Source of the DNA: a virus
Taxonomy: Duplodnaviria > Caudoviricetes
DNA: 64,000 nt
Strand: one strand, 5' to 3'
Virus record (IMG/VR): IMGVR_UViG_3300042483_000388
Shown here: positions 1 to 64,000 of the stretch, one piece after another
How positions within the stretch are numbered: the first letter of the stretch is position 1
How the letters are laid out: the number at the start of each line of letters is the position of its first letter
Translations under genes and position numbers: made by a program
Notes under the pieces: generated by a model
What the model saw: only the letters and a program-made list of their open reading frames with translations
The model's database searches: none
Told to the model about the DNA's origin: nothing

Positions 1-564
1 TTTATTACCTTTATAATCATAAAATTGATTCATCATTAACAAACCTCTTACCGATATTTCAGGCATCATATAAAAATTCCAACCTAACATATCAAATTCA
101 TCGTCGTGATAAGAACATTCATTACGACCACTAAATCTTGCACGTTTAAACCATTCATAAGCTTTAACATCATCAGTCAGTATTGCACCACCTTTTGATA
201 ATTTTAAATGCTTATATGCACCTGTAAATGACAAACACATATGTGTGTTAGGTATATACATATCGGCCGTAAACCTTAATGATGAATCCCAAACTTTAGT
301 TGGTTTTAACTGATAAGCGCCCTTCAATTTTTCGCCACTAATTTCATAAAATTTAACCTTACCACCAGCGTGTATTATTTCACAAGGCACTGATGGATAA
401 GTTCTATTAGGGATTTCAATTTCTTTTCCTTTTATGTTTTCATAATATAATGATAAAAACAACGCATTACTTTGATTATCAATAGTTACCACATATGGGG
501 CACCTGTATAATCAGAAATCTTTTTTTCAAATTCCTCAGTAATTTTATATATACCTTCAGACAT
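1..564 (-). CDS. DegT/DnrJ/EryC1/StrS-like PLP-dependent sugar aminotransferase (3' end runs out of window)
   Basis: Hand translation from ATG at 564: MSEGIYKITEEFEKKISDYTGAPYVVTIDNQSNALFLSL...TYPSVPCEIIHAGG...SFTGAYKHLKLSKGGAILTDD...GWNFYM. Motifs match the DegT family; frame stays open to position 1; absent from the ORF track because it has no stop in the window. Confidence 0.8.
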   Translation of the reverse strand, partial: MSEGIYKITEEFEKKISDYTGAPYVVTIDNQSNALFLSLYYENIKGKEIEIPNRTYPSVPCEIIHAGGKVKFYEISGEKLKGAYQLKPTKVWDSSLRFTADMYIPNTHMCLSFTGAYKHLKLSKGGAILTDDVKAYEWFKRARFSGRNECSYHDDEFDMLGWNFYMMPEISVRGLLMMNQFYDYKGNK

Positions 565-1198
565 TTTTTCTAATTATTTTACAAGGGTTTCCGTATGCAA
601 CAACATTATCGGGAATGTCTTTAGTAACTAATGAACCAGCGCCAATTATGGTATTATCACCTATCTTAACACCGTCAATTATATTCGCACCAATTCCTAT
701 TTGACAACCTTCACCTATTGTTACATTTCCCGCAATATTAACTCCAGGATTTATGGTAGTATATTTGCCTATAACAGTATGATGACCAATACTAACATTT
801 CTATTAATAAATACAAAATCACCAATCGTTGTGTGACCAGCAATACTTACCAAAGTATTAATGACTATTCCGTTACCTAATTTAACTGTATTAGAGATAT
901 CAGAGTTATCCGATATTAAGTTAACCAAAATAGTATCTTTATTTACCTCAAATACATTACTAACTATTTTTCTTATTTTAGGTTTAACAACCCCCAAGGT
1001 AACCATTTTGTTATTGATATCTATATCATTGGTAATTTCAATATTAAACTTGGGGTGATCGTATTTTTTTGTTGGTAATAATCCCAAGTTATTAATGATT
1101 TCAATGGATGGATAAAGACCTTTTGAATTCAAAATATCTAATAACATAGTAATTGACGCTTCACTAAATCCAAGTACTGTTAATTTTTCTATTTCCAT
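557..1198 (-). CDS. NeuD/PglD-family sugar O/N-acyltransferase (hexapeptide repeat)
   Basis: Left-handed beta-helix hexapeptide repeats (IGDFVFINRNVSIGHHTVIGKYTTINPGVNIAGNVTIGEGCQIGIGA) and C-terminal VVAYGNPCK. Confidence 0.9.
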   Translation of the reverse strand: MEIEKLTVLGFSEASITMLLDILNSKGLYPSIEIINNLGLLPTKKYDHPKFNIEITNDIDINNKMVTLGVVKPKIRKIVSNVFEVNKDTILVNLISDNSDISNTVKLGNGIVINTLVSIAGHTTIGDFVFINRNVSIGHHTVIGKYTTINPGVNIAGNVTIGEGCQIGIGANIIDGVKIGDNTIIGAGSLVTKDIPDNVVAYGNPCKIIRKNV

Positions 1199-2003
1199 AA
1201 CCCAAGTTTTTAAAATCTAATGGCGATAAAACACCCAAACCCATTTCGTCCATTATCTTACGAATTCTTTGTAATAATTTAATATTAGTTGTTTTAACTT
1301 TATTTGTATAGTATAAATTATCCTCCAACCCAATTCTAATTCCGTCAGCATATAATAAACCTAACAGATTAGATGGCAATTGTTCTTTACCGATACCACC
1401 TAAACATAATAAACTATTATTAGGTTTATTCTGAATTATAGAATTTAATGATGCAACATCTGATTGTGCGTTATAGATATTACCCAAAATAACATTAATG
1501 TAATGAGGCCCCGTTAAGATACCTTTTTTAATCAAATAGTTAGTGTAGTTTAACATTCCAGAATCAAAACATTCGATCTCAGGAGTAACACCATATTGAT
1601 ACATTTTTTCAATTAATCTCAAAATAGTGTCAGGAGAATTAATTGATTCACCAGTCGGGAAATTTAATGAGGACATGGTCAATGATCCCATATCGGGAAG
1701 TAATTCTAAGACCTCCGTCCTTCTATCAATATTTGGTTCGAATCTACCTGTTAATGAAACACATATGGTTAAATTAGGACAATGTTGTCTAATACCTTCT
1801 ATAATGGGTCTATAGTGATTTTTATTGCTACTGTTCTTTAATGTTTCAGGATCCCTAGCATGAATATGTGTAAGAGTTATACCATACTCATATGCCTCAT
1901 GAACCTCCTCAATTATTTTGGCAGGTAATAACGGAGCATAAGAATTATCTTTAGTTGTTTGAGTACCTGTAGGGGTAAAGTTAATTATTTTATTTGACAT
2001 CAC
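1164..2003 (-). CDS. Beta-keto acid cleavage enzyme (BKACE / 3-keto-5-aminohexanoate cleavage enzyme-like, DUF849 family)
   Basis: N-terminal INFTPTG...P, HIHARD metal motif, SLTMSSLNF, PEIECFDSG, GIRIGLEDN; probable start is ATG at 2000. Confidence 0.85.
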   Translation of the reverse strand: MMSNKIINFTPTGTQTTKDNSYAPLLPAKIIEEVHEAYEYGITLTHIHARDPETLKNSSNKNHYRPIIEGIRQHCPNLTICVSLTGRFEPNIDRRTEVLELLPDMGSLTMSSLNFPTGESINSPDTILRLIEKMYQYGVTPEIECFDSGMLNYTNYLIKKGILTGPHYINVILGNIYNAQSDVASLNSIIQNKPNNSLLCLGGIGKEQLPSNLLGLLYADGIRIGLEDNLYYTNKVKTTNIKLLQRIRKIMDEMGLGVLSPLDFKNLGYGNRKINSTWI

Positions 2004-4243
2004 ACTTTCTTAAATATAATCATTTATAATTCAATTATAAATAAAATTGTAAAATTAAATCACTCATATATAACTATAATGAAATAATATAATTACTCAC
2101 TCCTCCTACCGTTCATTTCATTCACTACGGATTCATTCATAATTAAATTCCTTCATTATAATAAATTGATCCCCCCATTTAATCACTCACATCTACGATG
2201 TTCGTTCTCCCCATTTAATCGGTCCCTTATTAGTAGACAAAATTCTTGACATATTTTTAGTAACACATTTTGTGTAATTATATTAAAGACCAATGGTCTT
2301 GATGAGGTAATTGTTATGGTGTGTTATTAGTTGGTAGATGAAGGGGGGAATTAATCATATCTATAAGATAAGGTTTCACCTTAATGAAATGATATAAAAG
2401 ATCCCCACTTATTACCACTTAAGAATATGTTTACATGTCTATATAAGTTGTCTATTTTTATGGGGTCAAAGGTTGAAAGGGACTTAAGTTGGACATAAGT
2501 GGTCACTTATGGATCGTTGAAGTAACTACTCTAACGTCCTAAAGGACTGTCCACGGCTAAGGTTCTGAAACACTATACTTTTGGCTGGAAATTACCTATA
2601 GTTAAAAAAGTGGTCCTGTAGACCCCTACAGAGGGGATTTATTTGATTTTTTATCCTCTCACTATAGCAACAGGACTATTATCGGTGGGAGAAAGTGGTA
2701 ATGATTGTGGGAGAAAGTGGTAACAAAGTGGGTGAGGGGGATTGTGTGGTGTTCATCCCCTGACTGACATAATGACAAAAACAAGAAAATTAACATATTT
2801 ATTTATTAACAATTCTATCCTTATGATATCAACACTCAACAAATTCGATAAAGTTATCAACAAAAGTGGTAACACAATAACCCTGACATATTGTCACTAT
2901 AACTTTTCTGGCACGTGTACTTACCAAGAAGTAACAACTAAAGGGTTAAGAAAACCCATAGAACAAAGTTTTTTTGTATTGGTTTCAACTGACATGGGAG
3001 ATGTAATAGAATATAGGCATAAGGAAACCCCTCTAACAAGTGGGGATTTATTATTGGTGGACAAAGATATAAGGGATCATTCCCTCCAATACATTAAGGA
3101 GAATATAATTTAAGAGAAGGGGTTTATGATCCCCCACCTCCTTATCAGTCAGGGGGTGAATATTACGCCCCAGGAATACAGGTAGTATAGTATGGTTAAT
3201 ATTCCAATGACTGTTAGTATAACCTGAATGGTTTTTCTAAATACCCACACGCCATAGACAGCGACCACCAATAGTATTAAGATTGTTATAGTATTCATAT
3301 CACAAATATAATCATTATACTTTAATTAATATAATATATTGTGAACTTTATTTGACTTACAAAGTATTTATATGTAGTTACTTATTATCCCCATGGTTGG
3401 GATTTAGTTATTCAGTCGCCACGGCACGTAAAGAATAAGATGGGTAATGACAATAAGAATAAACATATGGTTCACCAAACGTGGGGAACAGATTGAATCT
3501 CTCTCATAACGAGGGGGAATTTTTTTGTGCTTATCCCTTTGGTTCCAAGTCCTCATCGGTAATGATATGTCTACGGACCCATCCACTTAGTTTAGTAGTG
3601 GGGAAATACTCCAACACCAACATGGATCCACATGTAAATAATACAATGAAAAACATTAAGACACTAACAATGATCGTTAGTATATAAAGGGTCGGACTAA
3701 GACACATACCTTCCCTCCTCCTTCAATGGATTAACAAGTGGTTCACATGGTAATGGTCTACAGATCATAAGTGATATCCCCACACCAAAGAGGGGAAGAG
3801 TAATATATATTAATAGGTTCTTCATAGTGATATAAAGATACACATAATATCTAATAGGAACAAGGGGGTCTCATACAATTATTATAAGTCCCTTATATAT
3901 ATATTATAAGGCAGGTTGGAGTCTACACTCCAAGCACCCCCAAGACTGCCAGCCCGACATCTCTCTCATAGTGTCATAACAAAGATACGGATTCATTTTG
4001 ATATAACCAAACATTCCCCCATATATTATTACATTAAAGTTATTAACAATTCATATGACACCATGTCATGTTGATAACTTAATACTCCCCTCCCCATCCT
4101 TGGCATACCCTACCATAGGGGATATGACCCCCTCCCCCCCACCGTATCCCCCCCATATATGACATTTTGACAGGCCGTAGGGGGGTTCAATCCCTTTTAC
4201 AAAGTATTCGTAAAAAAATTCTGGAAAAATTTTTGGGAAAAAA
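2004..4243. other. Long, mostly non-coding region with repeated boxes, G/C runs and A-tracts (origin- or terminus-like, unassigned)
   Basis: No convincing protein. TGACA-N3-TGTCA at 2884-2896 and 4056-4068; TGACA-N3-TGACA at 2765-2777 and 4160-4172; TTAT(C/T)AACA at 2803, 2854, 4040 and reverse at 4069; GTGGGAGAAAGTGGTAA duplicated near 2685-2723; C-run block 4129-4154; A/T tracts 4211-4243. Confidence 0.45.
3980..4011 (-). promoter_or_regulatory. Bacteroidota-type sigma70 promoter
   Basis: Minus strand reads TTTG (4011-4008), 20-nt spacer, TATCTTTG (3987-3980). Confidence 0.7.
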
Positions 4244-4300
4244 TTGAAACTATTCCCCCATTACATAGTGAGAACATATTTATCACTAAAGAAATATATT

Positions 4301-4669
4301 ATGAAAAGATTTAGACTTACGGAATCAGATTTAACGAGGATTGTTAAACGAGTGATAAATGAAGACACTGAAAATAATAGTGTTAAGAAACTTATCTCAC
4401 TTTTGGTAAAGAATGATTTTATTGATATGGATAATGAAACTGTAAATGTCTATGACGATCACATAGAGGTCTACTCAATTAAAGGGTTTGATTATCCATA
4501 CTTTGAAGAAAACTTTATTAAGTTATATCCTGAAGATATTGATGATGGATATGTTTATGTCGAGAGGGAAGATTATGGTGAAGAAATTGATGACGAGGAA
4601 TATGAAGAGGTTCTTAGTCACATGTGGGGTGATTGGTATGATAAACTAGAACTTGAGTTTCTTGACTAA
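4301..4669 (+). CDS. Leader-family protein (MKRFRLTESDLTRIVKRVINE) with acidic payload; putative head-packaged protein
   Basis: Probable start ATG 4301 after TATTTAT at 4277-4283; the track start at 4244 is an upstream extension. Confidence 0.75.
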   Translation: MKRFRLTESDLTRIVKRVINEDTENNSVKKLISLLVKNDFIDMDNETVNVYDDHIEVYSIKGFDYPYFEENFIKLYPEDIDDGYVYVEREDYGEEIDDEEYEEVLSHMWGDWYDKLELEFLD

Positions 4670-4681
4670 TTAAAATATTAT

Positions 4682-4712
4682 AACCCCATTCAAATTAAGA
4701 GTGGGGTTTTTT
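4682..4712 (+). terminator. Intrinsic terminator, repeat family A (CCCCAT...AAGAGTGGGG-Tn)
   Basis: Hairpin plus T-run; AAGAGTGGGG recurs at 4697, 5168, 5936 and 8310. Confidence 0.75.
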
Positions 4713-4735
4713 ATTTTCCGTTATATTTATCTTAT

Positions 4736-5152
4736 ATGAAAATCGTTATAACAGAATCTCAGTATAACTTATTGGTTGAATCAAAAAAAGATAAATTTAA
4801 AAAGTTTTTAAAAGACAAATTTGATTTTGAATTGGAAGTTAAACTTATTGAAACGTATGATGATATTCCAACTAATATTCGTGATTTGGTATCCCTTAGG
4901 TGGTTTAAGTCTCAGATAAATGCATTTGGTCCTTTGTATCTTTTTAAATTTAATGATAGAACTTTTTTATTTGTGGATAGCGAACGCAATGGTGGATTTG
5001 CTTTGGAAATAATTTATCATAATTCTTGGGCGAATGGCATGGATAGTAAAATTGGTGGAACTACCTCTTTAACAGGAGATCGTTTAAACAAACTATTTAA
5101 TATTAGTGAAATTGGGTTGGACCCCATTGTTATAATAAAATTGTATTTATAA
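4736..5152 (+). CDS. Leader-family protein (MKIVITESQYNLLVE) with KFLK..FGP.Y domain
   Basis: ORF track; domain shared with the C-terminus of 10589-11413 and with 11410-11853; TATTTAT at 4724. Confidence 0.75.
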   Translation: MKIVITESQYNLLVESKKDKFKKFLKDKFDFELEVKLIETYDDIPTNIRDLVSLRWFKSQINAFGPLYLFKFNDRTFLFVDSERNGGFALEIIYHNSWANGMDSKIGGTTSLTGDRLNKLFNISEIGLDPIVIIKLYL

Positions 5153-5183
5153 ACCCACCTTTTAATTAAGAGTGGGGATTTTT
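5152..5183 (+). terminator. Intrinsic terminator, repeat family A
   Basis: AACCCACCTTTTAATTAAGAGTGGGGATTTTT. Confidence 0.65.
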
Positions 5184-5204
5184 GTTTCTTGTATATTTAT
5201 TAAT

Positions 5205-5594
5205 ATGAAAATTATAAGACTTACTGAATCAGATTTAACTCGTATTGTTAAACGAGTAATTAATGAAGACTTTAAACAAACCTCATGGGAAGATATTTGG
5301 TTTAAGTTAAGAAGATTATCACAAAGTTTTCATTTTCCTGAAGATCCTGAGTATAGTTTTGGTGGACTTAATTTTATGGTTTCGGAAGACGGAGAAAGTT
5401 TGGAACTAATGGACATTTATAAAGATCCTTATATGTGGAGAGATGACTATTATGAAGGTGTTGAGGTTTTAGAAAAGTATTCAAATAAAATTAAAAACTT
5501 TGTTGATGAGTTTAATTTAAAATACGACTATCCATTTACCCTTATGTTTAAAATGGGTCCAAATTATGATATGAAATTTTACACTGAAGATTAA
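5205..5594 (+). CDS. Leader-family protein (MKIIRLTESDLTRIVKRVINE)
   Basis: Probable start ATG 5205 after TATTTAT at 5194-5200. Confidence 0.75.
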   Translation: MKIIRLTESDLTRIVKRVINEDFKQTSWEDIWFKLRRLSQSFHFPEDPEYSFGGLNFMVSEDGESLELMDIYKDPYMWRDDYYEGVEVLEKYSNKIKNFVDEFNLKYDYPFTLMFKMGPNYDMKFYTED

Positions 5595-5758
5595 ATAATG
5601 TGAAATTTATTCTAAACCCCCACCTCATCAGTGGAGGTTTTCTAAAACACGACCCCTCTTTTTTAATAATACCTAATTACTGAAAAAAAAATTTTAGAAA
5701 AATTTAACCAAGTTTTATATGTTGATATTATTAAATAATATTACTAACGTTTAACTAT

Positions 5759-5911
5759 ATGAAAAACCTTGGAATTATATTATCCGCATTGGTAACCATT
5801 TTTTTGGTATTATATTATGTGAACCCATTTATTATCTATCTTATTGGATGTTATCAGGTCGGGGTATGGATTGGGGACACCATGATTAAATTGATTGAAA
5901 AAGATGATTGA
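5759..5911 (+). CDS. Small membrane protein (50 aa)
   Basis: Hand translation: MKNLGIILSALVTIFLVLYYVNPFIIYLIGCYQVGVWIGDTMIKLIEKDD*; followed by a family A terminator. Confidence 0.55.
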   Translation: MKNLGIILSALVTIFLVLYYVNPFIIYLIGCYQVGVWIGDTMIKLIEKDD

Positions 5912-5920
5912 TAAAAATAT

Positions 5921-5952
5921 AACCCCATTTTTAATAAGAGTGGGGTTTTTTT
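5921..5952 (+). terminator. Intrinsic terminator, repeat family A
   Basis: AACCCCATTTTTAATAAGAGTGGGGTTTTTTT. Confidence 0.75.
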
Positions 5953-6006
5953 GAATATCTAAGTATTTATTAATAAATTAAAACATTATAAATAAATAAA
6001 AATATT

Positions 6007-6339
6007 ATGGCAAGAATTATAAGATTAACTGAACAAGATTTGGCTCGTATCGTTAGAAGAGTTATTATGGAACAAGAAGTTAAAATGGTTCAGGGATCCG
6101 CTTGGGCTTGTTATGGTGGTGCAGAAGGACCAGCTCCCGATTACGCAACAATGAATGGAAACGAAATTGAATTTTTCCAAGACGATTCAATGATGAAATC
6201 CCTTGGTAAAGTATATTTACCAAAAGCACAAAAAACTAGAGGTCAATTTTGTGGAACTCCATCACAAGTAGGAACCTCAGTTGTGTTAACAAGTGATCAA
6301 GGAAAATATACTTGTACGACTGATTGTTTACCAAGTTAA
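6007..6339 (+). CDS. Leader-family protein (MARIIRLTEQDLARIVRRVIME) with small Cys-containing payload
   Basis: ORF track; TATTTAT at 5964. Confidence 0.75.
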   Translation: MARIIRLTEQDLARIVRRVIMEQEVKMVQGSAWACYGGAEGPAPDYATMNGNEIEFFQDDSMMKSLGKVYLPKAQKTRGQFCGTPSQVGTSVVLTSDQGKYTCTTDCLPS

Positions 6340-6509
6340 TAAAAAAATTAATATAAATCCCCATTCCAATATGATATAAAATTCTTCTTTTCTTATTGGG
6401 CGCCGGAACCCCGTCCCGACTTCGTCGGTTTTTTATAATTTACTTAAGTAAGTATTTCAGAAAAGGTGGATTTTTTTATATTATGTGGTATTTATAAATA
6501 AAGAATATT

Positions 6510-6824
6510 ATGTCAAGAATTATAAGATTAACCGAATCAGATTTAATTTATTTAATTAAGGATGTTATTAATGAATCTTTTATGGAAAAGAAAATTAATG
6601 ATGTTAAAATAATAAATAAGATACAAAATGAATTAGGGAATAAAGTCTCTTCAGGAAATTTTGTTTTGCAAATTGGTGGTGCTGTGTCAGGAGGTGTTAT
6701 TATAAGACACCCTGATTATGATAATAATAAAAAACAAATAAAAATTTCTATTAAGGACCAATCGGGTATTCCAAGTAAAGGTACATGGTCAATTAATGGA
6801 ACACATTTAATACTTAAACAATAA
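6510..6824 (+). CDS. Leader-family protein (MSRIIRLTESDLIYLIKDVINE)
   Basis: ORF track; TATTTAT at 6489. Confidence 0.75.
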   Translation: MSRIIRLTESDLIYLIKDVINESFMEKKINDVKIINKIQNELGNKVSSGNFVLQIGGAVSGGVIIRHPDYDNNKKQIKISIKDQSGIPSKGTWSINGTHLILKQ

Positions 6825-7459
6825 TGAAAAAAGTAATTAGACTTACAGAAAGAGATTTAACAAGATTGGTTAAACAAATTATTAGGGAAGAAGAAATGGA
6901 CCACCAATCTCAGATGGCCGCTTGGAAAGAAGAAGATAGAAAAAAATCACTTAAACCTAAATCAATTGAGATTAAATTTTTACCTAAATGGGATGAATTT
7001 ATGTCCAATATGAAAAGTGGGTCGTTGCGTGGAAACATAAACATAGGTAGTACCGTTATGTTATATGCCAATGGTTCAGAAGAAAAAATTGGAACTGGCC
7101 CATATGAAATTGAAAACGATAGACAAGTGTTTTATTATGCAACATATAGACCAGATAAGAATCAAATAAATGTTAATGGATATTTCTGTTTTGGTGATGC
7201 AGTTATTGGAGATTATGATCCAAAACACTTACTTAACAAAGACCCTGAAAGTTATTTCAATGCAAGAAGAAGCGGTGAGAATACGAAAGGTCTTGGTTTT
7301 TGTAAGTCTGGTGGTAATTTCCATAGTGAGTTTGATTCTTTTAATATTGGGGAAACTGACAACAATGATTTTTTTGAGGTTGTTAAAACTGATGGAGAAT
7401 ATCAACCAAAAGAAGATGAACAATTATTTGAAAGATATTATAAAAGAAGAAGTTATTAA
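6824..7459 (+). CDS. Leader-family protein (MKKVIRLTERDLTRLVKQIIRE) with C-terminal LFE-RYYKRRSY tail
   Basis: ORF track. Confidence 0.75.
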   Translation: MKKVIRLTERDLTRLVKQIIREEEMDHQSQMAAWKEEDRKKSLKPKSIEIKFLPKWDEFMSNMKSGSLRGNINIGSTVMLYANGSEEKIGTGPYEIENDRQVFYYATYRPDKNQINVNGYFCFGDAVIGDYDPKHLLNKDPESYFNARRSGENTKGLGFCKSGGNFHSEFDSFNIGETDNNDFFEVVKTDGEYQPKEDEQLFERYYKRRSY

Positions 7460-7465
7460 AAACTT

Positions 7466-7494
7466 AACCCCATCCATAACAGGTGGGGTTTTTT
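7466..7494 (+). terminator. Intrinsic terminator, repeat family B (CATCCATAACAGGTG core)
   Basis: AACCCCATCCATAACAGGTGGGGTTTTTT; the 15-nt core is repeated at 10542-10556. Confidence 0.75.
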
Positions 7495-7517
7495 GTTTCT
7501 CGTATATTTATCATTAT

Positions 7518-7928
7518 ATGAAAATAGAAATAAGTAAGTTACAATATCAAAGGGTTGTTTATAAGTTATTGGATGCCTTATATGGTCCTAATATTTCATT
7601 TAAAAAAGATGATGATATATTTGAGATTTTATCAGATAATGGTGAAGAAATTTTTAGACTTTATACAAAGGAGGGAAGATCTAAAGGATGTAAAAGAGAT
7701 ATGTTAGTTCTTACTAAGACAATTGAGGAAATTAAAATGTTTTTTCCACCAGCGGTATTAAGAAAAAAACTATTTTCTAAAACAATAATTTCTTATGTCA
7801 ATGAAAAAACAAATCTTGATATTGATTGTATTGATTTTGCGTATGAAATATATGATAATGATGAAACTTATTTAGAAACTAAATATAGGTTTAACGTTAA
7901 AAAGAATAAAAAAACAAGATCTATGTAA
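7518..7928 (+). CDS. Hypothetical protein, paralog of 11850-12290
   Basis: Probable start ATG 7518 after TATTTAT at 7505: MKIEISKLQYQRVVYKLLDALYGP...GCKRD...LDIDCIDF...FNVKKNKK. Confidence 0.75.
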   Translation: MKIEISKLQYQRVVYKLLDALYGPNISFKKDDDIFEILSDNGEEIFRLYTKEGRSKGCKRDMLVLTKTIEEIKMFFPPAVLRKKLFSKTIISYVNEKTNLDIDCIDFAYEIYDNDETYLETKYRFNVKKNKKTRSM

Positions 7929-8031
7929 GTTGTGGGTTTTATGTAAAGTAAAAGTCTACTAATCCGTAAAGTCGACCCCCCTTCTATTGATTGGGGGATT
8001 TTTTTTGTTTATTTTTTAATAAAAATATATT

Positions 8032-8289
8032 ATGGCAAAAATTAATGTTTATCGCACTGAGTCTTATGACACTTGGATTCTTAAAGAACCTGTTGAGATT
8101 GATACTGACAATTACCCAGAAATGGAAGGGATGACGGAAGAGGAAATGAAAGATTATATCCGTGAGAATTATCACGATATGAAACCAACCAGCAATAAGT
8201 GGTATGGTAGTCTATCTGAAGAATTGGATGGTCAGGATGTTCGTAGAGATAAGATCACAAACGAGGATCAGGACATTATGTTCGACTAA
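8032..8289 (+). CDS. Hypothetical acidic protein
   Basis: ORF track; flanked by hairpin terminators at 7975-8006 and 8293-8325. Confidence 0.7.
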   Translation: MAKINVYRTESYDTWILKEPVEIDTDNYPEMEGMTEEEMKDYIRENYHDMKPTSNKWYGSLSEELDGQDVRRDKITNEDQDIMFD

Positions 8290-8292
8290 ATT

Positions 8293-8325
8293 AAATCCCC
8301 ATTCCTAATAAGAGTGGGGTTTTTT
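8293..8325 (+). terminator. Intrinsic terminator, repeat family A
   Basis: AAATCCCCATTCCTAATAAGAGTGGGGTTTTTT. Confidence 0.75.
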
Positions 8326-8374
8326 GTTTCACTTATTTAAGTGTTAGAGTATATTTAAAATTATATATTATTCT

Positions 8375-8773
8375 ATGGTTAGAAAAGACATTTATAAAAT
8401 TGATATACAAGATGGTTTATATTTTTTAGTATTCCATAAAACATTTAATGGTGGGTTTGGATCCGCAGTGTCCTTATATGTAAATGAATTTGAATATTTA
8501 AAATTTGATTGTTTCGGGGAAAACGAAGGTCATTACCATATTTATGATGACATAACAAATGAGATTATTTATTTTATTGAAAAAACATGTGAAGAACAAA
8601 TAAGTCGCACTTCTTATGAATTAATTAATAATATTGACACATATCTAAATAAAAGTAAAAATGTGGACATAAAAAATTTTAAAATAAATCATAAAGATTT
8701 TATAGATAAAATAGATGATGTAAAAAATAAAATGTTAGAATATGAATATAATTTTTATTCAACTTTAAGGTAA
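8375..8773 (+). CDS. Hypothetical protein
   Basis: ORF track, 132 aa; no recognised motif. Confidence 0.65.
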   Translation: MVRKDIYKIDIQDGLYFLVFHKTFNGGFGSAVSLYVNEFEYLKFDCFGENEGHYHIYDDITNEIIYFIEKTCEEQISRTSYELINNIDTYLNKSKNVDIKNFKINHKDFIDKIDDVKNKMLEYEYNFYSTLR

Positions 8774-8784
8774 AATATAAAACC

Positions 8785-9438
8785 ATGACACCACACCATT
8801 TATCAGAAAAATTTTATTCATCAATTAATTTGGTGGTAAATAAGACACAACCAAAAAAAATACTATTTTTAGCAAAGGTCTTTTGTGAAGAATGGTTATT
8901 ACCTAATATGTTAACGTATTCAGATGATGTTCATATTGATTATCTTCTAATACAAGAAGATGAGGTTATTGGTCTTGAGTGTGAAATTAAAGAGGGAATG
9001 AAATATAATTTCCCACATCACTATGTTTCATTTGATGAGTTTAAAAACTTTTCATTTTTGGATTCTTATGATTTTATTATAATGGATACAGTTCATTATA
9101 AGGACTATATGGATTACATTTTTAAAAACATAATTCCTTTGTGTAACGGCTATGTTTTATTGCATGATACATTACCACAAAGTGAGGGGTCTTTGACAAT
9201 ACCTCGTAGATCTGACACTAGTCCTTGGGTTGGTCAAACATATATTTCATTCCATAATTTTCATTTGGCCAATAAGAATATATCACATAATTTTGATGAT
9301 GGGTATGTTGGGTACGGGGTAATTGATTGTTCTAAAAATAATATTAATATTGATTATGATGACTCGATAATGTGGGGACTAGATGAAATTAAACTTAGTT
9401 CCATTCCTCACGAACAATTTGGTAATGTTATAATGTAA
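8785..9438 (+). CDS. Putative class I SAM-dependent methyltransferase-like protein (Methyltransf_24-like)
   Basis: YDFIIMDTVHYKDY...LCNGYVLLHDTLP resembles the D-x-I-x-I-D-x-x-H...G-x-I-x-x-H-D pattern; the SAM-binding motif I is unclear. Confidence 0.5.
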   Translation: MTPHHLSEKFYSSINLVVNKTQPKKILFLAKVFCEEWLLPNMLTYSDDVHIDYLLIQEDEVIGLECEIKEGMKYNFPHHYVSFDEFKNFSFLDSYDFIIMDTVHYKDYMDYIFKNIIPLCNGYVLLHDTLPQSEGSLTIPRRSDTSPWVGQTYISFHNFHLANKNISHNFDDGYVGYGVIDCSKNNINIDYDDSIMWGLDEIKLSSIPHEQFGNVIM

Positions 9439-9464
9439 AAAAAATTATAGAAGTATTTATTAGT

Positions 9465-9977
9465 GTGAAAAAAATTATAAGATTAACAGAAAGAGATTTA
9501 ACAAGGATTGTTAAACGTGTAATTAATGAACAACTAGGTGGTTTATTAAGTATGCCAGACACAGGTCAAGATGTTGTAGGTCTAAATAAAGGATTTCAAC
9601 AATCAAGATGTAAAACTTACAAATCATATGGTGAATTGACTTTAGAATTATTTGGTAAATTAAGGGCCGTTGTAGGACAAACAAACTTATTAGATACAAC
9701 AATTCAATCGTGGATATCACGACTAAACAATTCAATGAAAGGTATTGGATCATCTAACGATTTGTCAAAGGTATTGTCTGAAATAAAAACTAAAGAACAA
9801 ATGGGTTCCGTATTAAACGCATATAATAAAAAATTTGGTAAAACATTATGGCAAGATTTAAGTGGTGAACAAACAATAACGTGGAATACAATTTGGGGAA
9901 TTGTCAAAAAATTTAAATCTGGAATATCAATGGATGGGTGTAAAGAATACCGTAAAAGTCAACCAGTTAACGCATAA
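9465..9977 (+). CDS. Leader-family protein carrying an annexin-repeat-like domain
   Basis: Leader MKKIIRLTERDLTRIVKRVINE; payload MKGIGS-[38 aa]-E with Y...FG..L..DL in annexin register; GTG start after TATTTAT at 9454. Confidence 0.7.
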   Translation: MKKIIRLTERDLTRIVKRVINEQLGGLLSMPDTGQDVVGLNKGFQQSRCKTYKSYGELTLELFGKLRAVVGQTNLLDTTIQSWISRLNNSMKGIGSSNDLSKVLSEIKTKEQMGSVLNAYNKKFGKTLWQDLSGEQTITWNTIWGIVKKFKSGISMDGCKEYRKSQPVNA

Positions 9978-9987
9978 TACCATTAAT

Positions 9988-10518
9988 ATGTCAAGAATTA
10001 TAAGACTTACAGAAAGAGATTTAACAAGAATTGTTAGACGAGTAATTAATGAACAAGTTCCCTTGATTAACCTTCTTGGTGCCGCTTCAGATGTTGGTCT
10101 CAATATTCCAAATTATGCGGACGATTTAACTGTTGCCAATAGAAATGCGACAAAAACTGGGTGTAAAGTTCCAAAAACAACGTTAGAAATGTGTCAAGAA
10201 TTATTTAATAACTTAATTAAGACCAAGGCACCAAAGATAGAAGATAAAAAAATCGGAGAATGGGTTTCACGACTAAATAAATCGGCGCAAGGGTTTGGTG
10301 GGGAGGATATATCAAAAATTTTATCTGAAATACCCACTCTTCCGGCAATGGTTAACGTATTTCAGATATATAACAAAATATATAAAAATACAAGATTTAA
10401 GGTAACGGCTGCCAATGATGAATGGAACAAAATTTGGGAAGTAATGAAAAAATATAACATTGGAAATAAGGTGGATTCGTGTAAAGAATATCACCCCAAT
10501 CCAACATTAAGCTCATAA
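9988..10518 (+). CDS. Leader-family protein, paralog of 9465-9977 (degenerate annexin-like repeat)
   Basis: Probable start ATG 9988 (MSRIIRLTERDLTRIVRRVINE); shares C.T...LE...W.SRLN.S..G.G..D.SK.LSEI and W..IW...KK...D.CKEY. Confidence 0.7.
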   Translation: MSRIIRLTERDLTRIVRRVINEQVPLINLLGAASDVGLNIPNYADDLTVANRNATKTGCKVPKTTLEMCQELFNNLIKTKAPKIEDKKIGEWVSRLNKSAQGFGGEDISKILSEIPTLPAMVNVFQIYNKIYKNTRFKVTAANDEWNKIWEVMKKYNIGNKVDSCKEYHPNPTLSS

Positions 10519-10536
10519 TGTCATTAATATAATATC

Positions 10537-10565
10537 AACCTCATCCATAACAGGTGTGGTTTTTT
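10537..10565 (+). terminator. Intrinsic terminator, repeat family B
   Basis: AACCTCATCCATAACAGGTGTGGTTTTTT. Confidence 0.65.
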
Positions 10566-10588
10566 GTTTTCCATTATATTTATCATAT

Positions 10589-11413
10589 ATGAAAATCATT
10601 CTTACAGAAGATCAGTGTGAACAATTAACTGAAATGATTAAACTTGACATCAAGGTGGGTGATACCATAATGGGTGGCAAGTTTAAAAATAAGAAGGTTG
10701 TTGTAAAAACAATTGGAAAAAATGATAAGGGAGATATCACAATTAACGGTAAACCATTATTGAGATTCAGAATTATAAAAGAAAATAACTTTCATTTGCT
10801 TAGAAGAGAATCTATGATAAAAAAAAAATTAGATTCAATAATTCAAAATAGGTTTACTAATGAAGAATTTCAATTTATGCCCTTTGAACATTTTAGATTA
10901 CACATATCTGATTATGTTGGTACCGAAATGGCACACGAACTTAATTTAATGGGAGATGAAAGAGTTACATTTAGAAATCAAATAATTCAGTATGTTCGTA
11001 ATCATTTTTATGAATATTTAAAAGAAATTTGGGAATCAAAACAAAACATTAATGAAAACACATCAATGTCTGAAAAAAACAAAAAGTTTTTAAAAAATAA
11101 ACTGAATATTGATTTCACAAATGGAATCAAACAAATAACATCTCAAGAGGATATCCCACGAGTTTTTATTGACGATGCTTTAAGTTGGGTGGGGTTAAGA
11201 AAGTCTTTAAATTTTTGGGGACCTATGTATCTATTTGAACTTGAAGGACGTAAACTTTTATATCAAGATAGGGGTGAGTTTGAATGGTTTATGGATGAAA
11301 ATGGTCATGACTATGTTGATGATGAAATTACTGAACATCTTGGGATTGGAATTATGGGTTTAAAATTCTCAGATATTGTTGACACATATTTTGAAGAGGA
11401 GGACCAAATATGA
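10589..11413 (+). CDS. Multi-module leader-family protein (MKIILTEDQCEQLTE; internal INE junction)
   Basis: Probable start ATG 10589. Modules: IKLDIKVGDTIMGGKFKNKK beta-domain, a helical segment, and a C-terminal KFLK..WGP.Y domain. Confidence 0.7.
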   Translation: MKIILTEDQCEQLTEMIKLDIKVGDTIMGGKFKNKKVVVKTIGKNDKGDITINGKPLLRFRIIKENNFHLLRRESMIKKKLDSIIQNRFTNEEFQFMPFEHFRLHISDYVGTEMAHELNLMGDERVTFRNQIIQYVRNHFYEYLKEIWESKQNINENTSMSEKNKKFLKNKLNIDFTNGIKQITSQEDIPRVFIDDALSWVGLRKSLNFWGPMYLFELEGRKLLYQDRGEFEWFMDENGHDYVDDEITEHLGIGIMGLKFSDIVDTYFEEEDQI

Positions 11414-11853
11414 AAATAATTATAACGGAAATTCAACTCAAAACGGTGATATTTCAAAACATTAATGAATCCACATCCAAAGAAAAAAATAAAAATTTTC
11501 TTAAAGATAAGTTTGGAATTGACCTTGACGGAAAAATTAAAATGATTCAAAGTTATGAAGATCTTCCACTTGTGTTTGCCTCTCATTTTTATCCAAAATC
11601 TTTTAACAGGATGTTAAATGATGGTGGTCCGTTTTATGTGTTAAACATTAATAAAGGTTATAAAATTGGTAATACATATGTAAACAAACTTTATTTATAT
11701 CGACCTCGAGTTGACGGATCTAGTTATTTAGTAGACCAAGATGGGTATAATAAAGCCGAATCCACTTTTTTGGAAAATCTTGGAATTGATGTGATGGGTT
11801 TAACGATTGAAGATTTAATTGATTTGTATTTTAATGAGGAGGATCAAATATGA
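11410..11853 (+). CDS. Leader-family protein with KFLK..GGP.Y domain
   Basis: ORF track; ends YFNEEDQI like the upstream gene (YFEEEDQI). Confidence 0.75.
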   Translation: MKIIITEIQLKTVIFQNINESTSKEKNKNFLKDKFGIDLDGKIKMIQSYEDLPLVFASHFYPKSFNRMLNDGGPFYVLNINKGYKIGNTYVNKLYLYRPRVDGSSYLVDQDGYNKAESTFLENLGIDVMGLTIEDLIDLYFNEEDQI

Positions 11854-12290
11854 AAGTAGAAATAAGTAAGACACAATATCAAAGGGTCATTTATAATTTA
11901 TTGGATACGTTGTATGGTCCAAAACTTTCATATGAAAGAAAAAATGATATGATATACATATATTCAAATGATAATGATCCTTTTGAAGATGAGTCGATTG
12001 GAGAAGGCGATGCGATATTTAGAGTTTATACGGGTAGTGGTAAAGGTAAAGGATGTAAAAAAGATTTGTATGTTACTTCTGAGACCGGAGAAGAAATAGA
12101 AGATTTTATACCAAAAGCCGCAACAAGAAAAAAATTATTCGCCAAAACTGTTATTTCTTATGTTAATGAAAAAACGGGACTTGATATTGATTGTATTGAT
12201 TTTTGGTATCAAACAGGTTTAGAGGATAATTCGTCTAGCTACGATAAATATAATTTTAATGTGAAAAAGAATAAAAAGATTAGAACATAA
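11850..12290 (+). CDS. Hypothetical protein, paralog of 7518-7928
   Basis: MKVEISKTQYQRVIYNLLDTLYGP...FNVKKNKK. Confidence 0.75.
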   Translation: MKVEISKTQYQRVIYNLLDTLYGPKLSYERKNDMIYIYSNDNDPFEDESIGEGDAIFRVYTGSGKGKGCKKDLYVTSETGEEIEDFIPKAATRKKLFAKTVISYVNEKTGLDIDCIDFWYQTGLEDNSSSYDKYNFNVKKNKKIRT

Positions 12291-12336
12291 ACAGTTAGGT
12301 TTTTGTTTTATAGACTATTTATAAATAAAAAATATT

Positions 12337-12894
12337 ATGAAACACTTATTAAATGACATGTCTTTTGAGGAAAGACAAAATATTAGAGAACAACACACAG
12401 GAGGAATGAAAGTTATGTCCGATAATTTCCGTAGATTGGTGAACGGAAAACTTGGAGATTCAAAACCATTGGTATCTGAGCAGGTTACGGGGGATACAAC
12501 CACAACACCTGTTGCTGGTGGTGGGGGTGCGGCCGTTGAGACATTTGATAATGTATTAAACACATCACCAAATGTTTTGTTTAATAAGTCTAGTGTTAAA
12601 AAATACAACACAGAGGTTGTTACTTGGAATCAGGGATTATCTGGTAAAATAGAAAACACATTTTATAAAAATTGTAATACAGGTGCGTTAACAAATACAA
12701 AAAAGGCCGCTGCAACCCCATCTCAAAACTTGTTTTCCACACGACTATGTAATGTTCTTTTCCCTAACTTACAAGTTGCAGTAAATGCTAGAGAATATTC
12801 CGCAAAACAAGCTCAATATATAAAAGACAACCCATCACAGACGGGAGCTCCAACACATTATAGAAGTGACGGATCAACTACAATGGATAACTAA
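12337..12894 (+). CDS. Putative virion protein with second-type leader (MKHLLNDMSFEERQNIREQH)
   Basis: ORF track; TATTTAT at 12316; LVSE junction. Confidence 0.7.
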   Translation: MKHLLNDMSFEERQNIREQHTGGMKVMSDNFRRLVNGKLGDSKPLVSEQVTGDTTTTPVAGGGGAAVETFDNVLNTSPNVLFNKSSVKKYNTEVVTWNQGLSGKIENTFYKNCNTGALTNTKKAAATPSQNLFSTRLCNVLFPNLQVAVNAREYSAKQAQYIKDNPSQTGAPTHYRSDGSTTMDN

Positions 12895-12902
12895 AAAAAT
12901 AT

Positions 12903-13382
12903 ATGGGTAATTATGTAGATTTATCGGATAAAGCTCTTAGGGTTATAATATTTACCCTAAATAGAGAATTTGACGAAAATGATATTGATATTGAAGGAAA
13001 TGATATTTTTCAAGAAGAAGTTGTTGAAGTTATTGATAAAGCGTTGGAATATTTTAATATAAAAGATCAAACCATTGAGTTATATTCATATTTCATTTCT
13101 CTATGTCTTTTAAATCCTGATTATTTAGATAAGAATGTCCCAATACAAAGACCTAGATTAAACAATTATGAAGTTATTCATAGTGAGTCAAATAGAGTTT
13201 GGCAAACTACCACATATAGAAACGTAATGCCATCATATATTGAGTTGGATAAAGATATGCTTGGAGATTTAAGGTCAATAGATTTATACGATTATTGGGA
13301 TGGTGAAATAATTAGTGAATATGTGGACGATAGTGAAACGACTGATGATGAGGTGGAGGAAATAAATATGATTCGCAAGTAG
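12903..13382 (+). CDS. Hypothetical acidic protein
   Basis: ORF track. Confidence 0.65.
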   Translation: MGNYVDLSDKALRVIIFTLNREFDENDIDIEGNDIFQEEVVEVIDKALEYFNIKDQTIELYSYFISLCLLNPDYLDKNVPIQRPRLNNYEVIHSESNRVWQTTTYRNVMPSYIELDKDMLGDLRSIDLYDYWDGEIISEYVDDSETTDDEVEEINMIRK

Positions 13383-13433
13383 AAAATTTAAATAAACTAT
13401 TTTCTTATGAAAATAATCAATTAGGATTAAATT

Positions 13434-13616
13434 ATGACAAACGAACAAAAAGGTGTTAGATATAGTCAACTAATGATGGAACACACCCATCTACAAAACA
13501 AAGTTGCAGAAATTAAAGGTCAATCAATTGAACTAAATGAACAACAGAGAATGGAAATTAAAGAACTACAACAAAAAATGATATATCTATTTAATTTGGC
13601 GACCAAACTTTATTAA
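13434..13616 (+). CDS. Small coiled-coil protein
   Basis: ORF track; heptad-like Q/E/L/K pattern. Confidence 0.6.
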   Translation: MTNEQKGVRYSQLMMEHTHLQNKVAEIKGQSIELNEQQRMEIKELQQKMIYLFNLATKLY

Positions 13617-13674
13617 ATTCCGATCAAGGTTATTTTTTTTTTGATTCATTTTATATTTATATAAAAAAATCACT

Positions 13675-13869
13675 ATGTCAAAAATTATAAGATTAAATGA
13701 AATAGAAATGAGTTCTTTAGTTAAGAAAGTTATTTCCAAATTAAAGGGAGTTTCCGAAAAACAAATCAACTATAACATAGAACATGATTTACCATGGGAT
13801 TGGACCGGAACTAAAGAAGGTTATCTTGAAAAATTGGAACCAAGGAAAAACAATTCTGGATCCAATTAA
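13675..13869 (+). CDS. Leader-family small protein (MSKIIRLNEIEMSSLVKKVI)
   Basis: ORF track; TATTTAT just upstream. Confidence 0.7.
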   Translation: MSKIIRLNEIEMSSLVKKVISKLKGVSEKQINYNIEHDLPWDWTGTKEGYLEKLEPRKNNSGSN

Positions 13870-13907
13870 ATGTTTTTTATTTTTTTAATTGACCTACATT
13901 TCTATTA

Positions 13908-14237
13908 ATGAAAAAAGCGACAATTAATTTATTTGATATGGTTTATGGGGAGATAGTCCCGATAGAATCAACCCTATTTGGTAGGGTGGTTTTTTTGTTC
14001 TACCCAGTTGATGGGGATACCCCTACCATTATCTATTACCCGAACACAAAAGAAATCAAAACACTTAGAGAACTTGAATCTGAGTTTTCATCCTTTATTC
14101 CGCTTGGTAGGGATAAATTTAAAGAATCGTACCAAATATGGTTAACAGAACGATATGGTGATGAGTTCACTATGAAAGGAATTGATTATTTGGAATTTGT
14201 TAGTAAAGAAACATTTGACCATTTACGATTATCATAG
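13908..14237 (+). CDS. Hypothetical protein
   Basis: ORF track. Confidence 0.6.
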   Translation: MKKATINLFDMVYGEIVPIESTLFGRVVFLFYPVDGDTPTIIYYPNTKEIKTLRELESEFSSFIPLGRDKFKESYQIWLTERYGDEFTMKGIDYLEFVSKETFDHLRLS

Positions 14238-14262
14238 TATTTATATAAAAAACATATCGTTT

Positions 14263-14307
14263 ATGAAAAAAATTAATGAATCGGCATTGCATAGAATAAT
14301 TTTATGA
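14263..14307 (+). CDS. 14-aa leader-only mini-ORF (MKKINESALHRIIL*)
   Basis: Hand translation; follows TATTTAT at about 14238; its TGA overlaps the ATG of the 14304 gene (ATGA). Confidence 0.4.
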   Translation: MKKINESALHRIIL

Positions 14308-14798
14308 AAAAAGTAATTAGATTAACCGAATCAGAATTTATTAGAACAATTAAACTTATTATTGAGGAAGTAGAAAATTCCCAAGCATCAGATATAAGCA
14401 AAGTTCAAAACCTTGTAAATTTGGAGGGGGGTAAAGTTGACGTTAAAGGACTTTTAAATAAAAATAACCCAATTTGTGAACCACCAATAACTGGTAACCA
14501 AGAAAATGATAACATCATTAAAAAAGTTTGGGATTGGGCACATGATCCATCAAATAGAAACGATCTAAAAACTACACTTAAAAATTTAAAGGACGCCATT
14601 TTTAAATCAAAGAAAGAACAAAAAACTGTAGAAGTAAATGAACAGGTTGGTGTTGGTATTGTAATTGGTGGTATAACCTTAGGTCCTAGTGTCTTAATCG
14701 CTATTGGTGCCGTATTAGTGATTATACTTATAATAGCTCTTATACCAAAGAAAAGTTCTTGTCAAAAAAGAAGTAAACAAAATTTTTGGGGAAACTAA
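14304..14798 (+). CDS. Leader-family protein with C-terminal transmembrane segment
   Basis: MKKVIRLTESEFIRTIKLIIEE; hydrophobic GVGIVIGGITLGPSVLIAIGAVLVIILIIALIP then a basic tail. Confidence 0.75.
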   Translation: MKKVIRLTESEFIRTIKLIIEEVENSQASDISKVQNLVNLEGGKVDVKGLLNKNNPICEPPITGNQENDNIIKKVWDWAHDPSNRNDLKTTLKNLKDAIFKSKKEQKTVEVNEQVGVGIVIGGITLGPSVLIAIGAVLVIILIIALIPKKSSCQKRSKQNFWGN

Positions 14799-14828
14799 TA
14801 AAATAAAATAAAACAATATAATATAAAA

Positions 14829-15647
14829 ATGAAAAAAAATCTATTTGTAATTAGCGAAAGTGAAAAAGAAAGAATACTTGGTATGCATCGTAATGCGACT
14901 AAAAGACATTACCTAGCAGAAGAACTGATACCCATTAAGGATAAAACTACAGGAAAGGTTAGTATGTACAACGGACCATTAGCTCCAACAGGATCGGATA
15001 AGATAACACAAATAGAGTTTGATACTATAATGAAAACTCAACAACCAACAACAGTTGCCGGAACATCTGGTACAACAACACCATCTGGTACAACTAATGT
15101 TGTAAAATTTAATATTATAAATGATAAAGATTATGAATATAAAAGAGAGGGTGACAAATATTCATTTAAAATTAGGGAAACTCCAGTTAGTCCAAAGGTT
15201 TTAGCGTTAAAACAACAAGGAAAATATGTTGATTGGACAGTAGCAACTGGAGCTGGATTAGATGCGATAAAAAAATTACCATTTAAAATTGACACTTCAC
15301 CCACGGAACCAATGAAAACTCTAAACCCAACGTCAGTATCATCAACCGCAACACAACTAAGTTTACCTGGAACTTCAGGAGCAACCGCAACTTCAGGAGC
15401 AACCGCAACTTCAGGAGCGTTACCACAACTTCAGGGAGTTGTTGACACCACTAATATGGCATCCGCAAAAGATATCCGTCAGGGATATAGACAAGGAAAA
15501 AGAGATGTTAGAGAGCTTGAGAGAGAGTTAAGACAAAATCAAAACACTCTTCAGAGAATGGCAAATAAAATGACACCAGAACAAAAGAAACAATACGAAA
15601 CTAAAATTGCTCAATTACAAATCCAAATAAATCAGTCCGCAACATAA
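14829..15647 (+). CDS. Putative virion protein (MKKNLFVISESEKERILGMH leader), Thr/Gly-rich linker, coiled-coil tail
   Basis: ORF track; leader and tail shared with 15655-16497. Confidence 0.75.
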   Translation: MKKNLFVISESEKERILGMHRNATKRHYLAEELIPIKDKTTGKVSMYNGPLAPTGSDKITQIEFDTIMKTQQPTTVAGTSGTTTPSGTTNVVKFNIINDKDYEYKREGDKYSFKIRETPVSPKVLALKQQGKYVDWTVATGAGLDAIKKLPFKIDTSPTEPMKTLNPTSVSSTATQLSLPGTSGATATSGATATSGALPQLQGVVDTTNMASAKDIRQGYRQGKRDVRELERELRQNQNTLQRMANKMTPEQKKQYETKIAQLQIQINQSAT

Positions 15648-15654
15648 TATAAAA

Positions 15655-16497
15655 ATGAAAAAAATTTTATTTGTAATTAACGAAAGTGAAAAAGAAAGAA
15701 TACTTGATATGCACAAAAGTGCCTCCAAAAGACATTACTTATCTGAAAAATCATCAGCGTTCAAAACTTTAAATGAACAGTTTAACCCAACTAATGGGAT
15801 ATACACAACTAAAAACGATCAATCTTTAATGTCTTCTATAGACTTTAATACTCAACACCCAAATAAAATACCTGCAGGTACAAAAATATATCATGACTAT
15901 AATAATAAAAGTAACACTAAAATTATTATAGGTAACACTGGTGTTGTTGCGTATTGTGATCGTAATTTATTTACATATAACGATTCAATTACTGACCTTA
16001 AGAATGATGGGTTTATGAATGTTATTAAAAGTGTTTTTTGTAATGGGAATAAATTAAAAACTTGGGACCAACTAACTAATAAGGTTGTTAAAGACAAGGT
16101 AAAAACCATTACAGGTGGTGGTGGGTCATTATCAGGAACTACTGAAATATCGGGAACAACTGGAACAACAAGTAATCTTAAGACTACGGAATTCCCCGAA
16201 ATAAAAATAACTCCACAGAAACTTCAGGGAGTTACAGGAACAACAGTTACGTCAGGAGCGACAGGATCTGTACCACCACTTCAGGGAGTTGTTGACACTA
16301 CTAATATGGCATCAAGAAGTGACATTCGTCAAGGATATAGACAAGGAAAAAGAGATGTTAGAGAACTTGAAAAAGAATTAAGACAAACTCAAAATACGTT
16401 ACAAAGACTGTCAAATAAAATGACACCAGAACAAAAGAAACAATACGAAACTAAAATTGCTCAATTACAAATCCAAATAAATCAATCGGCAAGATAA
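15655..16497 (+). CDS. Paralog of 14829-15647 with a different central domain
   Basis: 73-nt exact DNA identity 15562-15634 vs 16412-16484. Confidence 0.75.
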   Translation: MKKILFVINESEKERILDMHKSASKRHYLSEKSSAFKTLNEQFNPTNGIYTTKNDQSLMSSIDFNTQHPNKIPAGTKIYHDYNNKSNTKIIIGNTGVVAYCDRNLFTYNDSITDLKNDGFMNVIKSVFCNGNKLKTWDQLTNKVVKDKVKTITGGGGSLSGTTEISGTTGTTSNLKTTEFPEIKITPQKLQGVTGTTVTSGATGSVPPLQGVVDTTNMASRSDIRQGYRQGKRDVRELEKELRQTQNTLQRLSNKMTPEQKKQYETKIAQLQIQINQSAR

Positions 16498-16500
16498 TAA

Positions 16501-16914
16501 GTGGATAATAAGGATAAACTTAATAAACTTTTAAAGAATATATCGTTTGATACTAAAGTAAGGATTGACGTTCATTCAAGTTATTTTAATATAAATTATC
16601 GTTTGGAACTTTTAGGTAAAAAAGATATGATCAGTATGGGTGAATGGGTTACCTATGATGTTTTTAATGTTACCATATTTAATATGGATGAAAACTTAAA
16701 AAAAATAATTAAAGTTTTTGGGGATTTAATGAAGGTAAATCTATTTAAAGACTATGTTTTTATGAGTGATGTTAATGCTGGTGTTAGAAATGAGTTACAA
16801 TATTTTTCACCATCAGGAAACATATATGTCAAAATTAACGAAATTAAGATGTCACCAAATTTAGAAAAAGAAATAAACGACATTGATTTATCAAAATTTC
16901 CAACAAAAAACTAA
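16501..16914 (+). CDS. Hypothetical protein
   Basis: ORF track, GTG start. Confidence 0.6.
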   Translation: MDNKDKLNKLLKNISFDTKVRIDVHSSYFNINYRLELLGKKDMISMGEWVTYDVFNVTIFNMDENLKKIIKVFGDLMKVNLFKDYVFMSDVNAGVRNELQYFSPSGNIYVKINEIKMSPNLEKEINDIDLSKFPTKN

Positions 16915-16958
16915 ACTTTTTTAAATTGTCATATATTTATTAATATAAAAAAAATATT

Positions 16959-17453
16959 ATGAAAAAAATTAGATTAACAGAATCGGAATTCCATTCATTA
17001 GTTAAGAGAATGGTTATGGAAGTACAAGATCAAATGATGGAACCAGAAATGTCGGAAAATATTTTTGGGGATATCGGTAAAGGTTTAAAAAAATTTAGAA
17101 AGGGTTATGGATCTAAAGAAGAAAGAGACGAAATGAAAAAAGAGTTCATGGGCGATCTTGAAAGAATGGAAGATAAAATGATGGACATGGGATTCGATAA
17201 AACTCAATATGGTGATGAAGAAAATTGGGAAGAAGAAAAAGAAGATTTAATTGATCAAGCTGAAGAAAATGATTTTATGGGTTCATTAGGTGAAAACATT
17301 TACGTTAAAAAGTTTAAAATAAAATATACACCAGGAAAAACGGGAGCTCAACATATGGTTGCAGGACTTAAAAGTGGTGCTGGTTCCGCAGTAAGAAGTG
17401 GTATGAGTAAAGGAACTGCTAATGAAAATAGAAGAACATATAGAAGATTTTAA
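16959..17453 (+). CDS. Leader-family protein (MKKIRLTESEFHSLVKRMVME) with ANE-NRRTYRRF tail
   Basis: ORF track; TATTTAT at 16934. Confidence 0.75.
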   Translation: MKKIRLTESEFHSLVKRMVMEVQDQMMEPEMSENIFGDIGKGLKKFRKGYGSKEERDEMKKEFMGDLERMEDKMMDMGFDKTQYGDEENWEEEKEDLIDQAEENDFMGSLGENIYVKKFKIKYTPGKTGAQHMVAGLKSGAGSAVRSGMSKGTANENRRTYRRF

Positions 17454-17492
17454 TTAATAAATTAAAACAAAAAAAAACCGTAGTCCTAAAGA

Positions 17493-17933
17493 TTATGGTT
17501 TTTTTGTTTTAGATAAATTACCATTATTTTTACCATTTAAAATTAAATAATCTAATTTGTTTAGAGAATCCAATCCAGAATAATTAATTTTATCTAACAC
17601 ATCATCTATCGTTAAAGTCTCCTTAAAGAATGTTGATAATATATCATAATTTTCATCATTAAACAAGATTGGATCTATTTCTTTTGATATAAGGTAATCT
17701 TTTGTTTTAATCTCAAATTCAAGTAGATATCCCTTTTCTAAAAAGAAATTTTTTATGTTCTCAATTACGGATAAATCGTTAAAAATAAAAATCCTATCTG
17801 ATGATTTATCAGAATTATCTATTACCACTAAATCAAAATTTTCTTCTCCCAAAATTTCAATAAATTGAGAGAACATAACTCTTGCCTGTTTTCTATCTTT
17901 TGGTCCAGAAATTTTATAATATGCCACTTCCAT
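17493..17933 (-). CDS. Hypothetical protein
   Basis: ORF track; probable start MEVAYY at 17933. Confidence 0.6.
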   Translation of the reverse strand: MEVAYYKISGPKDRKQARVMFSQFIEILGEENFDLVVIDNSDKSSDRIFIFNDLSVIENIKNFFLEKGYLLEFEIKTKDYLISKEIDPILFNDENYDILSTFFKETLTIDDVLDKINYSGLDSLNKLDYLILNGKNNGNLSKTKKP

Positions 17934-17968
17934 ACAGCAAATATAAAACATTTATTAAATAAAAAAAA

Positions 17969-18394
17969 TTATCCGACAGAAATTACTTCTAAATCAAAAA
18001 TTAAATCTTTTCCGGCCAATGGGTGGTTAGCATCAATAACAACAACGTCATCTTTTATTTCTTTAACAAGCACATTCATAGGGCCTTGTTGTGTCATTGT
18101 TTGAAGCATAGCTCCCTCCTCAACTCCTTCTGGTACTCTATCCTTAGGGACTTCAGCAACTAATGTTGGGTTAATGTCACCATAAGCCTCAGATGAAGGA
18201 ATGCTTACAGTTTTTTTCTCACCCTCAATCATATCAATTAAGGCCTTCTCAAATCCTTGGATTAAAGATCCCTGACCTAAAGTTGTTGATAATGGTTCAC
18301 GACCCTCTGTTAAAGATGAGTCAAAAATTGTTCCATCCTCTAATTTTCCAGTGTAATGTACAGTCACGGTACTGTTAAGTTCTATTTTTTTCAT
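17969..18394 (-). CDS. FKBP-type peptidyl-prolyl cis-trans isomerase (FkpB/SlyD-like)
   Basis: VTVHYTGKLEDGTIFDSS...PL...LGQGSLIQGFEKAL...EAYG...DANHPLAGKDLIFDLEV. Confidence 0.93.
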   Translation of the reverse strand: MKKIELNSTVTVHYTGKLEDGTIFDSSLTEGREPLSTTLGQGSLIQGFEKALIDMIEGEKKTVSIPSSEAYGDINPTLVAEVPKDRVPEGVEEGAMLQTMTQQGPMNVLVKEIKDDVVVIDANHPLAGKDLIFDLEVISVG

Positions 18395-18456
18395 AATTTA
18401 TAATTTGTTAAAATCTAAATGAAAAAAAATAAAATGTAAAATAATATTTATATAAT

Positions 18457-18651
18457 ATGACAGATTTTTTAAAACATTTGTATTTGACACTGATGAACAA
18501 ATATGGTTCATTTATGTGGTTTGGTGTTCACATGGGTGTAACTCAAATTAATTGGCATTGGATTTTAGAAACTTTCGCTTGTGTCTTGATAAATTTAATG
18601 GTTTTACATACAATTTATATCGAGTGGAGGGATTCTAAGAATAACAATTAG
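18457..18651 (+). CDS. Small membrane protein
   Basis: Two hydrophobic stretches in 64 aa. Confidence 0.55.
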   Translation: MTDFLKHLYLTLMNKYGSFMWFGVHMGVTQINWHWILETFACVLINLMVLHTIYIEWRDSKNNN

Positions 18652-18714
18652 CATTCACCACAAATAAGTTTTTATTTAATCACAACTCAACACAATTAAA
18701 ATCGTATTTATTAT

Positions 18715-21171
18715 ATGAAACATTTATTACTTTTATTTTTATTTCCCTTCTTTTTATACTCACAGTATTGTCCTTATTTAGGTCCTGACCAACTTTTACC
18801 TTGTGGTGTAAACTCAACTACATTAACTGCCGATTTAAGTCAGTGTGGACCTGGTGGGCCAAATCCAAATCAAACAACAAACTATGGTGTAACAAATATA
18901 CCTTATGTCGCTCAAACCAATACAGGGACACAAGTCTTTTTAGGTGATGATGCAATATCTCAACCACAAAACATAGGGTTTACCTTTTGTTTTTTTGGAA
19001 ATACATATACACAGTTCTACATTGGATCTAATGGATGGATTGGGTTTTCAGGTGGTCAGCCAGCAACCTTTGCATCAGTTGCAATTCCTAATGGTGGTTT
19101 AAATGTTCCAAAGAATTGTATTATGGGTCCTTGGCAAGACTGGCATCCGGGCATCGGCGGGCAAATCAGATATCAAATTAGTGGATTTGCCCCTTGTCGA
19201 AAATTAACCGTTAGTTGGATTAACGTTCCTATGTATTTGTGTACTAATTTACAAGGTAATTTTCACATTGTCATCTATGAATCAACAAATGTAATTGAAA
19301 ACCACATACAGAACAAACCAAATTGTCCTAATTGGGCTCTTGGGACAGCAGTTCAAGGGATTCATAACCAACCAGGAACTATAGGTATTGCAGTCCCCGG
19401 TAGAAACTCTTCACAATGGTCAACTCAAAACAACTCACATAGGTGGACACCAAGCGGACCTACAGTTCAACCTGTATTAACATGGTATCAAGTAGGTAAT
19501 CCAAATCCAATTGGAACTGGACCTACAATTACAGTTACACCCCCTCTTGTTGGGGCAAACTACACATGTCATTTAGTTTATCCTACTTGTAATGCCGGTT
19601 GGTCAACATGTAACGTAGGTATTGGTAATTTAGGTCCTGATACTGTATTTGTTGCACCAGGGCCACCACAATTACCACCACCAAATTTAGTTCTACAAGA
19701 CCCAAACTGTAATAATGGGTGTAATGGATCAATTACGGTGGTTCCTAATGGAGGAACAGGAGTAACAACTATCTCTTGGAACGGTGGATCAACAAACTTA
19801 ACCTTAAATAACTTATGTAGTGGTAACTATTTGTTTAATTTAGTGGATGCTGCAGGTTGTACTTATAGTGGATCGGCAACTTTACTCAATCCTCCACCAT
19901 TACAATCTCCTCAATTTGTGAATACTAACCCAACTTGCTTTGGTTATTGTGACGGGACATCAACTGTGAACCCAATTGATGGTGTTGCACCATATACATT
20001 CCTTTGGGGTAACAACCAAACCACTCAAACGGCAACAAATCTATGTTCAGGTCAACAAACTGTAACGGTTTATGACCAATATAACTGCCCCGCACAAGGA
20101 ACAACCACATTGATTGACCCACCAATGGTTACAATCAACCAAATCACAGGTTTAGATACGGTTTGTTATAACTCTACAGTCAATCCTTATGGTGTTACAA
20201 GTGTTTTTCCTAACTTAGGGTATGTTTGGACCAACACAATAGGAAATATCACTACAGGACAAGGTACGAACCAAATAAATTTAGATGTTACTGGTGTAAA
20301 TGGGGGTAATTATCCTAACTCACTATCGGTTATTGGTGTAAATCAACTTGGATGTCAGTCATTACCTGAAACTTTTAACCTTGTTGTGTTAAATATTCTT
20401 CCATCAATCGCTCAAGTTGGTCCATTTTGTGAATACGACAACTGTATTAACCTAAATGGGACCCCACAAGGTGGAATTTTTAGTGGATTAAACATTTGGG
20501 GTGGACAATACTGTCCAAATAACGGGTTTATTGGTCTTGATGTTGTGAATTACAACTATATTCAGTCAGGTTGTTTGTTTAATACATCAATAAATGTTCA
20601 AGTATACCCAAGACCAATCATTTCTCCTGTTGTAAACGGTGTTGTTTTTGAAAATACGGAGTATCATGAGATATGTGAGGGGGATACCGTTACCGATATC
20701 TTTGATGCAGTGTCTGCAAGTGGTGGATATAACGAATGGTACTCGTTTGGTGACACAACAATTAGTCAAACCTTAAATATTACTTGGGATCAAGATGGAA
20801 TATTCCAATTTCAAGTGGTTAGATGGGACAATGGATGTGTTTCTAACCCCGAAAACTTCATTGTAACCTTAGAATTGTGTCCAAATGAGATATTTTACAT
20901 ACCAAACGCCTTTACACCTAATGGTGATGAAAGAAATAACACATTTAAACCCATAATTACGTCAGGAGTAGACGTTTTTAACTATGTATTTGTAATATAT
21001 AACCGTTGGGGACAGATAGTATGGGAATCTTATAACGCAAACATGGGTTGGGATGGTAATTATGACGATAAACCATGTCAAGATGGTGTTTATACTTGGA
21101 AATTAAGGTTTAAAACACCTAAAACTGACAAAATAAATGAATTTATAGGTAATTTAACATTAATTAAATAG
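18715..21171 (+). CDS. Secreted T9SS type-B (gliding motility-associated C-terminal domain) protein with SprB-like repeats
   Basis: Signal peptide MKHLLLLFLFPFFLYSQ; SprB-like repeats (PNCNNGCNGSITVVPNGGT, PTCFGYCDGTSTVNPIDGVAPYTFLW); C-terminal FYIPNAFTPNGDERNNTF...IYNRWGQIVW...GWDG...GVY...G.LTLIK. Confidence 0.9.
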   Translation: MKHLLLLFLFPFFLYSQYCPYLGPDQLLPCGVNSTTLTADLSQCGPGGPNPNQTTNYGVTNIPYVAQTNTGTQVFLGDDAISQPQNIGFTFCFFGNTYTQFYIGSNGWIGFSGGQPATFASVAIPNGGLNVPKNCIMGPWQDWHPGIGGQIRYQISGFAPCRKLTVSWINVPMYLCTNLQGNFHIVIYESTNVIENHIQNKPNCPNWALGTAVQGIHNQPGTIGIAVPGRNSSQWSTQNNSHRWTPSGPTVQPVLTWYQVGNPNPIGTGPTITVTPPLVGANYTCHLVYPTCNAGWSTCNVGIGNLGPDTVFVAPGPPQLPPPNLVLQDPNCNNGCNGSITVVPNGGTGVTTISWNGGSTNLTLNNLCSGNYLFNLVDAAGCTYSGSATLLNPPPLQSPQFVNTNPTCFGYCDGTSTVNPIDGVAPYTFLWGNNQTTQTATNLCSGQQTVTVYDQYNCPAQGTTTLIDPPMVTINQITGLDTVCYNSTVNPYGVTSVFPNLGYVWTNTIGNITTGQGTNQINLDVTGVNGGNYPNSLSVIGVNQLGCQSLPETFNLVVLNILPSIAQVGPFCEYDNCINLNGTPQGGIFSGLNIWGGQYCPNNGFIGLDVVNYNYIQSGCLFNTSINVQVYPRPIISPVVNGVVFENTEYHEICEGDTVTDIFDAVSASGGYNEWYSFGDTTISQTLNITWDQDGIFQFQVVRWDNGCVSNPENFIVTLELCPNEIFYIPNAFTPNGDERNNTFKPIITSGVDVFNYVFVIYNRWGQIVWESYNANMGWDGNYDDKPCQDGVYTWKLRFKTPKTDKINEFIGNLTLIK

Positions 21172-21186
21172 TAGATATTTATTTAT

Positions 21187-21864
21187 ATGAGTAAAAAACA
21201 AAATCCTAAACTAAAAGAAGGTGATCGTATAGTTTTAATATACATGCCAGGTGAAGATGTTGATACAGGAACTAAAGGAAAGGTTAAAAGAATAGGTCAA
21301 CAACCTAGTTTTGGTTCAGAATTTGACTATATGTATGATGTAGAGTGGTATGATGACGATGAAAAGGTTATATCTACCCTATCTTTACTCCCACAGACCG
21401 ATACTTGGATGTTAGATCGTGAATACACCCAAAATGACCTAAATGAAGAGAAATTTACCGATTTAGATCAGTTAGAACGTAAAATAAATTTCCTAAAGTC
21501 CTTTAAAAAGAAAGATTTACAGGATATTATGGAATATGTTGAGAATTTAAGGGGTGTTGGGCTTGTAAATACCTTAAATGTGGGTCAATTTATTGGATCT
21601 GGTCGTGAATACCTACAAAAATTTGTTGATTTTCATAAAATGAGAAATAATTTGTCCTCAGAAGAAGAAAATCTTCTTGAAAAGGCCTTGGATATGTCAG
21701 ATATTGTTAGAAATATACTAATTAACGCTGGTGTTGAGATTTTAGAGAAAAATAAACAAGAAATTACCGCAGAAAAGGTTCAAAGAAACATGAATACACT
21801 AATAAAGGGTATATTAGAGCATTTTATGAGAAATACAAGTAAATATGTTAATAAAAACAATTAA
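21187..21864 (+). CDS. Hypothetical protein with N-terminal SH3/KOW-like (DUF4314-like) domain
   Basis: LKEGDRIVLIYMPGEDVDTGTKGKVKRI...DVEW; LNE junction before a helical domain. Confidence 0.55.
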   Translation: MSKKQNPKLKEGDRIVLIYMPGEDVDTGTKGKVKRIGQQPSFGSEFDYMYDVEWYDDDEKVISTLSLLPQTDTWMLDREYTQNDLNEEKFTDLDQLERKINFLKSFKKKDLQDIMEYVENLRGVGLVNTLNVGQFIGSGREYLQKFVDFHKMRNNLSSEEENLLEKALDMSDIVRNILINAGVEILEKNKQEITAEKVQRNMNTLIKGILEHFMRNTSKYVNKNN

Positions 21865-21917
21865 TTCTGTTGATATTACCATAAAAAAGACTTATTTTTT
21901 ATAAAAACAAACAAATT

Positions 21918-22178
21918 ATGGTATTATTATCAATTTCTTTATTAATTTTTAGCGGAATTATCCTTTTAAGTATAATTTTAGGGTATATTTGGTGGAAAAA
22001 GTATGGAAAAGCAGCTTTTTCAGCCTTTAATCAGTTAAAAAACATTCAAAACCCATCAAATATGGGTAATTTTAATGCAGATTCACTAAAAAATCTTACA
22101 AATATGACTAATTTTAACACTTTTAATCGTAGTTTGACCCAAATACAGGATCTTTTGAACCGTAATAAGAAAAAATAA
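21918..22178 (+). CDS. Small single-pass membrane protein
   Basis: N-terminal hydrophobic helix followed by WWKKYGK. Confidence 0.65.
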   Translation: MVLLSISLLIFSGIILLSIILGYIWWKKYGKAAFSAFNQLKNIQNPSNMGNFNADSLKNLTNMTNFNTFNRSLTQIQDLLNRNKKK

Positions 22179-22260
22179 GGGTATTTTACCTTTATTTTGA
22201 CCCTATATATAACAAAAAAACCCCTATTTTAGGGGTTTTGTGGTTAAAATAGGTGTTATT

Positions 22261-22500
22261 TTAGTCATTTTGTGGAACATCTTCCTTAAAAAAATTGGTT
22301 AAAAACTTACCAACAACACCTAAAACAAGAGATAATACTATCATAACCTTAAGTTCATTGGGGGTAAACACATCTTTTAGGTTGTCAAATTGCCATAAAC
22401 CACCTATGGCAAGTACGGTTGATACCGCTAAAAGAGAATCTCCTATCCTTCTCCACTTTTTTGGTGTTGGAGTCCAATAACGTTTCATCAATTCTTTCAT
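22261..22500 (-). CDS. Putative holin-like membrane protein
   Basis: 79 aa, two TM segments, TPKKWRRIGDSLL N-terminus of the type seen in phage small membrane proteins. Confidence 0.5.
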   Translation of the reverse strand: MKELMKRYWTPTPKKWRRIGDSLLAVSTVLAIGGLWQFDNLKDVFTPNELKVMIVLSLVLGVVGKFLTNFFKEDVPQND

Positions 22501-22527
22501 AACTTCTTATTTTTTACAATATAGACG

Positions 22528-23058
22528 TTAAATTCCTTTAACTAAGTTTATTGATTGTTTTAAATATTCTTTAGATCTTGGAGATGGTGTATATTCATCA
22601 TCTTTAGTTTGTAAATTAAGAACCCTTTCGATGTCCTTAACTAATTCAGTTCCGTGTTCATTTTCTTTATATAGTTCAATGATTTTATCCATGGCCTTAT
22701 TACATTCACCAGAAGTTTCATCATAATAATTTTTATTTCTAAACTTATTCAAGTGATTCATCATTTCATAAGATAAATGTGCTCCACCATCCTTAATATC
22801 TTTAAATAGACGTATATTATTTAATATACCCAACGTATCAACCATAGAATTAACCCCACCACCTCTTTTGCTGATTCCTGGTGAGTATCTTGTGTACTCA
22901 TCTGATCTTCCAGCGATCTCATCTAAACTAACCACATTCTCAGGAATACAACGAGGTTTTTTATCTTTATTTTTTTTGGTATTACCAATTTCCTCTTCTG
23001 AGATAATATTTTTAAGGATTCTATTTAATTGATCCTCCGTTATTTTTACATTTTTCAT
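22528..23058 (-). CDS. Leader-family protein (MKNVKITEDQLNRILKNIISE)
   Basis: Probable start 23058; TATTTAT upstream on the minus strand. Confidence 0.7.
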   Translation of the reverse strand: MKNVKITEDQLNRILKNIISEEEIGNTKKNKDKKPRCIPENVVSLDEIAGRSDEYTRYSPGISKRGGGVNSMVDTLGILNNIRLFKDIKDGGAHLSYEMMNHLNKFRNKNYYDETSGECNKAMDKIIELYKENEHGTELVKDIERVLNLQTKDDEYTPSPRSKEYLKQSINLVKGI

Positions 23059-23133
23059 AAAAACGATTTTTATTATAAATATATGCATTTTTAATACTTA
23101 CAACTATTTATTATAATAAATGAATATTAAGTT

Positions 23134-23535
23134 ATGATTGATAAAATTGTTAGTAGAATTCTTAATGAAGAATACCAATCAAAATACGTATTGGAGAACT
23201 TAGAGTCTATTATATATAGCGATGAATACGGTATTGTTGAGGAAACTAATTTTGTTGTTAATGATCTAATAACTGAAGCCGAATATCAGGGTAGAAAAGT
23301 ACAACTTGGTAAGATTATGCAAGGTGATATTAAAAAGTCCAAGGTATACGTTAAAAACGACAAAGGAAAGGTTGTTAAAGTAAACTTTGGGTTTGGTGGT
23401 AAATCGGCCAAAGGTAAAATAATGAGGATTAAGAAGAATAATCCTGAAAGAAGAAAATCTTTTAGAGCAAGACATAACTGTGATAACCCAGGACCAAGGT
23501 GGAAACCAAGATATTGGGCGTGTAGAACTTGGTAG
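23134..23535 (+). CDS. Conserved basic phage domain protein (KVNFG...NPERRKSFRARHNC...RYWACRTW)
   Basis: ORF track; ILNE/ITE junctions before a basic Cys/His domain recalled from other T4-like phages. Confidence 0.7.
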   Translation: MIDKIVSRILNEEYQSKYVLENLESIIYSDEYGIVEETNFVVNDLITEAEYQGRKVQLGKIMQGDIKKSKVYVKNDKGKVVKVNFGFGGKSAKGKIMRIKKNNPERRKSFRARHNCDNPGPRWKPRYWACRTW

Positions 23536-23536
23536 T

Positions 23537-24151
23537 ATGAATATAATGGTAAAATCAATTCTTTTAGAGGACAATAAACAAAGAAACGAAATAAGAACAA
23601 TAGTTAGAGACGTTGTTCAAGTGTTTAAAGATAATGACGAAGGTGAATTTTATTTACCTGAAGAAGTTAATGGGAATCACTATTACGATTTACCAAAGTT
23701 GGGGATTGACCTATCTGTTGAGTTAATAATCCAACCCGATGAGAATGTTGACAATTATCTTATGGATGCGAATTATTTTAGGGATGACCATATTATAGTA
23801 ATAGGTATATTATATAACACAGATAACAAACAACAATCATTATATGGTATTATTGGGGAATTAAATGAGCTAATTGCTCACGAATTAAGACACGTATATC
23901 AAAAAAGAACAGGAATGTATAATTTAGATCAAGAGGAGCCAGAAGAACCATATCTATATTATACTCAAGACCATGAGATTGATGCCCAAGTTTACGGATT
24001 TAAAAGAATGTCCCAAATAACAAGAAAACCTTTTAATTATTTGGTTCGGAATTGGTTTGATACCCATAAAGACTTACACGGTTTAGATAAGGAAGAAGTT
24101 GAGAAAGTTATACAAATAATAATAGATACTAAGAACAAAACTAACTCTTAA
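23537..24151 (+). CDS. Putative zinc metallopeptidase-like protein
   Basis: AHELRHVYQ (HExxH) and downstream HEIDAQVYG; probable start 23537 or 23546. Confidence 0.6.
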   Translation: MNIMVKSILLEDNKQRNEIRTIVRDVVQVFKDNDEGEFYLPEEVNGNHYYDLPKLGIDLSVELIIQPDENVDNYLMDANYFRDDHIIVIGILYNTDNKQQSLYGIIGELNELIAHELRHVYQKRTGMYNLDQEEPEEPYLYYTQDHEIDAQVYGFKRMSQITRKPFNYLVRNWFDTHKDLHGLDKEEVEKVIQIIIDTKNKTNS

Positions 24152-24761
24152 ATCTCTCAATAATATTTTCAATTAAATCTTTAACAATAACAGAACTTGT
24201 TATGATTGCGGTATAACCGGAAACACTCCTAATTATAACACTTATTTCTTCTGAAGATATGTCCATATCCGCAACATGTTTTAACATAGGGACTAAAGGA
24301 ACTAAAAAAGTGTATGCCAACATATTGGATACTTTTGATAATGTAATATTTAAACTCCCTAAAAACTCAAAAAATGCGGTTTTTAAATCGTCAGATTTCA
24401 TCATCATTTGATTAAAATAAGTAATTAGTTTTCTTTCTTTAATTAAACTTAACACCGTATTTAATTTTTCTTTATTTGACGAAAAATAAGTTAGAATACA
24501 AGCAAACGTTAAAAGGGTTATGTCTGACTCACTTAGGTTCACATATTTGTTTTCCATATAACGAGACACAGGACCTATAAAACCCCCAATGGCTGCTCCC
24601 CACGTTAACGCAAAACTAAAATCAATACCATGTTGTCTTTTAACATCAGAGATAACCTTCCTTACAAAAGATTTTGATTCTTTAAAACTCTCAGTAATCT
24701 CATCTTGTTTTTCTTCGATGAGTAATTTTTTATATTGTTGTTCGCTTAAAATAATGTCCAT
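24141..24761 (-). CDS. Leader-family membrane-associated protein (MDIILSEQQYKKLLIE)
   Basis: ORF track; hydrophobic segments FALTWGAAIGGFIG and LAYTFLVPLVPML. Confidence 0.7.
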   Translation of the reverse strand: MDIILSEQQYKKLLIEEKQDEITESFKESKSFVRKVISDVKRQHGIDFSFALTWGAAIGGFIGPVSRYMENKYVNLSESDITLLTFACILTYFSSNKEKLNTVLSLIKERKLITYFNQMMMKSDDLKTAFFEFLGSLNITLSKVSNMLAYTFLVPLVPMLKHVADMDISSEEISVIIRSVSGYTAIITSSVIVKDLIENIIERFKS

Positions 24762-24873
24762 ACTAACAATAAATACCCGAAAAAATTAATAATTTATTTA
24801 TTCGATATTTAATTTATATTGTAAGTAATAAAAAATTGCAAATAATATTGATATTTATTAAAAAACAAATTAT

Positions 24874-25440
24874 ATGGCTCAGTACTTTTTTAAAATGAAT
24901 CGAGAGGAAAAAGATAATATCCTTGACCAACATAAACAACTTTATGATGGATACAGCACACATTACAACCAAGAAAGTAATATGACACCACTATGGGTTC
25001 AAGACTTTGCTAATGATAAGGCCGGAATTACGGTAAATAATAAGGGGGTTGTTAGCAATTACAAAAATATGGGTATCAATGAATCAAGTTTAGACATGAT
25101 TGGTGATGGACCTAATGATCTTGCAAATGGTACTGTTGATTTAGATGATAGTGAGTATATTTCTTTAGGTCGAGATATGAATCTTAATAAAAATGAGTTT
25201 GATTACGATATTGATGGACTATTTGACGATGATGATGACGATGATGACGATGATAACGATGATAACTATTACAATGATGATGAGGTTTCAAATTCGTATG
25301 TTAATGACGATGACGATGAAAGTAATTTATGGGAAGAGTTAAATATTATTGATGATGTTGATGAAGATATTTTACCTGACTTTATTGAAAAATTAAATGA
25401 GTCTATCGATATGTTTGAACGATTCAAAAAATATAACTAA
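24874..25440 (+). CDS. Acidic putative virion protein with poly-Asp tract
   Basis: ORF track; EEKDNILDQH-type leader; TATTTAT at about 24852. Confidence 0.7.
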   Translation: MAQYFFKMNREEKDNILDQHKQLYDGYSTHYNQESNMTPLWVQDFANDKAGITVNNKGVVSNYKNMGINESSLDMIGDGPNDLANGTVDLDDSEYISLGRDMNLNKNEFDYDIDGLFDDDDDDDDDDNDDNYYNDDEVSNSYVNDDDDESNLWEELNIIDDVDEDILPDFIEKLNESIDMFERFKKYN

Positions 25441-25441
25441 A

Positions 25442-25744
25442 ATGGAAATACAAGAATTAATATTCTTTTACTTACACGAAAACACCGATTTAATTGAGGT
25501 TCAGTTTAGGTTTACAATTGATTCTGATGATGAGATTAGAACCGACTTTATTAATTTAAGTGAATCTGATGGTTTTGGTTACAATTTAATATATGAAGAT
25601 TATAACCTTACCAACGAAGAAGATGATGAGGATGATATGTATTGGTTGGAGTCTCCTTCTATTGATGAAGATAACTTATTATTATTTCTAAACGAATACT
25701 ACATAATCAATCCCGATAAAATGCCAAAACCAGAGTTGATCTAA
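25442..25744 (+). CDS. Hypothetical acidic protein
   Basis: Probable start MEIQELIF at 25442. Confidence 0.65.
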   Translation: MEIQELIFFYLHENTDLIEVQFRFTIDSDDEIRTDFINLSESDGFGYNLIYEDYNLTNEEDDEDDMYWLESPSIDEDNLLLFLNEYYIINPDKMPKPELI

Positions 25745-26241
25745 GGACCAACACGAGTTAAGAACATTGTTGTGGTTTCACCACTACTGTTTGGCCCACT
25801 ACTATAACTACCAGAAGTACGAATAACCAAACTTTCTTGACCATCGTCAATAATCTTCCATATACGACGAGTACCATCGTAGTCAAAAATTATATAACCT
25901 AAATCGTTTAGATTGTTGTGTCCTTGAACATAGTAAGTGTATTTTTTATTCCATGTTGTACCACCACTTGGTAAATCAGTTGGGTTAAAATAAATAATAC
26001 TGTAATCCATTGCCATTTTTGTAAAACCAACGGCAATACTATCAAGTGGTTTTGTCTCGCTTGGATTTACATATAAGTCTCCAGGGTAGAATACTTGATT
26101 CTGATTTTGATTATCACGATTCTCATATGTGATCTTATCAAACCTATATTCTCCACTCAAACTTAAAAGTTGTGGTTCACCATACTTTAAACATGAGGAA
26201 AATAAAACAATTGAGACAATTAAAAGGAAAAGGTTTTTCAT
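25741..26241 (-). CDS. Putative lipoprotein
   Basis: MKNLFLLIVSIVLFSSC lipobox; beta-rich body; TATGTTTG -7 box upstream. Confidence 0.7.
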   Translation of the reverse strand: MKNLFLLIVSIVLFSSCLKYGEPQLLSLSGEYRFDKITYENRDNQNQNQVFYPGDLYVNPSETKPLDSIAVGFTKMAMDYSIIYFNPTDLPSGGTTWNKKYTYYVQGHNNLNDLGYIIFDYDGTRRIWKIIDDGQESLVIRTSGSYSSGPNSSGETTTMFLTRVGP

Positions 26242-26302
26242 ATAGTTATTTTTTACAAACATACGAATTTTTTCTTGTTATGGCAACTATTTATTAAAAA
26301 AT

Positions 26303-26551
26303 ATGGAATTAGACGAAATAATTTATTTGTTAAAGGTTTATACTTACCCATCAGAGAATAATAACAATAAAGATGGTGAGTTGGGAGAACAGGACGCTCC
26401 AGCGGCTACCGGTGGGGGAGGATCAACATATCCAACGGTAACAAAGTGGGAAACAGGTCTAACAAGAAGTAATGCAAATCAAATAGATTCCAAGATAACT
26501 TGGAAATCTTTAAATAAATTAGTGAGAGGCAAAGCGAATACTTTATTATAA
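26303..26551 (+). CDS. Small hypothetical virion protein
   Basis: ORF track; LGEQ junction; KWETGLTRSNANQI motif. Confidence 0.65.
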   Translation: MELDEIIYLLKVYTYPSENNNNKDGELGEQDAPAATGGGGSTYPTVTKWETGLTRSNANQIDSKITWKSLNKLVRGKANTLL

Positions 26552-26580
26552 ACTATTTATATTGATATTTATTAAATACT

Positions 26581-27768
26581 ATGAGAAATATTGTATTAAC
26601 AGAAAACGATAAAAGACAAATATTATCTAAACACATTAAAGAAACTAATGTGATTGATAACGATATTGTGATTACCGATTGGTTATCGCCAGATGAAAAG
26701 TATATGATCTTTTTGGATGAGCTTTACGATATTGATAATAAAAAAAATTTAGGAGATATATGGTCTAATCCAGATAATCTAATTCTATTTTTAGAACACA
26801 CCTATAGGGTTTCCCCATTAAAACAATCAATTAAAGAACATGCATCCAATGTTTTTGGTAGGGTAATGTTAACAGAATCCAACATAGATTTAACTCCATT
26901 AAAACCATTGATTAAACAATACCTTAAAGAAGGTCTTTGGGATAGTTTTACTGGATGGGTTAGTAAAACCGCAAAATCAACAGTAAAAGGGGTTAGTGAT
27001 TTTTTTGTTGATTCATGGGAAGGAATTAAGAAGTTTGGGGTTGCAATATCAAAAGGCGATTGGAATGAAATTGTAAGTCTATTAGGTAAAGGGGTAAAAT
27101 GGTTAGCCAGGAAACTTAGACAAGCATTGTATAGTCCTGTCGGTATTGTGGTTGACGCAATTTTAATTGCAACAGGTGTTGGTAAAATAGCTCAAGCCGT
27201 AGCATGGGCTATAGTTGTTGCTTTAGATATATATGAATTCGCAAGCGGAGATTATGAAGACGATTCACCAATGTGGATGAGAATTTTATTCTTTGGTATT
27301 GATATTTTAGGTTTGGTATTTGCAGGTATAGCCGCAAAATCGGCAAAATCTATTATTAAAGCGGCGATTGGATCGGCAAAAACAGCAGAAGAAGCGGCCA
27401 TATTAATAGGTAAAAATCCGGCAGCGTTAAAAGTAATAGAAAAAATGGGGGTAGCAACAAAAGATGTTCCAGCATTACTCTCTAAGTCTGTTGGTCAGAT
27501 GGGGAAGACATTCCCAAAAGGGGCTAATTTTGTTGGAGGGGCAATGTCAAAATCTATTGAAACTCTTGCAAAGGCACAAAGTGGTTATAAAACACTATTG
27601 AAAGGGGCTAAGTCTGGAGTTAAAACTGCCGCAATTGTTGGGGGTATTGGTACTGGTGTGGAATATTTTAAAGATAGTAAGGGTACTAAGGATATGGCCG
27701 ATAAGGACGTTGAGGATTTAGGTAAAACTCTAACATCACAAAAAGCCGATTATAGTGAATATATATAA
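26581..27768 (+). CDS. Leader-family protein with several hydrophobic, Ala/Gly-rich helices (putative membrane-inserting ejection protein)
   Basis: MRNIVLTENDKRQILSKHIKE; VGIVVDAILIATGVGKIAQAVAWAIVVALD; MRILFFGIDILGLVFAGIAAK. Confidence 0.6.
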   Translation: MRNIVLTENDKRQILSKHIKETNVIDNDIVITDWLSPDEKYMIFLDELYDIDNKKNLGDIWSNPDNLILFLEHTYRVSPLKQSIKEHASNVFGRVMLTESNIDLTPLKPLIKQYLKEGLWDSFTGWVSKTAKSTVKGVSDFFVDSWEGIKKFGVAISKGDWNEIVSLLGKGVKWLARKLRQALYSPVGIVVDAILIATGVGKIAQAVAWAIVVALDIYEFASGDYEDDSPMWMRILFFGIDILGLVFAGIAAKSAKSIIKAAIGSAKTAEEAAILIGKNPAALKVIEKMGVATKDVPALLSKSVGQMGKTFPKGANFVGGAMSKSIETLAKAQSGYKTLLKGAKSGVKTAAIVGGIGTGVEYFKDSKGTKDMADKDVEDLGKTLTSQKADYSEYI

Positions 27769-27781
27769 AAACATATAAGAA

Positions 27782-29059
27782 ATGAAAAATTTAATATTAG
27801 AAGAAGTAAATCGAATTAATTATCTATCAAAATACAACACTTTATTAACCTCAAAGGAAAATAAAAAATTTGGTATAATTGAACAAGCAACTTTTCTTAG
27901 AGACGCTTTGTCGGACAGGGAGATTTTTACGGCATTTAAAGATGAGGGAGCACTTTTAAGTAAATTAGGTGTACAAACTAAAGAACTTAAAAATTTAAAA
28001 ACAGCCGAAGAAATTGCTTCAGCAATTAAAGAGGGTAAATTATCCGTAACTGAATTAGGTAGGGTTAATGCGGCACTTTTTAAAGATACTAAAAACGCTA
28101 AACTTGGTTCAGTCTTAGCAAAAGACATTGCAGGTAGTGAGTCATTTGCTCTAAAATATGGGTCTAAAACCGAAAAGGAAGCTGTTAATTTACTTATGGG
28201 AAAAGGTTATAGTGAAGCTAAATCTAAACAACTTTTTAGAGAATTTAAAAATAGTAAGGATTTACAATACGCAAAAGACTTGGAGAATATAAAGAATACT
28301 GAGAATATAAAGAATACTGAGAATTTAAAGAACACAGAGAATATAAAGAATACCGAGAATATAAAGAATACCGAGAATATAAAGAATACCGAGAATATAA
28401 AGAATACCGAGAATATAAAAACAGTTGAGGATTTGAGGAAGATGGATGAATTAACGTCAATAGAAAATCTTAAATCCGCTGATAACCTTAAATCGGTAGA
28501 AAGTGAAATTGAAGCTTTAAAATCGGAAAAAATCCTTAGAGACGCTAAAGAAGAACTTAATGCGTTAAAGGACGCAAAACCTAATGTCGTATTAGATTGG
28601 TTTAGACAAAATAAGTTATTCAGATGGGTTAAAAGAGTTATTGGTTGGAAAACATTATTAACTATTGCGGCCGTATTAGGTGGTGGATATTTAATATGGT
28701 ACAATTGGTTTAAGGATAAGGGTATTAATGTTGAATGTCCTGAAGGTATGGTAAAAGACGAAAAAACTGGAGCATGTGTTAAAGGTGGTGGTGATTTAAT
28801 TGACCCTAATGATCCGGACGTTATAAATGAATTGGATCCATCTAAATTTATTGAATGTGATGATATTTATAAGTTTGGGTGTAAGTCGAAGGATGGAAGT
28901 ATTTCTAAAATACAAGATTGTTTGGGAATTAAAGTCACAGGATTATTTGGAAAACCAACTGAAGATGCATTATATAACAAAATAAACAAAAGAACATTTA
29001 CAAAAGATGATATTGATCGTATTTGTAAATGGAACGCACCTAACATAACAAGTATTTAA
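27782..29059 (+). CDS. Putative virion protein with ENIKNT repeats, TM helix and C-terminal peptidoglycan-binding-like domain
   Basis: TM LLTIAAVLGGGYLIWY; C-terminal ISKIQDCLGIKVTGLFGKPTEDAL resembles PG_binding_1. Confidence 0.6.
   Translation: MKNLILEEVNRINYLSKYNTLLTSKENKKFGIIEQATFLRDALSDREIFTAFKDEGALLSKLGVQTKELKNLKTAEEIASAIKEGKLSVTELGRVNAALFKDTKNAKLGSVLAKDIAGSESFALKYGSKTEKEAVNLLMGKGYSEAKSKQLFREFKNSKDLQYAKDLENIKNTENIKNTENLKNTENIKNTENIKNTENIKNTENIKNTENIKTVEDLRKMDELTSIENLKSADNLKSVESEIEALKSEKILRDAKEELNALKDAKPNVVLDWFRQNKLFRWVKRVIGWKTLLTIAAVLGGGYLIWYNWFKDKGINVECPEGMVKDEKTGACVKGGGDLIDPNDPDVINELDPSKFIECDDIYKFGCKSKDGSISKIQDCLGIKVTGLFGKPTEDALYNKINKRTFTKDDIDRICKWNAPNITSI
28283..28426 (+). repeat. 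18-bp coding tandem repeat (ENIKNT x7 plus one variant)
   Basis: GAGAATATAAAGAATAC(C/T)-type units at 28283, 28301, 28319, 28337, 28355, 28373, 28391 and 28409. Confidence 0.95.
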
Positions 29060-29071
29060 AATAAAATAAAA

Positions 29072-30232
29072 ATGAACATATCAAGAATTATAAAAAACAT
29101 TTTACTGGAAGAAGAAACTTTTAACACGGAAGGATTAAACTACCAAGACCAATATAAAGTGTTGGAAAAGGGTTTAGCAAATTGTCCTTCATTAAAAAAT
29201 TGGGTACCAGATGCTAACAAGAAAATTAAAGAATTACCGGCAACTAGTGCTATTTATTTTCCGGAATTAAACGCCCCTGCAGGTCCTATCTTCTATGTTT
29301 CCGCCCCTTATCAGGATGGAAATGAAAAAGGTAAGATCGCATTATTTGGTCTAACATTTAAAGAAGGTTCAGGTAGTGAGGGTAGAACTTTTAAAGCATA
29401 TACTATATCAACAGAAGGTGTGATTAGTATTGTCGCTAAAGGTTGGGGTCGTACATGTGAATACTTTAAAGAAACTAAACAATTAGGTGTGGGAACTTTA
29501 ACTGCGGCACAAAAAACTAATTTAGATACTTATATGGCTGCAATGGGAGACGCCGCTTCACTTTTCAAACCAACAACAGGCGAATACGTACAAACACCAT
29601 ACACATCACTTAAAAATACAAAGGGTGAACTTGTTTTACCTGATTATACTGGTGATGGGTATATTTGGGTTCAAAAAGATATGGTTAATAAATTTACTAA
29701 AGGTGTGGTAAAAGAAATTGAACCTTTATTAAACGCCCAAGGATTCACAACAGATTTTCCTGGATCTGGAACAGATGAAGGTAATTTCGGTTTCCTTTTT
29801 AAGGATATACAGTCGGACTTACCTCAATTACCCCAATTAAAAGCTATGGATGGTAATACAATGATTTGGCCAACCAGCGTAGCAACACCCGATAAAAACG
29901 TTTGTAGAACAGCAATTAAAACACTTAGTGATTGTGCAAATTCAAGTGTTGCGGCCGCTGGATGTACGGCAAACTTATTTAAGAATAAATTAACCGCTTT
30001 ATTATGTGCCGATAGAAAGTTTGTTGGTGGTATATTTGGGTTAAAAGATGAATATGAGGATCTTGCGGCAGATAATGTTAAAAATAGAAAATTTGGTCTT
30101 TTAAAGTTAATTCGCGGAAGAGACAGAGGTGTAGACCCTGAAGCTAATAAGGCACCTACCACCGTTAGAGAAAATATTAGAAAAAGAGTATTTAATATTT
30201 TATCTGAAGAAATAAGAAAAAAAAATAGATAA
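29072..30232 (+). CDS. Putative virion protein (MNISRIIKNILLE leader)
   Basis: ORF track; ends VRENIRKRVFNILSEEIRKK. Confidence 0.7.
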   Translation: MNISRIIKNILLEEETFNTEGLNYQDQYKVLEKGLANCPSLKNWVPDANKKIKELPATSAIYFPELNAPAGPIFYVSAPYQDGNEKGKIALFGLTFKEGSGSEGRTFKAYTISTEGVISIVAKGWGRTCEYFKETKQLGVGTLTAAQKTNLDTYMAAMGDAASLFKPTTGEYVQTPYTSLKNTKGELVLPDYTGDGYIWVQKDMVNKFTKGVVKEIEPLLNAQGFTTDFPGSGTDEGNFGFLFKDIQSDLPQLPQLKAMDGNTMIWPTSVATPDKNVCRTAIKTLSDCANSSVAAAGCTANLFKNKLTALLCADRKFVGGIFGLKDEYEDLAADNVKNRKFGLLKLIRGRDRGVDPEANKAPTTVRENIRKRVFNILSEEIRKKNR

Positions 30233-30294
30233 AAGTTTTTTGGTTTGGATTAAATTAGTATATTTGTAGAAGTATTCACAACTAATAAACTTAT

Positions 30295-31035
30295 ATGAAA
30301 AATCTATTAAACTCTGCTGTCACCATTTTAATTATATTAATAGTTGGTTTTTGCCTTTTAGGTAAACCCCAAAAACTCCATGTTATTAAATCCTTAGAGG
30401 TTTTATTAAACACAAAAGAGGATCAATTAAAAGAATTAGTATTTAACAACAACGTTGGGTCAGGTGGTGAACCATCCTCAAAAACTAACGAATCATCATC
30501 CAATCATTCGGAAGAAGCCAAAACATATTTTAAGGAGATTGCCCTTGGAAATGAGTTTAATGATAATGTTTCATCAGAACCATATCGTTGGAATAAGGAC
30601 ATGAAAATCTATTATTATGGTAACTGTTCTGATGTAATGGTGTCAGAACTTCGTAGAGTTGTCGGAGAACTAAACGACATTATCAACCCTATAAATATTG
30701 ATATTGTATCAACTCGTAGTGAGGCTAACTTTGTTATTTATTTTGGATCTTACCTGAATTTTGGTCAAGCAAATTCTAGTCTTAATATGGAACATTTAAA
30801 GAATAATTGGGGTTACTTTCAACTATTTCCAGATAGAGGTATAATGTACGTTGATGTTCTTCGTTGTGATGACTTGGATGGTCAAAAGCACTTACTTCGT
30901 GAGGAGTTAACACAATCATTGGGTTTATGTAATGACTCTTGGAAATATAAAAATAGTATTTTCTACCAAGGTTGGACTACAACCACAGAATTTGCCCCTA
31001 TTGATCGTGAATTGATTGACATGTTGTATAATTAA
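30295..31035 (+). CDS. DUF2927-like exported protein
   Basis: N-terminal hydrophobic segment; RWNKDMKIY...HLLREELTQSLGLCNDS...SIFYQ...ELIDMLYN. Confidence 0.7.
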   Translation: MKNLLNSAVTILIILIVGFCLLGKPQKLHVIKSLEVLLNTKEDQLKELVFNNNVGSGGEPSSKTNESSSNHSEEAKTYFKEIALGNEFNDNVSSEPYRWNKDMKIYYYGNCSDVMVSELRRVVGELNDIINPINIDIVSTRSEANFVIYFGSYLNFGQANSSLNMEHLKNNWGYFQLFPDRGIMYVDVLRCDDLDGQKHLLREELTQSLGLCNDSWKYKNSIFYQGWTTTTEFAPIDRELIDMLYN

Positions 31036-31049
31036 TATTATTATTGGGT

Positions 31050-31226
31050 ATGTATGTTATAATTAAACACGTTAAAGTAGGAGAGACCATGAAATTACCT
31101 GTAATTATGTTGGACTCACAATCTGAAGTATTGGAATACGATAATAAGGATAAAGCCCAAGAGATGGTAAACATTCTAAACACCAATTCTGATTCTGGTC
31201 ATAAGTACGAACTTAAGAAAGTATAA
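31050..31226 (+). CDS. Small hypothetical protein
   Basis: Probable start ATG 31050. Confidence 0.6.
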   Translation: MYVIIKHVKVGETMKLPVIMLDSQSEVLEYDNKDKAQEMVNILNTNSDSGHKYELKKV

Positions 31227-31231
31227 AATTA

Positions 31232-31305
31232 GGTCCTGTAGCTCAACTGAACAGAGCATTGCCCTTCTAAGGCAACGGTTGAAAGTTTGACTCTTTCCGG
31301 GATCA
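31232..31305 (+). tRNA. trnR: tRNA-Arg(TCT)
   Basis: Acceptor GGTCCTG/CGGGATC; D stem GCTC/GAGC; anticodon arm TTGCC-CTTCTAA-GGCAA; T arm GAAAG-TTTGACT-CTTTC; no encoded CCA. Confidence 0.88.
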
Positions 31306-31319
31306 CAAAAACAAAAACA

Positions 31320-31430
31320 ATGGATGAAATATTAGAATCGATGCATGAAGAGTTTATTAACTCCGAAGAGTATATCGTATTATTACGGAGATTAATAGAC
31401 GAAGAAGAAGAAAGATATTTAACAAAATAA
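31320..31430 (+). CDS. 36-aa acidic peptide
   Basis: Hand translation: MDEILESMHEEFINSEEYIVLLRRLIDEEEERYLTK*. Confidence 0.45.
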   Translation: MDEILESMHEEFINSEEYIVLLRRLIDEEEERYLTK

Positions 31431-31500
31431 GTTGTGTAGCTCAGTTGGTTAGAGCAATCCGATTTCGGATGTGTCGCAGGTTTGAGTCCCGCCACAACTT
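31430..31500 (+). ncRNA. tRNA-like RNA with collapsed (4-nt) anticodon loop
   Basis: Acceptor AGTTGTG/CACAACT; D arm GCTC-AGTTGGTTA-GAGC; ATCCG-ATTT-CGGAT; T arm GCAGG-TTTGAGT-CCCGC. Confidence 0.75.
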
Positions 31501-31569
31501 TTTATTAAAAAGGTATTGAATTTTTTCAATACCTTTTTTTTATCTTGAATTTTTTTGTATCTTTACAGT

Positions 31570-32073
31570 ATGAAAAACGAACTACCATACGAAGCTACAG
31601 GAAATGCAATCAAAGGATATACTGAATCTGCAATTGCTAAAGGTGAAACAAATGACTGTGTTGTAAGAGCATTTGCATCTTGTTTTGACTTACCATATGA
31701 CAAATCTCATAAGTTTGTCAAAGAGAAATTTGGTCGTAAAGATAGAAACGGAACTTATGGAACGGTTTTTAAGATGGGAGAGTTAGCGTCAACTAGATCC
31801 CAAATTAACTATAAAAAAGTTAAACCAATCGGCACACCTAAAACTATTGGTAGTCACAAAATTCACACTTTAGAATATGAGGTAATTGTTAAGGGTTGTA
31901 AGACTATGAGACAAATGACCGTAGGGACTTTCACAAAACAAAACCCTGTTGGGACATTCTTCATACTTGTTTCAAGACATGCATTTACAATCAAAGATGG
32001 TGTTGTGATCGGTAATTTGGAGGACTCAAAAAAACTTAAACGTATTATAAAATCTGCATTCGAGATAAAATAA
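31570..32073 (+). CDS. Conserved phage protein (NDCVVRA...H; possible Cys-protease-like fold)
   Basis: ETNDCVVRAFA...LVSRHAFTIKDG; probable start ATG 31570. Confidence 0.6.
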   Translation: MKNELPYEATGNAIKGYTESAIAKGETNDCVVRAFASCFDLPYDKSHKFVKEKFGRKDRNGTYGTVFKMGELASTRSQINYKKVKPIGTPKTIGSHKIHTLEYEVIVKGCKTMRQMTVGTFTKQNPVGTFFILVSRHAFTIKDGVVIGNLEDSKKLKRIIKSAFEIK

Positions 32074-32095
32074 ATTAAAAATATTTTACAAAGTG

Positions 32096-32127
32096 TTTGG
32101 CAAATCAAAAGTGATTATATATCTTTG
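32096..32127 (+). promoter_or_regulatory. Bacteroidota-type promoter
   Basis: TTTG 32096-32099, 20-nt spacer, TATCTTTG 32120-32127. Confidence 0.75.
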
Positions 32128-32131
32128 TAAT

Positions 32132-32332
32132 ATGGAAATAACAATTAACATACCCGATGGAGTTCTGAATAGATTGAAAGAACTTGAAATTACAGACGAA
32201 AATATTCAAAAAGAAGTTCTAATTGATTTTATAAAAGATTCTTTGGATACAGATTACTTAAACGGTATGTCCGATAAATTCAGAAAATGGACATTAAATA
32301 AAGAAAATATTAAAGTTTATTTGGCAGATTGA
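32132..32332 (+). CDS. Small hypothetical protein
   Basis: Start MEITINIP directly after the promoter. Confidence 0.6.
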   Translation: MEITINIPDGVLNRLKELEITDENIQKEVLIDFIKDSLDTDYLNGMSDKFRKWTLNKENIKVYLAD

Positions 32333-32425
32333 AATAAAATTCATAGATTTGTAAGAGAAACAACGGGGGTAGGAAGTGAGAGGTTGGTGTCCTACTCCCG
32401 TGAAGAAAGAAGAAGTTCATTGAAA
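32320..32425 (+). promoter_or_regulatory. Promoter plus hairpin and boxA-like leader of the tRNA operon
   Basis: TTTG 32320-32323, 20 nt, TAGATTTG 32344-32351; 11-bp hairpin 32364-32400; GTTCATTGAAA 32415-32425. Confidence 0.65.
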
Positions 32426-32433
32426 TTAAAATA

Positions 32434-32526
32434 TTGTGGTGGTAAGAAACGGGAAACTCGTAAAGTGCATTAACCTGTTGACATAAGATGGTGAAACGAG
32501 AGTGTGTGTCAGCTACTTAACTACAA
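32434..32526 (+). ncRNA. Unassigned structured RNA
   Basis: Closing stem TTGTGGT/ACTACAA; hairpin ACGGG-AAA-CTCGT; 9-bp stem GTTGACATA/TGTGTCAGC. Confidence 0.45.
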
Positions 32527-32532
32527 ATAAAT

Positions 32533-32606
32533 GGTGTGTGTAGCTCAATCGGAAGAGTGTCGGTTTGTGGAACCGAAGGTAGTGGGATCGTAACCCACCA
32601 TTCGCC
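32533..32606 (+). tRNA. trnH: tRNA-His(GTG)
   Basis: G-1:C73; anticodon arm TCGGT-TTGTGGA-ACCGA; T arm GTGGG-ATCGTAA-CCCAC. Confidence 0.85.
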
Positions 32607-32618
32607 CAAAAAGCACAC

Positions 32619-32691
32619 ACGTCTGTAGCTCCAACGGTAGAGCATTGGTTTCCAAAACCAAGTGTTGGTGGTTCGAATCCATCCAGGCGTG
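32619..32691 (+). tRNA. trnW: tRNA-Trp(CCA)
   Basis: Acceptor ACGTCTG/CAGGCGT; TTGGT-TTCCAAA-ACCAA; T loop TTCGAAT. Confidence 0.92.
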
Positions 32692-32766
32692 CTAATAAGG
32701 AAGTATATGAGAGTCCTGAATTGTACACAAAATATCCCTATTGACATCTCGGAAAGACGAGGACAT

Positions 32767-32840
32767 AGTTAATTATCTCAGTTGGTTAGAGCGATTCCCT
32801 GATACGGAATAGGTCATTGGTTCGAGTCCAGTATTAACTA
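32767..32840 (+). tRNA. trnI: tRNA-Ile(GAT)
   Basis: Acceptor AGTTAAT/ATTAACT; ATTCC-CTGATAC-GGAAT; T loop TTCGAGT. Confidence 0.9.
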
Positions 32841-32845
32841 CATAT

Positions 32846-32918
32846 CGCGGGATGTGGAAATTGGTCATCCGCTCGGTCTCATAAGCCGAGATTACAGGTT
32901 CGAGCCCTGTTCCCGCAA
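32846..32918 (+). tRNA. trnfM: Initiator-type tRNA-Met(CAT)
   Basis: C1xA72 mismatch (CGCGGGA/TCCCGCA); TCGGT-CTCATAA-GCCGA; only two of the three initiator G-C pairs in the anticodon stem. Confidence 0.85.
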
Positions 32919-32922
32919 CTAA

Positions 32923-33023
32923 GTGTTGTTCCTGTGAGAAGGGAATGGAATAGTCAGGTGGGTATATAAACTTTACAATGGGTTATATTCACATTTGCAC
33001 AACACAGAGGACTTCTCACCCTC
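32923..33023 (+). ncRNA. Unassigned structured RNA with predicted kissing loop
   Basis: P1 GTGTTGT/ACAACAC; P2 TCCT/GGGA with loop GTGAGAA; P3 GTGGGTATA/TATATTCAC; 3' hairpin GAGG/CCTC with loop ACTTCTCAC complementary to the P2 loop. Confidence 0.6.
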
Positions 33024-33027
33024 AAAT

Positions 33028-33097
33028 AGTCAGGGGGCGTGTAGGAGAACGCAACCGATCATAAGGGAGAGAATAGGTTCGAATCCTGTCCTGACTA
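33028..33097 (+). ncRNA. tRNA-like RNA (AGTCAGG shell) with unpaired anticodon arm containing CAT
   Basis: Acceptor AGTCAGG/CCTGACT; D stem GCGT/ACGC; T arm ATAGG-TTCGAAT-CCTGT; anticodon stem cannot form. Confidence 0.7.
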
Positions 33098-33112
33098 CTA
33101 ACAGAAAAGAAT

Positions 33113-33241
33113 ATGAAAAATAAAAGAATGTTAATTAAAGTGGACCTATTAGGTTGTAAAAACATGAAAGAAGCTTGTAGAGTTGTAGATTATCTCAGAG
33201 ATGGTAAAATTAAATTATCCGTTGAAAAAATAAAGAAATGA
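33113..33241 (+). CDS. 42-aa hypothetical peptide
   Basis: Hand translation: MKNKRMLIKVDLLGCKNMKEACRVVDYLRDGKIKLSVEKIKK*; ATGA overlap with the next gene. Confidence 0.5.
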   Translation: MKNKRMLIKVDLLGCKNMKEACRVVDYLRDGKIKLSVEKIKK

Positions 33242-33441
33242 TAAAGTGTGTTGACAGGGGGATATGGACTTGTATTAGTAATTCAGGTGTGTTAAAAAAA
33301 TCGTATGACAATTCTGATGCCGCAATTAGTGCTGCAAAATTAGTTAATAAATACGACCCAAAAGAAACAACAAAGTTAGTTGCGTACAAATGTACACATT
33401 GTCACAAATATCATTTATTAACGGTTAATAAAAAAAATTAA
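33238..33441 (+). CDS. Small putative zinc-binding protein
   Basis: AYKCTHCHKYHL (CxxC..H) plus an N-terminal Cys. Confidence 0.65.
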   Translation: MIKCVDRGIWTCISNSGVLKKSYDNSDAAISAAKLVNKYDPKETTKLVAYKCTHCHKYHLLTVNKKN

Positions 33442-33448
33442 ATAATAT

Positions 33449-33602
33449 AGTCAGGTGGTGGAATGTTAGACACATAGTGACACGCACGGCAACCTTGAAT
33501 AAGTGCACTTTGAAAAGGCAATGCGAATGATGAAGAACACTACCTCACTGTGCGTAGGTAAAATTCAAAGTGTTCATACAGGTTAGAATCCTGTCCTGAC
33601 TA
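33449..33602 (+). ncRNA. tRNA-shell RNA with ~100-nt structured insert replacing the anticodon arm
   Basis: Acceptor AGTCAGG/CCTGACT-A; D-like arm GTGGAATGTTAGACAC; T arm ACAGG-TTAGAAT-CCTGT; internal pairings listed under findings. Confidence 0.72.
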
Positions 33603-33674
33603 CAAAGGGGTAGAATATTAGTAAGGGCCTTTCCTGAAAGATGGCTAGCTAGGCCCGTGTCTACCCTTATTTTT

Positions 33675-33746
33675 GGTCCCATCGACTATCGGTTAGGTCG
33701 TCAGGTTTTCATCCTGGAAAGTCGGGTTCGATTCCCGGTGGGACTA
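33675..33746 (+). tRNA. trnE: tRNA-Glu(TTC)
   Basis: Acceptor GGTCCCA/TGGGACT; TCAGG-TTTTCAT-CCTGG; T loop TTCGATT. Confidence 0.92.
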
Positions 33747-33826
33747 CTATAGCTAACCAAGCTTTACTACGATACGGGTTCATACCTGTGGGTTAGGGGT
33801 GACGATCAGGAAAGACTGATAAAGTT

Positions 33827-33899
33827 GGTCCCGTGGTTGAATGGTTACAATTCCACCCTGTCACGGTGCGAGATACGGGTTCGAATCCCGTCGGGACCG
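33827..33899 (+). tRNA. trnD: tRNA-Asp(GTC)
   Basis: Acceptor GGTCCCG/CGGGACC; CACC-CTGTCAC-GGTG; T arm ACGGG-TTCGAAT-CCCGT. Confidence 0.92.
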
Positions 33900-33925
33900 C
33901 AAAACATTTTAAAAAAATAACTATT

Positions 33926-34195
33926 ATGAAAAAATTTGAAGATTTAGAGTTTGAAAAAATTGAAGACGCACCATTCCAAATTGGTGTGAAGTGTCGAATG
34001 GTGTTTGAAAATGGATACGGTGTATCTGTTGTTTCTCACACACATTCATATGGCGGAAGGAAAGGTTTGTTTGAAGTTGCCGTTTTGGGTAAAGACGGTG
34101 ATATAACCTACGACACTCCTGTGACAAACGATGTGATTGGGTACTTGAATCCTGACGATGTTACTGACATTATGAAACAAGTTCAAGAATTATAA
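33926..34195 (+). CDS. Conserved small phage protein (FENGYGVSVV...GLFEVAVL)
   Basis: Probable start ATG 33926; the track extension overlaps tRNA-Asp. Confidence 0.7.
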   Translation: MKKFEDLEFEKIEDAPFQIGVKCRMVFENGYGVSVVSHTHSYGGRKGLFEVAVLGKDGDITYDTPVTNDVIGYLNPDDVTDIMKQVQEL

Positions 34196-34202
34196 AAAAA
34201 GA

Positions 34203-34233
34203 TTTGGTAGTTTAAATAAATTACCTATATTTG
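34203..34233 (+). promoter_or_regulatory. Bacteroidota-type promoter
   Basis: TTTG 34203-34206, 19-nt spacer, TATATTTG 34226-34233. Confidence 0.72.
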
Positions 34234-34267
34234 TATGAGTATTAACTAAATTAAAAAAAAAAGAAAA

Positions 34268-34489
34268 ATGGGAAAAGGATCTGACAGAGGACGTTACATT
34301 TGTAAAGTGGGTTTTTATGATATCTACGCAAAAGACTCGATGGTAAACATTAAAGACAGGGGAAACAAAAAACAAGTTGGGAGTACTGAGTATAACGTAT
34401 ACCACGCAAAAAGATTAGTAGAGAAAGGATTTAAGACTAAGGACCTTGCGGTCATTAAATCTAATGAACTTTTACTTAAAAAAAAATAA
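34268..34489 (+). CDS. Small basic protein
   Basis: ORF track. Confidence 0.65.
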   Translation: MGKGSDRGRYICKVGFYDIYAKDSMVNIKDRGNKKQVGSTEYNVYHAKRLVEKGFKTKDLAVIKSNELLLKKK

Positions 34490-34490
34490 T

Positions 34491-34700
34491 ATGAAAAAAA
34501 TTTTAGCAACCATACTTGGGTTTCTTATGTCTTCAATTGGAATCGTGTTTTGTTCCATTTACCTACAATATGAATTATCTATCGTTTCGTTAATTATAGG
34601 GTTATTTGGGTCAGTAATTCTTACTCCGGCGTTTACTTCTTGGAAAGAATATTTTATAACCATTTTTGAAAAAAACGATAAGCATGTGGATGATAATTAA
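34491..34700 (+). CDS. Small two-TM membrane protein
   Basis: MKKILATILGFLMSSIGIVFCSIYL...IIGLFGSVIL. Confidence 0.65.
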   Translation: MKKILATILGFLMSSIGIVFCSIYLQYELSIVSLIIGLFGSVILTPAFTSWKEYFITIFEKNDKHVDDN

Positions 34701-34778
34701 TATCCGTATTATGCTAATATTGGGGTTTAAACACTAACAAAATACATATTTATACTTATACTATAAAAAACATAAGCC

Positions 34779-34862
34779 ATGTCACCAGAGATTTACATTG
34801 CAGTCGGGATACCAATTTTATTTGTTGGTATTTTGATCTACTTACGATTTACCCACAAATAA
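34779..34862 (+). CDS. 27-aa single-TM microprotein
   Basis: Hand translation: MSPEIYIAVGIPILFVGILIYLRFTHK*; TATTTAT upstream. Confidence 0.5.
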   Translation: MSPEIYIAVGIPILFVGILIYLRFTHK

Positions 34863-34966
34863 AAATAATACAATTTAAAGGGTAAAATATAAAAATTTCC
34901 ATATAATTAAATAATTTATTGGGTCTCATTAGTATTTATAATAAAATAAACATTAAATATTTTATT

Positions 34967-35143
34967 ATGAAATTAACAAAAGATCAATTAATGGGGATTG
35001 TTAGACACGTAATCACATTTGTTGGTGGTATCCTTGTTACTAAAGGGTTAATTGACGATTCGACATTAACTGAGATTATTGGTGGAACTGTTGCATTATC
35101 AGGAGCCATTTGGTCAATCGTATCTAAAATCAAATCTAATTAA
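34967..35143 (+). CDS. Putative small holin (two-TM, Pam3-gp28-like)
   Basis: MKLTKDQLMGIVRHVITFVGGILVTKGLID...IIGGTVALSGAIWSIVSK. Confidence 0.65.
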   Translation: MKLTKDQLMGIVRHVITFVGGILVTKGLIDDSTLTEIIGGTVALSGAIWSIVSKIKSN

Positions 35144-35205
35144 TTAGAATAAAAAAAAGGGTTCGTCTGAACCCTTTTTTAAAGTATTAAATATTTATAG
35201 TTTAT

Positions 35206-35817
35206 ATGGAAAATGTTGCAACAATCATAATAGCGTTTATAACAGGTGTTTTAGGTCCGGTTACATTATTATATATAAAACATGTATTAGCTAAGAGGCA
35301 AGTTAAACCCGACATGGTTAAAGAAACTCTAAGGGTGAGTGAATTAGTTACCGCAAAAATAGAACATATAAAAGATGAATTTGACGCAGATCGTGTTTGG
35401 ATAACACAATTCCATAATGGGGGTAATTTCTACCCAACAGGGAAGTCAATGGCTAAATTCTCAATAATGTATGAAACCGTCCATCAAGGTGTTCAATCGG
35501 TTCAAAGTAATTTCAATAACATACCAGTTAATTTATTTTCAAAATCAATCAATGAATTATTAAGTAACGACATTATTGAAATTCCTGATTTTAAGGACGA
35601 TTCAATTGCAACATTTGGTTTAAAATATATTGCCGAAGATACGGGATGTAAATCTGGTTATTTATTTGCAATTAAGACGATTGATAATAGATTTATTGGT
35701 TCTTTAGGTTTAGATTACACAAAACGTAAGAAGAAATTGGACATGGAATCAATTAATCACCTACAAGTCCATGCAACATCGTTAGGTGGAGTTCTTATGA
35801 GACACTTAGAACAATAA
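35206..35817 (+). CDS. N-terminal TM + GAF-like domain protein (T4 holin T-like architecture)
   Basis: TM IIIAFITGVLGPVTLLYI; ADRVWITQFHNG...SGYLFAIKTIDNRFIGSLGLDY is a GAF-type pattern. Confidence 0.6.
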   Translation: MENVATIIIAFITGVLGPVTLLYIKHVLAKRQVKPDMVKETLRVSELVTAKIEHIKDEFDADRVWITQFHNGGNFYPTGKSMAKFSIMYETVHQGVQSVQSNFNNIPVNLFSKSINELLSNDIIEIPDFKDDSIATFGLKYIAEDTGCKSGYLFAIKTIDNRFIGSLGLDYTKRKKKLDMESINHLQVHATSLGGVLMRHLEQ

Positions 35818-35853
35818 TTTTGTAAATCACAATTTAATTCATATCTTTACTGT

Positions 35854-36342
35854 ATGAATATATTTTTTTTAGATCTAGACACAAAAAAATGTGCGGAATA
35901 TCATTGTGATAAACACGTAGTAAAAATGATTTTGGAAACAGCACAACTATTGTGTGGTGTTCATCATGTAATCGGAAACGATACAATACCTATACCATAC
36001 AAGTTATCTCACAAAAATCATCCCTGTGCAATTTGGTCTCGCGAGTCCTTACCCAATTATCTTTATTTATGTGATTTTGGTTTGGAGTTATGTAAAGAAT
36101 ATACATATCGTTATGGTAGACGACATAAGTCCCAGGACGTAATAGAGTGGTGTTTAATAAACAAACCAAATATTTCCGACACAGAGTTCACAGAACCACC
36201 CAAGGCTATGCCAGATGAGTATAAAGTTGATAGTGTGGTAGAATCCTATAGAAATTACTATATTGGTGCAAAGAAAGACTTCGCAAAATGGAAAAATAGG
36301 GAAATACCTGAATGGTTTTTAAACGAGGGAGTATTTATATAA
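35854..36342 (+). CDS. Pyrimidine-dimer DNA glycosylase / endonuclease V-family protein
   Basis: MNIFFLD...HCDKHVVKMILETAQLL...HKNHPCAIW...PPKAMPDEYK...YRNYY. Confidence 0.8.
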   Translation: MNIFFLDLDTKKCAEYHCDKHVVKMILETAQLLCGVHHVIGNDTIPIPYKLSHKNHPCAIWSRESLPNYLYLCDFGLELCKEYTYRYGRRHKSQDVIEWCLINKPNISDTEFTEPPKAMPDEYKVDSVVESYRNYYIGAKKDFAKWKNREIPEWFLNEGVFI

Positions 36343-36357
36343 AAAATATAAATTAAC

Positions 36358-37176
36358 ATGGGTTTAAAAGTTTCAAGACAGGCATGTAATACTTCAGATC
36401 CTTGCTCCACTAATCCTGGTGTAAGCGGATGTATTAACGACTCAAATTTAAAATCGGTGGGTGTTGGTAGTCATAAACTACAAAAAGATGCTGCGGATGG
36501 TTTTATTAAGATGTACGCTGACATGCCTGCTGATATTAAAAGTTCGGTAAAATTATCGGATAGTTATAGACCATTAAAAGTTCAATGTAATATATTTGAT
36601 TTTGATCATTACGAAAGTACAGGTAAACGAAGAAAAAAAGGAACTAGTGGAACTCCTGTTGCAACACCAGGCGGATCAAACCATGGTTGGGGTAGAGCAA
36701 TTGATATATCCCCAAGTAATGTTCAAAAGTGGATTAAAGACAATGGAACAAAATATGGTTGGTGTTGGGGTGAAGTGAAATCAGAATCTTGGCATTTCAC
36801 ATTTTGCGGACCTGGACCAAATAGAGATAAAAACTGTGATAGCTTTTGTACAGGTAAAATGACTGTGAACACATCAACTAAAAGTTCATCTTCAGATGTA
36901 ACTGATAAAAAATCTGATACAACATCTTCAGATGTGACTGATAAAAAACCTGATACAACATCTTCAGATGTAACTGATAAAAAACCTGATACGGAAATAA
37001 AAACAAATGATAAAACAGATCCAGTTAACGATTTTGATTCCCTAATAAAAGATTTTGTTAGTTCAAAATTTAATATTCCCAAAAAAGATGAACCAAAAGA
37101 TAAAGAAGAAGTTGTTGCCGAAGGGTTAATACAAGAGATTTATAGAATTAAAGATATTATGAAAAAAATTCTTTAA
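36358..37176 (+). CDS. M15B (VanY-like) D-Ala-D-Ala peptidase / peptidoglycan hydrolase with repeat linker
   Basis: SDSYRPLKVQ, ATPGGSNHGWGRAIDIS (SxHxxGxAxD), ESWHF. Confidence 0.85.
   Translation: MGLKVSRQACNTSDPCSTNPGVSGCINDSNLKSVGVGSHKLQKDAADGFIKMYADMPADIKSSVKLSDSYRPLKVQCNIFDFDHYESTGKRRKKGTSGTPVATPGGSNHGWGRAIDISPSNVQKWIKDNGTKYGWCWGEVKSESWHFTFCGPGPNRDKNCDSFCTGKMTVNTSTKSSSSDVTDKKSDTTSSDVTDKKPDTTSSDVTDKKPDTEIKTNDKTDPVNDFDSLIKDFVSSKFNIPKKDEPKDKEEVVAEGLIQEIYRIKDIMKKIL
36889..36993 (+). repeat. 36-bp coding tandem repeat (SSDVTDKK[S/P]DT x3)
   Basis: TCTTCAGATGT.ACTGATAAAAAA units at 36889, 36925 and 36961. Confidence 0.9.
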
Positions 37177-37234
37177 TATATTTGACTCATCCAATCATTT
37201 AACATATCTTTTCATTATATAAAAAATAAAACAT

Positions 37235-37393
37235 ATGAACGAAGGAATTAAAGAAATAGAGATGTATTATTACATCGTAAATGGTAAACAACTATGGACA
37301 TCAAATGAGTTATTTGCTCACATTAGAGCAAACCATTATGGATCAGAAAATGTTTATATTGAAAAAATAAACACATCAGATTTGACAAATTAA
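37235..37393 (+). CDS. 52-aa hypothetical protein
   Basis: Hand translation: MNEGIKEIEMYYYIVNGKQLWTSNELFAHIRANHYGSENVYIEKINTSDLTN*. Confidence 0.55.
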   Translation: MNEGIKEIEMYYYIVNGKQLWTSNELFAHIRANHYGSENVYIEKINTSDLTN

Positions 37394-37551
37394 AATAAAG
37401 TCATTATCTTTGTAAGACAAATGAGGTAGATAACAGTTCAGACACAAGTCTCAAAAAAAAATAAAAAAGTTTAGAAAAAATTTGGAAAATTCAAAAAGTA
37501 TTCTTATCTTTGTAAAACAAATCGGAAACGTCCGATAACGTTCTTTGAAAA
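37381..37551 (+). promoter_or_regulatory. Tandem Bacteroidota promoters, hairpin and boxA-like element (rrn-like leader)
   Basis: TTTG/TATCTTTG at 37381/37405 and 37481/37505 (both 20-nt spacers); hairpin ATCGGA-AACG-TCCGAT 37521-37536; GTTCTTTGAAAA 37540-37551. Confidence 0.75.
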
Positions 37552-37554
37552 TTT

Positions 37555-38425
37555 AGATATTATCCGTTCAGGATTAGGTTAAGAACCTTCGGGTTTAAGA
37601 GTGAAACTGATAAAGATATTGGGCCGTGTATAGTCCATAAAATAAACTACGAAAGTAGGATAAAGTGAATCCACAAGTGTAACGGGTTTGCGTCTTAATA
37701 GTCTTCGGAATATTGAGGTCGAGTACACAGGCGAGATACCATAAGATCTTTAGTACCGAGGCCAACGGTGTAGGGAAAGTGATTTTATGACGAGGTGATG
37801 TGGGTCATCTTGTTGAGGAGGGAACTCCAATAGGAATAACTCGTAGGGACGTTGCAAGAATCAATATTTCCAATGTTGTTATTGCGGGTTCCAGTATCAA
37901 AGGATACTTAAAACCGAAAGGTATGTTAATGTACGGGTGGTGCCGTTATTAACCTTAACCGACTTCTACCAAGGGGTTAGTTTCGAAGTAGTCTTGAAAT
38001 ATTGAAATGGGGACATTTCACGGAGTTGTTTGGTATTTTGTTATTCAAAAGATAATGAAGCTTAAGACGGACCACAACTTTGATCAATCCACAACACAAA
38101 AACTTTTATAGAAAAGGTAAAACTTATAACTAAAAAGCAAAAGTGTTCGTCACGATATAACGGAAGTTACCCACCTATTCACTGGCTGTCAGTGGAACGT
38201 GATAACCGCAAGTTTGACCGTATTTTTATGAAAAATCTCTAGGTCGTCGAAGACCGAACCAGGACGCAATCTTGGGGAGACAGGAGTAGTAAGAGAGTAG
38301 TTGTATCGTCAAGGGGTGATTGGTCTAACCAATCGGTAATGAGTGTTACGGGACAAAATCCTGTGGATAAGAGTAGAACCAATAATGACTCGAAAGACAC
38401 TTACAAAAACTGTAATCTCAGGTTT
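37555..38425 (+). ncRNA. Large (~870 nt) highly structured non-coding RNA, GOLLD-like candidate
   Basis: No ORF >=60 aa; visibly G/C-richer than flanks; many tetraloop-capped hairpins (AACC-TTCG-GGTT 37584, CTAC-GAAA-GTAG 37647, AGTATC-AAAG-GATACT 37893, ACC-GAAA-GGT 37913, TGAAATG-GGGA-CATTTCA 38003, CCAGGA-CGCAA-TCTTGG 38259, GATTGGT-CTA-ACCAATC 38318). Family assignment rests on size and context only; boundaries approximate. Confidence 0.7.
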
Positions 38426-38461
38426 TTATTTTTAACATAAACTTTAAATTTAATTGAAAGC

Positions 38462-38635
38462 ATGCAAAAATTAATTCTCTTATCTATTGCTATTTTTACG
38501 ACAATCACTCTTATGACTGCTTGTGGTGAAAACGGAAATGGAACAACAACTGAAGTTTCAAGTCAAGATGTAACAAACGTATCAGATTCTACTTTAACAA
38601 CAAGTGAAGTTGTTTCTGACACAACAAAAAAATAA
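38462..38635 (+). CDS. 57-aa lipoprotein with Ser/Thr-rich tail
   Basis: Hand translation: MQKLILLSIAIFTTITLMTAC-GENGNGTTTEVSSQDVTNVSDSTLTTSEVVSDTTKK*. Confidence 0.65.
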   Translation: MQKLILLSIAIFTTITLMTACGENGNGTTTEVSSQDVTNVSDSTLTTSEVVSDTTKK

Positions 38636-38686
38636 TTTTATATTATTTTAAAACGGAACCTACCTTTTGGTGGGTTTTTTTGTGCT

Positions 38687-38731
38687 CTAAAATATAATAT
38701 TAGCGCAACACTAAAATATAATTATAGCGCA
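38687..38731. repeat. Two 21-bp direct repeats (24-bp period) between convergent terminators
   Basis: CTAAAATATAATATTAGCGCA (38687-38707) and CTAAAATATAATTATAGCGCA (38711-38731). Confidence 0.7.
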
Positions 38732-38767
38732 TAAAAAAACCCCACCTGTGGAGATGGGGTAATATAA

Positions 38768-39166
38768 GGTGGAGGTGCGGAGGCTCGAACTCCGGTCCAT
38801 AATATCCTGTCAGAGAAGGACTACACGTTTAGGTCAAGGTTTGTCATACCTTCCGAAATATCTGAGTTCTCACACCACTCAGCGACGGTGGTAGTTCTTA
38901 CGGGGAACCACGCCCGTTTTGTCCTCTTTTAGAGTGAAAACCAACTCATCAACGACTTCTGTTGCTAGGTTATCTGTCTGACCGACCCCCCGTTTCCGTA
39001 AACCTCTTAGGCTACAGTAACTTCAGAACCTCTTAGTAAACCAAGAGTTTCCATTTTCGATAAAACGTCGCCGATTGTTTTTGTGAATCAGTTTTTAAGG
39101 AGATTAATTCAGTCTCCACGTGCCCTTTGTCTTCAGCCAATACCTGTCAAATCCAAAAACACCCCC
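38768..39166 (-). ncRNA. ssrA: tmRNA (one-piece)
   Basis: 5' GGGGGTGTTTTTGGATTTGACAGG; 3' GGACCGGAGTTCGAGCCTCCGCACCTCCACC; acceptor with G3-U70 and A73; tag reading frame 39072-39007 GDVLSKMETLGLLRGSEVTVA*. Confidence 0.93.
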
Positions 39167-39243
39167 ATATGTCAAATAACTTGTTATATTATAAATACAA
39201 ATATAATACAAAGATTTATATTATTCAATATATTTATAAAAAT

Positions 39244-40389
39244 ATGAGAAAAAGATTACTTATAGAAAACGATATTTCAGAGTTAGATGACTTTCAAAAG
39301 ATACTTCTTTTAAATAAACGAAAGATATCTCCTGACGAGGTTGAATTTTTTAATTCAGATGGTAAATCATATGACGAAATGGAGGTAAAATATGATGGTC
39401 TTTATTTTACTTTTGATGGTCTTGAGGAGTTTTTAAAGTTTTTCTTTCCTGGCACATATGGTGATGGTTCATATGATGAATATGAGGCTTCGAATCTTGA
39501 GCAAATGTATAATAGTCGATGGGATTTTGGTTTTGGTGATAGAGCATATGATGAGTGGAGAGATGGTTATATATTTGGGTATTTTTGCGAAAATAATATG
39601 AATTTATTATATGATGTCGTTAAACTTGTTTCACCTAAACTTATGTCTTGTTTTGTTAAAAATAATTCTGGGAAATTTATATTAAAAAGTGGTGATAATG
39701 AAAGTTGTTATAATAGTATGGTTGAGGTTCTTGACTCACTTCCTAACATATCCGATCAAATCCAATGGATATGGTCTGACGCTATGCAAGAGGCAAGTGA
39801 GGATGATGCATCTAATTATATTAAAGATAGATACTGTGATGGTTTAAATGGGGTTGGCATTAAAAGGTATTCTGATAGATATTGTTTTTGGAAATACAAT
39901 ATTAGTTGGGGTAATTTAGCGATGATGTTTATTAATACGGGTGAGTTTGATGGTAACTTAATTGATACTATGCATACATATATTGATAAAAATTTTAAAG
40001 ACCACACACCTGAATCCTATGCCTATGAGATTGCAGATTACGCTCATAATAGTGAAAAATTTAATGATTATTTTTGCGATAAAATTACCATTAGGTTAGA
40101 AGAATTAATTGAAAATTTGATGGAGGATTTTGATACTGAATATTTTGAGGTATTAACAAAAGTAATAGATATGGGCGGATTTGGTAATTTTTTACCAATG
40201 AAATCATATAATGATAAATACCAAATAAGACTCAATTCAATAGATCCTGATAATTTAAAAATTAAATATACCATTAAGTTAAAAAATTCTTGGGGTGAAG
40301 ACAAACAAGGAGAACTACCACTTAAAGATTTATTGAATCTCATCAACCAACCGGGATTATTTGACCCAATGGATTATAGAACTAGTTAG
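39244..40389 (+). CDS. Hypothetical acidic/aromatic protein (MRKRLLIE leader)
   Basis: Probable start ATG 39244 after TATTTAT; the track extension overlaps tmRNA. Confidence 0.7.
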   Translation: MRKRLLIENDISELDDFQKILLLNKRKISPDEVEFFNSDGKSYDEMEVKYDGLYFTFDGLEEFLKFFFPGTYGDGSYDEYEASNLEQMYNSRWDFGFGDRAYDEWRDGYIFGYFCENNMNLLYDVVKLVSPKLMSCFVKNNSGKFILKSGDNESCYNSMVEVLDSLPNISDQIQWIWSDAMQEASEDDASNYIKDRYCDGLNGVGIKRYSDRYCFWKYNISWGNLAMMFINTGEFDGNLIDTMHTYIDKNFKDHTPESYAYEIADYAHNSEKFNDYFCDKITIRLEELIENLMEDFDTEYFEVLTKVIDMGGFGNFLPMKSYNDKYQIRLNSIDPDNLKIKYTIKLKNSWGEDKQGELPLKDLLNLINQPGLFDPMDYRTS

Positions 40390-41419
40390 ATCCGTATATC
40401 CTTTCTTGTAAAATTTCATAAAGTTTAAAACAATCGTCATTGTCAATAAACAATCCTGTTCCATCATAAACGTCCGATATCATAATTCCACATTCTTCCT
40501 CAAACACGTCAACTGAAACCAATGAATGGATCTTATCAATCTCACTTTCGACAATATCATCGTCCTCAAACTTATCATAAGTTGGATAAACAAATGGTTT
40601 ATATTCAAATCCGTATTTTTTAAGACCCAGATCTTTAACCAAGTTTTTGCCGGCCTCAATTGCTCGTACAACATCGTCAACACAAACAAACTCATTTGAT
40701 GTATGCATATTATAGTATCCACAAGAAATGTTAATACAAGAAAAATCGGACTTTTGTTTGATTTGCATGATATCCGTATAAGGGTGAGACTGAACCATCA
40801 TTTCATTTTTAAATGACTTTATAACTGATGGTAGAGCCAATTTAAAGAACTCTCCGTCAACGTCGAATAACTGTGTTCCTGAGCAAGATAATGATATCAA
40901 GTGGTCACCAGGCGCATCGTATTGGGCGCAATACCCAACATCCTTAAGGAAATCAACATTGCAGTTTCTTGATCCATGACAACCAGTTTCTTCTGACACA
41001 AAGAAGGCCACCTTTACTTTATCCAATTGTTTAAGCAATTCCAAACAGATAAAAATACCACATTTGTCGTCACCACCAATACCCGTTGGGTTTCCTTTTT
41101 CATTGTATGCCTTTAAACATGGGACAGGTTCTTTATCAAAAGTTTTTCCAAATGTGTTTGGTCTTGATAACATTTCTTCTTTAACGATAATTTCATCAAC
41201 AAGTTCGTGTACCGTATCTGTGTGGGAAATAAACATTGGATAGAATTCACCTTCATCTAACGTTCCTTTTGTTGCGTAGATATTATTGTGTTCATCACAA
41301 GTAAGGGTAACACCATCCATATCACTAATTGATGACATGATATACTCAACCATCTTAGTCTCTTCATAAGTTTTGGTTGGGACTGAAAGTAATTCTTTAA
41401 ATTTATCTATATTCATCAT
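40382..41419 (-). CDS. M20/M28-family metallopeptidase
   Basis: FISHTDTV, GIGGDDKCGI, FFVSEETGCHGS, NISCGYYNMHTSNE; TATCTTTG box at 41432-41439. Confidence 0.85.
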   Translation of the reverse strand: MMNIDKFKELLSVPTKTYEETKMVEYIMSSISDMDGVTLTCDEHNNIYATKGTLDEGEFYPMFISHTDTVHELVDEIIVKEEMLSRPNTFGKTFDKEPVPCLKAYNEKGNPTGIGGDDKCGIFICLELLKQLDKVKVAFFVSEETGCHGSRNCNVDFLKDVGYCAQYDAPGDHLISLSCSGTQLFDVDGEFFKLALPSVIKSFKNEMMVQSHPYTDIMQIKQKSDFSCINISCGYYNMHTSNEFVCVDDVVRAIEAGKNLVKDLGLKKYGFEYKPFVYPTYDKFEDDDIVESEIDKIHSLVSVDVFEEECGIMISDVYDGTGLFIDNDDCFKLYEILQERIYGSN

Positions 41420-41487
41420 ATATTGTTTTTACAAAGATAATCATTTTTTTTTGATAATACCAAGTATTTATAATTAAAAATATAATT

Positions 41488-41730
41488 ATGAAAATTGTAA
41501 GACTAACAGAAAATGATTTAGTTCGTATTGTAAGACGTGTTATTAATGAAGAGGAAGATGATATGGATGAGTTAATTGATATAAATGTGGAGGTTGAAAA
41601 TCCCGAATGTTGGGAAAACACAACATCTTCTGATGGTAAACGAAAAAAACGAAGAAGAAAAAGTTCAAGTTGTTCTCGCAAATACAAAACTAAATCAAAA
41701 ACAAGTCATTACGGAAATAATTGGCATTAA
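41488..41730 (+). CDS. Leader-family small protein (MKIVRLTENDLVRIVRRVINE) with acidic then basic payload
   Basis: ORF track; TATTTAT at about 41465. Confidence 0.75.
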   Translation: MKIVRLTENDLVRIVRRVINEEEDDMDELIDINVEVENPECWENTTSSDGKRKKRRRKSSSCSRKYKTKSKTSHYGNNWH

Positions 41731-41753
41731 AATTAAAATAAAAAATATATATT

Positions 41754-42515
41754 ATGAATAGAAGTTATAGTAAAATTAGACACATACTACAAGCCAATCT
41801 GATGTTGGAGGGAAGAATGATGTCGGAGAAAAGAATATTACTTGAAGAAGATAAAAAAGAAGGGGATATAGTTGCCTCTCCTAGAGACCCTTCCGAAATT
41901 GCAACGGGAATGATTGATGCACCGTTTAATGTTATTAATTCTAATGGTCAATATGGAAAACAATATTATTACACTTGTGTGTCTAACAAAGATCTCCCAC
42001 TAGATAAACAAACACCAGCTGAAAAAGCCGGCGCAATAGTTGACGGAAATAATAATTTAGTTACCGCTGCGGGGTTAGGGTTAATACCAGGATATCAGAA
42101 TAAACTTAATGTTGCATGTAAACCTATTTACGATAACTTAGCAAAATGGAGAAAAACATTTTGTGCTAATCTTAAAAATAAAACAAAACCTAATTACGCT
42201 TGGAATTGTCCTGAAGCTGCAAAACCAGTTGTGGCGGCAGCAGTAACAACTGCAACACCTGAGGAATATATTAACCTTTACAATTCAAATTCACTTAAAT
42301 CCAACCCTAAAATAGTACAACTAATAAAGGATGGTAACATAACAGTGATAGATAAGGAGAATGTTAGTGATAATGGGATGGAGAGAACCTATGAACTAAG
42401 ATATTTTACAACCGGAAAAACATTCACATTAGGACAGGGAACTGGACAAGATAAAGTGATAAATTCCCCAAAAGGTACAGATATTACCGATTTGGTTGTG
42501 TCGTTGACTAAATAG
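41754..42515 (+). CDS. Putative virion protein (MNRSYSKIRHILQANLMLE leader)
   Basis: ORF track; LLEE junction. Confidence 0.7.
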   Translation: MNRSYSKIRHILQANLMLEGRMMSEKRILLEEDKKEGDIVASPRDPSEIATGMIDAPFNVINSNGQYGKQYYYTCVSNKDLPLDKQTPAEKAGAIVDGNNNLVTAAGLGLIPGYQNKLNVACKPIYDNLAKWRKTFCANLKNKTKPNYAWNCPEAAKPVVAAAVTTATPEEYINLYNSNSLKSNPKIVQLIKDGNITVIDKENVSDNGMERTYELRYFTTGKTFTLGQGTGQDKVINSPKGTDITDLVVSLTK

Positions 42516-42522
42516 TCTATAA

Positions 42523-43038
42523 TTATTTAAACATAGTTAAAACACAATAAAAAATATCACCATTGGTGTAGGTTACCCCACCTTGTGTGATTTTATTGGA
42601 TGTTTTACTACCAACACATATACCATCATATTGACTACTTAACAATAACTTATTGTGTGGAGGTGAATTTTTCCAAACGTTTAAAGCCATTGTTGCACAT
42701 TCCTCATCTGTTGAAAGTTTTATAAATGTGCATAAATTTTCCCCAACACATATGTAGTCAAAATTGTAAACATAGTTTATCCTATCTATAAAATTATCGA
42801 ACGTCTTAGAATTAGATGTTTGTATTTTTTGGGAATGATCTAAAGGAATGGTCGATGTCTCAACCATATAATTTAACATCTGTTTATTTGCAATTTTTGC
42901 TTTTTCAGAATAACATAATGGTGGTAATAGGTTTTCTTTACGATATTCGTTGACTTTTTTAATTATTAATTGATCAACATTTTGACCAAAAAAGAAAAAG
43001 AAAACAAAAATAAAAATAAATAATAAAAAAGTTTTCAT
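42523..43038 (-). CDS. CAP (SCP/PR-1-like) domain secreted protein
   Basis: Signal peptide; VNEYRKEN.L..L...LDH...GENL...WKNSPPHNKLLL...GICVG. Confidence 0.85.
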   Translation of the reverse strand: MKTFLLFIFIFVFFFFFGQNVDQLIIKKVNEYRKENLLPPLCYSEKAKIANKQMLNYMVETSTIPLDHSQKIQTSNSKTFDNFIDRINYVYNFDYICVGENLCTFIKLSTDEECATMALNVWKNSPPHNKLLLSSQYDGICVGSKTSNKITQGGVTYTNGDIFYCVLTMFK

Positions 43039-43089
43039 AGTTTCTGTTTGTTTCTACAAATATATTATAAATAACTCTTGTTTACAAAA

Positions 43090-45147
43090 CTATTCCTTCT
43101 TTTTTCTAACTCTTTTTGGTTTTTCCACAATAACCTCATCAACTTTATTACCAATTACTACGTTCTCATCAACAATCGTTAAATTGTAGTTCTCATCCTC
43201 ATTAATTTCAGACATTAAAATCTTCTCAGAAATTAAATCCTCAATCTTATCTTGGATTGCCCTTTTGATCGGTCTTGCTCCGAATGTTTCGTCAAACCCA
43301 ACTTTGGATATATAATCAATTAGTGATTGGTCGTAAGTAAAGTTGTATTTTTTACCCTCAACACGTTTTAACAATCTATCAATCTCCAACTTGGTAATAA
43401 CGTCAATGTGTTCTTTCTTAAGTGAGTTGAAGACAATAACGTCATCAATACGATTTAAGAATTCAGGGGCAAAAAACTTACTAAGTTCTTTTTTAAGGAT
43501 GTCTCTCTTTTGTTCTTCTTGTATAACATTACTTGAATTATTACTTTTAAATCCAACACCTGTGCCAAAGTCGTGTAGTTTTTTAACACCAATATTGGAG
43601 GTCATAATTATTAAACAATTCTTAAAGTTAATTTTTCTACCTAATGAGTCTGTTATATGTCCATCATCCAAAAGTTGTAATAATGTTGAGAATATATCTT
43701 TATGTGCTTTCTCAATTTCATCAAACAAAATAACCGAATATGGTTTGTTTTTAACTTGTTCTGTAAGTTGTCCACCATCTTCATGACCAACATATCCTGG
43801 AGGTGACCCAATCAAACGAGAAATTGTGTGTTTTTCTTGATATTCAGACATATCAATACGGATGAGATTATCGGGACTACCAAAGATTTCTTTTGCCAAT
43901 TGTTTTGCTAAGAATGTTTTACCGACACCTGTTGAACCTAAGAAGATAAATGAACCAATCGGTTTATTTGGATCTTTAATCCCAATTCTATTTCTACGAA
44001 TAGATTTTGTGATTTTCAAAACTGCCTCTTCTTGACCAATAACGATTGAGTTAAGGTTTTTATCTAAATTAATAAGTGAGTTTTTCTCATCTAAATTTAT
44101 GTTTGAAATTGGAATTTTGGTCATGTTGGAAACAACCTCATAGATTAATTCTTCCGGTATATTTCTTTTACTAATTTTAAGTTCTTCGTTAAACTTTTTC
44201 TTCTCAATTTCTAAATTAGTCAAAACATTTCTCTCTCTATCTCGAAGATTTGCGGCTTGCTCATAATCTTGACGCTTAATTACGTTAATTTTTTCCAATT
44301 TAATGTCGGAAGCTTTACGTTTTAAGTTTTCAATAATTTCGGGAAGTTTAATATCTATTTGCATTCTTGCCCCAACCTCATCCAATATATCAAACGCCTT
44401 ATCGGGAAACTCACGATCTGTGATATATCTATCGGCCAACTCAACAAATATCCGAAGAGTTTCATCACTGTAAATAACTTTATGATGGTCTTCGTATTTT
44501 GATTTACTTTGTTTAAGGATTTCAAATGTTTCTTCTTTGGTTGATGGATCAACGACGACTTTTTGAAATCTCCTCTCTAACGCACCATCTTTTTCGAAGT
44601 TAGTTCTATATTCATCCAAAGTAGTTGCTCCAATACATTGGATCTCACCACGAGATAAGGCTGGTTTAAATATGTTGGAGGCATCTAACGAACCTGAACT
44701 ATTTCCCGCACCTACAATAGTGTGAATTTCATCAATAAAAAGTATGATATTTGGACTATTTTGTAATTCCTCAATAATAACCTTCATTCTTTCTTCAAAC
44801 TGACCACGATATTTGGTGCCCGCAACAATTGAGTTCATATCCAACGATACGATTCTTTTATCTAATAAATTTTTTGGACATTCTCCGCCATGTATCATCA
44901 TTGCTAAACCTTCAACAATGGCTGTTTTACCACATCCAGGTTCACCAATTATAATTGGATTATTTTTCTTACGTCTTGAAAGAATCTGAGCAATCCTAAG
45001 GATTTCCTTTTGTCTACCAACAACTGGATCAAGTTTTCCTTCTTCCGCTAATTTATTTAAATCCTTACTAAAGTTATCAAGTACTGGTGTTCCGCTATCC
45101 GGCTTCTTTTTCCCATTATCTCCCTTATCATCTACAAAGTCTAACAT
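43090..45147 (-). CDS. clpC: ClpC-like AAA+ unfoldase lacking the N-terminal Clp-repeat domain
   Basis: LDPVVGR, Walker A GEPGCGKT and GSTGVGKT, Walker B ILFIDEIH and ILFDEIEK, UVR-like M domain (QDYEQAANLRDRE), GVGF loop, FGARPIKR; only about 18 aa precede TPVLDNFSKDL. Confidence 0.9.
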   Translation of the reverse strand: MLDFVDDKGDNGKKKPDSGTPVLDNFSKDLNKLAEEGKLDPVVGRQKEILRIAQILSRRKKNNPIIIGEPGCGKTAIVEGLAMMIHGGECPKNLLDKRIVSLDMNSIVAGTKYRGQFEERMKVIIEELQNSPNIILFIDEIHTIVGAGNSSGSLDASNIFKPALSRGEIQCIGATTLDEYRTNFEKDGALERRFQKVVVDPSTKEETFEILKQSKSKYEDHHKVIYSDETLRIFVELADRYITDREFPDKAFDILDEVGARMQIDIKLPEIIENLKRKASDIKLEKINVIKRQDYEQAANLRDRERNVLTNLEIEKKKFNEELKISKRNIPEELIYEVVSNMTKIPISNINLDEKNSLINLDKNLNSIVIGQEEAVLKITKSIRRNRIGIKDPNKPIGSFIFLGSTGVGKTFLAKQLAKEIFGSPDNLIRIDMSEYQEKHTISRLIGSPPGYVGHEDGGQLTEQVKNKPYSVILFDEIEKAHKDIFSTLLQLLDDGHITDSLGRKINFKNCLIIMTSNIGVKKLHDFGTGVGFKSNNSSNVIQEEQKRDILKKELSKFFAPEFLNRIDDVIVFNSLKKEHIDVITKLEIDRLLKRVEGKKYNFTYDQSLIDYISKVGFDETFGARPIKRAIQDKIEDLISEKILMSEINEDENYNLTIVDENVVIGNKVDEVIVEKPKRVRKKKE

Positions 45148-45196
45148 ATTTTTTCTTTTTTCTAATACTAATAATAAAAAGATAAAAAGTCCATAA

Positions 45197-45240
45197 TGTA
45201 ATTTTGTCAGGTTTATTTACTTATAACTGACATTTTGTCA
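45197..45240. promoter_or_regulatory. Two TGACA-N3-TGTCA-type inverted repeats upstream of clpC
   Basis: TGTAA-TTT-TGTCA 45197-45209 and TGACA-TTT-TGTCA 45228-45240. Confidence 0.5.
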
Positions 45241-45323
45241 GTATTTGAATGTTTTACCATAAAATAAGTCAAAAAATTGAATTACCAACAACACAATTAA
45301 ATTTTTGTGTTATATTTATTTGT

Positions 45324-45614
45324 ATGGAATCTTGGAAAAAATTTGCGGAAACTTTGGAATTAACAAGAGAGTTAGAAAAAACTTATTTCAAGATTAGAAA
45401 AGTGTTCCAAAGAGAAGGGTGGTCACAAAAAGATATTGAAAAACCACCATATTATCCAAATGATTTAATGTTATTACACAGAAGCATGTCACCATTGGTA
45501 AGGGAAATAGACCAAACAATTAGAGATTATGGTTTTAATGTTGACGGAGACGAAGTTCATTATTATATTATGAATAAACTTCGTCATATAGATGACATAA
45601 CCCCGTTAAATTAA
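45324..45614 (+). CDS. Hypothetical protein
   Basis: Probable start MESWKKFAE after TATTTAT. Confidence 0.65.
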   Translation: MESWKKFAETLELTRELEKTYFKIRKVFQREGWSQKDIEKPPYYPNDLMLLHRSMSPLVREIDQTIRDYGFNVDGDEVHYYIMNKLRHIDDITPLN

Positions 45615-45620
45615 AATATT

Positions 45621-45863
45621 ATGGCAATAACAAAAGAACAAATTGTAGGAACAAAAATTTTAAATGAAATTGAGTCATCTAATATCGTAAGAACAGAGTA
45701 TGACACCTTAACTAAAAAAATGATTGCCGAGTTTAAAAACGGAGTTAAATATGAATATGAAGATGTTCCACACCAAAAATATACAGAGTTTAGATCTTCA
45801 CAATCACAAGGTAATTTCTTCAATAAGAATATTTCAAAAACTTACAAATACACAAAACTATAA
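45621..45863 (+). CDS. KTSC domain protein
   Basis: IESSNIVRTEYD...AEFKNGVKYEYEDVP...SQSQGNFFNKNI. Confidence 0.9.
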   Translation: MAITKEQIVGTKILNEIESSNIVRTEYDTLTKKMIAEFKNGVKYEYEDVPHQKYTEFRSSQSQGNFFNKNISKTYKYTKL

Positions 45864-45882
45864 TTTGTAGGTATTTATTAAT

Positions 45883-46620
45883 ATGGATACTAAAAAACTA
45901 ATAAAAAGTTTTGATACTCAAGATGAATTAAATCCTAAGATTTGGCAATTACCAAATGGTCAGGATTATAAAATGAAGAATGAGATTAGGGAGAGGTTAT
46001 TAGAAATTGCTTACCAATTTATAGATTATTTGGGTGTTGATATTGTTGTAACCGATATTGTTCTTACGGGATCGTTAGCAAATTATAATTGGTCAAAGTA
46101 TTCCGATTTTGATGTTCATATAATTACCAATTTCCAACAATACCCACCAGAACAATTAGAGCTCTATAAGGAATTATTTATGTTAAAGAAAGCGCTATTC
46201 AATAAAAACTACGACATTAAACTTTTTGGTTATGAGGTTGAGTTATATGTTGAGAATGAATCTGAAGCTCATTTCTCAAGTGGTGTTTATTCCTTATTAT
46301 TTAATGAGTGGGCGATGAAACCAAAAAAAGAAAAAATATCAATTGATAAACCTACCATTGAAAGGAAGGCTAAACAATGGATGGGGATTATTGATGGTGT
46401 ATTAGAGAACATTGAAGATGAAGATATTGAGGACGCTAAGGACCTTATTGAGAAATATAAAGAAAAACTTAGGAAGTTTAGATCTTGTGGTTTAGAAAAA
46501 AATGGTGAGTATTCTTCAGAAAATCTAGTATTTAAAATCTTAAGAAGAAATGGATATCTTGAAAAACTAAGAGGTGCAACACATAAAATATTGGAAAAAG
46601 GTTTATCAATGAACCAATAA
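45883..46620 (+). CDS. Pol-beta-superfamily nucleotidyltransferase
   Basis: DIVLTGSLANYNWSKYSDFDVHI (GS-x8-D-x-D) and third acidic strand YEVELYVE. Confidence 0.8.
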   Translation: MDTKKLIKSFDTQDELNPKIWQLPNGQDYKMKNEIRERLLEIAYQFIDYLGVDIVVTDIVLTGSLANYNWSKYSDFDVHIITNFQQYPPEQLELYKELFMLKKALFNKNYDIKLFGYEVELYVENESEAHFSSGVYSLLFNEWAMKPKKEKISIDKPTIERKAKQWMGIIDGVLENIEDEDIEDAKDLIEKYKEKLRKFRSCGLEKNGEYSSENLVFKILRRNGYLEKLRGATHKILEKGLSMNQ

Positions 46621-46696
46621 TAATTGTAAAAACAAAATATTACCAAATATCAATATATTTATTAAGAAAAAATAATTTATTAAAAATAAAGAAACT

Positions 46697-48151
46697 ATGT
46701 CAGGATTAAGACCAATAGGTAGTGAAAAATTAGAAGGTATGGATAAAATTAGACGAATAATGGAAATTGCTCGTTATAATGAAAACACACCTGAATCAGT
46801 TAATGAAGGATCCTTAACAACATACAGTTTATCTTTGGCTGACGGTAACACATATGAAATCGTAAAAGAAAGATTAGGGTATATTGTTAAGTTATCGATA
46901 AACGAATCTGATGCGGATTATATTGAACCGATTCAGAATAGGAAGTATTACCCATCTTATTCGAGAGCATTAAAGAAATTAAATTTAATGGCTAAAGAGT
47001 TTAATACGATATATGAAAATGTAGAAGGGACCTCGTTATTTAACGAGCAAAAAAAAAAGTATATACTAAAGGTTCCTAAACCAAAAACAACGGATAATGA
47101 AATGCCCGCACCAGCGGATATTCCCCCTCCAGCACCGGCACCAGAAATGGGTGCTCCGGTAGATGTTCCACCTCCGGTATCCGGACCACCAATGGATGAA
47201 TCAGGAATGCCACCAATGGATGATGCGGGAATACCACCAATGGGTGATACAGGAATGCCACCAATGGGTGATGCAGGAATGCCACCAATGGACGATGCGG
47301 GAATGCCACCAATGGACGATGCGGGAATGCCACCAATGGATGGTGAAGATGAATTACCTGGTTTAGGGTCAGGTGAAGGTATGGATGATGATGAACCGAA
47401 AGATAAAAAAGTATCCGATATTAAAAGAATCCAAATACTCGTTGGAAAATTAGCCCAAAAAATAAGATCTTATGAGGAAGGAAAAGAACTTTCATCTAAA
47501 GATGTAAAATATGTTATTAACTCCATTTTATCTGCTATAGATGTTGATGTTCTAAGTGAAAAAGATATAGAACAAATTATTTCAAAACTAGAAGGTCCTG
47601 ACGATGAGGATGAAGATGGTGACGTTAATGTTGATATGGAAGATGAAGAAATGGCACCTGAAGAACCTGAAGGTGAGATGGGTGAGGGTTATAATAATTT
47701 AGAGTCAGCATTTAATGATTATATGGGAGCAGCATATGCTAATACCGCAATGAGAAAATCTCTTGGTCAAGAAATTGATGAAGAAGATGATGACGAATAC
47801 CACAGAGAAAGAAGAAAAGGAAGAAAACATTTAGTAAATCCACCACAATTCTCTAACGGAACATATAATGAGTCTTCAGTGGATAAGGTCCTTTCAAAAT
47901 ATTTTATATTATCTGAAAACGAAGAAAAAGATAATCAAAAAAAACAACAAGAAAGAGCTCAAAAACAATATAAAGACACTAAATTCCAAATAATAAGATT
48001 ATCGGAAAGTATTGACCAAATTGAAGCTGCAACTGAATACATTAAAGAATTCCCAAGATCTAAATTATTTGGAGTATCAAATAAAGGAAATCTTATTTTT
48101 AAACAAGGTATTAGTGAAGTTAAAATTACTAAATATGGTGATATCCTATGA
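46697..48151 (+). CDS. Putative prohead core / internal head protein with Pro/Met-rich repeats
   Basis: Low-complexity acidic protein upstream of terminase; many L/I-x-E sites. Confidence 0.6.
   Translation: MSGLRPIGSEKLEGMDKIRRIMEIARYNENTPESVNEGSLTTYSLSLADGNTYEIVKERLGYIVKLSINESDADYIEPIQNRKYYPSYSRALKKLNLMAKEFNTIYENVEGTSLFNEQKKKYILKVPKPKTTDNEMPAPADIPPPAPAPEMGAPVDVPPPVSGPPMDESGMPPMDDAGIPPMGDTGMPPMGDAGMPPMDDAGMPPMDDAGMPPMDGEDELPGLGSGEGMDDDEPKDKKVSDIKRIQILVGKLAQKIRSYEEGKELSSKDVKYVINSILSAIDVDVLSEKDIEQIISKLEGPDDEDEDGDVNVDMEDEEMAPEEPEGEMGEGYNNLESAFNDYMGAAYANTAMRKSLGQEIDEEDDDEYHRERRKGRKHLVNPPQFSNGTYNESSVDKVLSKYFILSENEEKDNQKKQQERAQKQYKDTKFQIIRLSESIDQIEAATEYIKEFPRSKLFGVSNKGNLIFKQGISEVKITKYGDIL
47186..47347 (+). 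repeat. 24-bp coding tandem repeat (GMPPM[D/G]D[A/T]-like, 7 PPM units)
   Basis: CCACCAATGG... units visible in DNA and protein. Confidence 0.9.
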
Positions 48152-48555
48152 ATAGATTAATATATATAAATGGAATGGGTCCAAACTATAAGGGGGACAA
48201 TATTTATGAGTTTATATTTTCTGACACATTGGAGGTTTGGGGTGAGAATTGGGATTCAAAACCATCAAATGGATACCCAAGACCTCCAGATATTGATCAC
48301 ATAAAAAAAGTGGGAACATTAGTAAATGAAAATATAGTGTTAGAATTGGTGCAAGATTCGGACGTTTTTTCAGTAATTGACTCAATGGATGGGGTTTTAG
48401 CTTTATCTTGGGAAAAAGAAAACGATAATGTTGATTTTTCTTTGGTTAAAAGATTAGTGTTCCAATTTGGGGATACTGAGGATATTGTTAAAGATAAACT
48501 ATATGAAAGAGATATAGTATTACAATTTGAAAAACAAGTGATTTATGAAAAATAA
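48148..48555 (+). CDS. Conserved hypothetical protein
   Basis: ORF track; ATGA-coupled. Confidence 0.7.
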   Translation: MNRLIYINGMGPNYKGDNIYEFIFSDTLEVWGENWDSKPSNGYPRPPDIDHIKKVGTLVNENIVLELVQDSDVFSVIDSMDGVLALSWEKENDNVDFSLVKRLVFQFGDTEDIVKDKLYERDIVLQFEKQVIYEK

Positions 48556-49354
48556 TAAAGACATCGTTTATTTAATTGAGAATGGTCTTCATGTAAAAAC
48601 TCTTTCTAAAATGAGCGACCCTCAAATTAGAGTTTTGGTTGAGAAATTTAAAACAATGAGACAGGAAACAAAAGAAGTAGAGACTATAACATCGGCAATG
48701 ACAAAAACAATTGCAACTCCCCAAGAAATATCAAAAGGAATTCCAATTCCTCCAGGAACTAAAACTGTAAAAACTAATCCCGATGGTACTACCGAATTTA
48801 CGGAATCAGTTGAGGTGGATAGTGATCCAAATAAAGAAACTGAAACACAAGACCCTATTCAAGTAGGTCCTGGAACTGATGATGGGGATAATGATAATAA
48901 TGATGGAATGCCAACCAATGAAGGCGAACTTAGAGAGAAATTTGAATCAAAAGCTCAACAAAACTTCTTTTGGGGTAAATGTAACACAACAAAGGGTGTT
49001 CAAAAACAAAAGTGGTGTCAATTAGCAAGAGAATTCTCAAACGACACAACTAAAAAAGATTACAAAAAAATGCCGGAAAAATTACATCCAGAAAAAACCG
49101 TAAAAGTTAAAAAATCAGAAAAAACAGAAACCATTGAAAAATTTCTGGAGAAAAAAATCTCGGAAATGGTGGAAAGTAAGATACAAGCAAAAATGTCTAA
49201 AAAAGATTTAATTGATGCGGTTAAGAAAAAAAAAGAACCTAAGACAGAAGAACCTATGATTATTCGTAAACCAAAAAAAATGAATATGTTTTCTGATGAA
49301 GCTCCTATGGAACTACCAATAGGTAGAATGTTCTCAATCGGAAAAACAAAGTAA
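48545..49354 (+). CDS. Putative head-associated protein (REKFESKAQQNFFW motif)
   Basis: ORF track. Confidence 0.65.
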   Translation: MKNNKDIVYLIENGLHVKTLSKMSDPQIRVLVEKFKTMRQETKEVETITSAMTKTIATPQEISKGIPIPPGTKTVKTNPDGTTEFTESVEVDSDPNKETETQDPIQVGPGTDDGDNDNNDGMPTNEGELREKFESKAQQNFFWGKCNTTKGVQKQKWCQLAREFSNDTTKKDYKKMPEKLHPEKTVKVKKSEKTETIEKFLEKKISEMVESKIQAKMSKKDLIDAVKKKKEPKTEEPMIIRKPKKMNMFSDEAPMELPIGRMFSIGKTK

Positions 49355-49408
49355 TTTTTTGGGTAAAGTCATTATTTCGTAAAAACCCCTACCAAGTATT
49401 TATATTAT

Positions 49409-51184
49409 ATGGGACTATCTAAAGAACAGGTAATGATTGAATATGTTAAGTGTATGCAGGACACTCCATACGCTCTTCGCACATATTTACAAACTTACGA
49501 CAATACGGTATCACAATACGTCCCATTAGAATTATTTCCGGATCAGGTTTCTTTATTACAAGATTATGAGGATTATGAGGAAAACATCGCATTAAAATAT
49601 AGACAAGCTGGTGTATCAACGGTAACGGCAGCTTGGGTGTCAAAACGATTAGTTTTTGCTAAGAAAACTAAACCAGAAAAAATCTTAATTATTGCTAACA
49701 AACTTGATACATCCCAAGAGATGGCAAATAAGATTAGATCGTTTGTGGGTCAATGGCCTTCTTGGGTTGGTACTGGATTTGCGTCAGAAAAAAATGCACA
49801 AAAACACTACAAACTTGTAAATGGGTCTGAGGTTAAAGCGGTGGCAACATCAAAAGATGCCTTGAGAGGATTTACACCAACAATACTCATATTTGATGAG
49901 GCAGCATTTATTGAGGCGGATAACGATTTTTGGGCGGCTTGTATGGCGTCCCTATCCACTGGAGGTAAGGTAATCGTGGTTTCTACCCCTAACGGGTATG
50001 ACCCAATTTACTATGAAATATATGACCAAGCATTAAAAGGGATGAATCAATTTAAGATTACTGAAATGTTTTGGTATAGGGATCCACGATACACAAAAGA
50101 TCTTTATTTAGTTAAGACTGACGATATAGTTCATTATTTGCTCAATAGAGAAGAATATGACGAATCAAAAAATATTTCATTATCACATGTTGACCCATAT
50201 GAAAGAGATTACGATGAAATGTCTTACTTTTTTAAACAAGGGTATAAGCCATGTTCAAGTTGGTATGAAAAAATGGTTAAAAAACTTAAATATGATAAAA
50301 GAAAAATTAACCAAGAATTAAATTGTGCGTTTTTAGGGTCTGGTGACAACGTATTTGATAATAAACAACTTGAAGATATTAAAAATCTCTCATTGCAAGA
50401 ACCAATAACAAAGTTAATGGGTAATTCTATTTGGATATGGAAAGAACCTGTTGAGGGACATAAATATATTATGGGTATGGATGTTTCTCGTGGTGATAGC
50501 GAAGATTTTTCATCTATACAGATTATTGATTTTGATACAAGAGAACAAGTTTTTGAATATGTTGGAAAAATTCCTCCAGATAATTTAGCTGAAGTCGCCT
50601 ATAAATGGGCTGTTATGTATAAAGCATTTATTGTTGTGGATATTACTGGTGGTATGGGAATTACAACGGTAAGAAAACTACAAGAATTAGGATATAGGAG
50701 TTTATATGTTGAGGGTGTTGATTCTATGAATATTTGGGCGGTTAATAAAACTGCTATTGATAAAATACCTGGAATAAACTTTAACAACAAAAGAGTTCAG
50801 ATTATTGCCGCCTTTGAGGAGGGAATAAGACATAAATTCCAAATTAGAAGTGTTCGTTTATATAATGAGATGAATACGTTTATGTATATGAATGGTAGAC
50901 CAGACCACCAAAAAGGACAACATGATGACCTTATTATGGGAATATCTATGGCACTATATGTTGGTGAATCATCATTCTCTAAATTAGAAAAAGTAACCGA
51001 ACAAACAAAATCTATGATTAATTCATGGGCGGTTGTTAATAACGATACGGTGGCTAAGGAAGCTCACTTTAACCCAGTAATCCCAAATCAGAATATGTTG
51101 AATGAGAGGGCGGGTTTAAACACAGGAGCATCACGTAAGGACTATGAACAATATGGTTGGTTATTTGGTGGTATGAGAAGATAA
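49409..51184 (+). CDS. terL: Terminase large subunit (T4 gp17-like)
   Basis: LKYRQAGVST (Walker A region), ILIFDEAAFI (Walker B), VSTPNG, GMDVSRGDSEDFSSI and HDDLIMG nuclease motifs. Confidence 0.95.
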   Translation: MGLSKEQVMIEYVKCMQDTPYALRTYLQTYDNTVSQYVPLELFPDQVSLLQDYEDYEENIALKYRQAGVSTVTAAWVSKRLVFAKKTKPEKILIIANKLDTSQEMANKIRSFVGQWPSWVGTGFASEKNAQKHYKLVNGSEVKAVATSKDALRGFTPTILIFDEAAFIEADNDFWAACMASLSTGGKVIVVSTPNGYDPIYYEIYDQALKGMNQFKITEMFWYRDPRYTKDLYLVKTDDIVHYLLNREEYDESKNISLSHVDPYERDYDEMSYFFKQGYKPCSSWYEKMVKKLKYDKRKINQELNCAFLGSGDNVFDNKQLEDIKNLSLQEPITKLMGNSIWIWKEPVEGHKYIMGMDVSRGDSEDFSSIQIIDFDTREQVFEYVGKIPPDNLAEVAYKWAVMYKAFIVVDITGGMGITTVRKLQELGYRSLYVEGVDSMNIWAVNKTAIDKIPGINFNNKRVQIIAAFEEGIRHKFQIRSVRLYNEMNTFMYMNGRPDHQKGQHDDLIMGISMALYVGESSFSKLEKVTEQTKSMINSWAVVNNDTVAKEAHFNPVIPNQNMLNERAGLNTGASRKDYEQYGWLFGGMRR

Positions 51185-51189
51185 TAATT

Positions 51190-51357
51190 ATGGGACTAAG
51201 TTTTAGAAAAAGATCGGGTAAAATAGCAAATGGGTCAAGATTGGTTGTTCCTGGACAAATAACAACAGGCCAAAAAGTTTTTGAGGTTACATTCACTAAA
51301 AAACAAAATCCATATGATGGATTGCCACTTCCACCATTTTCGGGAACTACACCATAA
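51190..51357 (+). CDS. Small hypothetical protein
   Basis: Probable start MGLSFRKRSG. Confidence 0.55.
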   Translation: MGLSFRKRSGKIANGSRLVVPGQITTGQKVFEVTFTKKQNPYDGLPLPPFSGTTP

Positions 51358-51413
51358 AATCAAGGTATTAAACAAACTATTTAGATATTTATTAGTATAG
51401 TTAAATTATTTAC

Positions 51414-53195
51414 ATGGAAAATAACAATCAAAATTTTACAGTTTGGCAAAGGTTATCCAAAACTTTTGGACCTGATTCAACATTGGGGATGAGTCAACCT
51501 GACTATAAGTTAGATAAGAAAGAAATACTAAAAACAACAGATAAGGCCGAATACGAAAGGGCTAAATTACAGAATCAACAATCACTATACCTAAGTTCAA
51601 ATTGGGCTAAGGTCGAGAACAATCTTTATACTCAGGCGGTTTATTACGAACCAACAAGATTAGCAGCATTTTATGATTTTGAAAGTATGGAATACACTCC
51701 AGAAATCTCCGCAGCATTAGATATATATGCCGAAGAATCGACAACACCAAATCAAGATGGGTATGTTCTTCAGGTATATTCAGAATCAAAAAGAATTAAA
51801 AGTATTTTAGTTGATTTATTCGTAAATAATTTAGACGTAAACACCAACTTACCAATGTGGATTAGGAATATGTGTAAGTATGGTGATAATTTCGTTTATT
51901 TAAAATTAGATCATGAAAAGGGTGTCACTGGTTGTCTGCAACTACCTAACATTGAAATTGAAAGATTAGAGAAGGGTATGGAATCTAGATCATTTAATAT
52001 AACACCAGATGAAAATCAAAAAGCGTTAAGATTTACATGGAAAGTTAAAAATGTTGATTTTAACACTTGGGAGGTCGCTCACTTCAGATTATTGGGTGAT
52101 GATAGAAAACTTCCTTATGGGACATCTATGTTGGAGAAAGCAAGACGTATTTGGAAACAATTGGTTTTGGCCGAAGATGCGATGTTAATTTATAGAACAT
52201 CAAGAGCTCCTGAAAGACGAGTATTCAAAGTTTTTGTTGGTAATATGGATGATAAAGATGTTGAGGCCTACGTTCAAAGGGTTGCAAACAAATTTAAAAG
52301 GGATCAAGTGGTTGATAATAAAACGGGTAATGTAGATCTAAGATTCAACCAAATGGCGGTTGATCAAGATTATTTTATACCTGTACGTGACACCGCACAA
52401 GCAAGTCCCATCGACACCTTACCTGGAGCAACAAATTTATCTGAAATCGCCGATATTGAATATATTCAAAAGAAATTGGTAACGGCATTAAGAATACCTA
52501 AAGCGTATTTAGGTTTTGAGGAGGCTCTTGGAGATGGTAAAAACTTATCATTGTTGGATATTCGTTTCGCAAGAACAATTAACAGGATTCAAAAATCAGT
52601 AATTGCTGAATTAAATAAAATCGCAATTATTCACCTATTCTTAATGGGTTTTGAGGATGAATTACAAAACTTTACCTTAGGACTTACTAATCCATCTAAA
52701 CAAGCCGATTTGTTAATGATTGATGTTTGGAAAGAAAAAGTGACATTATATAAGGATATGGTTGCGGAAATTCCAAAATCAATTCAAGCTACTTCGGCAA
52801 CATGGGCTAAGAAACATATATTCGGATTCTCTGATGAGGAAATTAAGTTGGAGTTACAACAAGTTAGAATGGAAAGAGCGGTTGCTGCCGAACTTGATAA
52901 TACGGCAACAATTATTACTAAAACTGGATTATTTGATACTGTGGATAGGTTATATAAACCACCAGCATCCGGATCAACAGAATCTCCAGCACCTGAAGCT
53001 GGAGGGGCACCACCACCTGATGCGGGAGGTCCTCCACCTCCACCAGACGCAGGTCCACCAATTCCGGAATCAACTCTTAATAGTAAATTAAATATTCTTA
53101 CCGAAAATTCTGAGGACGAATTTTTGGATTTCTATAAAATGAATAACTCTTTAGGTTCAATTGAAAAAGAATTATCTAAATTATTACGAGATTAA
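51414..53195 (+). CDS. gp20: Portal protein (T4 gp20-like)
   Basis: PEISAALDIYAEE, KYGDNF, LAEDAMLIYRTSRAPERRVFKVFVGN, EDYF-type DQDYFIPVR, IDTLPG, LRIPK. Confidence 0.95.
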   Translation: MENNNQNFTVWQRLSKTFGPDSTLGMSQPDYKLDKKEILKTTDKAEYERAKLQNQQSLYLSSNWAKVENNLYTQAVYYEPTRLAAFYDFESMEYTPEISAALDIYAEESTTPNQDGYVLQVYSESKRIKSILVDLFVNNLDVNTNLPMWIRNMCKYGDNFVYLKLDHEKGVTGCLQLPNIEIERLEKGMESRSFNITPDENQKALRFTWKVKNVDFNTWEVAHFRLLGDDRKLPYGTSMLEKARRIWKQLVLAEDAMLIYRTSRAPERRVFKVFVGNMDDKDVEAYVQRVANKFKRDQVVDNKTGNVDLRFNQMAVDQDYFIPVRDTAQASPIDTLPGATNLSEIADIEYIQKKLVTALRIPKAYLGFEEALGDGKNLSLLDIRFARTINRIQKSVIAELNKIAIIHLFLMGFEDELQNFTLGLTNPSKQADLLMIDVWKEKVTLYKDMVAEIPKSIQATSATWAKKHIFGFSDEEIKLELQQVRMERAVAAELDNTATIITKTGLFDTVDRLYKPPASGSTESPAPEAGGAPPPDAGGPPPPPDAGPPIPESTLNSKLNILTENSEDEFLDFYKMNNSLGSIEKELSKLLRD

Positions 53196-53219
53196 TAATA
53201 TTTATATTAAAAACTAATT

Positions 53220-53936
53220 ATGAATTTCGGAGAATTAAAATCAAAAATAGAGGTCTGTTTGTCAGAATCTTATAAGAAGAATAACTTAAAGAAAGATCTT
53301 TTCGTATTTAACGAACTGGTCTTGAAGAATAAAAATATTTCAAAAATATTCTTTCTTTATGATGAATTGTCTAAAAACAAGGGATTGTCTGAGTCAATTG
53401 CAAATGAATACATTAATGGGTCTATAACGGCTTACGAAAATACTGTTAACAAAATATCGTTAAAAGAGATTAAAGAATTAAAGTATTGGATTGGTCACAT
53501 TATTTGTGAAAATGAATATAAAAATATTGATAATTTATTTTCAACAAACTTTTTAGTTTTAGAAAATAAAATTAAAAGTAAAAAACTTATTTCTGAAAAC
53601 TTAAGACAAACAGAAAAAGAAATAAAAGATGTGATCAATGTTCCTTTAAAGTCGATGATTAATGTGGCAAATAAAACGGTAAAAAATTTTATTTCTAGCC
53701 TGAACGAGTCTGAACAAAAAGAATTAAATAAAATATTATCTACACCAAAAAATATTTTGGTTAAAAAATACGACAAAATTAAAGATGATGTTAAGGAAAA
53801 ATTGGAAGATAGAAGACTAACAGAATCTGACGACGAAACTGTAAACACTATTGATAAAGTTTTAGGTAGATTACAAACAGAATCTTTTAATGAACTTAAT
53901 CTTTATAAGTTGATTAAGTTATCAGACTCTCTTTAA
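53220..53936 (+). CDS. Putative prohead-associated protein
   Basis: Between portal and protease; helical; repeated L-x-E sites. Confidence 0.6.
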   Translation: MNFGELKSKIEVCLSESYKKNNLKKDLFVFNELVLKNKNISKIFFLYDELSKNKGLSESIANEYINGSITAYENTVNKISLKEIKELKYWIGHIICENEYKNIDNLFSTNFLVLENKIKSKKLISENLRQTEKEIKDVINVPLKSMINVANKTVKNFISSLNESEQKELNKILSTPKNILVKKYDKIKDDVKEKLEDRRLTESDDETVNTIDKVLGRLQTESFNELNLYKLIKLSDSL

Positions 53937-54104
53937 TTTTTGGGTATAAATTGCTTTTTGGATCTCCGATCTTCTTTTAATAGATTTTTTGGTAAATTCT
54001 TTTCCATTAAATAATTTAGCATTTTGTTTTGTTCTTATCACTTTTCCTTTAAGTTCTTTTAGGGATTTATCAATATTTCCCTTTTTTACCACTACAATTA
54101 ACAT
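53922..54104 (-). CDS. rpsU: Ribosomal protein bS21 (phage-encoded)
   Basis: MLIVVVKKGNIDKSLKELKGKVIRTKQ...EFTKKSIKRRSEIQKAIYTQ matches Bacteroidota bS21; minus-strand TATTTAT at 54124-54130. Confidence 0.85.
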   Translation of the reverse strand: MLIVVVKKGNIDKSLKELKGKVIRTKQNAKLFNGKEFTKKSIKRRSEIQKAIYTQKLKRV

Positions 54105-54184
54105 ATTTTTTTCTTTTGTTGATATAAATATAATGATTACTTATCTTTATGTCAAAAATAAACCTAAGAGTATGAAAATTTTAC

Positions 54185-54652
54185 ATGAAAAAAGGGAAAA
54201 CAACCAAATTAAATGGATATAGAACATTTAAATCGCATTATGGAACCATTGATGCACAAAACCTTAAATCAATTTACGTCAATCTACAGACGTGGGTAGA
54301 ACCAAAAGAAGAAGTAGAGAATTGGAATAGAGTAGTCCTAAACATGTCAAGATCCGTTAAACATTCGGTTTTAGAAAACATAAACAAAGAAGTATTTGAC
54401 GACAAATTTATTGTCGATTTAGATCTTAGAACAAGTGGATTACACCTAAAGAAAAAATCATTTATGAATTTAGAGGTTAATCTTTTCTTACACGAACCGA
54501 TGGACTTCAAATCACCAAAATTAAAGAAACATGTGAAATCTTTAATTAAATCAATATATGGTAACGTATTCAGTAAAAACAAAAATTTTAAATTTTATTT
54601 AACCAAAACCGGAAATTTAAAACCTATTAAACAAGAAACAGAAACTATTTAG
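54185..54652 (+). CDS. Conserved hypothetical protein
   Basis: ORF track. Confidence 0.7.
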   Translation: MKKGKTTKLNGYRTFKSHYGTIDAQNLKSIYVNLQTWVEPKEEVENWNRVVLNMSRSVKHSVLENINKEVFDDKFIVDLDLRTSGLHLKKKSFMNLEVNLFLHEPMDFKSPKLKKHVKSLIKSIYGNVFSKNKNFKFYLTKTGNLKPIKQETETI

Positions 54653-54673
54653 TATTTATATATAAAATAATAA

Positions 54674-55405
54674 ATGGAAGAATTTAAAATATTAGGTCCG
54701 AGAGATTCAGGTAAGAAAGGAATTCTTATTGAATATGATGCTGGATACATCAACCCAAAAGAAAGAAGAAATTTAGATGCTATCAACGAAAATAGAGATA
54801 TGTTGGATCATTCTAAACCATTTGAGTTTTATGCTGTTCTTCAAAAATACGACACCCCAAATAGAAATGGTCGTATATACCCTGAAAGAATATTAAAAAG
54901 AGAGTCGGAGAATTATAAAAAGATGATTGAAAAAGGAACGTCTCTTTCTGAGTTAAATCACCCTGAGTCATCTTTAATTGATTTAGACAGAGCATCACAT
55001 CTTATTACAGAGATATGGTGGGAGGGTCCTGTTTTATTAGGTAAATTGAAATTACTTACAAGTCCAGGTTTCCATGAAAGAGGTATTGTATCAACAAAAG
55101 GGGATTTAGCCGCAAATTTCTTACGTCAGGGGGTTACATTAGGAATATCCTCTCGCGGAGTAGGTTCCCTTAAGAAGGTTGGAGAACAAAATGAAGTTCA
55201 GGATGACTTTGAATTAATTTGTTTTGACCTTGTATCTTCACCATCTACACCGGGAGCTTATTTGTTCTCAGATAAAAACGATAGAATGAAATATGAGGAG
55301 AACTTAGACGAGGAGAAAAAAATGTCAGTAGAAAGAAATGTTGGGGAATCAGGAAACAAATCACTTGACTTAATGAAAAGATTAACCCATTATTTGGATA
55401 AATAA
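54674..55405 (+). CDS. gp21: Prohead maturation protease (T4 gp21-like)
   Basis: PNRNGRIYP, SELNHP, LDRASHLI, LGISSRGVGSL, FDLVSSPSTPGAY. Confidence 0.93.
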   Translation: MEEFKILGPRDSGKKGILIEYDAGYINPKERRNLDAINENRDMLDHSKPFEFYAVLQKYDTPNRNGRIYPERILKRESENYKKMIEKGTSLSELNHPESSLIDLDRASHLITEIWWEGPVLLGKLKLLTSPGFHERGIVSTKGDLAANFLRQGVTLGISSRGVGSLKKVGEQNEVQDDFELICFDLVSSPSTPGAYLFSDKNDRMKYEENLDEEKKMSVERNVGESGNKSLDLMKRLTHYLDK

Positions 55406-55412
55406 AAAAATT

Positions 55413-55625
55413 ATGGACGAAAAGTATTTTGTAACGAAGATCACCACAGATATGTTGGATGAGAACACAGGAAAGATTAAAAAAATGAGAGAGGAAAAAT
55501 TGGTTAAAGGTTACTCACCTACCGATGTTGAGGCTAAAGTGACTAAAGTGTATGAAAATTACACAATGGCTTGGAGAATTACTTCTATTGGTGAAAGTAA
55601 AATTGATGAAGTAATCGAAGGGTAA
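55413..55625 (+). CDS. Small conserved head-region protein
   Basis: ORF track. Confidence 0.7.
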   Translation: MDEKYFVTKITTDMLDENTGKIKKMREEKLVKGYSPTDVEAKVTKVYENYTMAWRITSIGESKIDEVIEG

Positions 55626-55753
55626 TTTTAAAATTTTAAGGTGTGAATGGGAAAGGACAATAGTCTTTTTCCATTTTTTTTTGCGTTATAATACCAAAAA
55701 CCCAATTTTTTTTAAAAACATAGATATTTATTTGAAAACTATATAAAAAAAGC

Positions 55754-57478
55754 ATGGAAAAAAAACAAAATGTAGTAGAAGACGCTCTATTCCAAATTCG
55801 TAATTTGGAAGAGACTCTACAAGAAAATGCAAAAGGAATACTTCAATCTACAATGAAAGAAGAAATCAGACAATTAGTAAAAGAATCTCTTAGGGAACAA
55901 GATGAAGAGGAGATTGAACCATTAACAGGCGGAGAAGCCGAACTTGATTCTGAGACAGAATTTGAAGATGACGACATGGATGACATGGAAGATGATGACA
56001 TGGATGACATGGAAGATGACGAAATGGGTGACGTGGAAGATGACGAAATGGAATTTGATGTTGACGATGAAGAAACTATTGATTTGACAAGTGCGTCAGA
56101 TGAAGAAGTATTAAAGGTTTTCAAAGCTATGGGAGATGAAGATGGAATCATCGTGAAAAAAGAAGGTGGTAATATTCACCTTAAAGATGGTGATAATGAT
56201 TATATGATCCAATTAGGAGAATCTTACATGGACGATGGTCAAGAAGAAGATGAATTTGAACCAACTGACCTTGAAGAAACAATCTATGAAATTCAAATGG
56301 ATGAAGAAGATGATTTAAATCCTGAAGGAGAAACAATCTACGAAATTCAAATGGATGAAGAATACGACGAAATGGATTTTGAAACTCCTGTGAGAGATGC
56401 TATCAGATCTCATAAAGGTAGATTTGAAACTCCTATGAGAGATAGATTAAGATCTCGTATGGAAGATAACGTGGAAGATGACATGTCAGATAGATTCAGA
56501 TCTCGTAGATATAGAGATATGGAAGATGACATGGCAGAAGGTGTTGATCCTGAAATGATGGAATACAATATGTCTAACCTTGATCTTGGTGAAGAAGATG
56601 ATATGTATTCTAGTCCAGAAATGGGTGAAGGAAATCATATGTATGGTAATTCAGAAATGGAAGAAGAAGAAGAAGTGAGTATGAGTGATTTAAACTCAGT
56701 TATGGAAGCCGTTAAAAAAGCTATGAAACCGAAAGGAATTGGAATGGGAAATGCTTCTAAATTCAAATATGGTAAAAAACCTAACATGAGTGGAGGGTTT
56801 AACGAAAAAAGAAAAGAAGGACCTAAATCTGTTGGTACAGGTAAAGCTAGATTTGAATACAAAGAAGAACATGAATATGGTGGTAACTCACACGATTACA
56901 AACGTAAGGATGTTAAGGGTGTTGAGAAAAAAACCGGAGTCGTGAAAGGTCATTTTAAAGATTATGAAGGTAAGAAATCTGAAACTAAAGAATCCGCGAG
57001 AACTTTAGGTAATGGTAGTAGAAATTATCCGGAAAGAAAATCTATACCTAAAATGAGAGTAAGACCAACTAATGAAAGTGTTTCAAATGAAGTGAATTTG
57101 TTAAAAGAAAAAAATAATGAATACAGACAAGCTCTTGATATTTTTAGAACAAAACTTAATGAAGTTGCAACATTTAATTCAAACTTGGCTTATGCAACAA
57201 GACTATTTACTGAACACTCAACAACTAAACAAGAAAAAATAAATATTCTTAGAAGATTTGACAATGTCGATACTTTGAAGGAATCAAAAAGTCTGTATAG
57301 GTCAATAAAGGATGAGTTATCATCTGGATCTAAATCAGAAGAAAGATTAACCGAATCAATTGAAAGAACTGTTAACAGAACCGCATCTACGGGATCGTCA
57401 ACTAATCTAATTGAATCAAAAACGTATGAAAATCCACAATTCTTAAGAATGAAGGATTTGATGACAAAAATAAAATAA
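55754..57478 (+). CDS. Prohead scaffold / core protein (gp22-like)
   Basis: Highly acidic, coiled-coil C-terminus (LNEVATFNSNLAY), directly upstream of the MCP; many I/L-x-E sites. Confidence 0.8.
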   Translation: MEKKQNVVEDALFQIRNLEETLQENAKGILQSTMKEEIRQLVKESLREQDEEEIEPLTGGEAELDSETEFEDDDMDDMEDDDMDDMEDDEMGDVEDDEMEFDVDDEETIDLTSASDEEVLKVFKAMGDEDGIIVKKEGGNIHLKDGDNDYMIQLGESYMDDGQEEDEFEPTDLEETIYEIQMDEEDDLNPEGETIYEIQMDEEYDEMDFETPVRDAIRSHKGRFETPMRDRLRSRMEDNVEDDMSDRFRSRRYRDMEDDMAEGVDPEMMEYNMSNLDLGEEDDMYSSPEMGEGNHMYGNSEMEEEEEVSMSDLNSVMEAVKKAMKPKGIGMGNASKFKYGKKPNMSGGFNEKRKEGPKSVGTGKARFEYKEEHEYGGNSHDYKRKDVKGVEKKTGVVKGHFKDYEGKKSETKESARTLGNGSRNYPERKSIPKMRVRPTNESVSNEVNLLKEKNNEYRQALDIFRTKLNEVATFNSNLAYATRLFTEHSTTKQEKINILRRFDNVDTLKESKSLYRSIKDELSSGSKSEERLTESIERTVNRTASTGSSTNLIESKTYENPQFLRMKDLMTKIK

Positions 57479-57511
57479 ACAATAAACAAAAATAATAAAA
57501 ACCAAAAAAAA

Positions 57512-59398
57512 ATGGGAGCATTATTAGAATCAGGTCTTGTTGGTAACATAGGGTTAAAACACCTTAAAGTTATCAAAGAAGACACTATTAACAAATGGAA
57601 CAAATTAGGGTTCCTTGATGGACTTAAAGGTCATCTAAAAGAAAATATGGCTCAATTATATGAGAATCAAGCGTCACATTTGATTAACGAAGCAACTGGA
57701 GAAGGTTCTAACGGAGCATTTGAAACTGTTGTTTTCCCAATCGTAAGACGTGTATTCTCTAAATTGTTAGCTAACGACATCGTATCAGTACAAGCAATGA
57801 ACTTACCTATCGGTAAATTGTTCTACTTCGTACCTAAAATCCAAGGATATCAAAATGAATATCAAGGACCAGATGCGACAGGTGGTATTCATTATCCTCC
57901 AGTTGGAGCACCAAATGGACCTGCTAATGGAGCTGGATATGAGCCAACAGGACCATACGCTTACAAGAAAAACCTTTATGATTTATTCTACGAAGGAAAT
58001 GAGGCAGGAATGGATCCACAAGGATTATTTGACTACTCTAAAGGTAAGTGGACCGCAGTTACTGCAACTACAACAATCCAAGCATGGGCTGGTTCAGCAC
58101 TTGTTAACGCAACTATCAACGGAGGTACTCCTGCAGGTGGAACACAAATTCCAGCAGGTAACATAAGAAAAGTTCTTATGAAAATGTGTGGTTTCGCAAA
58201 TTCAGGAGCTGGTAAATTAATCGGACCTGATGGTAACGAAATGGATAGTGAGGCATTTTTGTCTGACTTGAGAATATTCGCATCAACAGGATTATCCGCA
58301 TCTACTACACCTTGTGACGTTCTTAAAAACAGTGCAGGACAATACATTCCTTTATTATTTAGATGTGTTACTCAAATATACGGTAAAGGTCTTGTTAAAT
58401 ATGGTGGTCAACAATCAACAACATTTGCAAACACTAGTACTCAACCTAACGACGCAGGTAATGGTGGTTCTTACTACGATATCTGTGACTCAGATGGTTG
58501 TATCTATTTAGAAGTAGATTTATCTTGTCCAGTATGTGCTGATTGTGACTCAACATCTTTAGATGGTTACACAGGTACTACAATATACTCAGGTGGATCT
58601 GGAACTTCATTTACTGCATTCTTTAGACGATATGCTAACTTAGAATTTGAAGACGAAATTGGTGAGGTTTCTTTTGATTTAGAATCAGTAACTGTTTCTG
58701 TAACTGAAAGAAAACTAAGAGCACAATGGTCTCCTGAATTAGCTCAAGACGTTGCGGCATTCCACAACATCGACGCTGAAGCTGAATTAACAGCATTGTT
58801 ATCTGAACAAGTAGCAGCTGAAATCGACCGTGAGATCCTTCGTGACTTACGTAAAGGTGCGGCATGGAACTTACGTTGGGATTACAACGGATGGAGAAGA
58901 ATTTCTCAAACAACATCTTACACTCAGAAAGACTGGAACCAAACATTAATTACAGCAATCAATCAGTTGTCTGCACAAATTCACAAATCAACTTTGAGAG
59001 GTGGTGCTAACTGGATCGTTGTTTCTTCTGAGGTTTCTGCTATCTTTGACGATTTAGAATACTTCCACGTATCTAACGCGGCTCCTGAGCAAGATCAGTA
59101 TAACATGGGTATTGAAAGAGTTGGTACTCTTGCAGGACGTTACCAAGTTTATCGTGATCCTTACTTCCCAGCAAACCAAGTTTTGATTGGACACAAAGGA
59201 ACATCATTGTTAGACACAGGTTACATCTACGCACCGTATGTACCATTACAATTAACACCTACAATGTACAATCCGTTCAACTTTACTCCGATCAAAGGAA
59301 TAATGACGAGATACGCGAAAAAAATGGTAAATAATCGCTTTTACGGGAGAATTACCGTAGATGGTGTTCGTACATTCGATTTAAGAGAATTGAGATAA
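57512..59398 (+). CDS. gp23: Major capsid protein (T4 gp23-like) with large insertion
   Basis: VQAMNLPIGKLFY, RKLRAQWSPELAQD...IDAEAEL...EIDREI, GYIYAPYVPL, MTRYAK. Confidence 0.96.
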   Translation: MGALLESGLVGNIGLKHLKVIKEDTINKWNKLGFLDGLKGHLKENMAQLYENQASHLINEATGEGSNGAFETVVFPIVRRVFSKLLANDIVSVQAMNLPIGKLFYFVPKIQGYQNEYQGPDATGGIHYPPVGAPNGPANGAGYEPTGPYAYKKNLYDLFYEGNEAGMDPQGLFDYSKGKWTAVTATTTIQAWAGSALVNATINGGTPAGGTQIPAGNIRKVLMKMCGFANSGAGKLIGPDGNEMDSEAFLSDLRIFASTGLSASTTPCDVLKNSAGQYIPLLFRCVTQIYGKGLVKYGGQQSTTFANTSTQPNDAGNGGSYYDICDSDGCIYLEVDLSCPVCADCDSTSLDGYTGTTIYSGGSGTSFTAFFRRYANLEFEDEIGEVSFDLESVTVSVTERKLRAQWSPELAQDVAAFHNIDAEAELTALLSEQVAAEIDREILRDLRKGAAWNLRWDYNGWRRISQTTSYTQKDWNQTLITAINQLSAQIHKSTLRGGANWIVVSSEVSAIFDDLEYFHVSNAAPEQDQYNMGIERVGTLAGRYQVYRDPYFPANQVLIGHKGTSLLDTGYIYAPYVPLQLTPTMYNPFNFTPIKGIMTRYAKKMVNNRFYGRITVDGVRTFDLRELR

Positions 59399-59503
59399 TC
59401 AAAATCTTAAAGAATACTACAAAAGGGACAAGAAATTGTCCCTTTTTTTTATCTTTTTATCTTAACAATATGTTTTTTGGTAAAATGTGTTATATTTATA
59501 ATT

Positions 59504-60187
59504 ATGAAGAAGATAGAACTAAATAAAGAAGAATTAGATAATATTCTAAAAATGTATAATGAAGAATTATTGGGTACCCATACGATATCCATAAAAACGG
59601 GAATTAGTAAGCCAACGATTAATAGAATTCTTAAAGAAAATAATATTATTTTTAGACCATCAGGTAGAAGAAATATTGGTGGTAAAAAAGTTGCGGATAA
59701 AAAATGGAGAGATTCTAATAAAGAGTATATGTCTAATAAATCCAAAACTTGGTACGAACAAAACAAAGAACATCGTAAAGAATACATTAAAGAATACCAT
59801 AAAAACAATATTGATAAGATTAGAAAAACCAAACGTGATTACGAAAGAAATCGTAAAGCGAGAGACCCCCTCTATAAATTAATCAGTAATTTCAGAACCG
59901 CAATATATCAGGTATTAAAGGAGAGTAATGTGGAAAAGAACAAACACTATTTTGATATACTACAATACACGCCTGAACAACTAATAACACATTTAGAGAA
60001 TAAATTTACAGATAAAATGACGTGGGACAATTACGGTGAGTGGCATGTAGACCATAAATTACCTATAACTCATTTTAATATCTCTGAAATGGGGGATAGT
60101 GAATTTATGAAATGTTGGTCATTAGATAATCTACAACCTATGTGGGGTGATGAAAACATTAAAAAATCTAATAAATTACTTGATTAA
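59504..60187 (+). CDS. HNH endonuclease (free-standing, homing-type)
   Basis: WHVDHKLPI...SLDNLQPMWGDENIKKSNK; basic repeat-like N-terminal part; probable start 59504. Confidence 0.8.
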   Translation: MKKIELNKEELDNILKMYNEELLGTHTISIKTGISKPTINRILKENNIIFRPSGRRNIGGKKVADKKWRDSNKEYMSNKSKTWYEQNKEHRKEYIKEYHKNNIDKIRKTKRDYERNRKARDPLYKLISNFRTAIYQVLKESNVEKNKHYFDILQYTPEQLITHLENKFTDKMTWDNYGEWHVDHKLPITHFNISEMGDSEFMKCWSLDNLQPMWGDENIKKSNKLLD

Positions 60188-60385
60188 AGTCCTAATTGAT
60201 TTTGATATCACTTCAGATTCACCAATAGTGAACACTCCTTTAGAATGTGCGGATTTAATTGCCTCAATAAGGTAATACAAAGCGTGGTCATGATTCATTG
60301 TTGATAACATCAATTCTAATTGATCCTCATTAATTAAATTTATTGTTCCAAATAGATTACCAAAATTACCTTGTTTTTCTTCCAT
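60176..60385 (-). CDS. Small hypothetical protein
   Basis: ORF track; minus-strand TATTTAT upstream. Confidence 0.65.
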   Translation of the reverse strand: MEEKQGNFGNLFGTINLINEDQLELMLSTMNHDHALYYLIEAIKSAHSKGVFTIGESEVISKSIRTLIK

Positions 60386-60419
60386 TTTATTTTTTCTTTA
60401 TATTTATATAATATAACAT

Positions 60420-61358
60420 ATGAGTAGAATAAGTCAAATAATAAGAAAAGTAATTAAAGAGGCGACAGGAGATAGTTCTGGTGGTAGGGGTTCGTATATT
60501 GCACCATTACAACCAGGGTTAAGACCATTTACTCGTGAATCATTACAACCATTTACCGATGCGGTATCTAAATGGAAAAGCCCGTTAGTACAATACGATA
60601 GTTATGATGGCAGTTGGGATTTAAGATTGGGACAGATTAAGGAGTTAGAAAAGACTGCCTCCAAGATACAAGATTACATCAAACACCACCCATATTCAAC
60701 ATTTTCTGATGACGATGGTAGTATTATTAACCAATATTTCCAAGACTCAAAAAAGGCCCCATATAAAGAAAAAATGGAACCATACACAATCAAAGTTAAT
60801 GAATGGGTAGAAATTAAAAATAAAGATTATGTAAACGAAGTAGATAGTTCATCAACTGCGGGTTTATATAATGCACCATTAGAGGTTGGTAGTTATGAAT
60901 GGGAAAAAAATTACTTATCACCATTCACTGAAAAAGTGGAAAGTGAATTTAATAAAAAATCTTTAGAAAATACTTTGAAAAGAAATATAAAACGTATCGT
61001 AGGTGTTTGGGAAAAAAATAAAAATGGTTCATATTTTAGAGATATAGATTATCCCGACACAATTAATGAAGATCTTGCCGTTTGGTTTGGTAAAAAGAAA
61101 AAACCTAAGGGATCTTCCCAACCAAAAGGACCTTGGGTTGACATTTGTCGTAAAGTTGACGGTAAACATCCTCCCTGTGGACGACAAGATACCTCTAAGG
61201 GTTCATACCCTAAATGTAGGGCGGCTGGAGTTGCCGGTAAAATGAGTGATTCTGCAAAAAGATCTGCTTGTCAACAAAAAAGATCTGCTGAGAAAAAAGA
61301 CACTCAAACAGGGAAAGGTCAAAAACCTATCATGACTAGTTATAAGTCTAAAAAATAA
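60420..61358 (+). CDS. Modular leader-family protein with C-terminal basic Cys-rich domain
   Basis: MSRISQIIRKVIKE; internal VNE/INE junctions; WVDICRK...HPPCGR...YPKCR...ACQQKR. Confidence 0.72.
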   Translation: MSRISQIIRKVIKEATGDSSGGRGSYIAPLQPGLRPFTRESLQPFTDAVSKWKSPLVQYDSYDGSWDLRLGQIKELEKTASKIQDYIKHHPYSTFSDDDGSIINQYFQDSKKAPYKEKMEPYTIKVNEWVEIKNKDYVNEVDSSSTAGLYNAPLEVGSYEWEKNYLSPFTEKVESEFNKKSLENTLKRNIKRIVGVWEKNKNGSYFRDIDYPDTINEDLAVWFGKKKKPKGSSQPKGPWVDICRKVDGKHPPCGRQDTSKGSYPKCRAAGVAGKMSDSAKRSACQQKRSAEKKDTQTGKGQKPIMTSYKSKK

Positions 61359-61796
61359 TTATTTCTTATTATCTGTAATCTCATTTAACCGTTTTAATAC
61401 ATGGTCTAATGAGTTTTTAATGTTGGAGCTAACCTCTTTTTCCATTTCAACACGTCTTTTTTCTGTTTCTGTGTCGTATATATAAGTTAATCGTTCCCAA
61501 TCTCTTGAGGATAATTTAACATTATAATTAAACACATGGTTTGTTACCTCAACTCGATAATTATCTAGTGTTACAAATATACCTAACTCATTATTACGAA
61601 TATATCTTTTATTAGACATTGGGGCAATCATAAATTCAGAGTCTAAATTAGATATAAGTTTTAAACAAATTTTAAAACATGTTTTTTCGTAAACACTGAT
61701 TTCTTCCATATATGTTGGGGCAAAGGAAGATCTTTTTGTGAATATGTAAATTTTTACTTTAAGTCTTTTGTAGAATTTTAGAATTGATTTTATCAT
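61359..61796 (-). CDS. Hypothetical protein
   Basis: ORF track. Confidence 0.65.
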   Translation of the reverse strand: MIKSILKFYKRLKVKIYIFTKRSSFAPTYMEEISVYEKTCFKICLKLISNLDSEFMIAPMSNKRYIRNNELGIFVTLDNYRVEVTNHVFNYNVKLSSRDWERLTYIYDTETEKRRVEMEKEVSSNIKNSLDHVLKRLNEITDNKK

Positions 61797-61866
61797 TTTT
61801 ATTTAGTTTACGTTTAAACAAATCTAAACATAAATAAACGATTAAACAAAAATTTTTAAAAAAAAA

Positions 61867-62328
61867 TTAACAATAAGAACCTGAACAATGTTTTTTACCA
61901 TCAAGACCTTTGATTTTTCCTTTACATACTTGAACAGCATGTCCATTACTGTAAGCACTTGGGTACACGTCATATTTTGCCTTTGCTGATGCCTTACCTC
62001 TTGCACAAAGAGGTGTGCCTGTTTTTTTTCTACCTTCAGACATTGTCATAACCATGTCATCATCATTCATAGACATTCCATCTTTTTTCGATTCATTCAT
62101 CATGAAATCAAATACTTGATCCATATTGTTTTTGGCTTCTGAAATATGATCTTGAGCCCAATCATGTCCATCATCTAAAATAGATTCAACCATACTACGA
62201 TCAAAATCTAATAACATATCACACTGTCTTTTAATTTGTTCTAAATTAGAAAAGAACATATATCTTTGAGATTTTTCTTCGTGTGTTTCTCTAATAACTT
62301 TTTTTATAATTCTATTTAAATCTCTCAT
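61867..62328 (-). CDS. Leader-family protein with basic Cys-containing C-terminal domain
   Basis: MRDLNRIIKKVIRE; LDDGHDWAQDHI; LCARGKASAKAKYDVYPSAYSNGHAVQVCKG. Confidence 0.72.
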   Translation of the reverse strand: MRDLNRIIKKVIRETHEEKSQRYMFFSNLEQIKRQCDMLLDFDRSMVESILDDGHDWAQDHISEAKNNMDQVFDFMMNESKKDGMSMNDDDMVMTMSEGRKKTGTPLCARGKASAKAKYDVYPSAYSNGHAVQVCKGKIKGLDGKKHCSGSYC

Positions 62329-62332
62329 AATA

Positions 62333-62719
62333 CTAACTATTTAATCCGTTACCTCCTAGTGTAACTGCATTCATTTGAATTACCTCAGTACCATCTAAAG
62401 CTGTCCATACTGGATGTGGTGGTTCTACAGATACTGTTGTGGTTCCTCCTGACGTACATATTACAACACATACGTCTTCAGCTGCGTTTGCGTATGTTAC
62501 AACATTAAATATCATACATTCGTAACAACTATCGTAGGTTGTGATTGCGGTATATGGTGGTGCTGGTGCGGGTCCTTGTTGTTCCCCAACAGTTCCACAT
62601 ATTACATCACCTGTTGATGAACTAAATGAGATTACATCACCCTGATTTGGGTGAATTCCGTTATCTTCGACATCAACCTCGGTACCGTTTTGACAAAGAA
62701 ATACACTATATGTTGCCAT
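62333..62719 (-). CDS. Cys/Thr-rich putative structural protein
   Basis: YDSCYEC motif; TATTTATA upstream. Confidence 0.65.
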   Translation of the reverse strand: MATYSVFLCQNGTEVDVEDNGIHPNQGDVISFSSSTGDVICGTVGEQQGPAPAPPYTAITTYDSCYECMIFNVVTYANAAEDVCVVICTSGGTTTVSVEPPHPVWTALDGTEVIQMNAVTLGGNGLNS

Positions 62720-62742
62720 AATTTTTTATTATAAATATCCTA

Positions 62743-64000
62743 TTATTCTATTTTTTCATTAACAATTTGAAATTTTATTTGTCTTTTGTAAGTATTGACT
62801 TGTCCGGACGTTGTAACTTGTATGTCAATGTAGTATTCGTTAGGTATTTTATCCCTCGTGTCAAAGATAAAGTAGTATTCATTTGGAGTTCTATTTAACT
62901 CAGTCCAATCCTGTACCGCAACTTCAGTTTGACCTTCACGAACATATATACGGTATTTACCATCAATATTTGGTAATTGTTTGTTTGTGGTATAAGCCTC
63001 TTTAATTATAACACCAACTTTTCTAATATCCGAGTTTATTATTTTTTCATTTTGTTTAATTCCGTAATAGTTAAATCCATATTGTGATGGGTCATTTGTG
63101 TTTGTACCAATTTGAATTGATTTCTTAATTGGGTAAATTGTGAACTCATTAATTTGGTTAGGTAAAGAAAACCCATTCAATTTAATGTCAGACCAAGTAT
63201 CGGTAAACATACAAGGGGTTTTATATCCAATAAGTGCCGGTATTGTAATTTCATACACACCTTTTGTCCTTAAACAAGATTGTAAATTTATTAAACCAAC
63301 GATCGGTATTCCAGAAGAATCACTAATTGTTACTTTTGGAGCGTAATCCAAGTTTTTAAAATCACCATCCTCATATATATACAAATATAATTTGTTAACT
63401 TTTCCCAATGAAAAACTATTCCTGTTGTCAAGAATTAGATCGTCATAGGTAGTTTCAAGGTATGGCTCGTAAAACGTCTGTGTGTGTCTTGTAAAGAAAC
63501 CTACGGAGTATGATCCGGTGGTTCCTGTTAAGTTCTCAACACCTGGAAGATAAGCAATCCCCCATCCAACAGGATTTACAATTCCACCAATTAATAAATT
63601 ATTAATTTCTTGTGTCATATCAAACTCAATATTTTCATTACCAAATTCAAAATGTTGTATATCTACTATTGTTAAAGCTGAAAATGGGAACGTCCCTCCG
63701 TTGGTATTATCGTAAATACCCGGTTGTTCCCAATTATCTAATGTTGTCGTTTGGAACCAATTTGATGGTCTAACAGAATATTCTTTATTATACCCCAATT
63801 GTTCGGGAATATTATAATAATCATACCCAACTCCCTCATCCCAATATTGTGGTTGATTAACGTCATAATTTTTTGGTGGAATTCTAAATAAGATTAAATC
63901 AAATGATGTTGCCCTTAATGATCCATCCGGCATGCTTGTATTTAACAAATCTTTACTAAAATATGACGTGTTTGTCATTTTTAAGATGTGTTTCATATTA
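62743..64000 (-). CDS. Large beta-rich structural protein (5' end probably outside window)
   Basis: Frame open to the window edge; FFTRHTQTFYEPYLETTYDD and Ig-like C-terminal strands. Confidence 0.6.
   Translation of the reverse strand, partial: NMKHILKMTNTSYFSKDLLNTSMPDGSLRATSFDLILFRIPPKNYDVNQPQYWDEGVGYDYYNIPEQLGYNKEYSVRPSNWFQTTTLDNWEQPGIYDNTNGGTFPFSALTIVDIQHFEFGNENIEFDMTQEINNLLIGGIVNPVGWGIAYLPGVENLTGTTGSYSVGFFTRHTQTFYEPYLETTYDDLILDNRNSFSLGKVNKLYLYIYEDGDFKNLDYAPKVTISDSSGIPIVGLINLQSCLRTKGVYEITIPALIGYKTPCMFTDTWSDIKLNGFSLPNQINEFTIYPIKKSIQIGTNTNDPSQYGFNYYGIKQNEKIINSDIRKVGVIIKEAYTTNKQLPNIDGKYRIYVREGQTEVAVQDWTELNRTPNEYYFIFDTRDKIPNEYYIDIQVTTSGQVNTYKRQIKFQIVNEKIE

Follow-up and report, generated by a model that had tools for sequence, protein, structure and literature searches.

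The window, that is, the whole 64,000-nt stretch analysed here, gave Pfam matches to Portal_T4, Gp23, Terminase_6N and Peptidase_S77, and this gene content (portal, gp23, terminase and a gp21-type protease) identifies it as part of a T4-like phage from lake water. A type IX secretion protein of the CHU_C/SprB kind, also encoded in the window, indicates a Bacteroidota host. The locus under study is hyperplastic: about 26 small genes, all on one strand, form an array between two flanks that are kept in relatives (Table 1). When 20 array proteins were scanned against Pfam and PHROG, none was assigned to a family and no integrase or recombinase family turned up, in agreement with the original prediction of an integrase-free array. 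Leaders that are interchangeable open 18 of the about 26 genes, and there are paralogues within the array, namely the pairs 9465/9988, 14829/15655 and 7518/11850 and a domain family at 4736/10589/11410. The cassette architecture that had been proposed for positions 4682-10565 is present there but runs beyond them, the whole array spanning 4244-17453, and its box occurs genome-wide.

Table 1. Features of the array and related elements in the window
Feature	Position	Strand	Remarks
Hyperplastic array, about 26 small genes	4244..17453	+	ORF lists, flank homology
Left flank, kept in relatives	2425-4306		homology
Right flank, kept in relatives	17938-22975		homology
Terminator family A, copy 1	4682..4716	+	stem and T-run, −15 kcal/mol
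Terminator family A, copy 2	about 5152..5188	+	stem partly decayed, −10.5 kcal/mol
Terminator family A, copy 3	5921..5954	+	−14 kcal/mol
Terminator family A, copy 4	8297..8330	+	
Terminator family B, copy 1	7466..7499	+	−13 kcal/mol
Terminator family B, copy 2	about 10537..10570	+	mismatched stem, −6.6 kcal/mol
Terminator family C	7975..8012	+	closes cassette h; same hairpin at two other places in G004
Terminator of cassette c	5614..5645	+	28-nt hairpin at 5614-5641
Terminator family A, orphan 5′ arm	6357..6369	+	without loop, 3′ arm and T-run
TATTTAT box, example	4724..4730	+	
Other boxes in the array	5194, 5964, 6489, 7505, 8352, 9454, 10577, 12316, 13654, 16934		TATTTAA at 8352
Boxes outside the array	49397, 51386, 54653		before terminase, portal and protease, respectively
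Boxes outside the array	53199, 55725, 60401		before genes at 53220, 55754 and 60420, respectively
Type-1 leader module, example	5205..5270	+	peptide like MKIIRLTESDLTRIVKRVINE
Other type-1 leader starts	4301, 6007, 6510, 6824, 9465, 9988, 13675, 14304, 16959		GTG at 9465
Type-1 leaders outside the array	41488; about 23058	+; −	
Type-2 leader module, example	4736..4801	+	MKI-I/V-ITE-x-Q
Other type-2 leader starts	7518, 10589, 11410, 11850		
Third leader type	14829, 15655		ISESEKERIL, opens both genes
Cassette c	5194..5645	+	box, gene 5205-5594, terminator; missing from L039/L040
Cassette e	5953..6369	+	box, gene 6007-6339, half terminator; missing from L039/L040
Cassette h	7499..8007	+	box, gene 7518-7928, terminator C
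Chimeric gene m	10589..11413	+	
gp21-type prohead protease	54674..55405	+	Peptidase_S77, E = 4.7e-22; TATTTAT box upstream (54653)

As originally noted, the hairpins between the genes share sequence and not just structure. The motif AAGAGTGGGG occurs exactly at 4697, 5168, 5936 and 8310, on the + strand each time, for a chance expectation of about 0.02 exact copies (an estimate from base composition), and CATCCATAACAGGTG occurs at 7471 and 10542, all six copies lying within the 3′ half of hairpin-plus-T-run terminators. Folding gave −12 to −15 kcal/mol for four of the six hairpins, the other two, at 5150 (−10.5) and 10533 (−6.6), being decayed, and a repeat search returned four copies of terminator A and three B-like copies. 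Matches to GGGGTTTTTTGTTT with at most two mismatches extend over 4703-10556 in the array, with another at 17496 in the terminator just past the last array gene; outside the array they form a cluster at 22210-22245.

That a TATTTAT box follows these hairpins holds for five of the six, with the box 16-20 nt 3′ of the motif (4724, 5194, 5964, 7505 and 10577), but the AAGAGTGGGG copy at 8310 has the variant TATTTAA at 8352. Over the genome the box lies within 40 nt upstream of 32 of the 94 ORFs, against 5.1 expected from shuffles and 8 in antisense. From this distribution the box reads as a genome-wide promoter, not a cassette-specific one, and it is probably the late promoter of the phage because terminase, portal and protease have it in common. 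At other genes, such as those near the tRNA cluster, its place is taken by host-type TAnnTTTG boxes, and sigma-70-type sites showed no enrichment (110 versus 120.5 in shuffles). Terminator stem, T-run and box make up a composite; among 33 cases from the window and its relatives, 25 have the box 17 nt from the G-run. The exact composite, with 24 specified bases, was found in 70 DNA stretches on about 60 IMG/VR contigs, where it stands before genes with every leader type and where box and ATG are 4-6 nt apart in 48 of 63 cases.

The leaders form the second repeated element, with nine copies of 75 nt at 61-87% identity in the repeat search. The DNA pattern first described for them is real, with matches at 6840 and 10004 in place of the 6839 and 10005 first given, and a 20-nt core, ACAGAAAGAGATTTAACAAG, exact in all three copies (6840, 9481 and 10004), but the copy at 9481 departs from the pattern by using another Leu codon. 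In type-1 leaders, residues 7-9 read L-T-E, and an (I/V)-x-E motif follows around residues 19-21. Among 51 of these leaders, identical amino acids have the same codon in 69% of comparisons versus 47% expected from codon usage, and at one Arg position 26 of 41 leaders have CGA, a codon that makes up 5% of Arg codons overall; the leader DNA appears to be conserved beyond protein constraint. Leader DNA up to 92-94% identical precedes unrelated payloads, between phages with orthologous genes 70-78% identical. One payload can also stand behind different leaders: the window gene at 14304 and gene 14363 of relative G002 are homologous only from residue 21/22, gene m and gene 1811 of relative G004 share a domain and differ in leader, and G002 gene 4052 has a hybrid leader. 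No sequence similarity was seen between the leaders (MKKIIRLTESDL..., MKIIITE.Q...) and the T4 tag MKTYQEFIAE, and tblastn of a leader against cultured phages gave no match. Since (L/I/V)-x-E motifs like those of the leaders are cut by gp21-type proteases, the products are probably packaged in the head, and on the basis of these motifs and of the protease gene the array would probably encode virion-loaded internal proteins, in the manner of the T4 capsid targeting sequence.

Gene order was proposed as a check of cassette exchange, and it is not conserved in relatives sharing both flanks, the array being scrambled over its left two-thirds. The order of shared families is c g h i m h′ o p q r s t x in the window, m g i r h q c p s x in G004 and m h o p s t x in G002; beyond these, most other genes are unique. 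The terminator composites are limited to the scrambled portion. Two independent contigs, L039 and L040, which agree with each other at 99.7% identity and with the window at 94-96%, are without cassettes c and e and also without the block i-l′; in both, h′ (the cassette h paralogue at 11850-12290) comes directly after h. Their junctions, the same in both assemblies, lie just past terminator T-runs or at the orphan 5′ arm. At a sequence divergence of only about 5%, entire promoter-gene-terminator units are present in one lineage and absent from the other. The left junction of cassette c falls at 5193, where the T-run region of family A copy 2 ends, and that of cassette e at 5952, the T-run end of copy 3; the orphan arm is the scar that marks the right-hand junction of cassette e. 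Cassette h is missing at this place in G004, one lake contig joins 7498 to 8008, skipping it, and after 7498 (family B copy 1) lake metagenome contigs show many alternative continuations. On a smaller scale, the hairpin at 5614-5641, flanked by direct TTCTAAA repeats, is missing from contigs of three of four lake runs.

Of the blocks shared with relative L035 at 86-98% identity, those from 7483 and 10555 start inside terminator 3′ arms, another on the edge of a terminator (8292), another where a leader ends (11475) and another at a box (about 12325), and the 5′ edge of family A copy 4 is the left edge of block j-k, 94% identical in L035. At 7483 and 10555 identity starts in the conserved 3′ arm/T-run, the 5′ arm and loop belonging to another hairpin family; the block from 10554-10555, in the 3′ arm, is 98% identical in L035, 94% in L039 and 77% in L009. 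Gene m combines a first part of 65 codons, 98% identical to the L035 gene starting at 11591, with a C-terminal domain that matches another L035 gene, the one starting at 15364, at 90.5% identity. On the other hand, the window arrangement is collinear in other samples, contigs L037 and L038 showing it at 99.8-99.9% identity, and is present in lake metagenome contigs of 2020 and 2024 runs, so turnover is not fast on that scale. A search of Logan contigs for cassette circles gave joints that 'go back' with short sides, indistinguishable from other phages.

Breakpoints had been predicted to fall in the terminator or leader-coding repeats. Composite zones, 6.7% of the array, contain 16 of 32 block edges (binomial P = 3.5e-11), an enrichment that random breakage followed by selection for intact genes would mimic, given that these zones are nearly the same as the intergenic DNA. 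With five further edges in leaders, composites and leader ends account for 21 of the 32 on 16% of the array length, but the other 11 coincide with plain stop or start codons or with domain junctions and lack a repeat. The exact repeats in the array reach only 18-27 nt, inside stretches of 48-100 nt at 61-87% identity, which is thin for efficient homologous recombination, and at the junctions of cassettes c and h the G-run/T-run similarity is imperfect and covers just about 10-14 nt. The half hairpin at the junction of cassette e indicates at least one illegitimate join, and the sequences of several junctions suggest that microhomology or hairpins drove them. The notion of repeats as recombination handles is backed by the clustering of edges and weakened by the short exact repeats and the half-hairpin scars; altogether, the original interpretation is partly supported.

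We consider it likely that the array consists of three stacked portable modules, composite, leader and payload, recombining at the first two without a site-specific recombinase. The first module comprises a terminator hairpin, its T-run and a TATTTAT box 17 nt on, with the start codon usually 4-6 nt after the box; the second is a leader of roughly 22 codons, of few interchangeable types and with (L/I/V)-x-E motifs; the third consists of payloads unrelated to one another. Because composite and leader are conserved as DNA across many related phages and the payloads are not, recombination could join at these two modules, whether the partners are co-infecting relatives or cassettes within a single genome, and whole promoter-gene-terminator units might be inserted, deleted, replaced or re-tagged. 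Crossover would proceed through homology and not through hairpin-stimulated illegitimate joining, and the array genes would be expressed late, their products being packaged and cleaved. A more tentative extension, possible but rather doubtful, is that composite plus leader acts as a portable 'express late, load into the head' adaptor and the array as a recombinase-free library of injected effectors. If so, any ORF recombined behind both modules would become an insulated late gene, with an mRNA that is possibly leaderless and a product packaged and injected, and the population-level library would be a phage counterpart of the integron, whose turnover in jumbo phages of lake Bacteroidota would outpace 5% nucleotide divergence.

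The same junctions could be read differently. Composites and leaders may be regulatory and targeting elements kept alike by their function, which mark borders and offer no homology handles, the turnover coming from template switching, cruciform cutting or microhomology joining, followed by selection for events between genes. We regard this as unlikely, in spite of the short microhomology at junctions, the half-hairpin scars (6357-6369 in the window, around 6178-6194 in L035), the 28-nt hairpin indel between 7-nt direct repeats, the one third of edges at plain ORF borders, the exact repeats of at most 27 nt, and a precedent in Mosig's T4 deletions at GGGC/GCCC inverted repeats, as related by Arbiol et al. 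(PMC2839356). The onset of identity inside a shared 3′ arm/T-run at 7483 and 10555 is what a crossover there would leave; leader synonymous sites are more alike than codon usage predicts, and it is only in the scrambled part of the array that composites occur.

The paralogues of the array could also mean a tandemly duplicated family, with payloads diverged past recognition, residual likeness in leaders and upstream DNA, and ordinary birth and death of paralogues behind the differences among relatives. The paralogue pairs and the 4736/10589/11410 family are real, but one payload stands behind different leader types, a hybrid leader exists, leader DNA of up to 92-94% identity precedes unrelated payloads in phages with less similar orthologues, gene m joins parts of two different L035 genes, and the exact composite precedes many unrelated genes on about 60 contigs, so that we give this account very little credence. 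As all relatives are metagenome assemblies, chimeras at repeats are conceivable, and Logan contigs do end at leader or terminator repeats; that assemblers fused different phages at common repeats is nevertheless highly improbable as the source of the mosaicism, for L039 and L040 carry the alternative arrangement with the same junctions in two independent assemblies, L037, L038 and several runs repeat that of the window, the repeats are short, and the junction sequences are diverged and not simple joins.

The favoured reading of recombining modules has its closest precedent in the promoter-early stem-loop (PeSL) cassettes of the T4-type coliphages RB49/phi1, and in those of PST/T4 and nt-1/KVP40 (Arbiol et al. 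2010, PMC2839356; Comeau et al. 2014, PMC4122927). These carry a strong sigma-70-like early promoter with −35 and −10 boxes and an AT-rich upstream region, and neighbouring elements recombine, releasing mini-circles (PMC2839356). In both systems a small composite of stem-loop terminator and promoter recurs in hyperplastic regions, for the most part ahead of ORFans, and junctions of insertions, deletions and replacements among close relatives fall in the composites with no recombinase gene involved. In contrast, the lake-phage promoter is the TATTTAT box common to head genes, without a sigma-70-like −35/−10 pair; its stem always stands upstream, mostly at the same distance of 17 nt, in contrast to the five positional subclasses of PeSLs; its units lack a Shine-Dalgarno sequence, the start codon lying 4-6 nt past the box; and it belongs to another host phylum and phage lineage, with a coding leader module atop the regulatory one.

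The contrast drawn at first between late genes here and early genes in PeSL systems is weaker than stated, since PeSL-like elements were described by Repoila et al. (1994) at variable internal-protein loci of T-even phages, with T4 early promoters and weak AT-rich stems according to the account in PMC2839356. As far as these sources describe them (PMC2839356, PMC3012670), the T-even loci are likewise polymorphic, with PeSL-like stem-loop/promoter elements and with unrelated small proteins sharing a short N-terminal tag, the capsid targeting sequence, that ends at a prohead-protease motif. The putative lake-phage tag is unrelated to MKTYQEFIAE; with about 22 residues and two candidate cut sites it is also longer, and it comes in several interchangeable types, while about 18 tagged genes lie in one locus versus three T4 internal proteins. 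Integron arrays resemble the locus in their one-directional small genes, mostly of unknown function, with hairpin-forming repeats between them and content that varies among close relatives; the lake-phage array, however, has no integrase among the 20 proteins scanned and no attI/attC, each cassette has its own promoter and terminator, and exchange presumably uses the general recombination machinery of the phage. The cyanophage 'ORFanage' or hypervariable regions (PMC4503421) are also deletion-prone blocks of small genes in T4-like phages, for which the title and abstract of that report record no conserved terminator-promoter-leader module. By this comparison, the array of the lake phage would be a functional match of PeSL-mediated modular shuffling and of the variable internal-protein loci of T-even phages.

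The array of the T4-like phage extends beyond the 4682-10565 of the original prediction, spanning 4244-17453 with ~26 genes on one strand. The repeated intergenic sequences from which that prediction started were all recovered on the + strand, AAGAGTGGGG at 4697, 5168, 5936 and 8310 and CATCCATAACAGGTG at 7471 and 10542, and each supplies the loop and the 3′ arm of a hairpin that a T-run follows. Folding energies are -12 to -15 kcal/mol for four of these six hairpins, and the remaining two are decayed; a repeat search retrieved four terminators of hairpin family A and three family-B-like ones. Five of the six are followed, 16-20 nt on, by the expected TATTTAT box, and the sixth by TATTTAA at 8352. 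Hairpin, T-run and box make up a single composite, with 17 nt from G-run to TATTTAT in 25 of 33 cases (window and relatives). Moreover, exact copies of the composite, GTGGGG-T6-G-T4-N6-TATTTAT, were present in 70 DNA stretches from ~60 IMG/VR contigs, some of 240-290 kb, ahead of genes with every leader type (the leader being an N-terminal module of ~22 codons) and of genes with no leader module. The gap between box and start codon is 4-6 nt in 48 of 63 IMG/VR composite cases, as it is for the window composites at 4724, 5194, 7505, 10577 and 49397, which raises the question of leaderless late mRNAs in Bacteroidota phages: there would be no, or hardly any, 5′ untranslated sequence on these late mRNAs if TATTTAT served as a -10 element. 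Separately, a 28-nt terminator hairpin at 5614-5641, flanked by direct TTCTAAA repeats, is missing in contigs from three of four lake metagenome runs, an indel polymorphism within the population.

The AT-rich phage (G+C ~30%), traced to lake water metagenomes by a sequencing-run look-up, encodes seven tRNAs and is a T4-like myophage with a Bacteroidota host. The box is no peculiarity of the cassettes, since 32 of 94 ORFs have TATTTAT within the 40 nt ahead of them (5.1 expected in shuffles, 8 in antisense), including those of terminase, portal, protease and further head-region genes. Being common to structural genes, it is probably a late promoter, and it forms a separate promoter class because other genes, such as those near the tRNA cluster and some that encode enzymes, are preceded by host-type Bacteroidota TAnnTTTG boxes. 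A role of the T-run as the Bacteroidota -33 TTTG or sigma-70 -35 partner of the box was rejected, as the 10 nt from TTG to box fit the consensus spacing of neither. A further conserved intergenic motif, roughly CTGGAAAAA-TTTT-GGAAAAA-TT, lies at 4221-4251 and 5681-5710, upstream of genes 4301 and 5759, and also in the related metagenome contig G004 (L031, reverse-complement coordinates ~930 and ~2270); its identity between phages (82-86%) is above that of adjoining coding DNA, and it is a candidate for another class of promoter or for a regulator site. Non-coding 4060-4200, proposed earlier as a candidate origin, alternates C-rich and G-rich runs and is the best-conserved DNA beside the array (84-86% identity in L001, L011 and L018, three related contigs).

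Coordinates of phage genes and cassettes, and of the edges of mosaic blocks in the close relative L035
Feature	Position	Remark
Cassette b	4717-5193	
Cassette c	5194-5645	box, gene, terminator
Cassette e	5953-6369	
Cassette h	7499-8007	
Gene m	10589-11413	chimeric
Gene h′	11850-12290	paralogue of h
SprB-repeat protein	18715-21171	CHU_C type IX secretion domain
Genes behind TAnnTTTG (examples)	30295, 31570, 32132, 34268, 35854, 40382(-)	
Large terminase	49409-51184	T4-type
Portal	51414-53195	T4-type
Prohead protease	54674-55405	gp21-type, Peptidase_S77
Major capsid protein	57512-59398	gp23-type
L035 edges	7483, 10555	in terminator 3′ arms and T-runs; 5′ arm and loop are of another hairpin family
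L035 edge	8292	5′ edge of terminator
L035 edge	11475	leader end
L035 ends of lower-identity blocks	4358, 6071, 6544	leader ends
L035 edge	~12325	TATTTAT box
L035 edges	7915, ~9445, 11397, 12900, 13396	plain start or stop codons
L035 edges	10783, 11029	in-frame domain junctions

Leaders stand on 18 of the ~26 array genes: ten of type 1 (like MKKIIRLTESDLTRIVKRVINE), five of type 2 (MKI-I/V-ITE-x-Q), two ISESEKERIL leaders and one MKHLLNDMSFEERQ, with two further types in relatives. The similarity claimed for leader DNA largely stood, in that the predicted pattern was recovered at 6840 and 10004, each shifted by one base from the 6839 and 10005 first assigned, while the copy at 9481 departs from it in one Leu codon; all three share an exact 20-nt core, and the repeat search found nine 75-nt leader copies of 61-87% identity. 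In a set of 51 type-1 leaders, taken from the window and from eight relatives, 69% of comparisons at identical amino acids show the same codon, where phage codon usage predicts 47%, and CGA, only 5% of all Arg codons in the window, occupies one Arg position in 26 of 41 leaders. That position is codon 15 after the start of the RLTE anchor (e.g., window 5256-5258); at leader positions 10-11, Thr and Arg codons occur in linked pairs, ACA-AGA versus NCT-CGT. Homogenisation within genomes by gene conversion was rejected as the main signal, since synonymous identity within genomes (63.6%) barely exceeds that between them (58.7%; permutation ~0.001). The excess of codon identity and this small within-genome excess argue that the leader is a DNA module of common descent, common to many phages, and not mainly a product of within-genome homogenisation. 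The array proteins themselves gave no hit above threshold in Pfam and PHROG scans of 20 of them, where weak matches were limited to DUF7700 and a sub-threshold GH-E/DUF7167 on 8032-8289. Searched against cultured and GenBank phages, the array matched by blastn a single 153-nt stretch of one 635-kb uncultured phage, and the leader, a weak query of 32 residues, matched nothing by tblastn.

The original prediction implied that gene order would not be conserved, and it is indeed scrambled. Four related contigs with 70-78% identity to the window (G001, G002, G004 and G005) share its left flank (2425-4306) and, collinearly, its right flank (17938-22975), with arrays of 13-18 kb in between. When only payloads, the gene parts behind the leaders, are compared, the shared families run c g h i m h′ o p q r s t x in the window, m g i r h q c p s x in G004 and m h o p s t x in G002, and about half of the window genes lack a counterpart. 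Terminator composites are present in the scrambled left two-thirds of the array; none lies in the right third (p, s, t, x), where the order is collinear. Payloads have also changed leaders: the genes at window 14304 and G002 14363 differ in leader and show homology from residue 21/22 onwards, a type-1 leader precedes the C-terminal domain of gene m in G004, and the gene at G002 4052 has a hybrid type-2/type-1 leader. A G004 gene (L031, reverse-complement 5414-5758) carries a type-3 leader (MELNRFKQLLES...) and aligns from residue 57 with the protein of window 13675-13869 from its residue 7, a point inside the type-1-like leader of the latter, so that it appears to bear two leaders in series. 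The tandem paralogues at 14829-15647 and 15655-16497, with ISESEKERIL-type leaders, are 82-89% identical in the C-terminal parts of their proteins and have an exact 73-nt DNA repeat in common, suggestive of recent duplication.

Closer relatives reveal the junctions themselves. The IMG/VR contig L035 is a mosaic of blocks with 86-98% identity to the window, and base-by-base inspection placed their edges as listed in the table; two of these, the in-frame domain junctions, turn gene m into a chimera of two L035 genes. Ahead of gene h, only an orphan 3′ arm is left in L035. Two independent metagenome contigs, L039 and L040 (99.7% identical to each other, 94-96% to the window), read b d f g h h′ m n o where the window reads b c d e f g h i j k l l′ m n h′ o. 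Both lack cassette c, with two junctions each just past a terminator T-run, and cassette e, where one junction coincides with a T-run end and the second comes just past an orphan 5′ hairpin arm (6357-6369); h′ directly follows h with a G-run/T-run/box composite of its own. Cassette h is absent in G004 and in one lake contig (7498 joined to 8008), both ends lying at terminator T-runs, and in another contig, L041, gene g is kept at 92% identity among wholly different neighbours. Joints with sides of <~30 nt at 90% likeness, such as 4254>9466, 5269>16933, 9797>11479 and 10053>5995, were discarded; they may come from other phages or repeats.

An automatic tally over six relatives placed 16 of 32 block edges in composite zones, which make up 6.7% of the array (binomial P = 3.5e-11), five in leader zones and 11 elsewhere. 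Breakpoints thus cluster at the repeated modules as predicted (21 of 32), although selection for intact genes would yield a similar enrichment, because composite zones are nearly equivalent to intergenic DNA. Chimeric assembly is an unlikely source of the mosaic, since the alternative arrangement was seen in two independent assemblies (L039 and L040). The window arrangement is likewise real and stable on the scale sampled, as contigs L037 and L038 are collinear with 5998-11753 at 99.8-99.9% identity and Logan contigs from lake runs of 2020 and 2024 keep its form with 0-2 differences over 2-2.8 kb. How the joints arise is another matter, since exact repeats measure only 18-27 nt and at some junctions the G-run/T-run similarity spans only ~10-14 nt or half a hairpin remains as a scar, so joining stimulated by hairpins or microhomology may contribute as much as true homologous crossover. 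Altogether, the repeated architecture is confirmed and shuffling through its repeats is partly supported: order is scrambled and edges cluster, but a third of them (11 of 32) fall elsewhere and the repeats are short. The locus supplies concrete junctions for laboratory recombination tests.

The closest known system is that of the PeSL (promoter-early stem-loop) cassettes of T4-type coliphages, where a sigma-70-like early promoter and a stem-loop, located in hyperplastic regions, mediate indels and replacements among close relatives and mini-circles form (PMC2839356; PMC4122927). According to PMC2839356, Repoila et al. 1994 observed PeSL-like elements at both of the variable internal-protein loci in T-even phages; the >30 variants there have only the capsid targeting sequence in common (PMC2839356; PMC3012670). 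Our locus works like both, but it lacks the sigma-70 early promoter that defines PeSLs, and its leaders do not resemble the T4 tag. Nor is it an integron, because no integrase turned up among the 20 array proteins scanned and each cassette brings its own promoter. Shuffling of the PeSL type is documented in T4-type phages of Proteobacteria with early promoters; here this logic appears in a distant, uncultured T4-like Bacteroidota lineage, with a different, late-type promoter coupled to interchangeable leaders resembling head-targeting signals. Such a system would explain how large sets of probably injected proteins are assembled and renewed, and would let candidate cargo genes and exchange points be read off the sequence. 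The locus is an analogue in a distant lineage, and not a member, of the PeSL or internal-protein families.

Follow-up and report, generated by a model that had tools for sequence, protein, structure and literature searches.

A T4-like phage from a lake encodes a small protein that almost certainly contains a true annexin-superfamily repeat, a call supported by both sequence profiles and the predicted fold. The phage is uncultured, with a genome of ~300 kb, and we analysed a stretch of 64,000 nucleotides of it (IMG/VR record IMGVR_UViG_3300042483_000388; hereafter the window). Annexins, familiar above all from animal cells, are a textbook example of eukaryotic proteins that bind calcium and membranes; to our knowledge, they are rare and uncharacterised in bacteria. 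The phage protein consists of one such repeat behind an N-terminal leader that recurs on other proteins of the window, and it is followed by a tandem paralogue.

The gene (9465..9977, + strand) starts with GTG and encodes a precursor of 170 residues. The leader (residues 1-22; 9465..9530, + strand) is a predicted amphipathic helix containing L7-T8-E9 and I20-N21-E22. Behind it lies a linker (residues 23-46; 9531..9602, + strand), predicted to be disordered, with pLDDT below 50 at residues 21-46 of the AlphaFold2 model, and carrying a conserved G-G-L-L-x-M-P-E/D-T-G-x-D-V motif in which P31 is present in 68 and G34 in 57 of 75 homologues. Since this motif is also found behind another leader class (P0146), the linker motif belongs to the payload. 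The globular payload domain, delimited by pLDDT (residues 47-165; 9603..9959, + strand), comprises in order a strand with C49, an extra helix (residues 55-67), the annexin repeat (residues 78-151; 9696..9917, + strand, placed by fold comparison and Pfam) and a strand with C159. The protein stops at residue 170, 19 residues after the end of helix E, and Pfam finds no second domain. C49 and C159 are each kept in 70 of the 75 homologues, and four of the five lacking C49 also lack C159. This co-conservation suggests a disulfide, which would place the function of the protein outside the reducing cytoplasm. With 20 K+R versus 12 D+E, the mature part is basic (pI about 9.6). It contains an internal L-S-E at residues 104-106, a site that folding would have to shield from the prohead protease.

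The first-pass annotation had proposed an annexin-like repeat from a peptide that proved to be residues 87-135, in which exactly 38 residues separate M91-K92-G93-I94-G95-S96 from E135. This proposal was borne out by the PDB matches, by nine orthologues above the Pfam cut-off and by a five-helix model. With the single protein as query, phmmer returned 74 PDB matches, all of them annexins (best 3.4e-9), and the profile of the 75-sequence family again returned 74 matches, annexins only (best 4.4e-25), with four-repeat annexins at about 1e-14. The match of the protein to annexins is thus, on its sequence, far beyond chance level. In the HMMER alignment with repeat 1 of annexin VI, residues 86-139 run without a gap, GIGS falling on GFGS and E135 on the Glu of the repeat. 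The Pfam Annexin search that had been suggested as a check was equivocal for the window protein itself, which scored 21.0 bits with PF00191 (E 3.5e-4), under the gathering score of 25 bits, but it succeeded with nine orthologues of 55-77% identity, which scored 25.5-29.9 bits; 58 of the 75 family members match PF00191 at E <= 0.01. In the Pfam alignment residues 86-135 cover profile positions 5-54 of 66. A profile of the domain only, run against 1.84 billion proteins, gave 959 matches. Four of the 10 that we looked up were named, namely three protist records (Effrenium, Yihiella and Diphylleia) and one protein labelled annexin in a Gastranaerophilales MAG. Pfam, the PDB alignments and the family HMM run over the six frames of the window all show one repeat per protein, not the four or eight tandem repeats of canonical eukaryotic annexins, and the 9465 product therefore resembles the single-domain bacterial forms rather than a canonical annexin. 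Residues 47-67 were considered as the remnant of a preceding annexin repeat and rejected, the candidate being a single 9-bit alignment stretch absent from the profile search.

The five-helix fold on which the first-pass annotation had staked its proposal is also what AlphaFold2 predicts. The model places helices A to E at residues 78-91, 99-106, 110-124, 128-132 and 140-151, with a mean pLDDT per 10-residue block mostly between 80 and 94 across residues 51-160. A Foldseek search of the full model against the PDB gave nothing at E <= 0.001, although its list consisted mostly of annexins, and we used the VIA comparison for the fold instead. There the top 50 entries were all annexins or giardins, with Z of 6.3-7.8 and an rmsd of 2.5-3.8 A over 70-84 residues; for a helical domain, Z of 6-8 is modest taken alone.

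The predicted repeat also carries the annexin type II calcium signature, consisting of G93, G95 and an acid 40 residues past G95, with Ser in place of Thr. The AB loop M-K-G-I-G-S (9735..9752, + strand) is a candidate endonexin-type calcium loop, marked by the conservation of G93 (71/75) and G95 (74/75), and E135 (9867..9869, + strand), placed at G95 + 40 residues by conservation (E/D in 64/75) and by the annexin VI alignment, is the candidate bidentate ligand. Position 94 is hydrophobic (V, I, L or F) in 60 of the 75 members. The acid is missing in 11, and G93 is replaced or gapped in four of those 11 and nowhere else; all four carry K at 135. In the alignment, then, the calcium-site residues behave as a unit, G93 being lost only together with the acid. 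The product may bind Ca2+ and membrane lipid, as its sequence suggests. The acidic ligand is, however, missing from 11 of the 75 relatives and from the tandem paralogue, so that the role of the family does not require calcium binding. Membrane binding by a lone repeat with its one calcium site would be weak unless the protein were oligomeric or present in many copies.

The paralogue (9988..10518, + strand) encodes 176 residues with the same leader and is 40% identical to the first protein (E 6e-38). Its start is the ATG at 9988, as in its orthologues, and a longer TTG frame from 9901 is not used. Its annexin-like repeat (residues 87-155; 10246..10452, + strand) was placed by the model and VIA. 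As had been noted earlier, it retains G-F-G-G and the next helix and has lost the D-L-S-G-E end; the position aligned with E135 is not acidic, so that the type II signature is absent. The description of this gene as degenerate did not stand: its frame is intact and it has conserved orthologues of its own (P0092, P0093, P0099 and P0114), and we therefore regard it as a diverged, conserved lineage and not a decaying copy. Pfam gave no match. The model retains helices A, B, C and E, with D not predicted, and the top six VIA entries were annexins at Z 5.5-5.8, the next entry falling to Z 3.2. The paralogue is thus predicted to have kept an annexin-like fold but to have lost the acidic ligand. A predicted complex of the two payload domains scored 0.00, below the mark, which counts neither for nor against an interaction. 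As a conserved feature the tandem arrangement was rejected, since in one related locus (L001) the orthologue of the paralogue has another gene upstream, and no second annexin gene was found at the other loci within flanks of 3-10 kb per side, contig permitting.

From the stop of the first gene it is 11 nt to the start of the second, which has no upstream box of its own. In front of the first lies GTATTTATT (9453..9461, + strand), 4 nt before the GTG, a candidate late-type promoter or initiation element; so close to the start codon, its position would be odd for a -10 element. The consensus RTATTTATW occurs 42 times in the window versus 17 +/- 4 expected, a count reached in none of 100 shuffles, and 28 of the 32 copies on the + strand lie no more than 60 nt upstream of an ORF start, versus 35% under the null (P about 1e-9). 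The box is also found upstream of terL, the portal gene, the prohead protease gene and a gene at 55754-57478, a candidate for the scaffold.

At least 12 sequencing runs (11 from lake water and one from freshwater, 2016-2024), possible source runs being left out, each hold at least 95% of the sampled words of the stretch, and the phage is therefore not a one-off assembly. RNA runs held at most 6% of these words, which supports no statement on expression. The window encodes a CHU_C/SprB protein, which makes Bacteroidota the presumed host phylum. Against cultured phages, blastn with the locus gave no match and tblastn with the 9465 protein only noise (E >= 0.8), and in PHROGs a family was found for neither protein. 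When 185,579 reference species genomes were scanned by pattern, a method that may miss distant relatives, 101 matches came up, none of them a confirmed relative. Compared per repeat, this abundant family of phage-borne single repeats scores 25-35 bits with bacterial and protist annexins alike and is closer to neither.

The earlier description of the protein as leader-tagged also holds. The same N-terminal peptide, with its L-x-E/I-x-E pair, heads at least 10 unrelated ORFs of the window by strict matching, about 10 looser N-terminal copies are present besides, and an S77 protease is encoded. E9, L12 and E22 are found in all 75 homologues, L7 and V19 in 74 and I20 in 71, and AlphaFold2 predicts, with low confidence, a helix at residues 9-27. 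Among 10 leaders of the window, the codons differ in 34% of identical residue pairs, and selection therefore acts on the peptide. Three related loci of 13-20 kb (L003, L005 and L007) contain 3-8 leader copies each, and viral contigs of up to 321 kb gave more than 598 matching stretches. In one relative a Tae4-type peptidoglycan amidase, which acts in the envelope, carries the leader at its N-terminus. A tblastn search of cultured phages with the 24-residue leader, a query so short that sensitivity is poor, found no match, and a search of the literature for the motif as text found no relevant paper.

The enzyme proposed to remove the leader is a T4-type prohead protease (54674..55405, + strand; Pfam Peptidase_S77, E 4.7e-22, 78.9 bits), and an S77 protease is also encoded by both complete leader-bearing viral genomes examined (304 and 321 kb). 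A shared N-terminal peptide and hydrophobic-x-Glu motifs in a genome encoding an S77 protease are the marks of a T4-type capsid targeting sequence. In T4 the internal head proteins all reach the core by means of that sequence, and gp21 cuts after Glu, removing N-terminal propeptides (PMC5694885). By this likeness, the leader probably acts as a capsid address.

In the mechanism that we propose, the gene pair would be transcribed late as a bicistron. Like the T4 capsid targeting sequence, the leader would dock the precursors on the prohead's scaffolding core, and the prohead protease would cleave after E9 and/or E22, leaving a basic mature protein (about 148 residues, pI about 9.6) that would stay in the head and leave with the DNA. 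On reaching the envelope of a freshwater Bacteroidota host, which is oxidising and rich in calcium, the first protein would bind Ca2+ and acidic lipid head groups by its AB loop and would help to engage or stabilise the membrane at the entry site; the paralogue, without the calcium site, would be a calcium-independent variant for the same job. For the whole chain, from packaging via the leader through cleavage and ejection to Ca2+/lipid binding at entry, we put the chances at somewhat less than even.

The proteins could instead be loaded into the capsid by the leader and have no action on membranes, the annexin scaffold serving as a basic internal protein that packs against or neutralises DNA phosphates, possibly via divalent cations, or that, like T4 IPI, enters the cytoplasm on injection and binds a host target, for example a defence protein. 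The basic mature part would fit DNA association in the head equally well, the members without the acidic ligand are nonetheless conserved, and the T4 internal proteins are diverse anti-defence proteins with only the capsid targeting sequence in common (PMC3012670). Against this, the G-x-G loop, the hydrophobic loop tip and the acid are kept together in 85% of the members, which speaks for a functional site of the annexin type, and the co-conserved cysteine pair would place the protein outside the reducing cytoplasm. In the bacterial cytoplasm free Ca2+ is sub-micromolar, a level that suits annexin-type sites poorly. On balance we consider this alternative unlikely, if a serious one.

Somewhat less probable still is that the leader is not a capsid address but a docking helix for another late machine, for example an assembly site bound to the membrane or the ClpA/B-like ATPase at 43090-45147, with the annexin proteins remaining in the infected cell. 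There they would bind the inner membrane on its cytoplasmic side, for instance to set the timing of lysis or to organise prohead assembly at the membrane. A virion location of the leader proteins is itself a deduction, and the window does encode a Clp-type AAA+ protein (phrog_4871, E 8e-234) and, at 46697-48151, a weak MecA-like match (E 0.006); moreover, head assembly in T4 starts from a portal ring that is nucleated at the inner membrane of the host (PMC5694885). However, the leader co-occurs with S77, and the leader-tagged Tae4 amidase accords with envelope delivery. In addition, T4-type prohead proteases recognise motifs of the form L/I-x-E, the form in which both invariant Glu residues of the leader stand, and the 9 or 22 residues up to each Glu are comparable with the 10 residues of the T4 capsid targeting sequence. 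Finally, that the repeat is a chance or convergent helical motif in a protein unrelated to annexins is extremely improbable: the Foldseek E-values, at 0.28 or higher, are weak by themselves and the window protein lies under the Pfam cut-off, but this reading is effectively refuted by PDB matches that are annexins throughout, by single sequence and by profile, and by the nine orthologues that pass the cut-off, while the alignment has no gaps across calcium loop and acid and the domain profile retrieved named annexins from the 1.84 billion proteins.

Should the protein be packaged and ejected, as we propose, it would represent a novel type of phage ejection protein, paralleling the annexin domains on the cargo of phage-tail-like injection systems. 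Searches combining annexin and phage terms found no paper on a phage annexin, and we found none describing a free-standing single repeat as the entire payload of a phage protein. With about 120 folded residues, the compact domain is tractable for asking what a lone annexin repeat does, and it offers a testable function for one of the many leader-tagged genes that freshwater jumbo phages carry. A bolder proposal, which we regard as a long shot, is that a T4-like phage packages and injects free single annexin repeats as calcium-switched lipid binders at the envelope, the family forming a mobile reservoir of annexins; if true, such a reservoir would help to explain why annexins have spread so patchily between bacteria and eukaryotes.

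In both sequence and fold, the 9465 product best matches eukaryotic annexins (A4, A5, A6, A2; alpha-giardins; PF00191), with which it shares the five-helix repeat, the K-G-x-G-(T/S) loop and the acid 38 residues on, in equal register. Unlike them, it has one repeat and not four or eight, Ser for Thr after the loop, the family-specific W140 (first residue of helix E) and W144, and no eukaryote-type N-terminal regulatory region. The short annexins of Cytophaga hutchinsonii, Kordia, Aquimarina and Flavobacteriaceae HQM9 (Kodavali et al. 2014, PMC3894181) likewise have one repeat per protein, the paired flavobacterial genes are immediate neighbours, as 9465 and 9988 are here, and the link to Bacteroidota, the presumed host phylum of the phage, is common to both. 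In contrast, the protein described here is encoded by a phage and, besides its leader and conserved linker motif, has an extra helix and a pair of strands that bear cysteines; the word "phage" does not occur in that paper.

As for delivery, T4 IPI, IPII, IPIII and Alt likewise carry a conserved short N-terminal peptide on unrelated small proteins, and the likeness extends to a Glu-terminated motif that suits the protease and to the gp21-family protease and gp23-family capsid protein in the genome. The leader of the lake phage is longer than the T4 signal (22 residues, with two candidate sites) and sits on far more genes, and its annexin payload has no counterpart in T4. Single annexin domains are also found on toxins of the PVC/eCIS phage-tail-like injection systems, where they have been proposed to help in breaching target membranes (Zhang et al. 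2012, PMC3482391); there too a single annexin domain is borne on the presumed cargo of a contractile device, a likeness to the injected reading of the phage protein. The rule seen in those toxins, that an enzymatic toxin domain always comes after the annexin domain (PMC3482391), does not extend to the phage protein, in which the annexin is the whole payload, and the putative delivery address is here an N-terminal leader of the head-protease type, in a true phage.

The ORF at 9465-9977 (+), with a GTG start, encodes 170 aa (the 9465 protein), and the tandem ORF at 9988-10518 (+), with an ATG start, encodes 176 aa, both as described in the first-pass annotation. The calcium loop spacing claimed there was also found, as G93-I94-G95-S96, 38 residues and then E135, the quoted peptide being residues 87-135. 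The Pfam Annexin search suggested in the same annotation matched residues 86-135 with 21.0 bits (E 3.5e-4), slightly below the 25-bit cut-off, and nine orthologues, 55-77% identical to the 9465 protein, passed the gathering score (25.5-29.9 bits). When all PDB chains were searched with the single 9465 sequence (phmmer), all 74 matches were annexins; the best, annexin VI (3.4e-9), aligned without gaps, with GIGS over GFGS and E135 over the Glu of the repeat. A family profile made from 75 of the 109 metagenome homologues recovered the same 74 sequences, the best at 4.4e-25 and the four-repeat annexins at about 1e-14, and PF00191 was matched at E <= 0.01 by 58 of these 75. A profile restricted to the payload domain gave 959 matches at E <= 0.001 in a search of 1.84 billion representative proteins; ten were looked up and four were named, namely protist records from Effrenium, Yihiella and Diphylleia and an "annexin" in a Gastranaerophilales MAG. 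Multi-repeat relatives scored 25-35 bits per repeat.

The AlphaFold2 model built from the alignment contains a confident domain (about residues 47-165) with the predicted five-helix repeat (78-91, 99-106, 110-124, 128-132 and 140-151), preceded by a strand (49-52) and an extra helix (55-67) and followed by a second strand (159-162). In the VIA structural comparison all 50 entries listed were annexins or giardins (Z 6.3-7.8, rmsd 2.5-3.8 Å across 70-84 residues); the Foldseek E-values were weak. Taken together, the sequence and predicted fold make it secure that the 9465 protein carries an annexin repeat, one and not four.

Conservation of the calcium-site signature was counted over the 75 homologues: 71 retain G93, 74 retain G95, 64 have an acid (Glu or Asp) at position 135, and 60 have a hydrophobic residue at position 94, the loop tip. 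In the four members where G93 is substituted or falls in a gap, residue 135 is always Lys, so this glycine is never lost alone; seven further members keep G93 and lack the acid. This joint pattern of loop glycine and acid fits one functional site, a putative calcium site that part of the family has abandoned. The model has no more than two strands, one with C49 and the other with C159; each cysteine is conserved in 70/75 homologues, and C159 is also missing in four of the five sequences without C49. From these positions and the joint conservation, a disulfide stapling the ends of the domain is probable. In the leader-tagged proteins described below (including 6007, 6824, 14304, 22528-23058 (-) and 41488), the mature part has zero, two or four cysteines, and the paralogue encoded at 9988 is alone among them in having three. 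These counts fit disulfide-bonded proteins working outside the cytoplasm.

The paralogue is 40% identical to the 9465 protein (6e-38), and has its own orthologues (P0092, P0093, P0099 and P0114). It retains the leader, both cysteines and the G-x-G, and has a two-residue deletion, with the acid gone where the 9465 protein has D-L-S-G-E, in agreement with the loss of the end reported previously. A Pfam search of the paralogue gave no match. Its model contains helices A, B, C and E, with D missing, and annexins take the first six places among its structural matches (Z 5.5-5.8; next entry, Z 3.2). Since only 11 nt separate the first stop from the start of the paralogue, which lacks a separate upstream box, the two genes are probably co-transcribed. 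The tandem pair was rejected as a general arrangement: the family HMM finds one annexin gene per fetched locus, and in the related contig L001 the orthologue of the paralogue has a different upstream neighbour.

Both annexin proteins start with the leader M-(K/S)-(K/R)-I-I-R-L-T-E-R-D-L-T-R-I-V-(K/R)-R-V-I-N-E, the most conserved part of the family (E9, L12 and E22 are invariant, 75/75). Strict copies are present on at least ten window ORFs (4301, 5205, 6007, 6510, 6824, 9465, 9988, 14304, 16959 and 41488), and looser ones on about ten more. When the ten window copies are compared, 181 of 535 pairs of identical residues differ in codon, indicating that selection acts on the peptide rather than the DNA. 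The payloads are mutually unrelated and mostly without Pfam matches. In viral contigs of up to 321 kb, more than 598 stretches match the motif, and an S77 protease is present in both complete genomes among the leader-bearing genomes tested. In other lineages the same annexin payload follows other leader classes, M-K-I-I-I-T/S-E-x-Q-...-E-Q or a 10-11-residue M-I-R/K-L-K-...-L-x-E-Q (P0146, P0150, P0169, P0171, P0167, P0172 and L013:2770-3264); as at least two other classes are involved, payload and address have recombined between phage lineages. The specificity of T4 gp21 is L/I-x-E, with which L-T-E9 and I-N-E22 agree. All T4 internal head proteins enter the scaffolding core via a capsid targeting sequence, and gp21 then removes N-terminal propeptides, cutting after Glu (PMC5694885); these diverse proteins have only the targeting sequence in common (PMC3012670). 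On the basis of this biology and the fit of both motifs, we interpret the leader as an enlarged counterpart of the T4 sequence. If it is a capsid address, the Tae4-type peptidoglycan amidase that follows it in a related lake phage contig (L005:6773-7543; Pfam 1.8e-10) is a candidate virion-delivered wall hydrolase.

The linker (residues 23-38, window 9531-9580, predicted disordered) carries G-G-L-L-x-M-P-(E/D)-T-G-x-D-V, with P31 kept in 68/75 and G34 in 57/75. As P0146 has this motif behind a different leader class, the motif can be assigned to the payload. There is a superficial resemblance to an LPxTG sorting motif, but the linker motif lies near the N-terminus. Three longer relatives, P0142 (318 aa), P0165 (358 aa, with the full leader) and P0152 (599 aa), have additional C-terminal sequence after an annexin domain of the phage type, which scores 70-76 bits per domain; such fusions may hint at the functional partner of the repeat.

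The window belongs to an uncultured T4-like phage and encodes a large terminase (terL, 49409-51184), a portal (51414-53195), a T4-type prohead protease (54674-55405; Peptidase_S77, 4.7e-22) and a major capsid protein of the gp23 family (57512-59398; Pfam Gp23, 1.7e-73). G+C is about 30%. A Bacteroidota host is suggested by the CHU_C/SprB type IX secretion substrate encoded at 18715-21171. The identical 9465 protein is present on contigs up to 278,829 bp, and near-unchanged copies of the stretch occur in lake-water metagenomes from 2016 to 2024. Within the phage collection, the capsid proteins closest to this one share 41-45% identity with it, and the first three come from an uncultured 484 kb phage, Microcystis phage Mel-JY01 and Flavobacterium phage immuto. 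The best Gp23 stretch covers residues 375-613 of the 628-aa capsid protein and tblastn to its relatives spans just about half of it, as two pieces, which suggests that a large region, N-terminal or inserted, is specific to this lineage. The N-terminus of the capsid protein includes V-I-K-E, which resembles the end of the leader.

RTATTTATW occurs 42 times (17 ± 4 expected), and of the 32 plus-strand copies 28 have an ORF start no more than 60 nt downstream (null 35%). It precedes terL, the portal, the prohead protease, gene 55754, 9465 and many leader genes, which fits co-regulation of 9465 and the leader genes with the head genes. The gap to the start is, however, only 3-5 nt at several genes (boxes at 9453, 5193, 18704, 21175, 45871, 49396, 59492 and others), including terL and the GTG-start annexin gene. 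If the box is a -10-like element, the transcripts of these genes would have little or no 5' untranslated region; otherwise the box may act as a translation-initiation signal.

From the observed anatomy we infer, as the best-supported account, a six-step chain. The annexin genes would be expressed late, together with the head genes; the leader would dock the precursors onto the prohead core and be cut after E9 and/or E22; the basic mature protein, of about 148 residues (computed pI 9.6), would be kept in the head and ejected along with the DNA; and the AB loop would bind acidic lipid head groups in the envelope via a Ca2+ bridge. Free Ca2+ is far higher in lake water and periplasm than in cytoplasm, and a disulfide would be stable in both. 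One rival gives the mature protein a capsid-internal role, as a DNA-associated or anti-defence protein; another has the protein stay unpackaged and act at the inner membrane, the leader then serving a different machine. A ClpA/B-like AAA+ protein is encoded at 43090-45147 (-) (phrog_4871, E 8e-234), and nearby, at 46697-48151 (+), a 484-aa protein with a weak MecA-adaptor match (E 0.006); judged by these matches, the two could form a phage unfoldase system, an alternative reader of the leaders. The initial proposal of an injected Ca2+/membrane binder is plausible for the 9465 protein.

We found no literature on phage annexins or on the leader motif, no PHROG family for either protein, no relatives in 50,697 phage records and, by pattern scan, none in 185,579 reference species genomes. 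What is new here is a free-standing, probably disulfide-stapled single annexin repeat behind a leader of the phage head-protease type. The likeness to T4 lies in a short N-terminal peptide common to unrelated proteins, with motifs fitting gp21-type cleavage. Bacterial annexins, catalogued mostly in Bacteroidetes by Kodavali et al. 2014, who do not mention phages, likewise include some with a single domain and some encoded by short genes lying side by side in pairs (PMC3894181). Single annexin domains are also carried by toxins delivered by phage-tail-like systems, and were proposed to help in breaching membranes (Zhang et al. 2012, PMC3482391); in those toxins, however, a toxin domain always follows the annexin domain, whereas the repeat in the window stands free.

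Follow-up and report, generated by a model that had tools for sequence, protein, structure and literature searches.

What is a tRNA-shaped gene without an anticodon doing in the genome of a large phage? The question arises at positions 31430-31500 of the window, i.e. the whole 64,000-nucleotide stretch of phage DNA analysed here, where a first-pass annotation had described a tRNA-like RNA with a cleanly deleted anticodon. The usual explanations for tRNA genes in phages are codon supply and the replacement of tRNAs that have been cut by host defences. A tRNA that is selected for its shape and reads no codon fits neither explanation, and points to a use of the tRNA body during infection. The features of the locus are as follows.

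31232-31306, plus strand: tRNA-Arg(UCU), found by ARAGORN and Rfam; first gene of the apparent transcription unit.
31320-31430, plus strand: small acidic ORF of 36 amino acids with the motif H-x-E-F-I-N-S-E; tblastn homologues in most related loci.
31430-31500, plus strand: tRNA-shaped RNA gene of 71 nt including the discriminator U; cloverleaf complete except for a 14-nt anticodon-arm stub.
31457-31470, plus strand: the anticodon-arm stub, ATCCG-ATTT-CGGAT, read from the sequence; 5 bp and a 4-nt loop.
31476-31492, plus strand: T arm of the tRNA-like gene; stem GCAGG/CCCGC, T loop TTTGAGT (U56), non-Watson-Crick pair 51.63 (A.C).
31507-31545, plus strand: intrinsic terminator (hairpin and T run) from the terminator scan, 7 nt past the discriminator.
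31570-32073, plus strand: downstream gene of 167 amino acids (phrog_3754), the anchor for finding related loci.

As read from the sequence, the acceptor stem of the tRNA-like gene pairs AGTTGTG at 31430-31436 with CACAACT at 31493-31499 (7/7 Watson-Crick). U8 and A9 follow the acceptor strand, and A26 follows a D arm with the stem GCTC/GAGC and the D loop AGTTGGTTA. The stub comes next (ATCCG at 31457-31461, loop ATTT at 31462-31465 and CGGAT at 31466-31470), then the 5-nt variable loop GTGTC, the T arm and the discriminator T (U) at 31500. The nucleotides of the tertiary interactions, namely U8, A14, G15/C48, G18 G19 and T54-A58, are all present, and the cloverleaf, at -19.6 kcal/mol, lies no more than 0.3 kcal/mol from the unconstrained minimum. 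The Rfam tRNA model (RF00005) gives 31430-31500 a score of 47.4 bits, the gathering score being 29 and E, taken over the whole window, 5e-7; in its alignment the anticodon loop is short by three positions and one T-stem pair, A51.C63, is non-standard. The tRNA-like character of this RNA is thus borne out by the Rfam score, by the acceptor pairing and by the standard D arm. The "intact T arm" of the first-pass annotation needs a correction, since the T arm and T loop are there but pair 51.63 is an A.C mismatch. ARAGORN called seven ordinary tRNAs in the window and did not call this gene. The combination of A1-U72 with U73 is unusual among the tRNAs of these phages.

In a functional decoder, a 5-bp anticodon stem bears a 7-nt loop in which U33 precedes the anticodon (34-36) and a purine occupies position 37. 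The window RNA has a 14-nt stub in place of the standard 17-nt arm, and its loop is the 4-nt ATTT. No anticodon can be displayed by so short a loop on a stem of 5 bp, so the window RNA cannot decode; that no codon can be read had been proposed from this arm, and both the sequence and the Rfam alignment confirm it.

The most trivial source of such an arm would be a deletion introduced by assembly or sequencing into an otherwise normal tRNA gene, for which the 3-nt shortfall itself, and nothing else, speaks. A locus search anchored on the downstream protein fetched 80 related IMG/VR loci with 59-74% protein identity, about 20 of which carry a homologue of the tRNA-like element. A covariance model built from 12 homologues was then used together with pattern scans to extend the family, giving copies in 33 IMG/VR contigs, in 76 metagenome contigs, mostly from lakes, and in one short contig that was binned with a Saccharibacteria MAG and is probably phage DNA. 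Our own model, R1, gives the window element 93 bits. Forty-seven distinct sequences were obtained from the IMG/VR and freshwater metagenome contigs, so that the search for recurring anticodon-less versions suggested by the first-pass annotation shows the element not to be unique. Eight other fetched loci, drawn from separate IMG/VR and metagenome records, have this 14-nt arm with a final C in place of T, and no family member has a 17-nt arm bearing a normal loop. The recurrence of this arm in separate records excludes an assembly error for practical purposes, and we regard the probability that remains for a deletion artefact as negligible. An exact-pattern scan of IMG/VR with the window's own arm stems and a free loop found nothing, since C, not T, closes the arm in the other copies of this variant. 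No close relative of the window RNA was found in cultured phage genomes, the family is absent from Rfam as a separate class, and a literature search of incomplete coverage found no published phage tRNA that is conserved with a stub anticodon arm.

The anticodon arms are abnormal in all 47 sequences, with lengths of 13-18 nt. Their shared part consists of A27.C43 (A-U in the window) followed by U-A, C-G and C-G, i.e. ATCC/GGA(Y); position 27.43 is unpaired in 42 of the 47 members. Beyond the three kept stem pairs, the loop measures 4-10 nt and exists in about 27 versions, among them GATTTC, ATCAC, ATTTAT, AAATCA, CCACAA, CTCAGT and TATTTAAACA as examples of the loop region. To speak of a cleanly deleted anticodon was therefore an overstatement, as the relatives carry a stub of variable length rather than a clean 3-nt excision. 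A canonical loop (7 nt, U33, purine 37) is found in none of the 47, and the sole 17-nt arm has a loop made only of A.

These loops bear on the notion of an unusual decoding tRNA, either a stop-codon suppressor or a short-stem type whose 4-bp anticodon stem alters decoding. The unpaired 27.43 resembles tRNAs with a 4-bp anticodon stem (PMC13092985), a few relatives (L025 and L026) combine a 4-bp stem with a 7-nt loop, and many family loops contain TTA, CTA or TCA. However, these triplets occur at inconsistent loop positions, lack U33 and R37, and are expected often in AT-rich loops, while the 4-nt window loop contains none of them. The genome does not appear to call for such a decoder either: the largest window ORFs hardly change when TGA is translated as sense, and a few become longer when TAG or TAA is, as chance would bring about in a genome of 32% GC, so that there is no clear recoding signal. 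We consider a decoding role very improbable.

Attempts to trace the tRNA from which the family arose gave no parent. The two halves of the family members were compared with a set of 574 distinct phage tRNAs; top rank went to Asn, Ile, His or Arg tRNAs depending on the member, and to none of them consistently. tRNA-Trp genes occupy the equivalent slot in other relatives but are not clearly related to the family. The acceptor start NGTC was rejected as a special mark, being common in ordinary tRNAs of these phages.

Whether the RNA is a functionless remnant was addressed through the pattern of change in the family. In the acceptor stem of the 47 sequences, double-sided changes are seen at all seven pairs and 99.7% of the cells are paired; the D stem is invariant. 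The covariation score was matched by none of 500 shuffles and by no slid register, and RNAalifold independently returned three helices, those of the acceptor, the D arm and the three-pair stub. The nucleotides of the tertiary interactions are invariant or nearly so across the family, with position 56 being U instead of C in the window clade. Taking as the body everything except the loop, and as flanks 60 nt, mean identity is 82% for the body vs. 56-58% for the flanks, and in 12 independent close pairs the body changes by 2.0% per site vs. 6.0% for the flanks (p 2e-6). The body of the window element is 98.4% identical to that of L055, although identity in the adjacent gene is only 67% at the DNA level and 59% at the protein level. 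Such high identity between phages may in part result from recombination inside the tRNA island. The gene is present as a single copy in each of four phage contigs of 214-292 kb, and one of these (281 kb, 96% complete) keeps it despite having only about five tRNA-model matches.

A decaying tRNA pseudogene that is carried along in a recombining tRNA island would account for the missing anticodon, for the mismatches in the T stem and at pair 27.43, and for the rejection of the element by ARAGORN. It is difficult to reconcile with compensatory changes at every acceptor pair, with a body that evolves three times more slowly than its flanks, with single-copy retention in a 281-kb phage that has few other tRNA-model matches, and with 47 distinct variants none of which is further broken. 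Relatives with broken acceptor or D stems are not frequent, and widespread loss among close relatives with nothing in its place was not seen, which also speaks against decay. A pseudogene is thus improbable. The first-pass annotation had likewise argued for a non-decoding mimic over simple decay, and this is upheld by the recurrent family, the compensatory acceptor changes, the conservation of the body above that of the flanks and the lack of any canonical loop. The sequence comparisons strongly suggest that selection holds the acceptor stem, the D arm, the variable loop, the T loop and the top three anticodon-stem pairs across the family. The family to which the window RNA belongs is a kind of tRNA-like non-coding RNA that is real, recurrent and under selection, and the gene itself is very probably both selected and non-decoding.

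The loop behaves differently from the body. In the same 12 close pairs it changes by 15.6% per site vs. 6.0% for the flanks (p 0.001). L233, L154 and L143 have near-identical contexts and wholly different loops, ATTTTT, CCACAA and CTCAGT, respectively: L233 and L154 differ at 4 sites in the 210 flank positions compared, and the upstream flanks of L233 and L143 are about 98% identical. Either allele exchange or a local hot spot could explain the replacement of whole loops. Faster-than-neutral evolution of the loop was rejected as an interpretation, the signal leaning largely on the swaps in these three loci; since allele exchange by recombination could yield such swaps, positive selection is not claimed.

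The position of the gene raises the question of whether it acts in cis. The local order is tRNA-Arg(UCU), small ORF, tRNA-like gene and terminator, and the succession of tRNA-Arg(UCU) and small ORF recurs in relatives. The small ORF (36-41 amino acids, H-x-E-F-I-N-S-E-D/E-Y) is kept in nearly all of the 80 related loci, usually right after tRNA-Arg(UCU); its homologues show synonymous changes in tblastn, and it has no Pfam or PHROG family match. It is probably co-transcribed with the tRNA-like gene. In the window, the TAA stop of the ORF overlaps base 1 of the tRNA-like gene, so that the stop codon would lose its final base if RNase P cut there. Hairpins of differing sequence, or a T run, come after most relatives of the tRNA-like gene, and the gene downstream of the terminator has a TAnnTTTG-type promoter motif of its own, TATCTTTA. 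Obligate pairing of the RNA with the small ORF was discarded, as the ORF is conserved with or without the tRNA-like gene and one RNA clade is located elsewhere. An 88-amino acid ORF on the minus strand (31229-31495), which has no family match and overlaps two RNA genes, was taken as spurious.

Two further observations concern tRNA-Arg(UCU). The window copy (31232-31306) scores 60 bits, yet its elbow is unusual for a tRNA: G18 G19 are missing from the D loop, AACTGAACA, and the T loop, TTTGACT, carries U56. In one relative, L052:2363-2465, the TCT anticodon of a 103-nt tRNA-Arg(UCU)-like gene is directly followed by some 29 inserted nt, which may be an intervening sequence.

The arrangement of the unit is what would be expected of a cis-acting processing or 3'-end module, in which the tRNA shape recruits RNase P and RNase Z, frees tRNA-Arg and the small-ORF mRNA from the terminator, and leaves the tRNA-like RNA as a by-product, in the manner of plant-mitochondrial t-elements and of mascRNA. 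The element lies right behind the conserved ORF in most relatives, with the terminator or T run, always directly after it, closing the unit. The acceptor helix, the D/T elbow and the core are the parts used by RNase P, RNase Z, the CCA-adding enzyme and shape-reading partners. The constrained acceptor, T arm and D/T elbow are what the three enzymes read, and the anticodon arm that they ignore is left free; the conservation pattern of the family is expected equally from a purely cis-acting RNase P/Z signal. On the other hand, the same small ORF occurs without a downstream tRNA-like element in many related loci, in one clade the element sits after another RNA gene and not after the ORF, and the tRNA-grade conservation, which extends to the D arm, the variable loop and the upper anticodon stem, exceeds what one would expect a cleavage signal to require. 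We therefore regard a purely cis-acting module as the main rival reading, possible but doubtful.

The explanation that we prefer, tentatively and with somewhat less than even confidence, is that the RNA is a translation-inert mimic of the tRNA body, which matures as tRNAs do and, in trans, engages a factor recognising the shape of tRNAs or their acceptor end. According to this explanation, the RNA would be transcribed as the last gene of the unit that starts with tRNA-Arg(UCU) and ends at the terminator, and would be excised and finished by RNase P, RNase Z and the host CCA-adding enzyme. No tRNA of the island encodes CCA, and no class II CCA-adding enzyme was found in the four large related contigs, so the host enzyme would have to complete the RNA.

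The mature mimic would stay out of translation in two ways, through the absence of an anticodon and through a T stem weakened at the pairs that set EF-Tu affinity. These pairs are 49-65, 50-64 and 51-63, and the T-stem pairs reportedly tune EF-Tu binding in Uhlenbeck's work. Watson-Crick pairing is lacking at 51.63 in 46 of the 47 members and at 50.64 in 26, which could constitute a second barrier to translation; the mismatches could equally be decay that is merely tolerated. The factor occupied by the look-alike would be one that recognises a tRNA by its shape or acceptor end and not by its anticodon. Candidate partners are a toxin of the host acting on tRNA ends by modification or cleavage, or else a protein that senses or processes tRNAs. 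RelA had been put forward in the first-pass annotation, and its modulation by the tRNA-like RNA is a possible role. As for phage-encoded partners, homologues of FemAB and of RelA/SpoT are absent from the four large related contigs.

The mismatch at the EF-Tu affinity site, the intact acceptor end and L-shape core, and the predominance of U as discriminator (37 of the 47 members) also suit an amino-acid carrier for a non-ribosomal reaction, i.e. an RNA that is charged by a synthetase ignoring the anticodon and whose T stem keeps it away from EF-Tu. Such a carrier has a precedent in the cell-wall tRNA-Gly species of Staphylococcus, and the known identity sets that do not depend on the anticodon are those of Ala, Ser, Leu and His. 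The family has no G3.U70, long variable arm or G-1, so that all four sets are absent, and it has no invariant acceptor pair or discriminator. Charging looks unlikely given that no anticodon-independent identity mark is present; together with the lack of a FemAB-type transferase in the four related genomes, this makes a carrier quite improbable.

A more specific version of the preferred mimic is a dedicated decoy of large Bacteroidota phages, with a full tRNA body, an anticodon deliberately removed and weakened EF-Tu binding, that blocks a host factor attacking or sensing the tRNA body or the CCA end. We consider this version speculative and, as it stands, unlikely. If it were true, a ribosome-inert RNA could be overproduced without disturbing decoding, and the fast turnover of the loop would mirror an arms race with the targeted factor. 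The kind of decoy that was proposed initially, one immune to anticodon nucleases, is mechanistically weak as a role for this RNA. Such enzymes mostly recognise the anticodon stem-loop, the very part that the RNA lacks. One nuclease, Cas13b6, comes from a CRISPR type that is common among Bacteroidota. It cleaves isolated anticodon stem-loops (PMC13692257).

The genome around the locus is that of a T4-like phage, with a Gp23 capsid protein, a Gp20 portal, a T4-type terminase and a prohead protease, and related contigs that reach 214-292 kb indicate a jumbo phage. The tRNA island spans 31232-33900 and is followed by GOLLD RNA and a phage tmRNA; these lie a few kb downstream of the island, at 38021-38424 (plus strand, 287 bits) and 38767-39166 (minus strand, 97 bits), respectively. 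A gene at 45883-46620 (plus strand) encodes 245 amino acids with a weak match to a nucleotidyltransferase domain of the Pol-beta type (PF01909, E 1e-5; phrog_36119), a possible RNA-end-modifying enzyme. Three observations point to Bacteroidota as hosts. An 818-amino acid protein encoded at 18715-21171 (plus strand) contains SprB repeats, a PKD-like domain and a CHU_C type IX secretion sorting signal, a Bacteroidota-specific export tag found here on a phage gene. TAnnTTTG-type motifs, which we take to be Bacteroidota-type promoters, stand before genes in the window. Finally, one window tRNA has 96% identity to a counterpart in Flavobacterium phages.

The same island encodes two more tRNA-shaped RNAs without a decoding arm, at 33028-33097 and 33449-33604 (both plus strand). 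They have a common acceptor, AGTCAGG/CCTGACT, and a normal T arm, and one of them is about 155 nt long with a large insert. This long RNA (33449-33604) is 94-99% identical in seven related loci, and its 3' module of T arm and acceptor recurs many times per locus. Both RNAs resemble the 31430-31500 family in the T arm ACAGG-TTnGAAT-CCnGT, in the absence of a decoding arm and in their conservation in relatives. They differ in that their tRNA middle is replaced by other or much larger inserts, whereas the 31430-31500 family keeps the D arm and core and has only the stub. A further oddity is a tandem 84-nt repeat, seen at L201:92-381 and in L199, L203 and L204 (Ignavibacteria and Bacteroidetes MAG contigs) and also in L231, L276, L283 and L302. 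Its unit starts as a look-alike of a tRNA 5' half, with GGACAGG, a standard D arm, the GC-rich hairpin ATCCCG-loop-CGGGAT and GTGTC, and has no T arm or acceptor partner; at least four copies stand in a row in L201.

The findings suggest that these phages encode a set of anticodon-less tRNA-shaped RNAs. The family at 31430-31500 is abundant in freshwater metagenomes, and it goes unannotated since Rfam has no separate class for it and ARAGORN skips the window copy.

Compared with elongator tRNAs (RF00005), the window RNA has the 7-bp acceptor, the 4-bp D stem, G18 G19, U8-A14, G15-C48, the T loop and the 5-nt variable loop; it differs by lacking the 7-nt anticodon loop, U33 and R37 and by its non-Watson-Crick 51.63. 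The tRNA-like domain of tmRNA is a poorer match: its G3.U70 is absent from the family, where pair 3-70 is U-A, C-G or U.G and never G.U, tmRNA has an attached mRNA-like domain while the window RNA comprises only 71 nt, and the phage tmRNA sits elsewhere, at 38767-39166 (minus strand).

Among RNAs with a tRNA-like fold and a reduced, poorly conserved anticodon arm are mascRNA, from the 3' end of MALAT1, and the t-elements of plant mitochondria, which are recognised by tRNA-processing enzymes. The context of the window element, last before the terminator and behind a small ORF, is similar to theirs. They are eukaryotic or organellar and mainly serve as cleavage signals, whereas the window element is a separately conserved phage gene. 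In Bacillus cereus, the pseudo-tRNA tRNA-Other retains a Trp anticodon and is used in T-box regulation, in contrast to the window RNA, which has no anticodon. Bacteroidota, the likely hosts, are not known to use T-boxes. tRNA-Other is poorly charged, stays off polysomes and acts outside translation (PMC3399842).

Two comparisons concern the arm and the genomic position. tRNAs with a 4-bp anticodon stem have one terminal stem pair open but keep a normal 7-nt loop with the anticodon at positions 33-37 (PMC13092985), unlike the family, whose loops are non-canonical and whose window member has A-U at 27-43 and a 4-nt loop. RNAC and RNAD of phage T4 (species 1 and 2 stable RNAs) are small RNAs from a tRNA cluster whose role is unknown (PMC3014915). 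Stable RNAs of this type are matured by tRNA-processing enzymes. The window RNA shares with them the nature of a non-decoding small RNA and a location within the tRNA cluster of a T4-type phage. It is set apart by description: RNAC and RNAD are 119-139 nt long and are not full cloverleaves, while the window RNA, with 71 nt, has every arm except a working anticodon loop.

The closest likeness in a cultured phage is to the tRNA-Undet genes of the Tenacibaculum jumbo phage pT24 (LC168164.1), which infects Flavobacteriaceae. The two copies, at L228:1500-1578 and 1867-1945, score 59-61 bits as tRNAs, with the loop TATATTA, and next to them lie a CUA suppressor tRNA and long RNAs that end in a T arm plus acceptor. 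They have a similar acceptor (GGTTGTA/TACAACC) and T arm and are about 73% identical to the window RNA; their anticodon arm is lengthened (8-bp stem, 23 nt) instead of shortened. A cultured relative with similar odd genes makes the question of what phages do with a tRNA body testable at the bench.

Follow-up and report, generated by a model that had tools for sequence, protein, structure and literature searches.

A 22-nt hairpin with a GAAAGA loop, predicted from covariation to act as RNA, recurs just ahead of tRNAs in phage tRNA arrays and is shared by unrelated phages

The boxB element of phage lambda, which serves N-dependent antitermination, consists of a 5-bp stem and a purine-rich, GNRA-like loop (GAAAA or GAAGA), and boxB loops differ even among lambdoid phages. 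The RNase III sites of T7 and the Cas6-cut repeat hairpins of CRISPR arrays are processing or stabilising hairpins that punctuate multi-unit transcripts. Theta ribozymes, which are minimal HDV-like ribozymes, abut the 3′ ends of phage tRNAs, mostly in phages of Bacteroidota, and a role in tRNA maturation has been proposed for them (Kienbeck et al. 2024, PMC10879173). They belong to the HDV-like fold, whose helices nest into a double pseudoknot and whose catalytic C is the first nucleotide of J4/2, the junction leading from P4 to the 3′ strand of P2 (PMC10879173). Like theta ribozymes, the hairpin described here is a small RNA element interleaved with phage tRNAs and common in phages of Bacteroidota; unlike them, it lies against the 5′ ends of tRNAs, lacks both a pseudoknot and a catalytic core, and is also found before ORFs. 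With lambda boxB it shares a variable 5-bp stem, a conserved purine-rich loop and the character of a few-copy, sense-oriented phage cis RNA, and it differs in its hexaloop, its invariant 5′ UGAC, its anchoring to tRNAs at a distance of 3-8 nt and the retention of the same sequence across phyla. As with T7 RNase III sites and Cas6 repeats, a repeated hairpin punctuates a transcript and would stay on the processed end, whereas its stem is too short for an RNase III site and no nuclease was identified, and unlike the Cas6-cut repeats it is accompanied by neither a spacer array nor a cas gene and is shared across unrelated phages instead of being specific to one system.

The locus lies in the window, by which we mean the whole 64,000-nt stretch of phage DNA that was analysed, within a + strand tRNA array that runs from tRNA-His and tRNA-Trp through spacer A, tRNA-Ile, tRNA-Met and a series of odd tRNA-like RNAs with two small ORFs to tRNA-Glu, spacer B and tRNA-Asp, the last tRNA of the array, which is preceded by the second copy of the hairpin. 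Matches to this region in an annotated phage collection are to tRNAs only, led by the tRNA-Glu of a Flavobacterium phage at 96%. The features of the two spacers and their neighbours are as follows.

32619-32692, + strand: tRNA-Trp (CCA), 5′ neighbour of spacer A (ARAGORN; Rfam tRNA, 60.5 bits)
32693-32766, + strand: spacer A, 74 nt
32693-32741, + strand: lineage-specific body of spacer A, 49 nt, conserved in close relatives only
32742-32763, + strand: hairpin copy 1, UGAC-A-(UCUCG)-GAAAGA-(CGAGG)-A, 34.5 bits, MFE -5.5 kcal/mol
32763-32766, + strand: G-free tail ACAU, 4 nt, doubling as the 5′ leader of tRNA-Ile
32767-32841, + strand: tRNA-Ile (GAU), 4 nt past the copy 1 stem (ARAGORN, Rfam)
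33675-33747, + strand: tRNA-Glu (UUC), 5′ neighbour of spacer B (ARAGORN, Rfam)
33748-33826, + strand: spacer B, 79 nt
33748-33799, + strand: lineage-specific body of spacer B, with an outer helix (33753-58/33791-96) and an inner hairpin (33774-79/33784-89)
33800-33821, + strand: hairpin copy 2, UGAC-G-(AUCAG)-GAAAGA-(CUGAU)-A, 34.4 bits, MFE -5.4 kcal/mol, z -2.56
33821-33826, + strand: tail AAAGUU, 6 nt, doubling as the 5′ leader of tRNA-Asp
33827-33900, + strand: tRNA-Asp (GUC), 6 nt past the copy 2 stem (ARAGORN, Rfam)

The initial annotation had reported TGAC and GAAAGA strings in these spacers, separated by one or two nucleotides and a stem of changing sequence, and both occurrences lie exactly where it placed them. 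The recurrence is real, and the variable spacing gives way to a single fixed register, TGAC-R-5 bp-GAAAGA-5 bp-A, that holds for both copies: in copy 1, TGAC (32742-45), A (32746), the stem TCTCG (32747-51)/CGAGG (32758-62) around GAAAGA (32752-57), and A (32763), with a U.G as the outer stem pair; in copy 2, TGAC (33800-03), G (33804), the stem ATCAG (33805-09)/CTGAT (33816-20) around the loop (33810-15), and A (33821). The differing stems beneath a constant loop and TGAC, which the annotation took for covariation, belong to members of one family. Both copies show the placement that characterises this family, lying on the same strand as the tRNA, with 4 nt between the stem and tRNA-Ile in copy 1 and 6 nt between the stem and tRNA-Asp in copy 2. 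Among the 64 GAAAGA hexamers on both strands of the 64 kb, at least four flanking Watson-Crick pairs occur at copies 1 and 2 only (about 0.25 expected). The 22-nt degenerate pattern TGACRNNNNGGAAAGACNNNNA matches the window twice, at these two copies, and not once in 100 shuffles, and the family covariance model scores them at 34.5 and 34.4 bits (E about 1e-7), the next match reaching 9.3 bits. The flanking-pair count, the shuffles and the stem pairing in IMG/VR given below rule out a chance origin of the two copies. A third GAAAGA that had been noted inside the 33606-33668 hairpin is present (33636-41), has no match to the model and is not a member of the family.

Covariance-model and pattern scans find the motif beyond its source genome, in hundreds of unrelated phages. 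From the sequences, the conserved unit is a predicted 22-nt RNA hairpin followed by a short G-poor tail, with a consensus of UGAC and a purine, then a 5-bp stem whose sequence is free but for the closing G-C, a GAAAGA hexaloop, an A and the tail, where the conservation of the purine after UGAC and of the A after the stem is partly imposed by the search patterns. Two exact-pattern scans of IMG/VR gave at least 261 matches in total; all four free stem positions are paired in 196 of the 261 matches listed, against about 2% expected, and three are paired in a further 31 of the 261. When 72 distinct copies are aligned, three of the free positions show all six standard pair types and the remaining one shows five, and sliding the partner strand as a control lowers pairing to 22-37%. 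Where a copy has one non-Watson-Crick position, G.U outnumbers A.C by 31 to 7, and the tRNAs within 300 nt of a copy are co-oriented with the hairpin in 101 of 101 cases; this G.U excess, together with the same-strand tRNAs, points to RNA of the sense strand. UGAC and GGAAAGAC stay constant from AT-rich to GC-rich phages while the stem sequence is free, and the natural variants include UGGC, GGAC and AGAC in place of UGAC and the loops GAGAGA and GAACAGA. The family is uncatalogued, with no Rfam 15 family and no published description found: Rfam 15 returned nothing beyond tRNAs over the region at E up to 5, nothing over the spacers alone at E up to 10, and only HEARO and tRNA at the gathering score in 14 other carrier loci, and a search of the full-text literature gave no description of the hairpin, the papers on theta ribozymes being the nearest.

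Position relative to tRNAs is the second property that sets the family apart. In a set of 203 unique copies drawn from 176 unrelated loci, ARAGORN calls a tRNA that starts 3-8 nt downstream of 35 of them, with 0.09 expected, and this enrichment of about 390-fold just upstream of tRNA 5′ ends confirms the association that the initial annotation had proposed. The annotation had named absence of the motif beyond this genome, and lack of enrichment next to tRNAs, as grounds for giving it up; the motif occurs far beyond this genome and is strongly enriched beside tRNAs, so that neither ground applies. When a tRNA shape is defined by an acceptor stem plus T arm within 66-229 nt, such an RNA starts 3-7 nt downstream of 53/196 copies and of 5/980 control positions, and about 70% of copies have no recognisable tRNA shape downstream. 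Copies are almost never found directly 3′ of a tRNA, 25-60 nt of unrelated sequence separating the upstream tRNA from the hairpin. In the tail, G makes up 4-5% at positions +2 and +3, compared with a background of 25%, and this holds also where no tRNA follows. The base preceding TGAC varies, and the sequence further 5′ shows no consensus.

Relatives of the array behave in the same way. Through a 172-aa protein encoded just 5′ of the array we retrieved 80 IMG/VR loci at 58-74% identity, in which the pattern finds 25 copies and the covariance model 29, all 29 on the + strand. Their stems covary (UCUCG/CGAGA, CUUCG/CGAAA, ACUCG/CGGGU, AUCAG/CUGAU and GUCAG/CUGAC), and the loop variant GAGAGA is seen among them. 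The downstream tRNA varies between Ile-GAU, Asp, Met, a second Ile type and a tRNA look-alike of AGTCAGG type, and the distance from hairpin to tRNA remains constant at 4-7 nt despite this change. The hairpin is dispensable, as the same tRNA pairs occur in relatives with different spacers or with none, and one 214-kb relative is without any copy. Some relatives retain the 5′ half of spacer B but have, in place of its 3′ half and the hairpin there, other sequence that carries a different hairpin. The remaining spacers of these arrays likewise finish with a hairpin that lies 4-8 nt ahead of the next tRNA, which fits a general rule that spacers end in a hairpin.

The hosts of the carriers include Bacteroidota, Vibrio, Erwinia/Salmonella/E. 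coli and Bacillus, and the cultured carriers include phages of Bacillus subtilis, some 60 phages of Vibrio and jumbo phages of the SPN3US type that infect Erwinia, Salmonella and E. coli. Two of these carriers are Vibrio phage 1.285.O of V. lentus (MG592655), in which the hairpin lies near position 18550, and Bacillus phage 022DV001 of B. subtilis (MN176222), in which it lies near 5148. Copy number ranges from 0 to 6 per genome, most genomes having one or two. Outside tRNA arrays, the hairpin is found in long gene-free RNA arrays; as two or three back-to-back copies, with linkers of 2-5 nt, directly 5′ of the ribosome-binding site in front of ORFs of 289-324 aa; and as tandem copies that follow terminator-like hairpins where large ORFs begin. 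One 322-kb phage has five hairpins in 78-nt tandem units with a terminator at the end. In bacteria sampled at one genome per species, 11 of the 120 pattern matches listed are fully paired (2.4 expected), which, set against the 196 of 261 among the listed viral matches, indicates a motif that is common in phages and rare in cells. A pattern scan of E. coli K-12 and O157 Sakai gave no canonical copy, the matches being to 23S rRNA or due to chance, and a BLAST search with one stem variant hit a single genome among 5,426 of E. coli. No phage protein travels with the hairpin: when 4,570 ORFs of 90 aa or more were clustered all against all, no family occurred in more than 15 of the 240 loci, and in a clustering of 8,187 ORFs of 45-89 aa, which looked for a linked small protein of CsrA-like or N-like kind, the commonest family occurs in 10 of 240, a method that small arginine-rich proteins might escape. 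The top neighbouring families are ordinary phage genes, namely terminase, helicases, ERF, HNH and repressor.

We propose a model in which the hairpin is a boundary, or punctuation, element that is read by a conserved and probably host-encoded trans factor and caps the end of the spacer RNA left by RNase P, a tentative reading to which we assign a probability of roughly 0.4. The hairpin would be the last element of the spacer RNA in the array transcript, 4 or 6 nt before the next tRNA, and cleavage by RNase P at the 5′ end of that tRNA would leave an upstream fragment ending in the hairpin and its short tail (4-6 nt here, 3-7 nt family-wide). The loop and flanks, constant as they are, would be recognised by a highly conserved trans factor, most likely of the host, and the hairpin would thereby fix and protect the RNA end after the array has been cut and may also keep the spacer from pairing with the tRNA, insulating the tRNA leader. 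The anchoring to the downstream tRNA and the end-hairpins of other spacers favour such a boundary element, and the absence of a travelling phage protein, together with the same invariant bases across distant phyla, suggests that the reader is a conserved host component or that the RNA acts by itself. We infer the RNase P-defined 3′ end, the end-capping or insulating role and the host reader from position only. We know of no universal bacterial protein that reads such a loop, and the model explains the copies without a tRNA and the tandem copies before ribosome-binding sites only loosely.

Phage tRNA clusters are commonly taken to be plain lists of tRNAs. The arrays described here also contain tRNA look-alikes and spacer RNAs, and they are punctuated by a single very small hairpin that has the same loop and flanks in phages of Bacteroidota, Proteobacteria and Firmicutes. 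An element that is conserved, widespread and uncatalogued implies a contact of phage RNA with conserved cell machinery that has gone unrecognised, and identifying the reader would show how phages mature or protect their arrays of non-coding RNA; the hairpin itself could serve as a portable RNA tag for processing or stability. In a bolder and more speculative reading, which we regard as improbable, the hairpin would be a handle by which phages in general take hold of one highly conserved part of the bacterial RNA machinery, either as a decoy that displays the 23S 2056-2063 sequence to a factor normally reading this rRNA site or as a dedicated end cap that stops exonucleases or is coupled to RNase P. 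Were this so, phages would possess an RNA tool that works in any host, and the end-cap version would let tRNA-punctuated arrays yield stable small RNAs with no need of a terminator.

A boxB-like or put-like element for processive antitermination or against Rho, in which the nascent hairpin loads a conserved factor or acts on RNA polymerase and so carries transcription through long untranslated arrays and late operons, is unlikely in our estimation. The 5-bp stem with its purine-rich, GNRA-like loop is reminiscent of lambda boxB, copy number is low, and some copies lie in RNA arrays that are not translated while others, in tandem, follow terminator-like hairpins heading large ORFs, all of which such an element might show. 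Of the partners expected from lambda nut sites, however, we found no conserved flanking boxA-like motif, no N-like gene and no protein shared among the neighbours (with the same reservation for small arginine-rich ones, which might escape clustering), the fixed distance of 3-8 nt to tRNA 5′ ends is left unexplained, and copy 2 precedes the last tRNA of its array. Two related leviviruses, RNA phages that never use the host RNA polymerase, also carry a look-alike hairpin in the 3′ UTR with one compensatory pair, which would count against antitermination; membership of this look-alike in the family is uncertain because its bulged 6-bp stem takes in the C of UGAC, and for that reason we dropped the RNA-phage copies as proof of transcription-independent action.

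Rather doubtful, too, is a trans-acting decoy or sponge, in which the released hairpin titrates a conserved host protein, possibly by mimicking 23S rRNA through GGAAAGAC. The closing pair and loop are identical to an 8-nt stretch in all seven E. coli rrl genes, which we take to be 23S rRNA positions 2056-2063 (numbered from the annotated start of rrlH), a universally conserved segment containing A2058 and A2059. This segment forms part of the central loop of domain V, where it joins helices 73 and 74, and is not a hairpin loop; the identity extends over 8 nt only, with none in the stem, and since an 8-mer match has a chance of about 7% in about 4.6 kb of rRNA, it is a lead and not evidence, and may be due to chance. 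A decoy would agree with a phage-enriched motif that has no phage partner and with the 322-kb phage, whose fivefold amplification in terminator-ended units is in the style of a sponge RNA, whereas the one or two copies in most genomes do not suit titration and no candidate target is known.

A further reading is a passive folding insulator, a fast-folding and stable hairpin that guards against mispairing between spacer and tRNA and has spread with tRNA cassettes, needing no partner. Unrelated hairpins stand at the same place in other spacers of the same arrays, and the hairpin is dispensable, as this reading would predict. What makes it a weak contender is that a constant UGAC and GGAAAGAC and a tail that excludes G represent more constraint than stability needs, and that the copies in the window reach just -5.4 and -5.5 kcal/mol.

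The initial annotation had suggested that the hairpin is one part of a repeated RNA module of about 75 nt, with longer helices and possible crossing helices, that could be a protein-binding site, a processing signal or a small ribozyme. The module is not supported, as the approximately 50 nt upstream are unlike between the two copies in the window and between phage lineages. The longer helices and the crossing complementarities can be drawn in the window, and it is the conservation of the crossing helices in relatives that fails. In spacer A the helices are weak and without covariation, the GGAC partner of GTCC changes to GAAT or AAAT in 4/6 variants, and the fold is no better than that of shuffled sequence (z +0.21). 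In spacer B the outer helix is paired in 85% of cells, one pair being broken in 12/16, while the inner hairpin is 96% paired with one compensatory change; the crossing helix GCTTTA/TAAAGT is 68% paired, and its C-G pair is particular to the window (1 of 16 sequences) with 14 of the 16 relatives unpaired. A degenerate tRNA or tRNA top half was rejected for the body of spacer B, whose inner loop reads UUCAUA, CUCAUA, AUCAUA or UAAUA and is not a T loop, and tRNA models match neither spacer. A mimic of a CCA-end microhelix was likewise set aside, ACCA following only 2/213 copies.

A pseudoknotted, self-cleaving ribozyme of about 75 nt, either HDV-like/theta and trimming the 3′ end of the upstream tRNA or of a new class, is very improbable in view of these crossing helices, which would have to act as P2. 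Its attractions are that the spacers start right after tRNA-Trp and tRNA-Glu, where theta ribozymes sit (PMC10879173), and that the order of helices in the window can be drawn as a nested double pseudoknot. In that drawing the 3′ strand of the hairpin directly abuts the putative P2 strand, leaving zero junction nucleotides and hence no position for the catalytic C of the HDV type, and this, with the loss of the crossing helix in relatives, led us to reject the HDV-like/theta fold. Rfam HDV-type models gave no match on either spacer alone at E up to 10, nor did any other Rfam ribozyme model at that threshold, including the Rfam 15 models for hammerhead, twister, twister-sister, pistol and hatchet cores; hammerhead is further rejected since the GA of its CUGANGA box has no counterpart in UGAC-R and the stem is not followed by GAAA. 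Finally, the 25-50 nt upstream are unrelated among lineages, and the hairpin also occurs alone in tandem with its 2-5-nt linkers. We propose that the hairpin is not catalytic, and among the functions first suggested for it we still favour a binding site for a protein or a signal for processing.

A signal at the level of DNA, whether a sigma-70-type promoter or a single-strand DNA hairpin (a phage N4-type promoter, primase site or nicking site), is hardly credible, because, for all that spacer A contains TTGACA-17 nt-CATAGT (TATAGT in relatives) and some spacer B tails resemble the Bacteroidota TAnnTTTG box, the start site of a promoter would fall within the tRNA, there is no consensus upstream and no conserved base before TGAC, 0-6 copies per genome are too few for a general promoter, and the covariation of the stem and the G.U bias point to RNA.

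The UGAC/GAAAGA hairpin is repeated in tandem at several of the retrieved loci. On the minus strand of L092 (IMGVR_UViG_3300015050_001523, 135407-135790) it occurs five times in succession, with four of the five copies spaced at a 78-nt period, the unit comprising the hairpin and a second stem-loop and the array closing with an intrinsic terminator. The contig has one further copy, the sixth, at a distance of 42 kb. Shorter tandems of two to three hairpins, back to back at 23-36-nt spacing, are seen in L094, L119 and L261, where they lead directly to an AGGAGG and the start of ORFs of 289-324 aa whose N-termini are acidic or rich in Gly/Ala. In at least two of these three loci a terminator-like hairpin precedes the tandem.

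Among cultured carriers, Bacillus phage 022DV001 (L322; MN176222, about 4870-5700) and Vibrio phage 1.285.O (L324) each hold the hairpin within an unannotated, gene-free stretch of ~0.8-1.3 kb, together with a terminator, a tRNA-like unit and numerous stem-loops. Both stretches probably represent non-coding RNA loci of a long or modular kind.

Exchange of modules within one spacer is seen between tRNA-Glu and tRNA-Asp, where the relatives L010, L017 and L027 have a spacer of 112 nt. Its start matches spacer B (33748-33826 in the window) over ~41 nt; the 3′ half with the UGAC hairpin is exchanged for unrelated sequence, which terminates in another hairpin (GUGAG...CUCAC) 8 nt 5′ of tRNA-Asp. 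Family members with the loop GAGAGA in place of GAAAGA (L002:9964, L005:11861, L003:10412 and L004:5857) also lie directly upstream of tRNA-Glu or tRNA-Asp, and loop position 3 can therefore be A or G.

The window further contains three tRNA-like RNAs missed by ARAGORN, and a separate long hairpin in the spacer before tRNA-Glu:

31430-31500, tRNA-like RNA 1; Rfam tRNA score 47.4 bits, anticodon loop reduced to one base
33028-33097, tRNA-like RNA 2; Rfam tRNA score 29.8 bits
33449-33604, tRNA-like RNA 3; AGTCAGG/CCTGACT acceptor stem and T arm flanking a ~100-nt insert
33605-33674, conserved long hairpin, 70-nt spacer before tRNA-Glu; MFE -23.6 kcal/mol

In several relatives the UGAC/GAAAGA hairpin precedes elements of the AGTCAGG type. 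The long hairpin, which ends 7-8 nt upstream of tRNA-Glu, recurs in relatives as the Met-to-Glu spacer, with a compensatory change of GGGCC/GGCCC to GGGCT/AGCCC; it does not belong to the UGAC/GAAAGA family.

Two related soil leviviruses (L321, NC_073863.1 4255-4275; L445, NC_073865.1) carry a look-alike in the 3′ UTR, ~36 nt from the record end, with UGAC or AGAC, a GAAAGA or GAUAGA loop, and one compensatory pair between the two (C-G to U-A). Their family membership is uncertain because the stem has 6 bp and a bulged U.

Finally, the closing pair and loop of the hairpin, GGAAAGAC, are identical to 23S rRNA 2056-2063 of E. coli K-12 (NC_000913.3), the conserved stretch of the peptidyl-transferase region holding A2058 and A2059. 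With the preceding AGAC-G the whole match spans 2048-2063 (NC_000913.3 227806-227821), and the GGAAAGAC match recurs in each of the six remaining rrl genes (L448, L460). As a likeness in sequence this could be either mimicry or chance, an 8-mer match in rRNA having a chance probability of ~7%.
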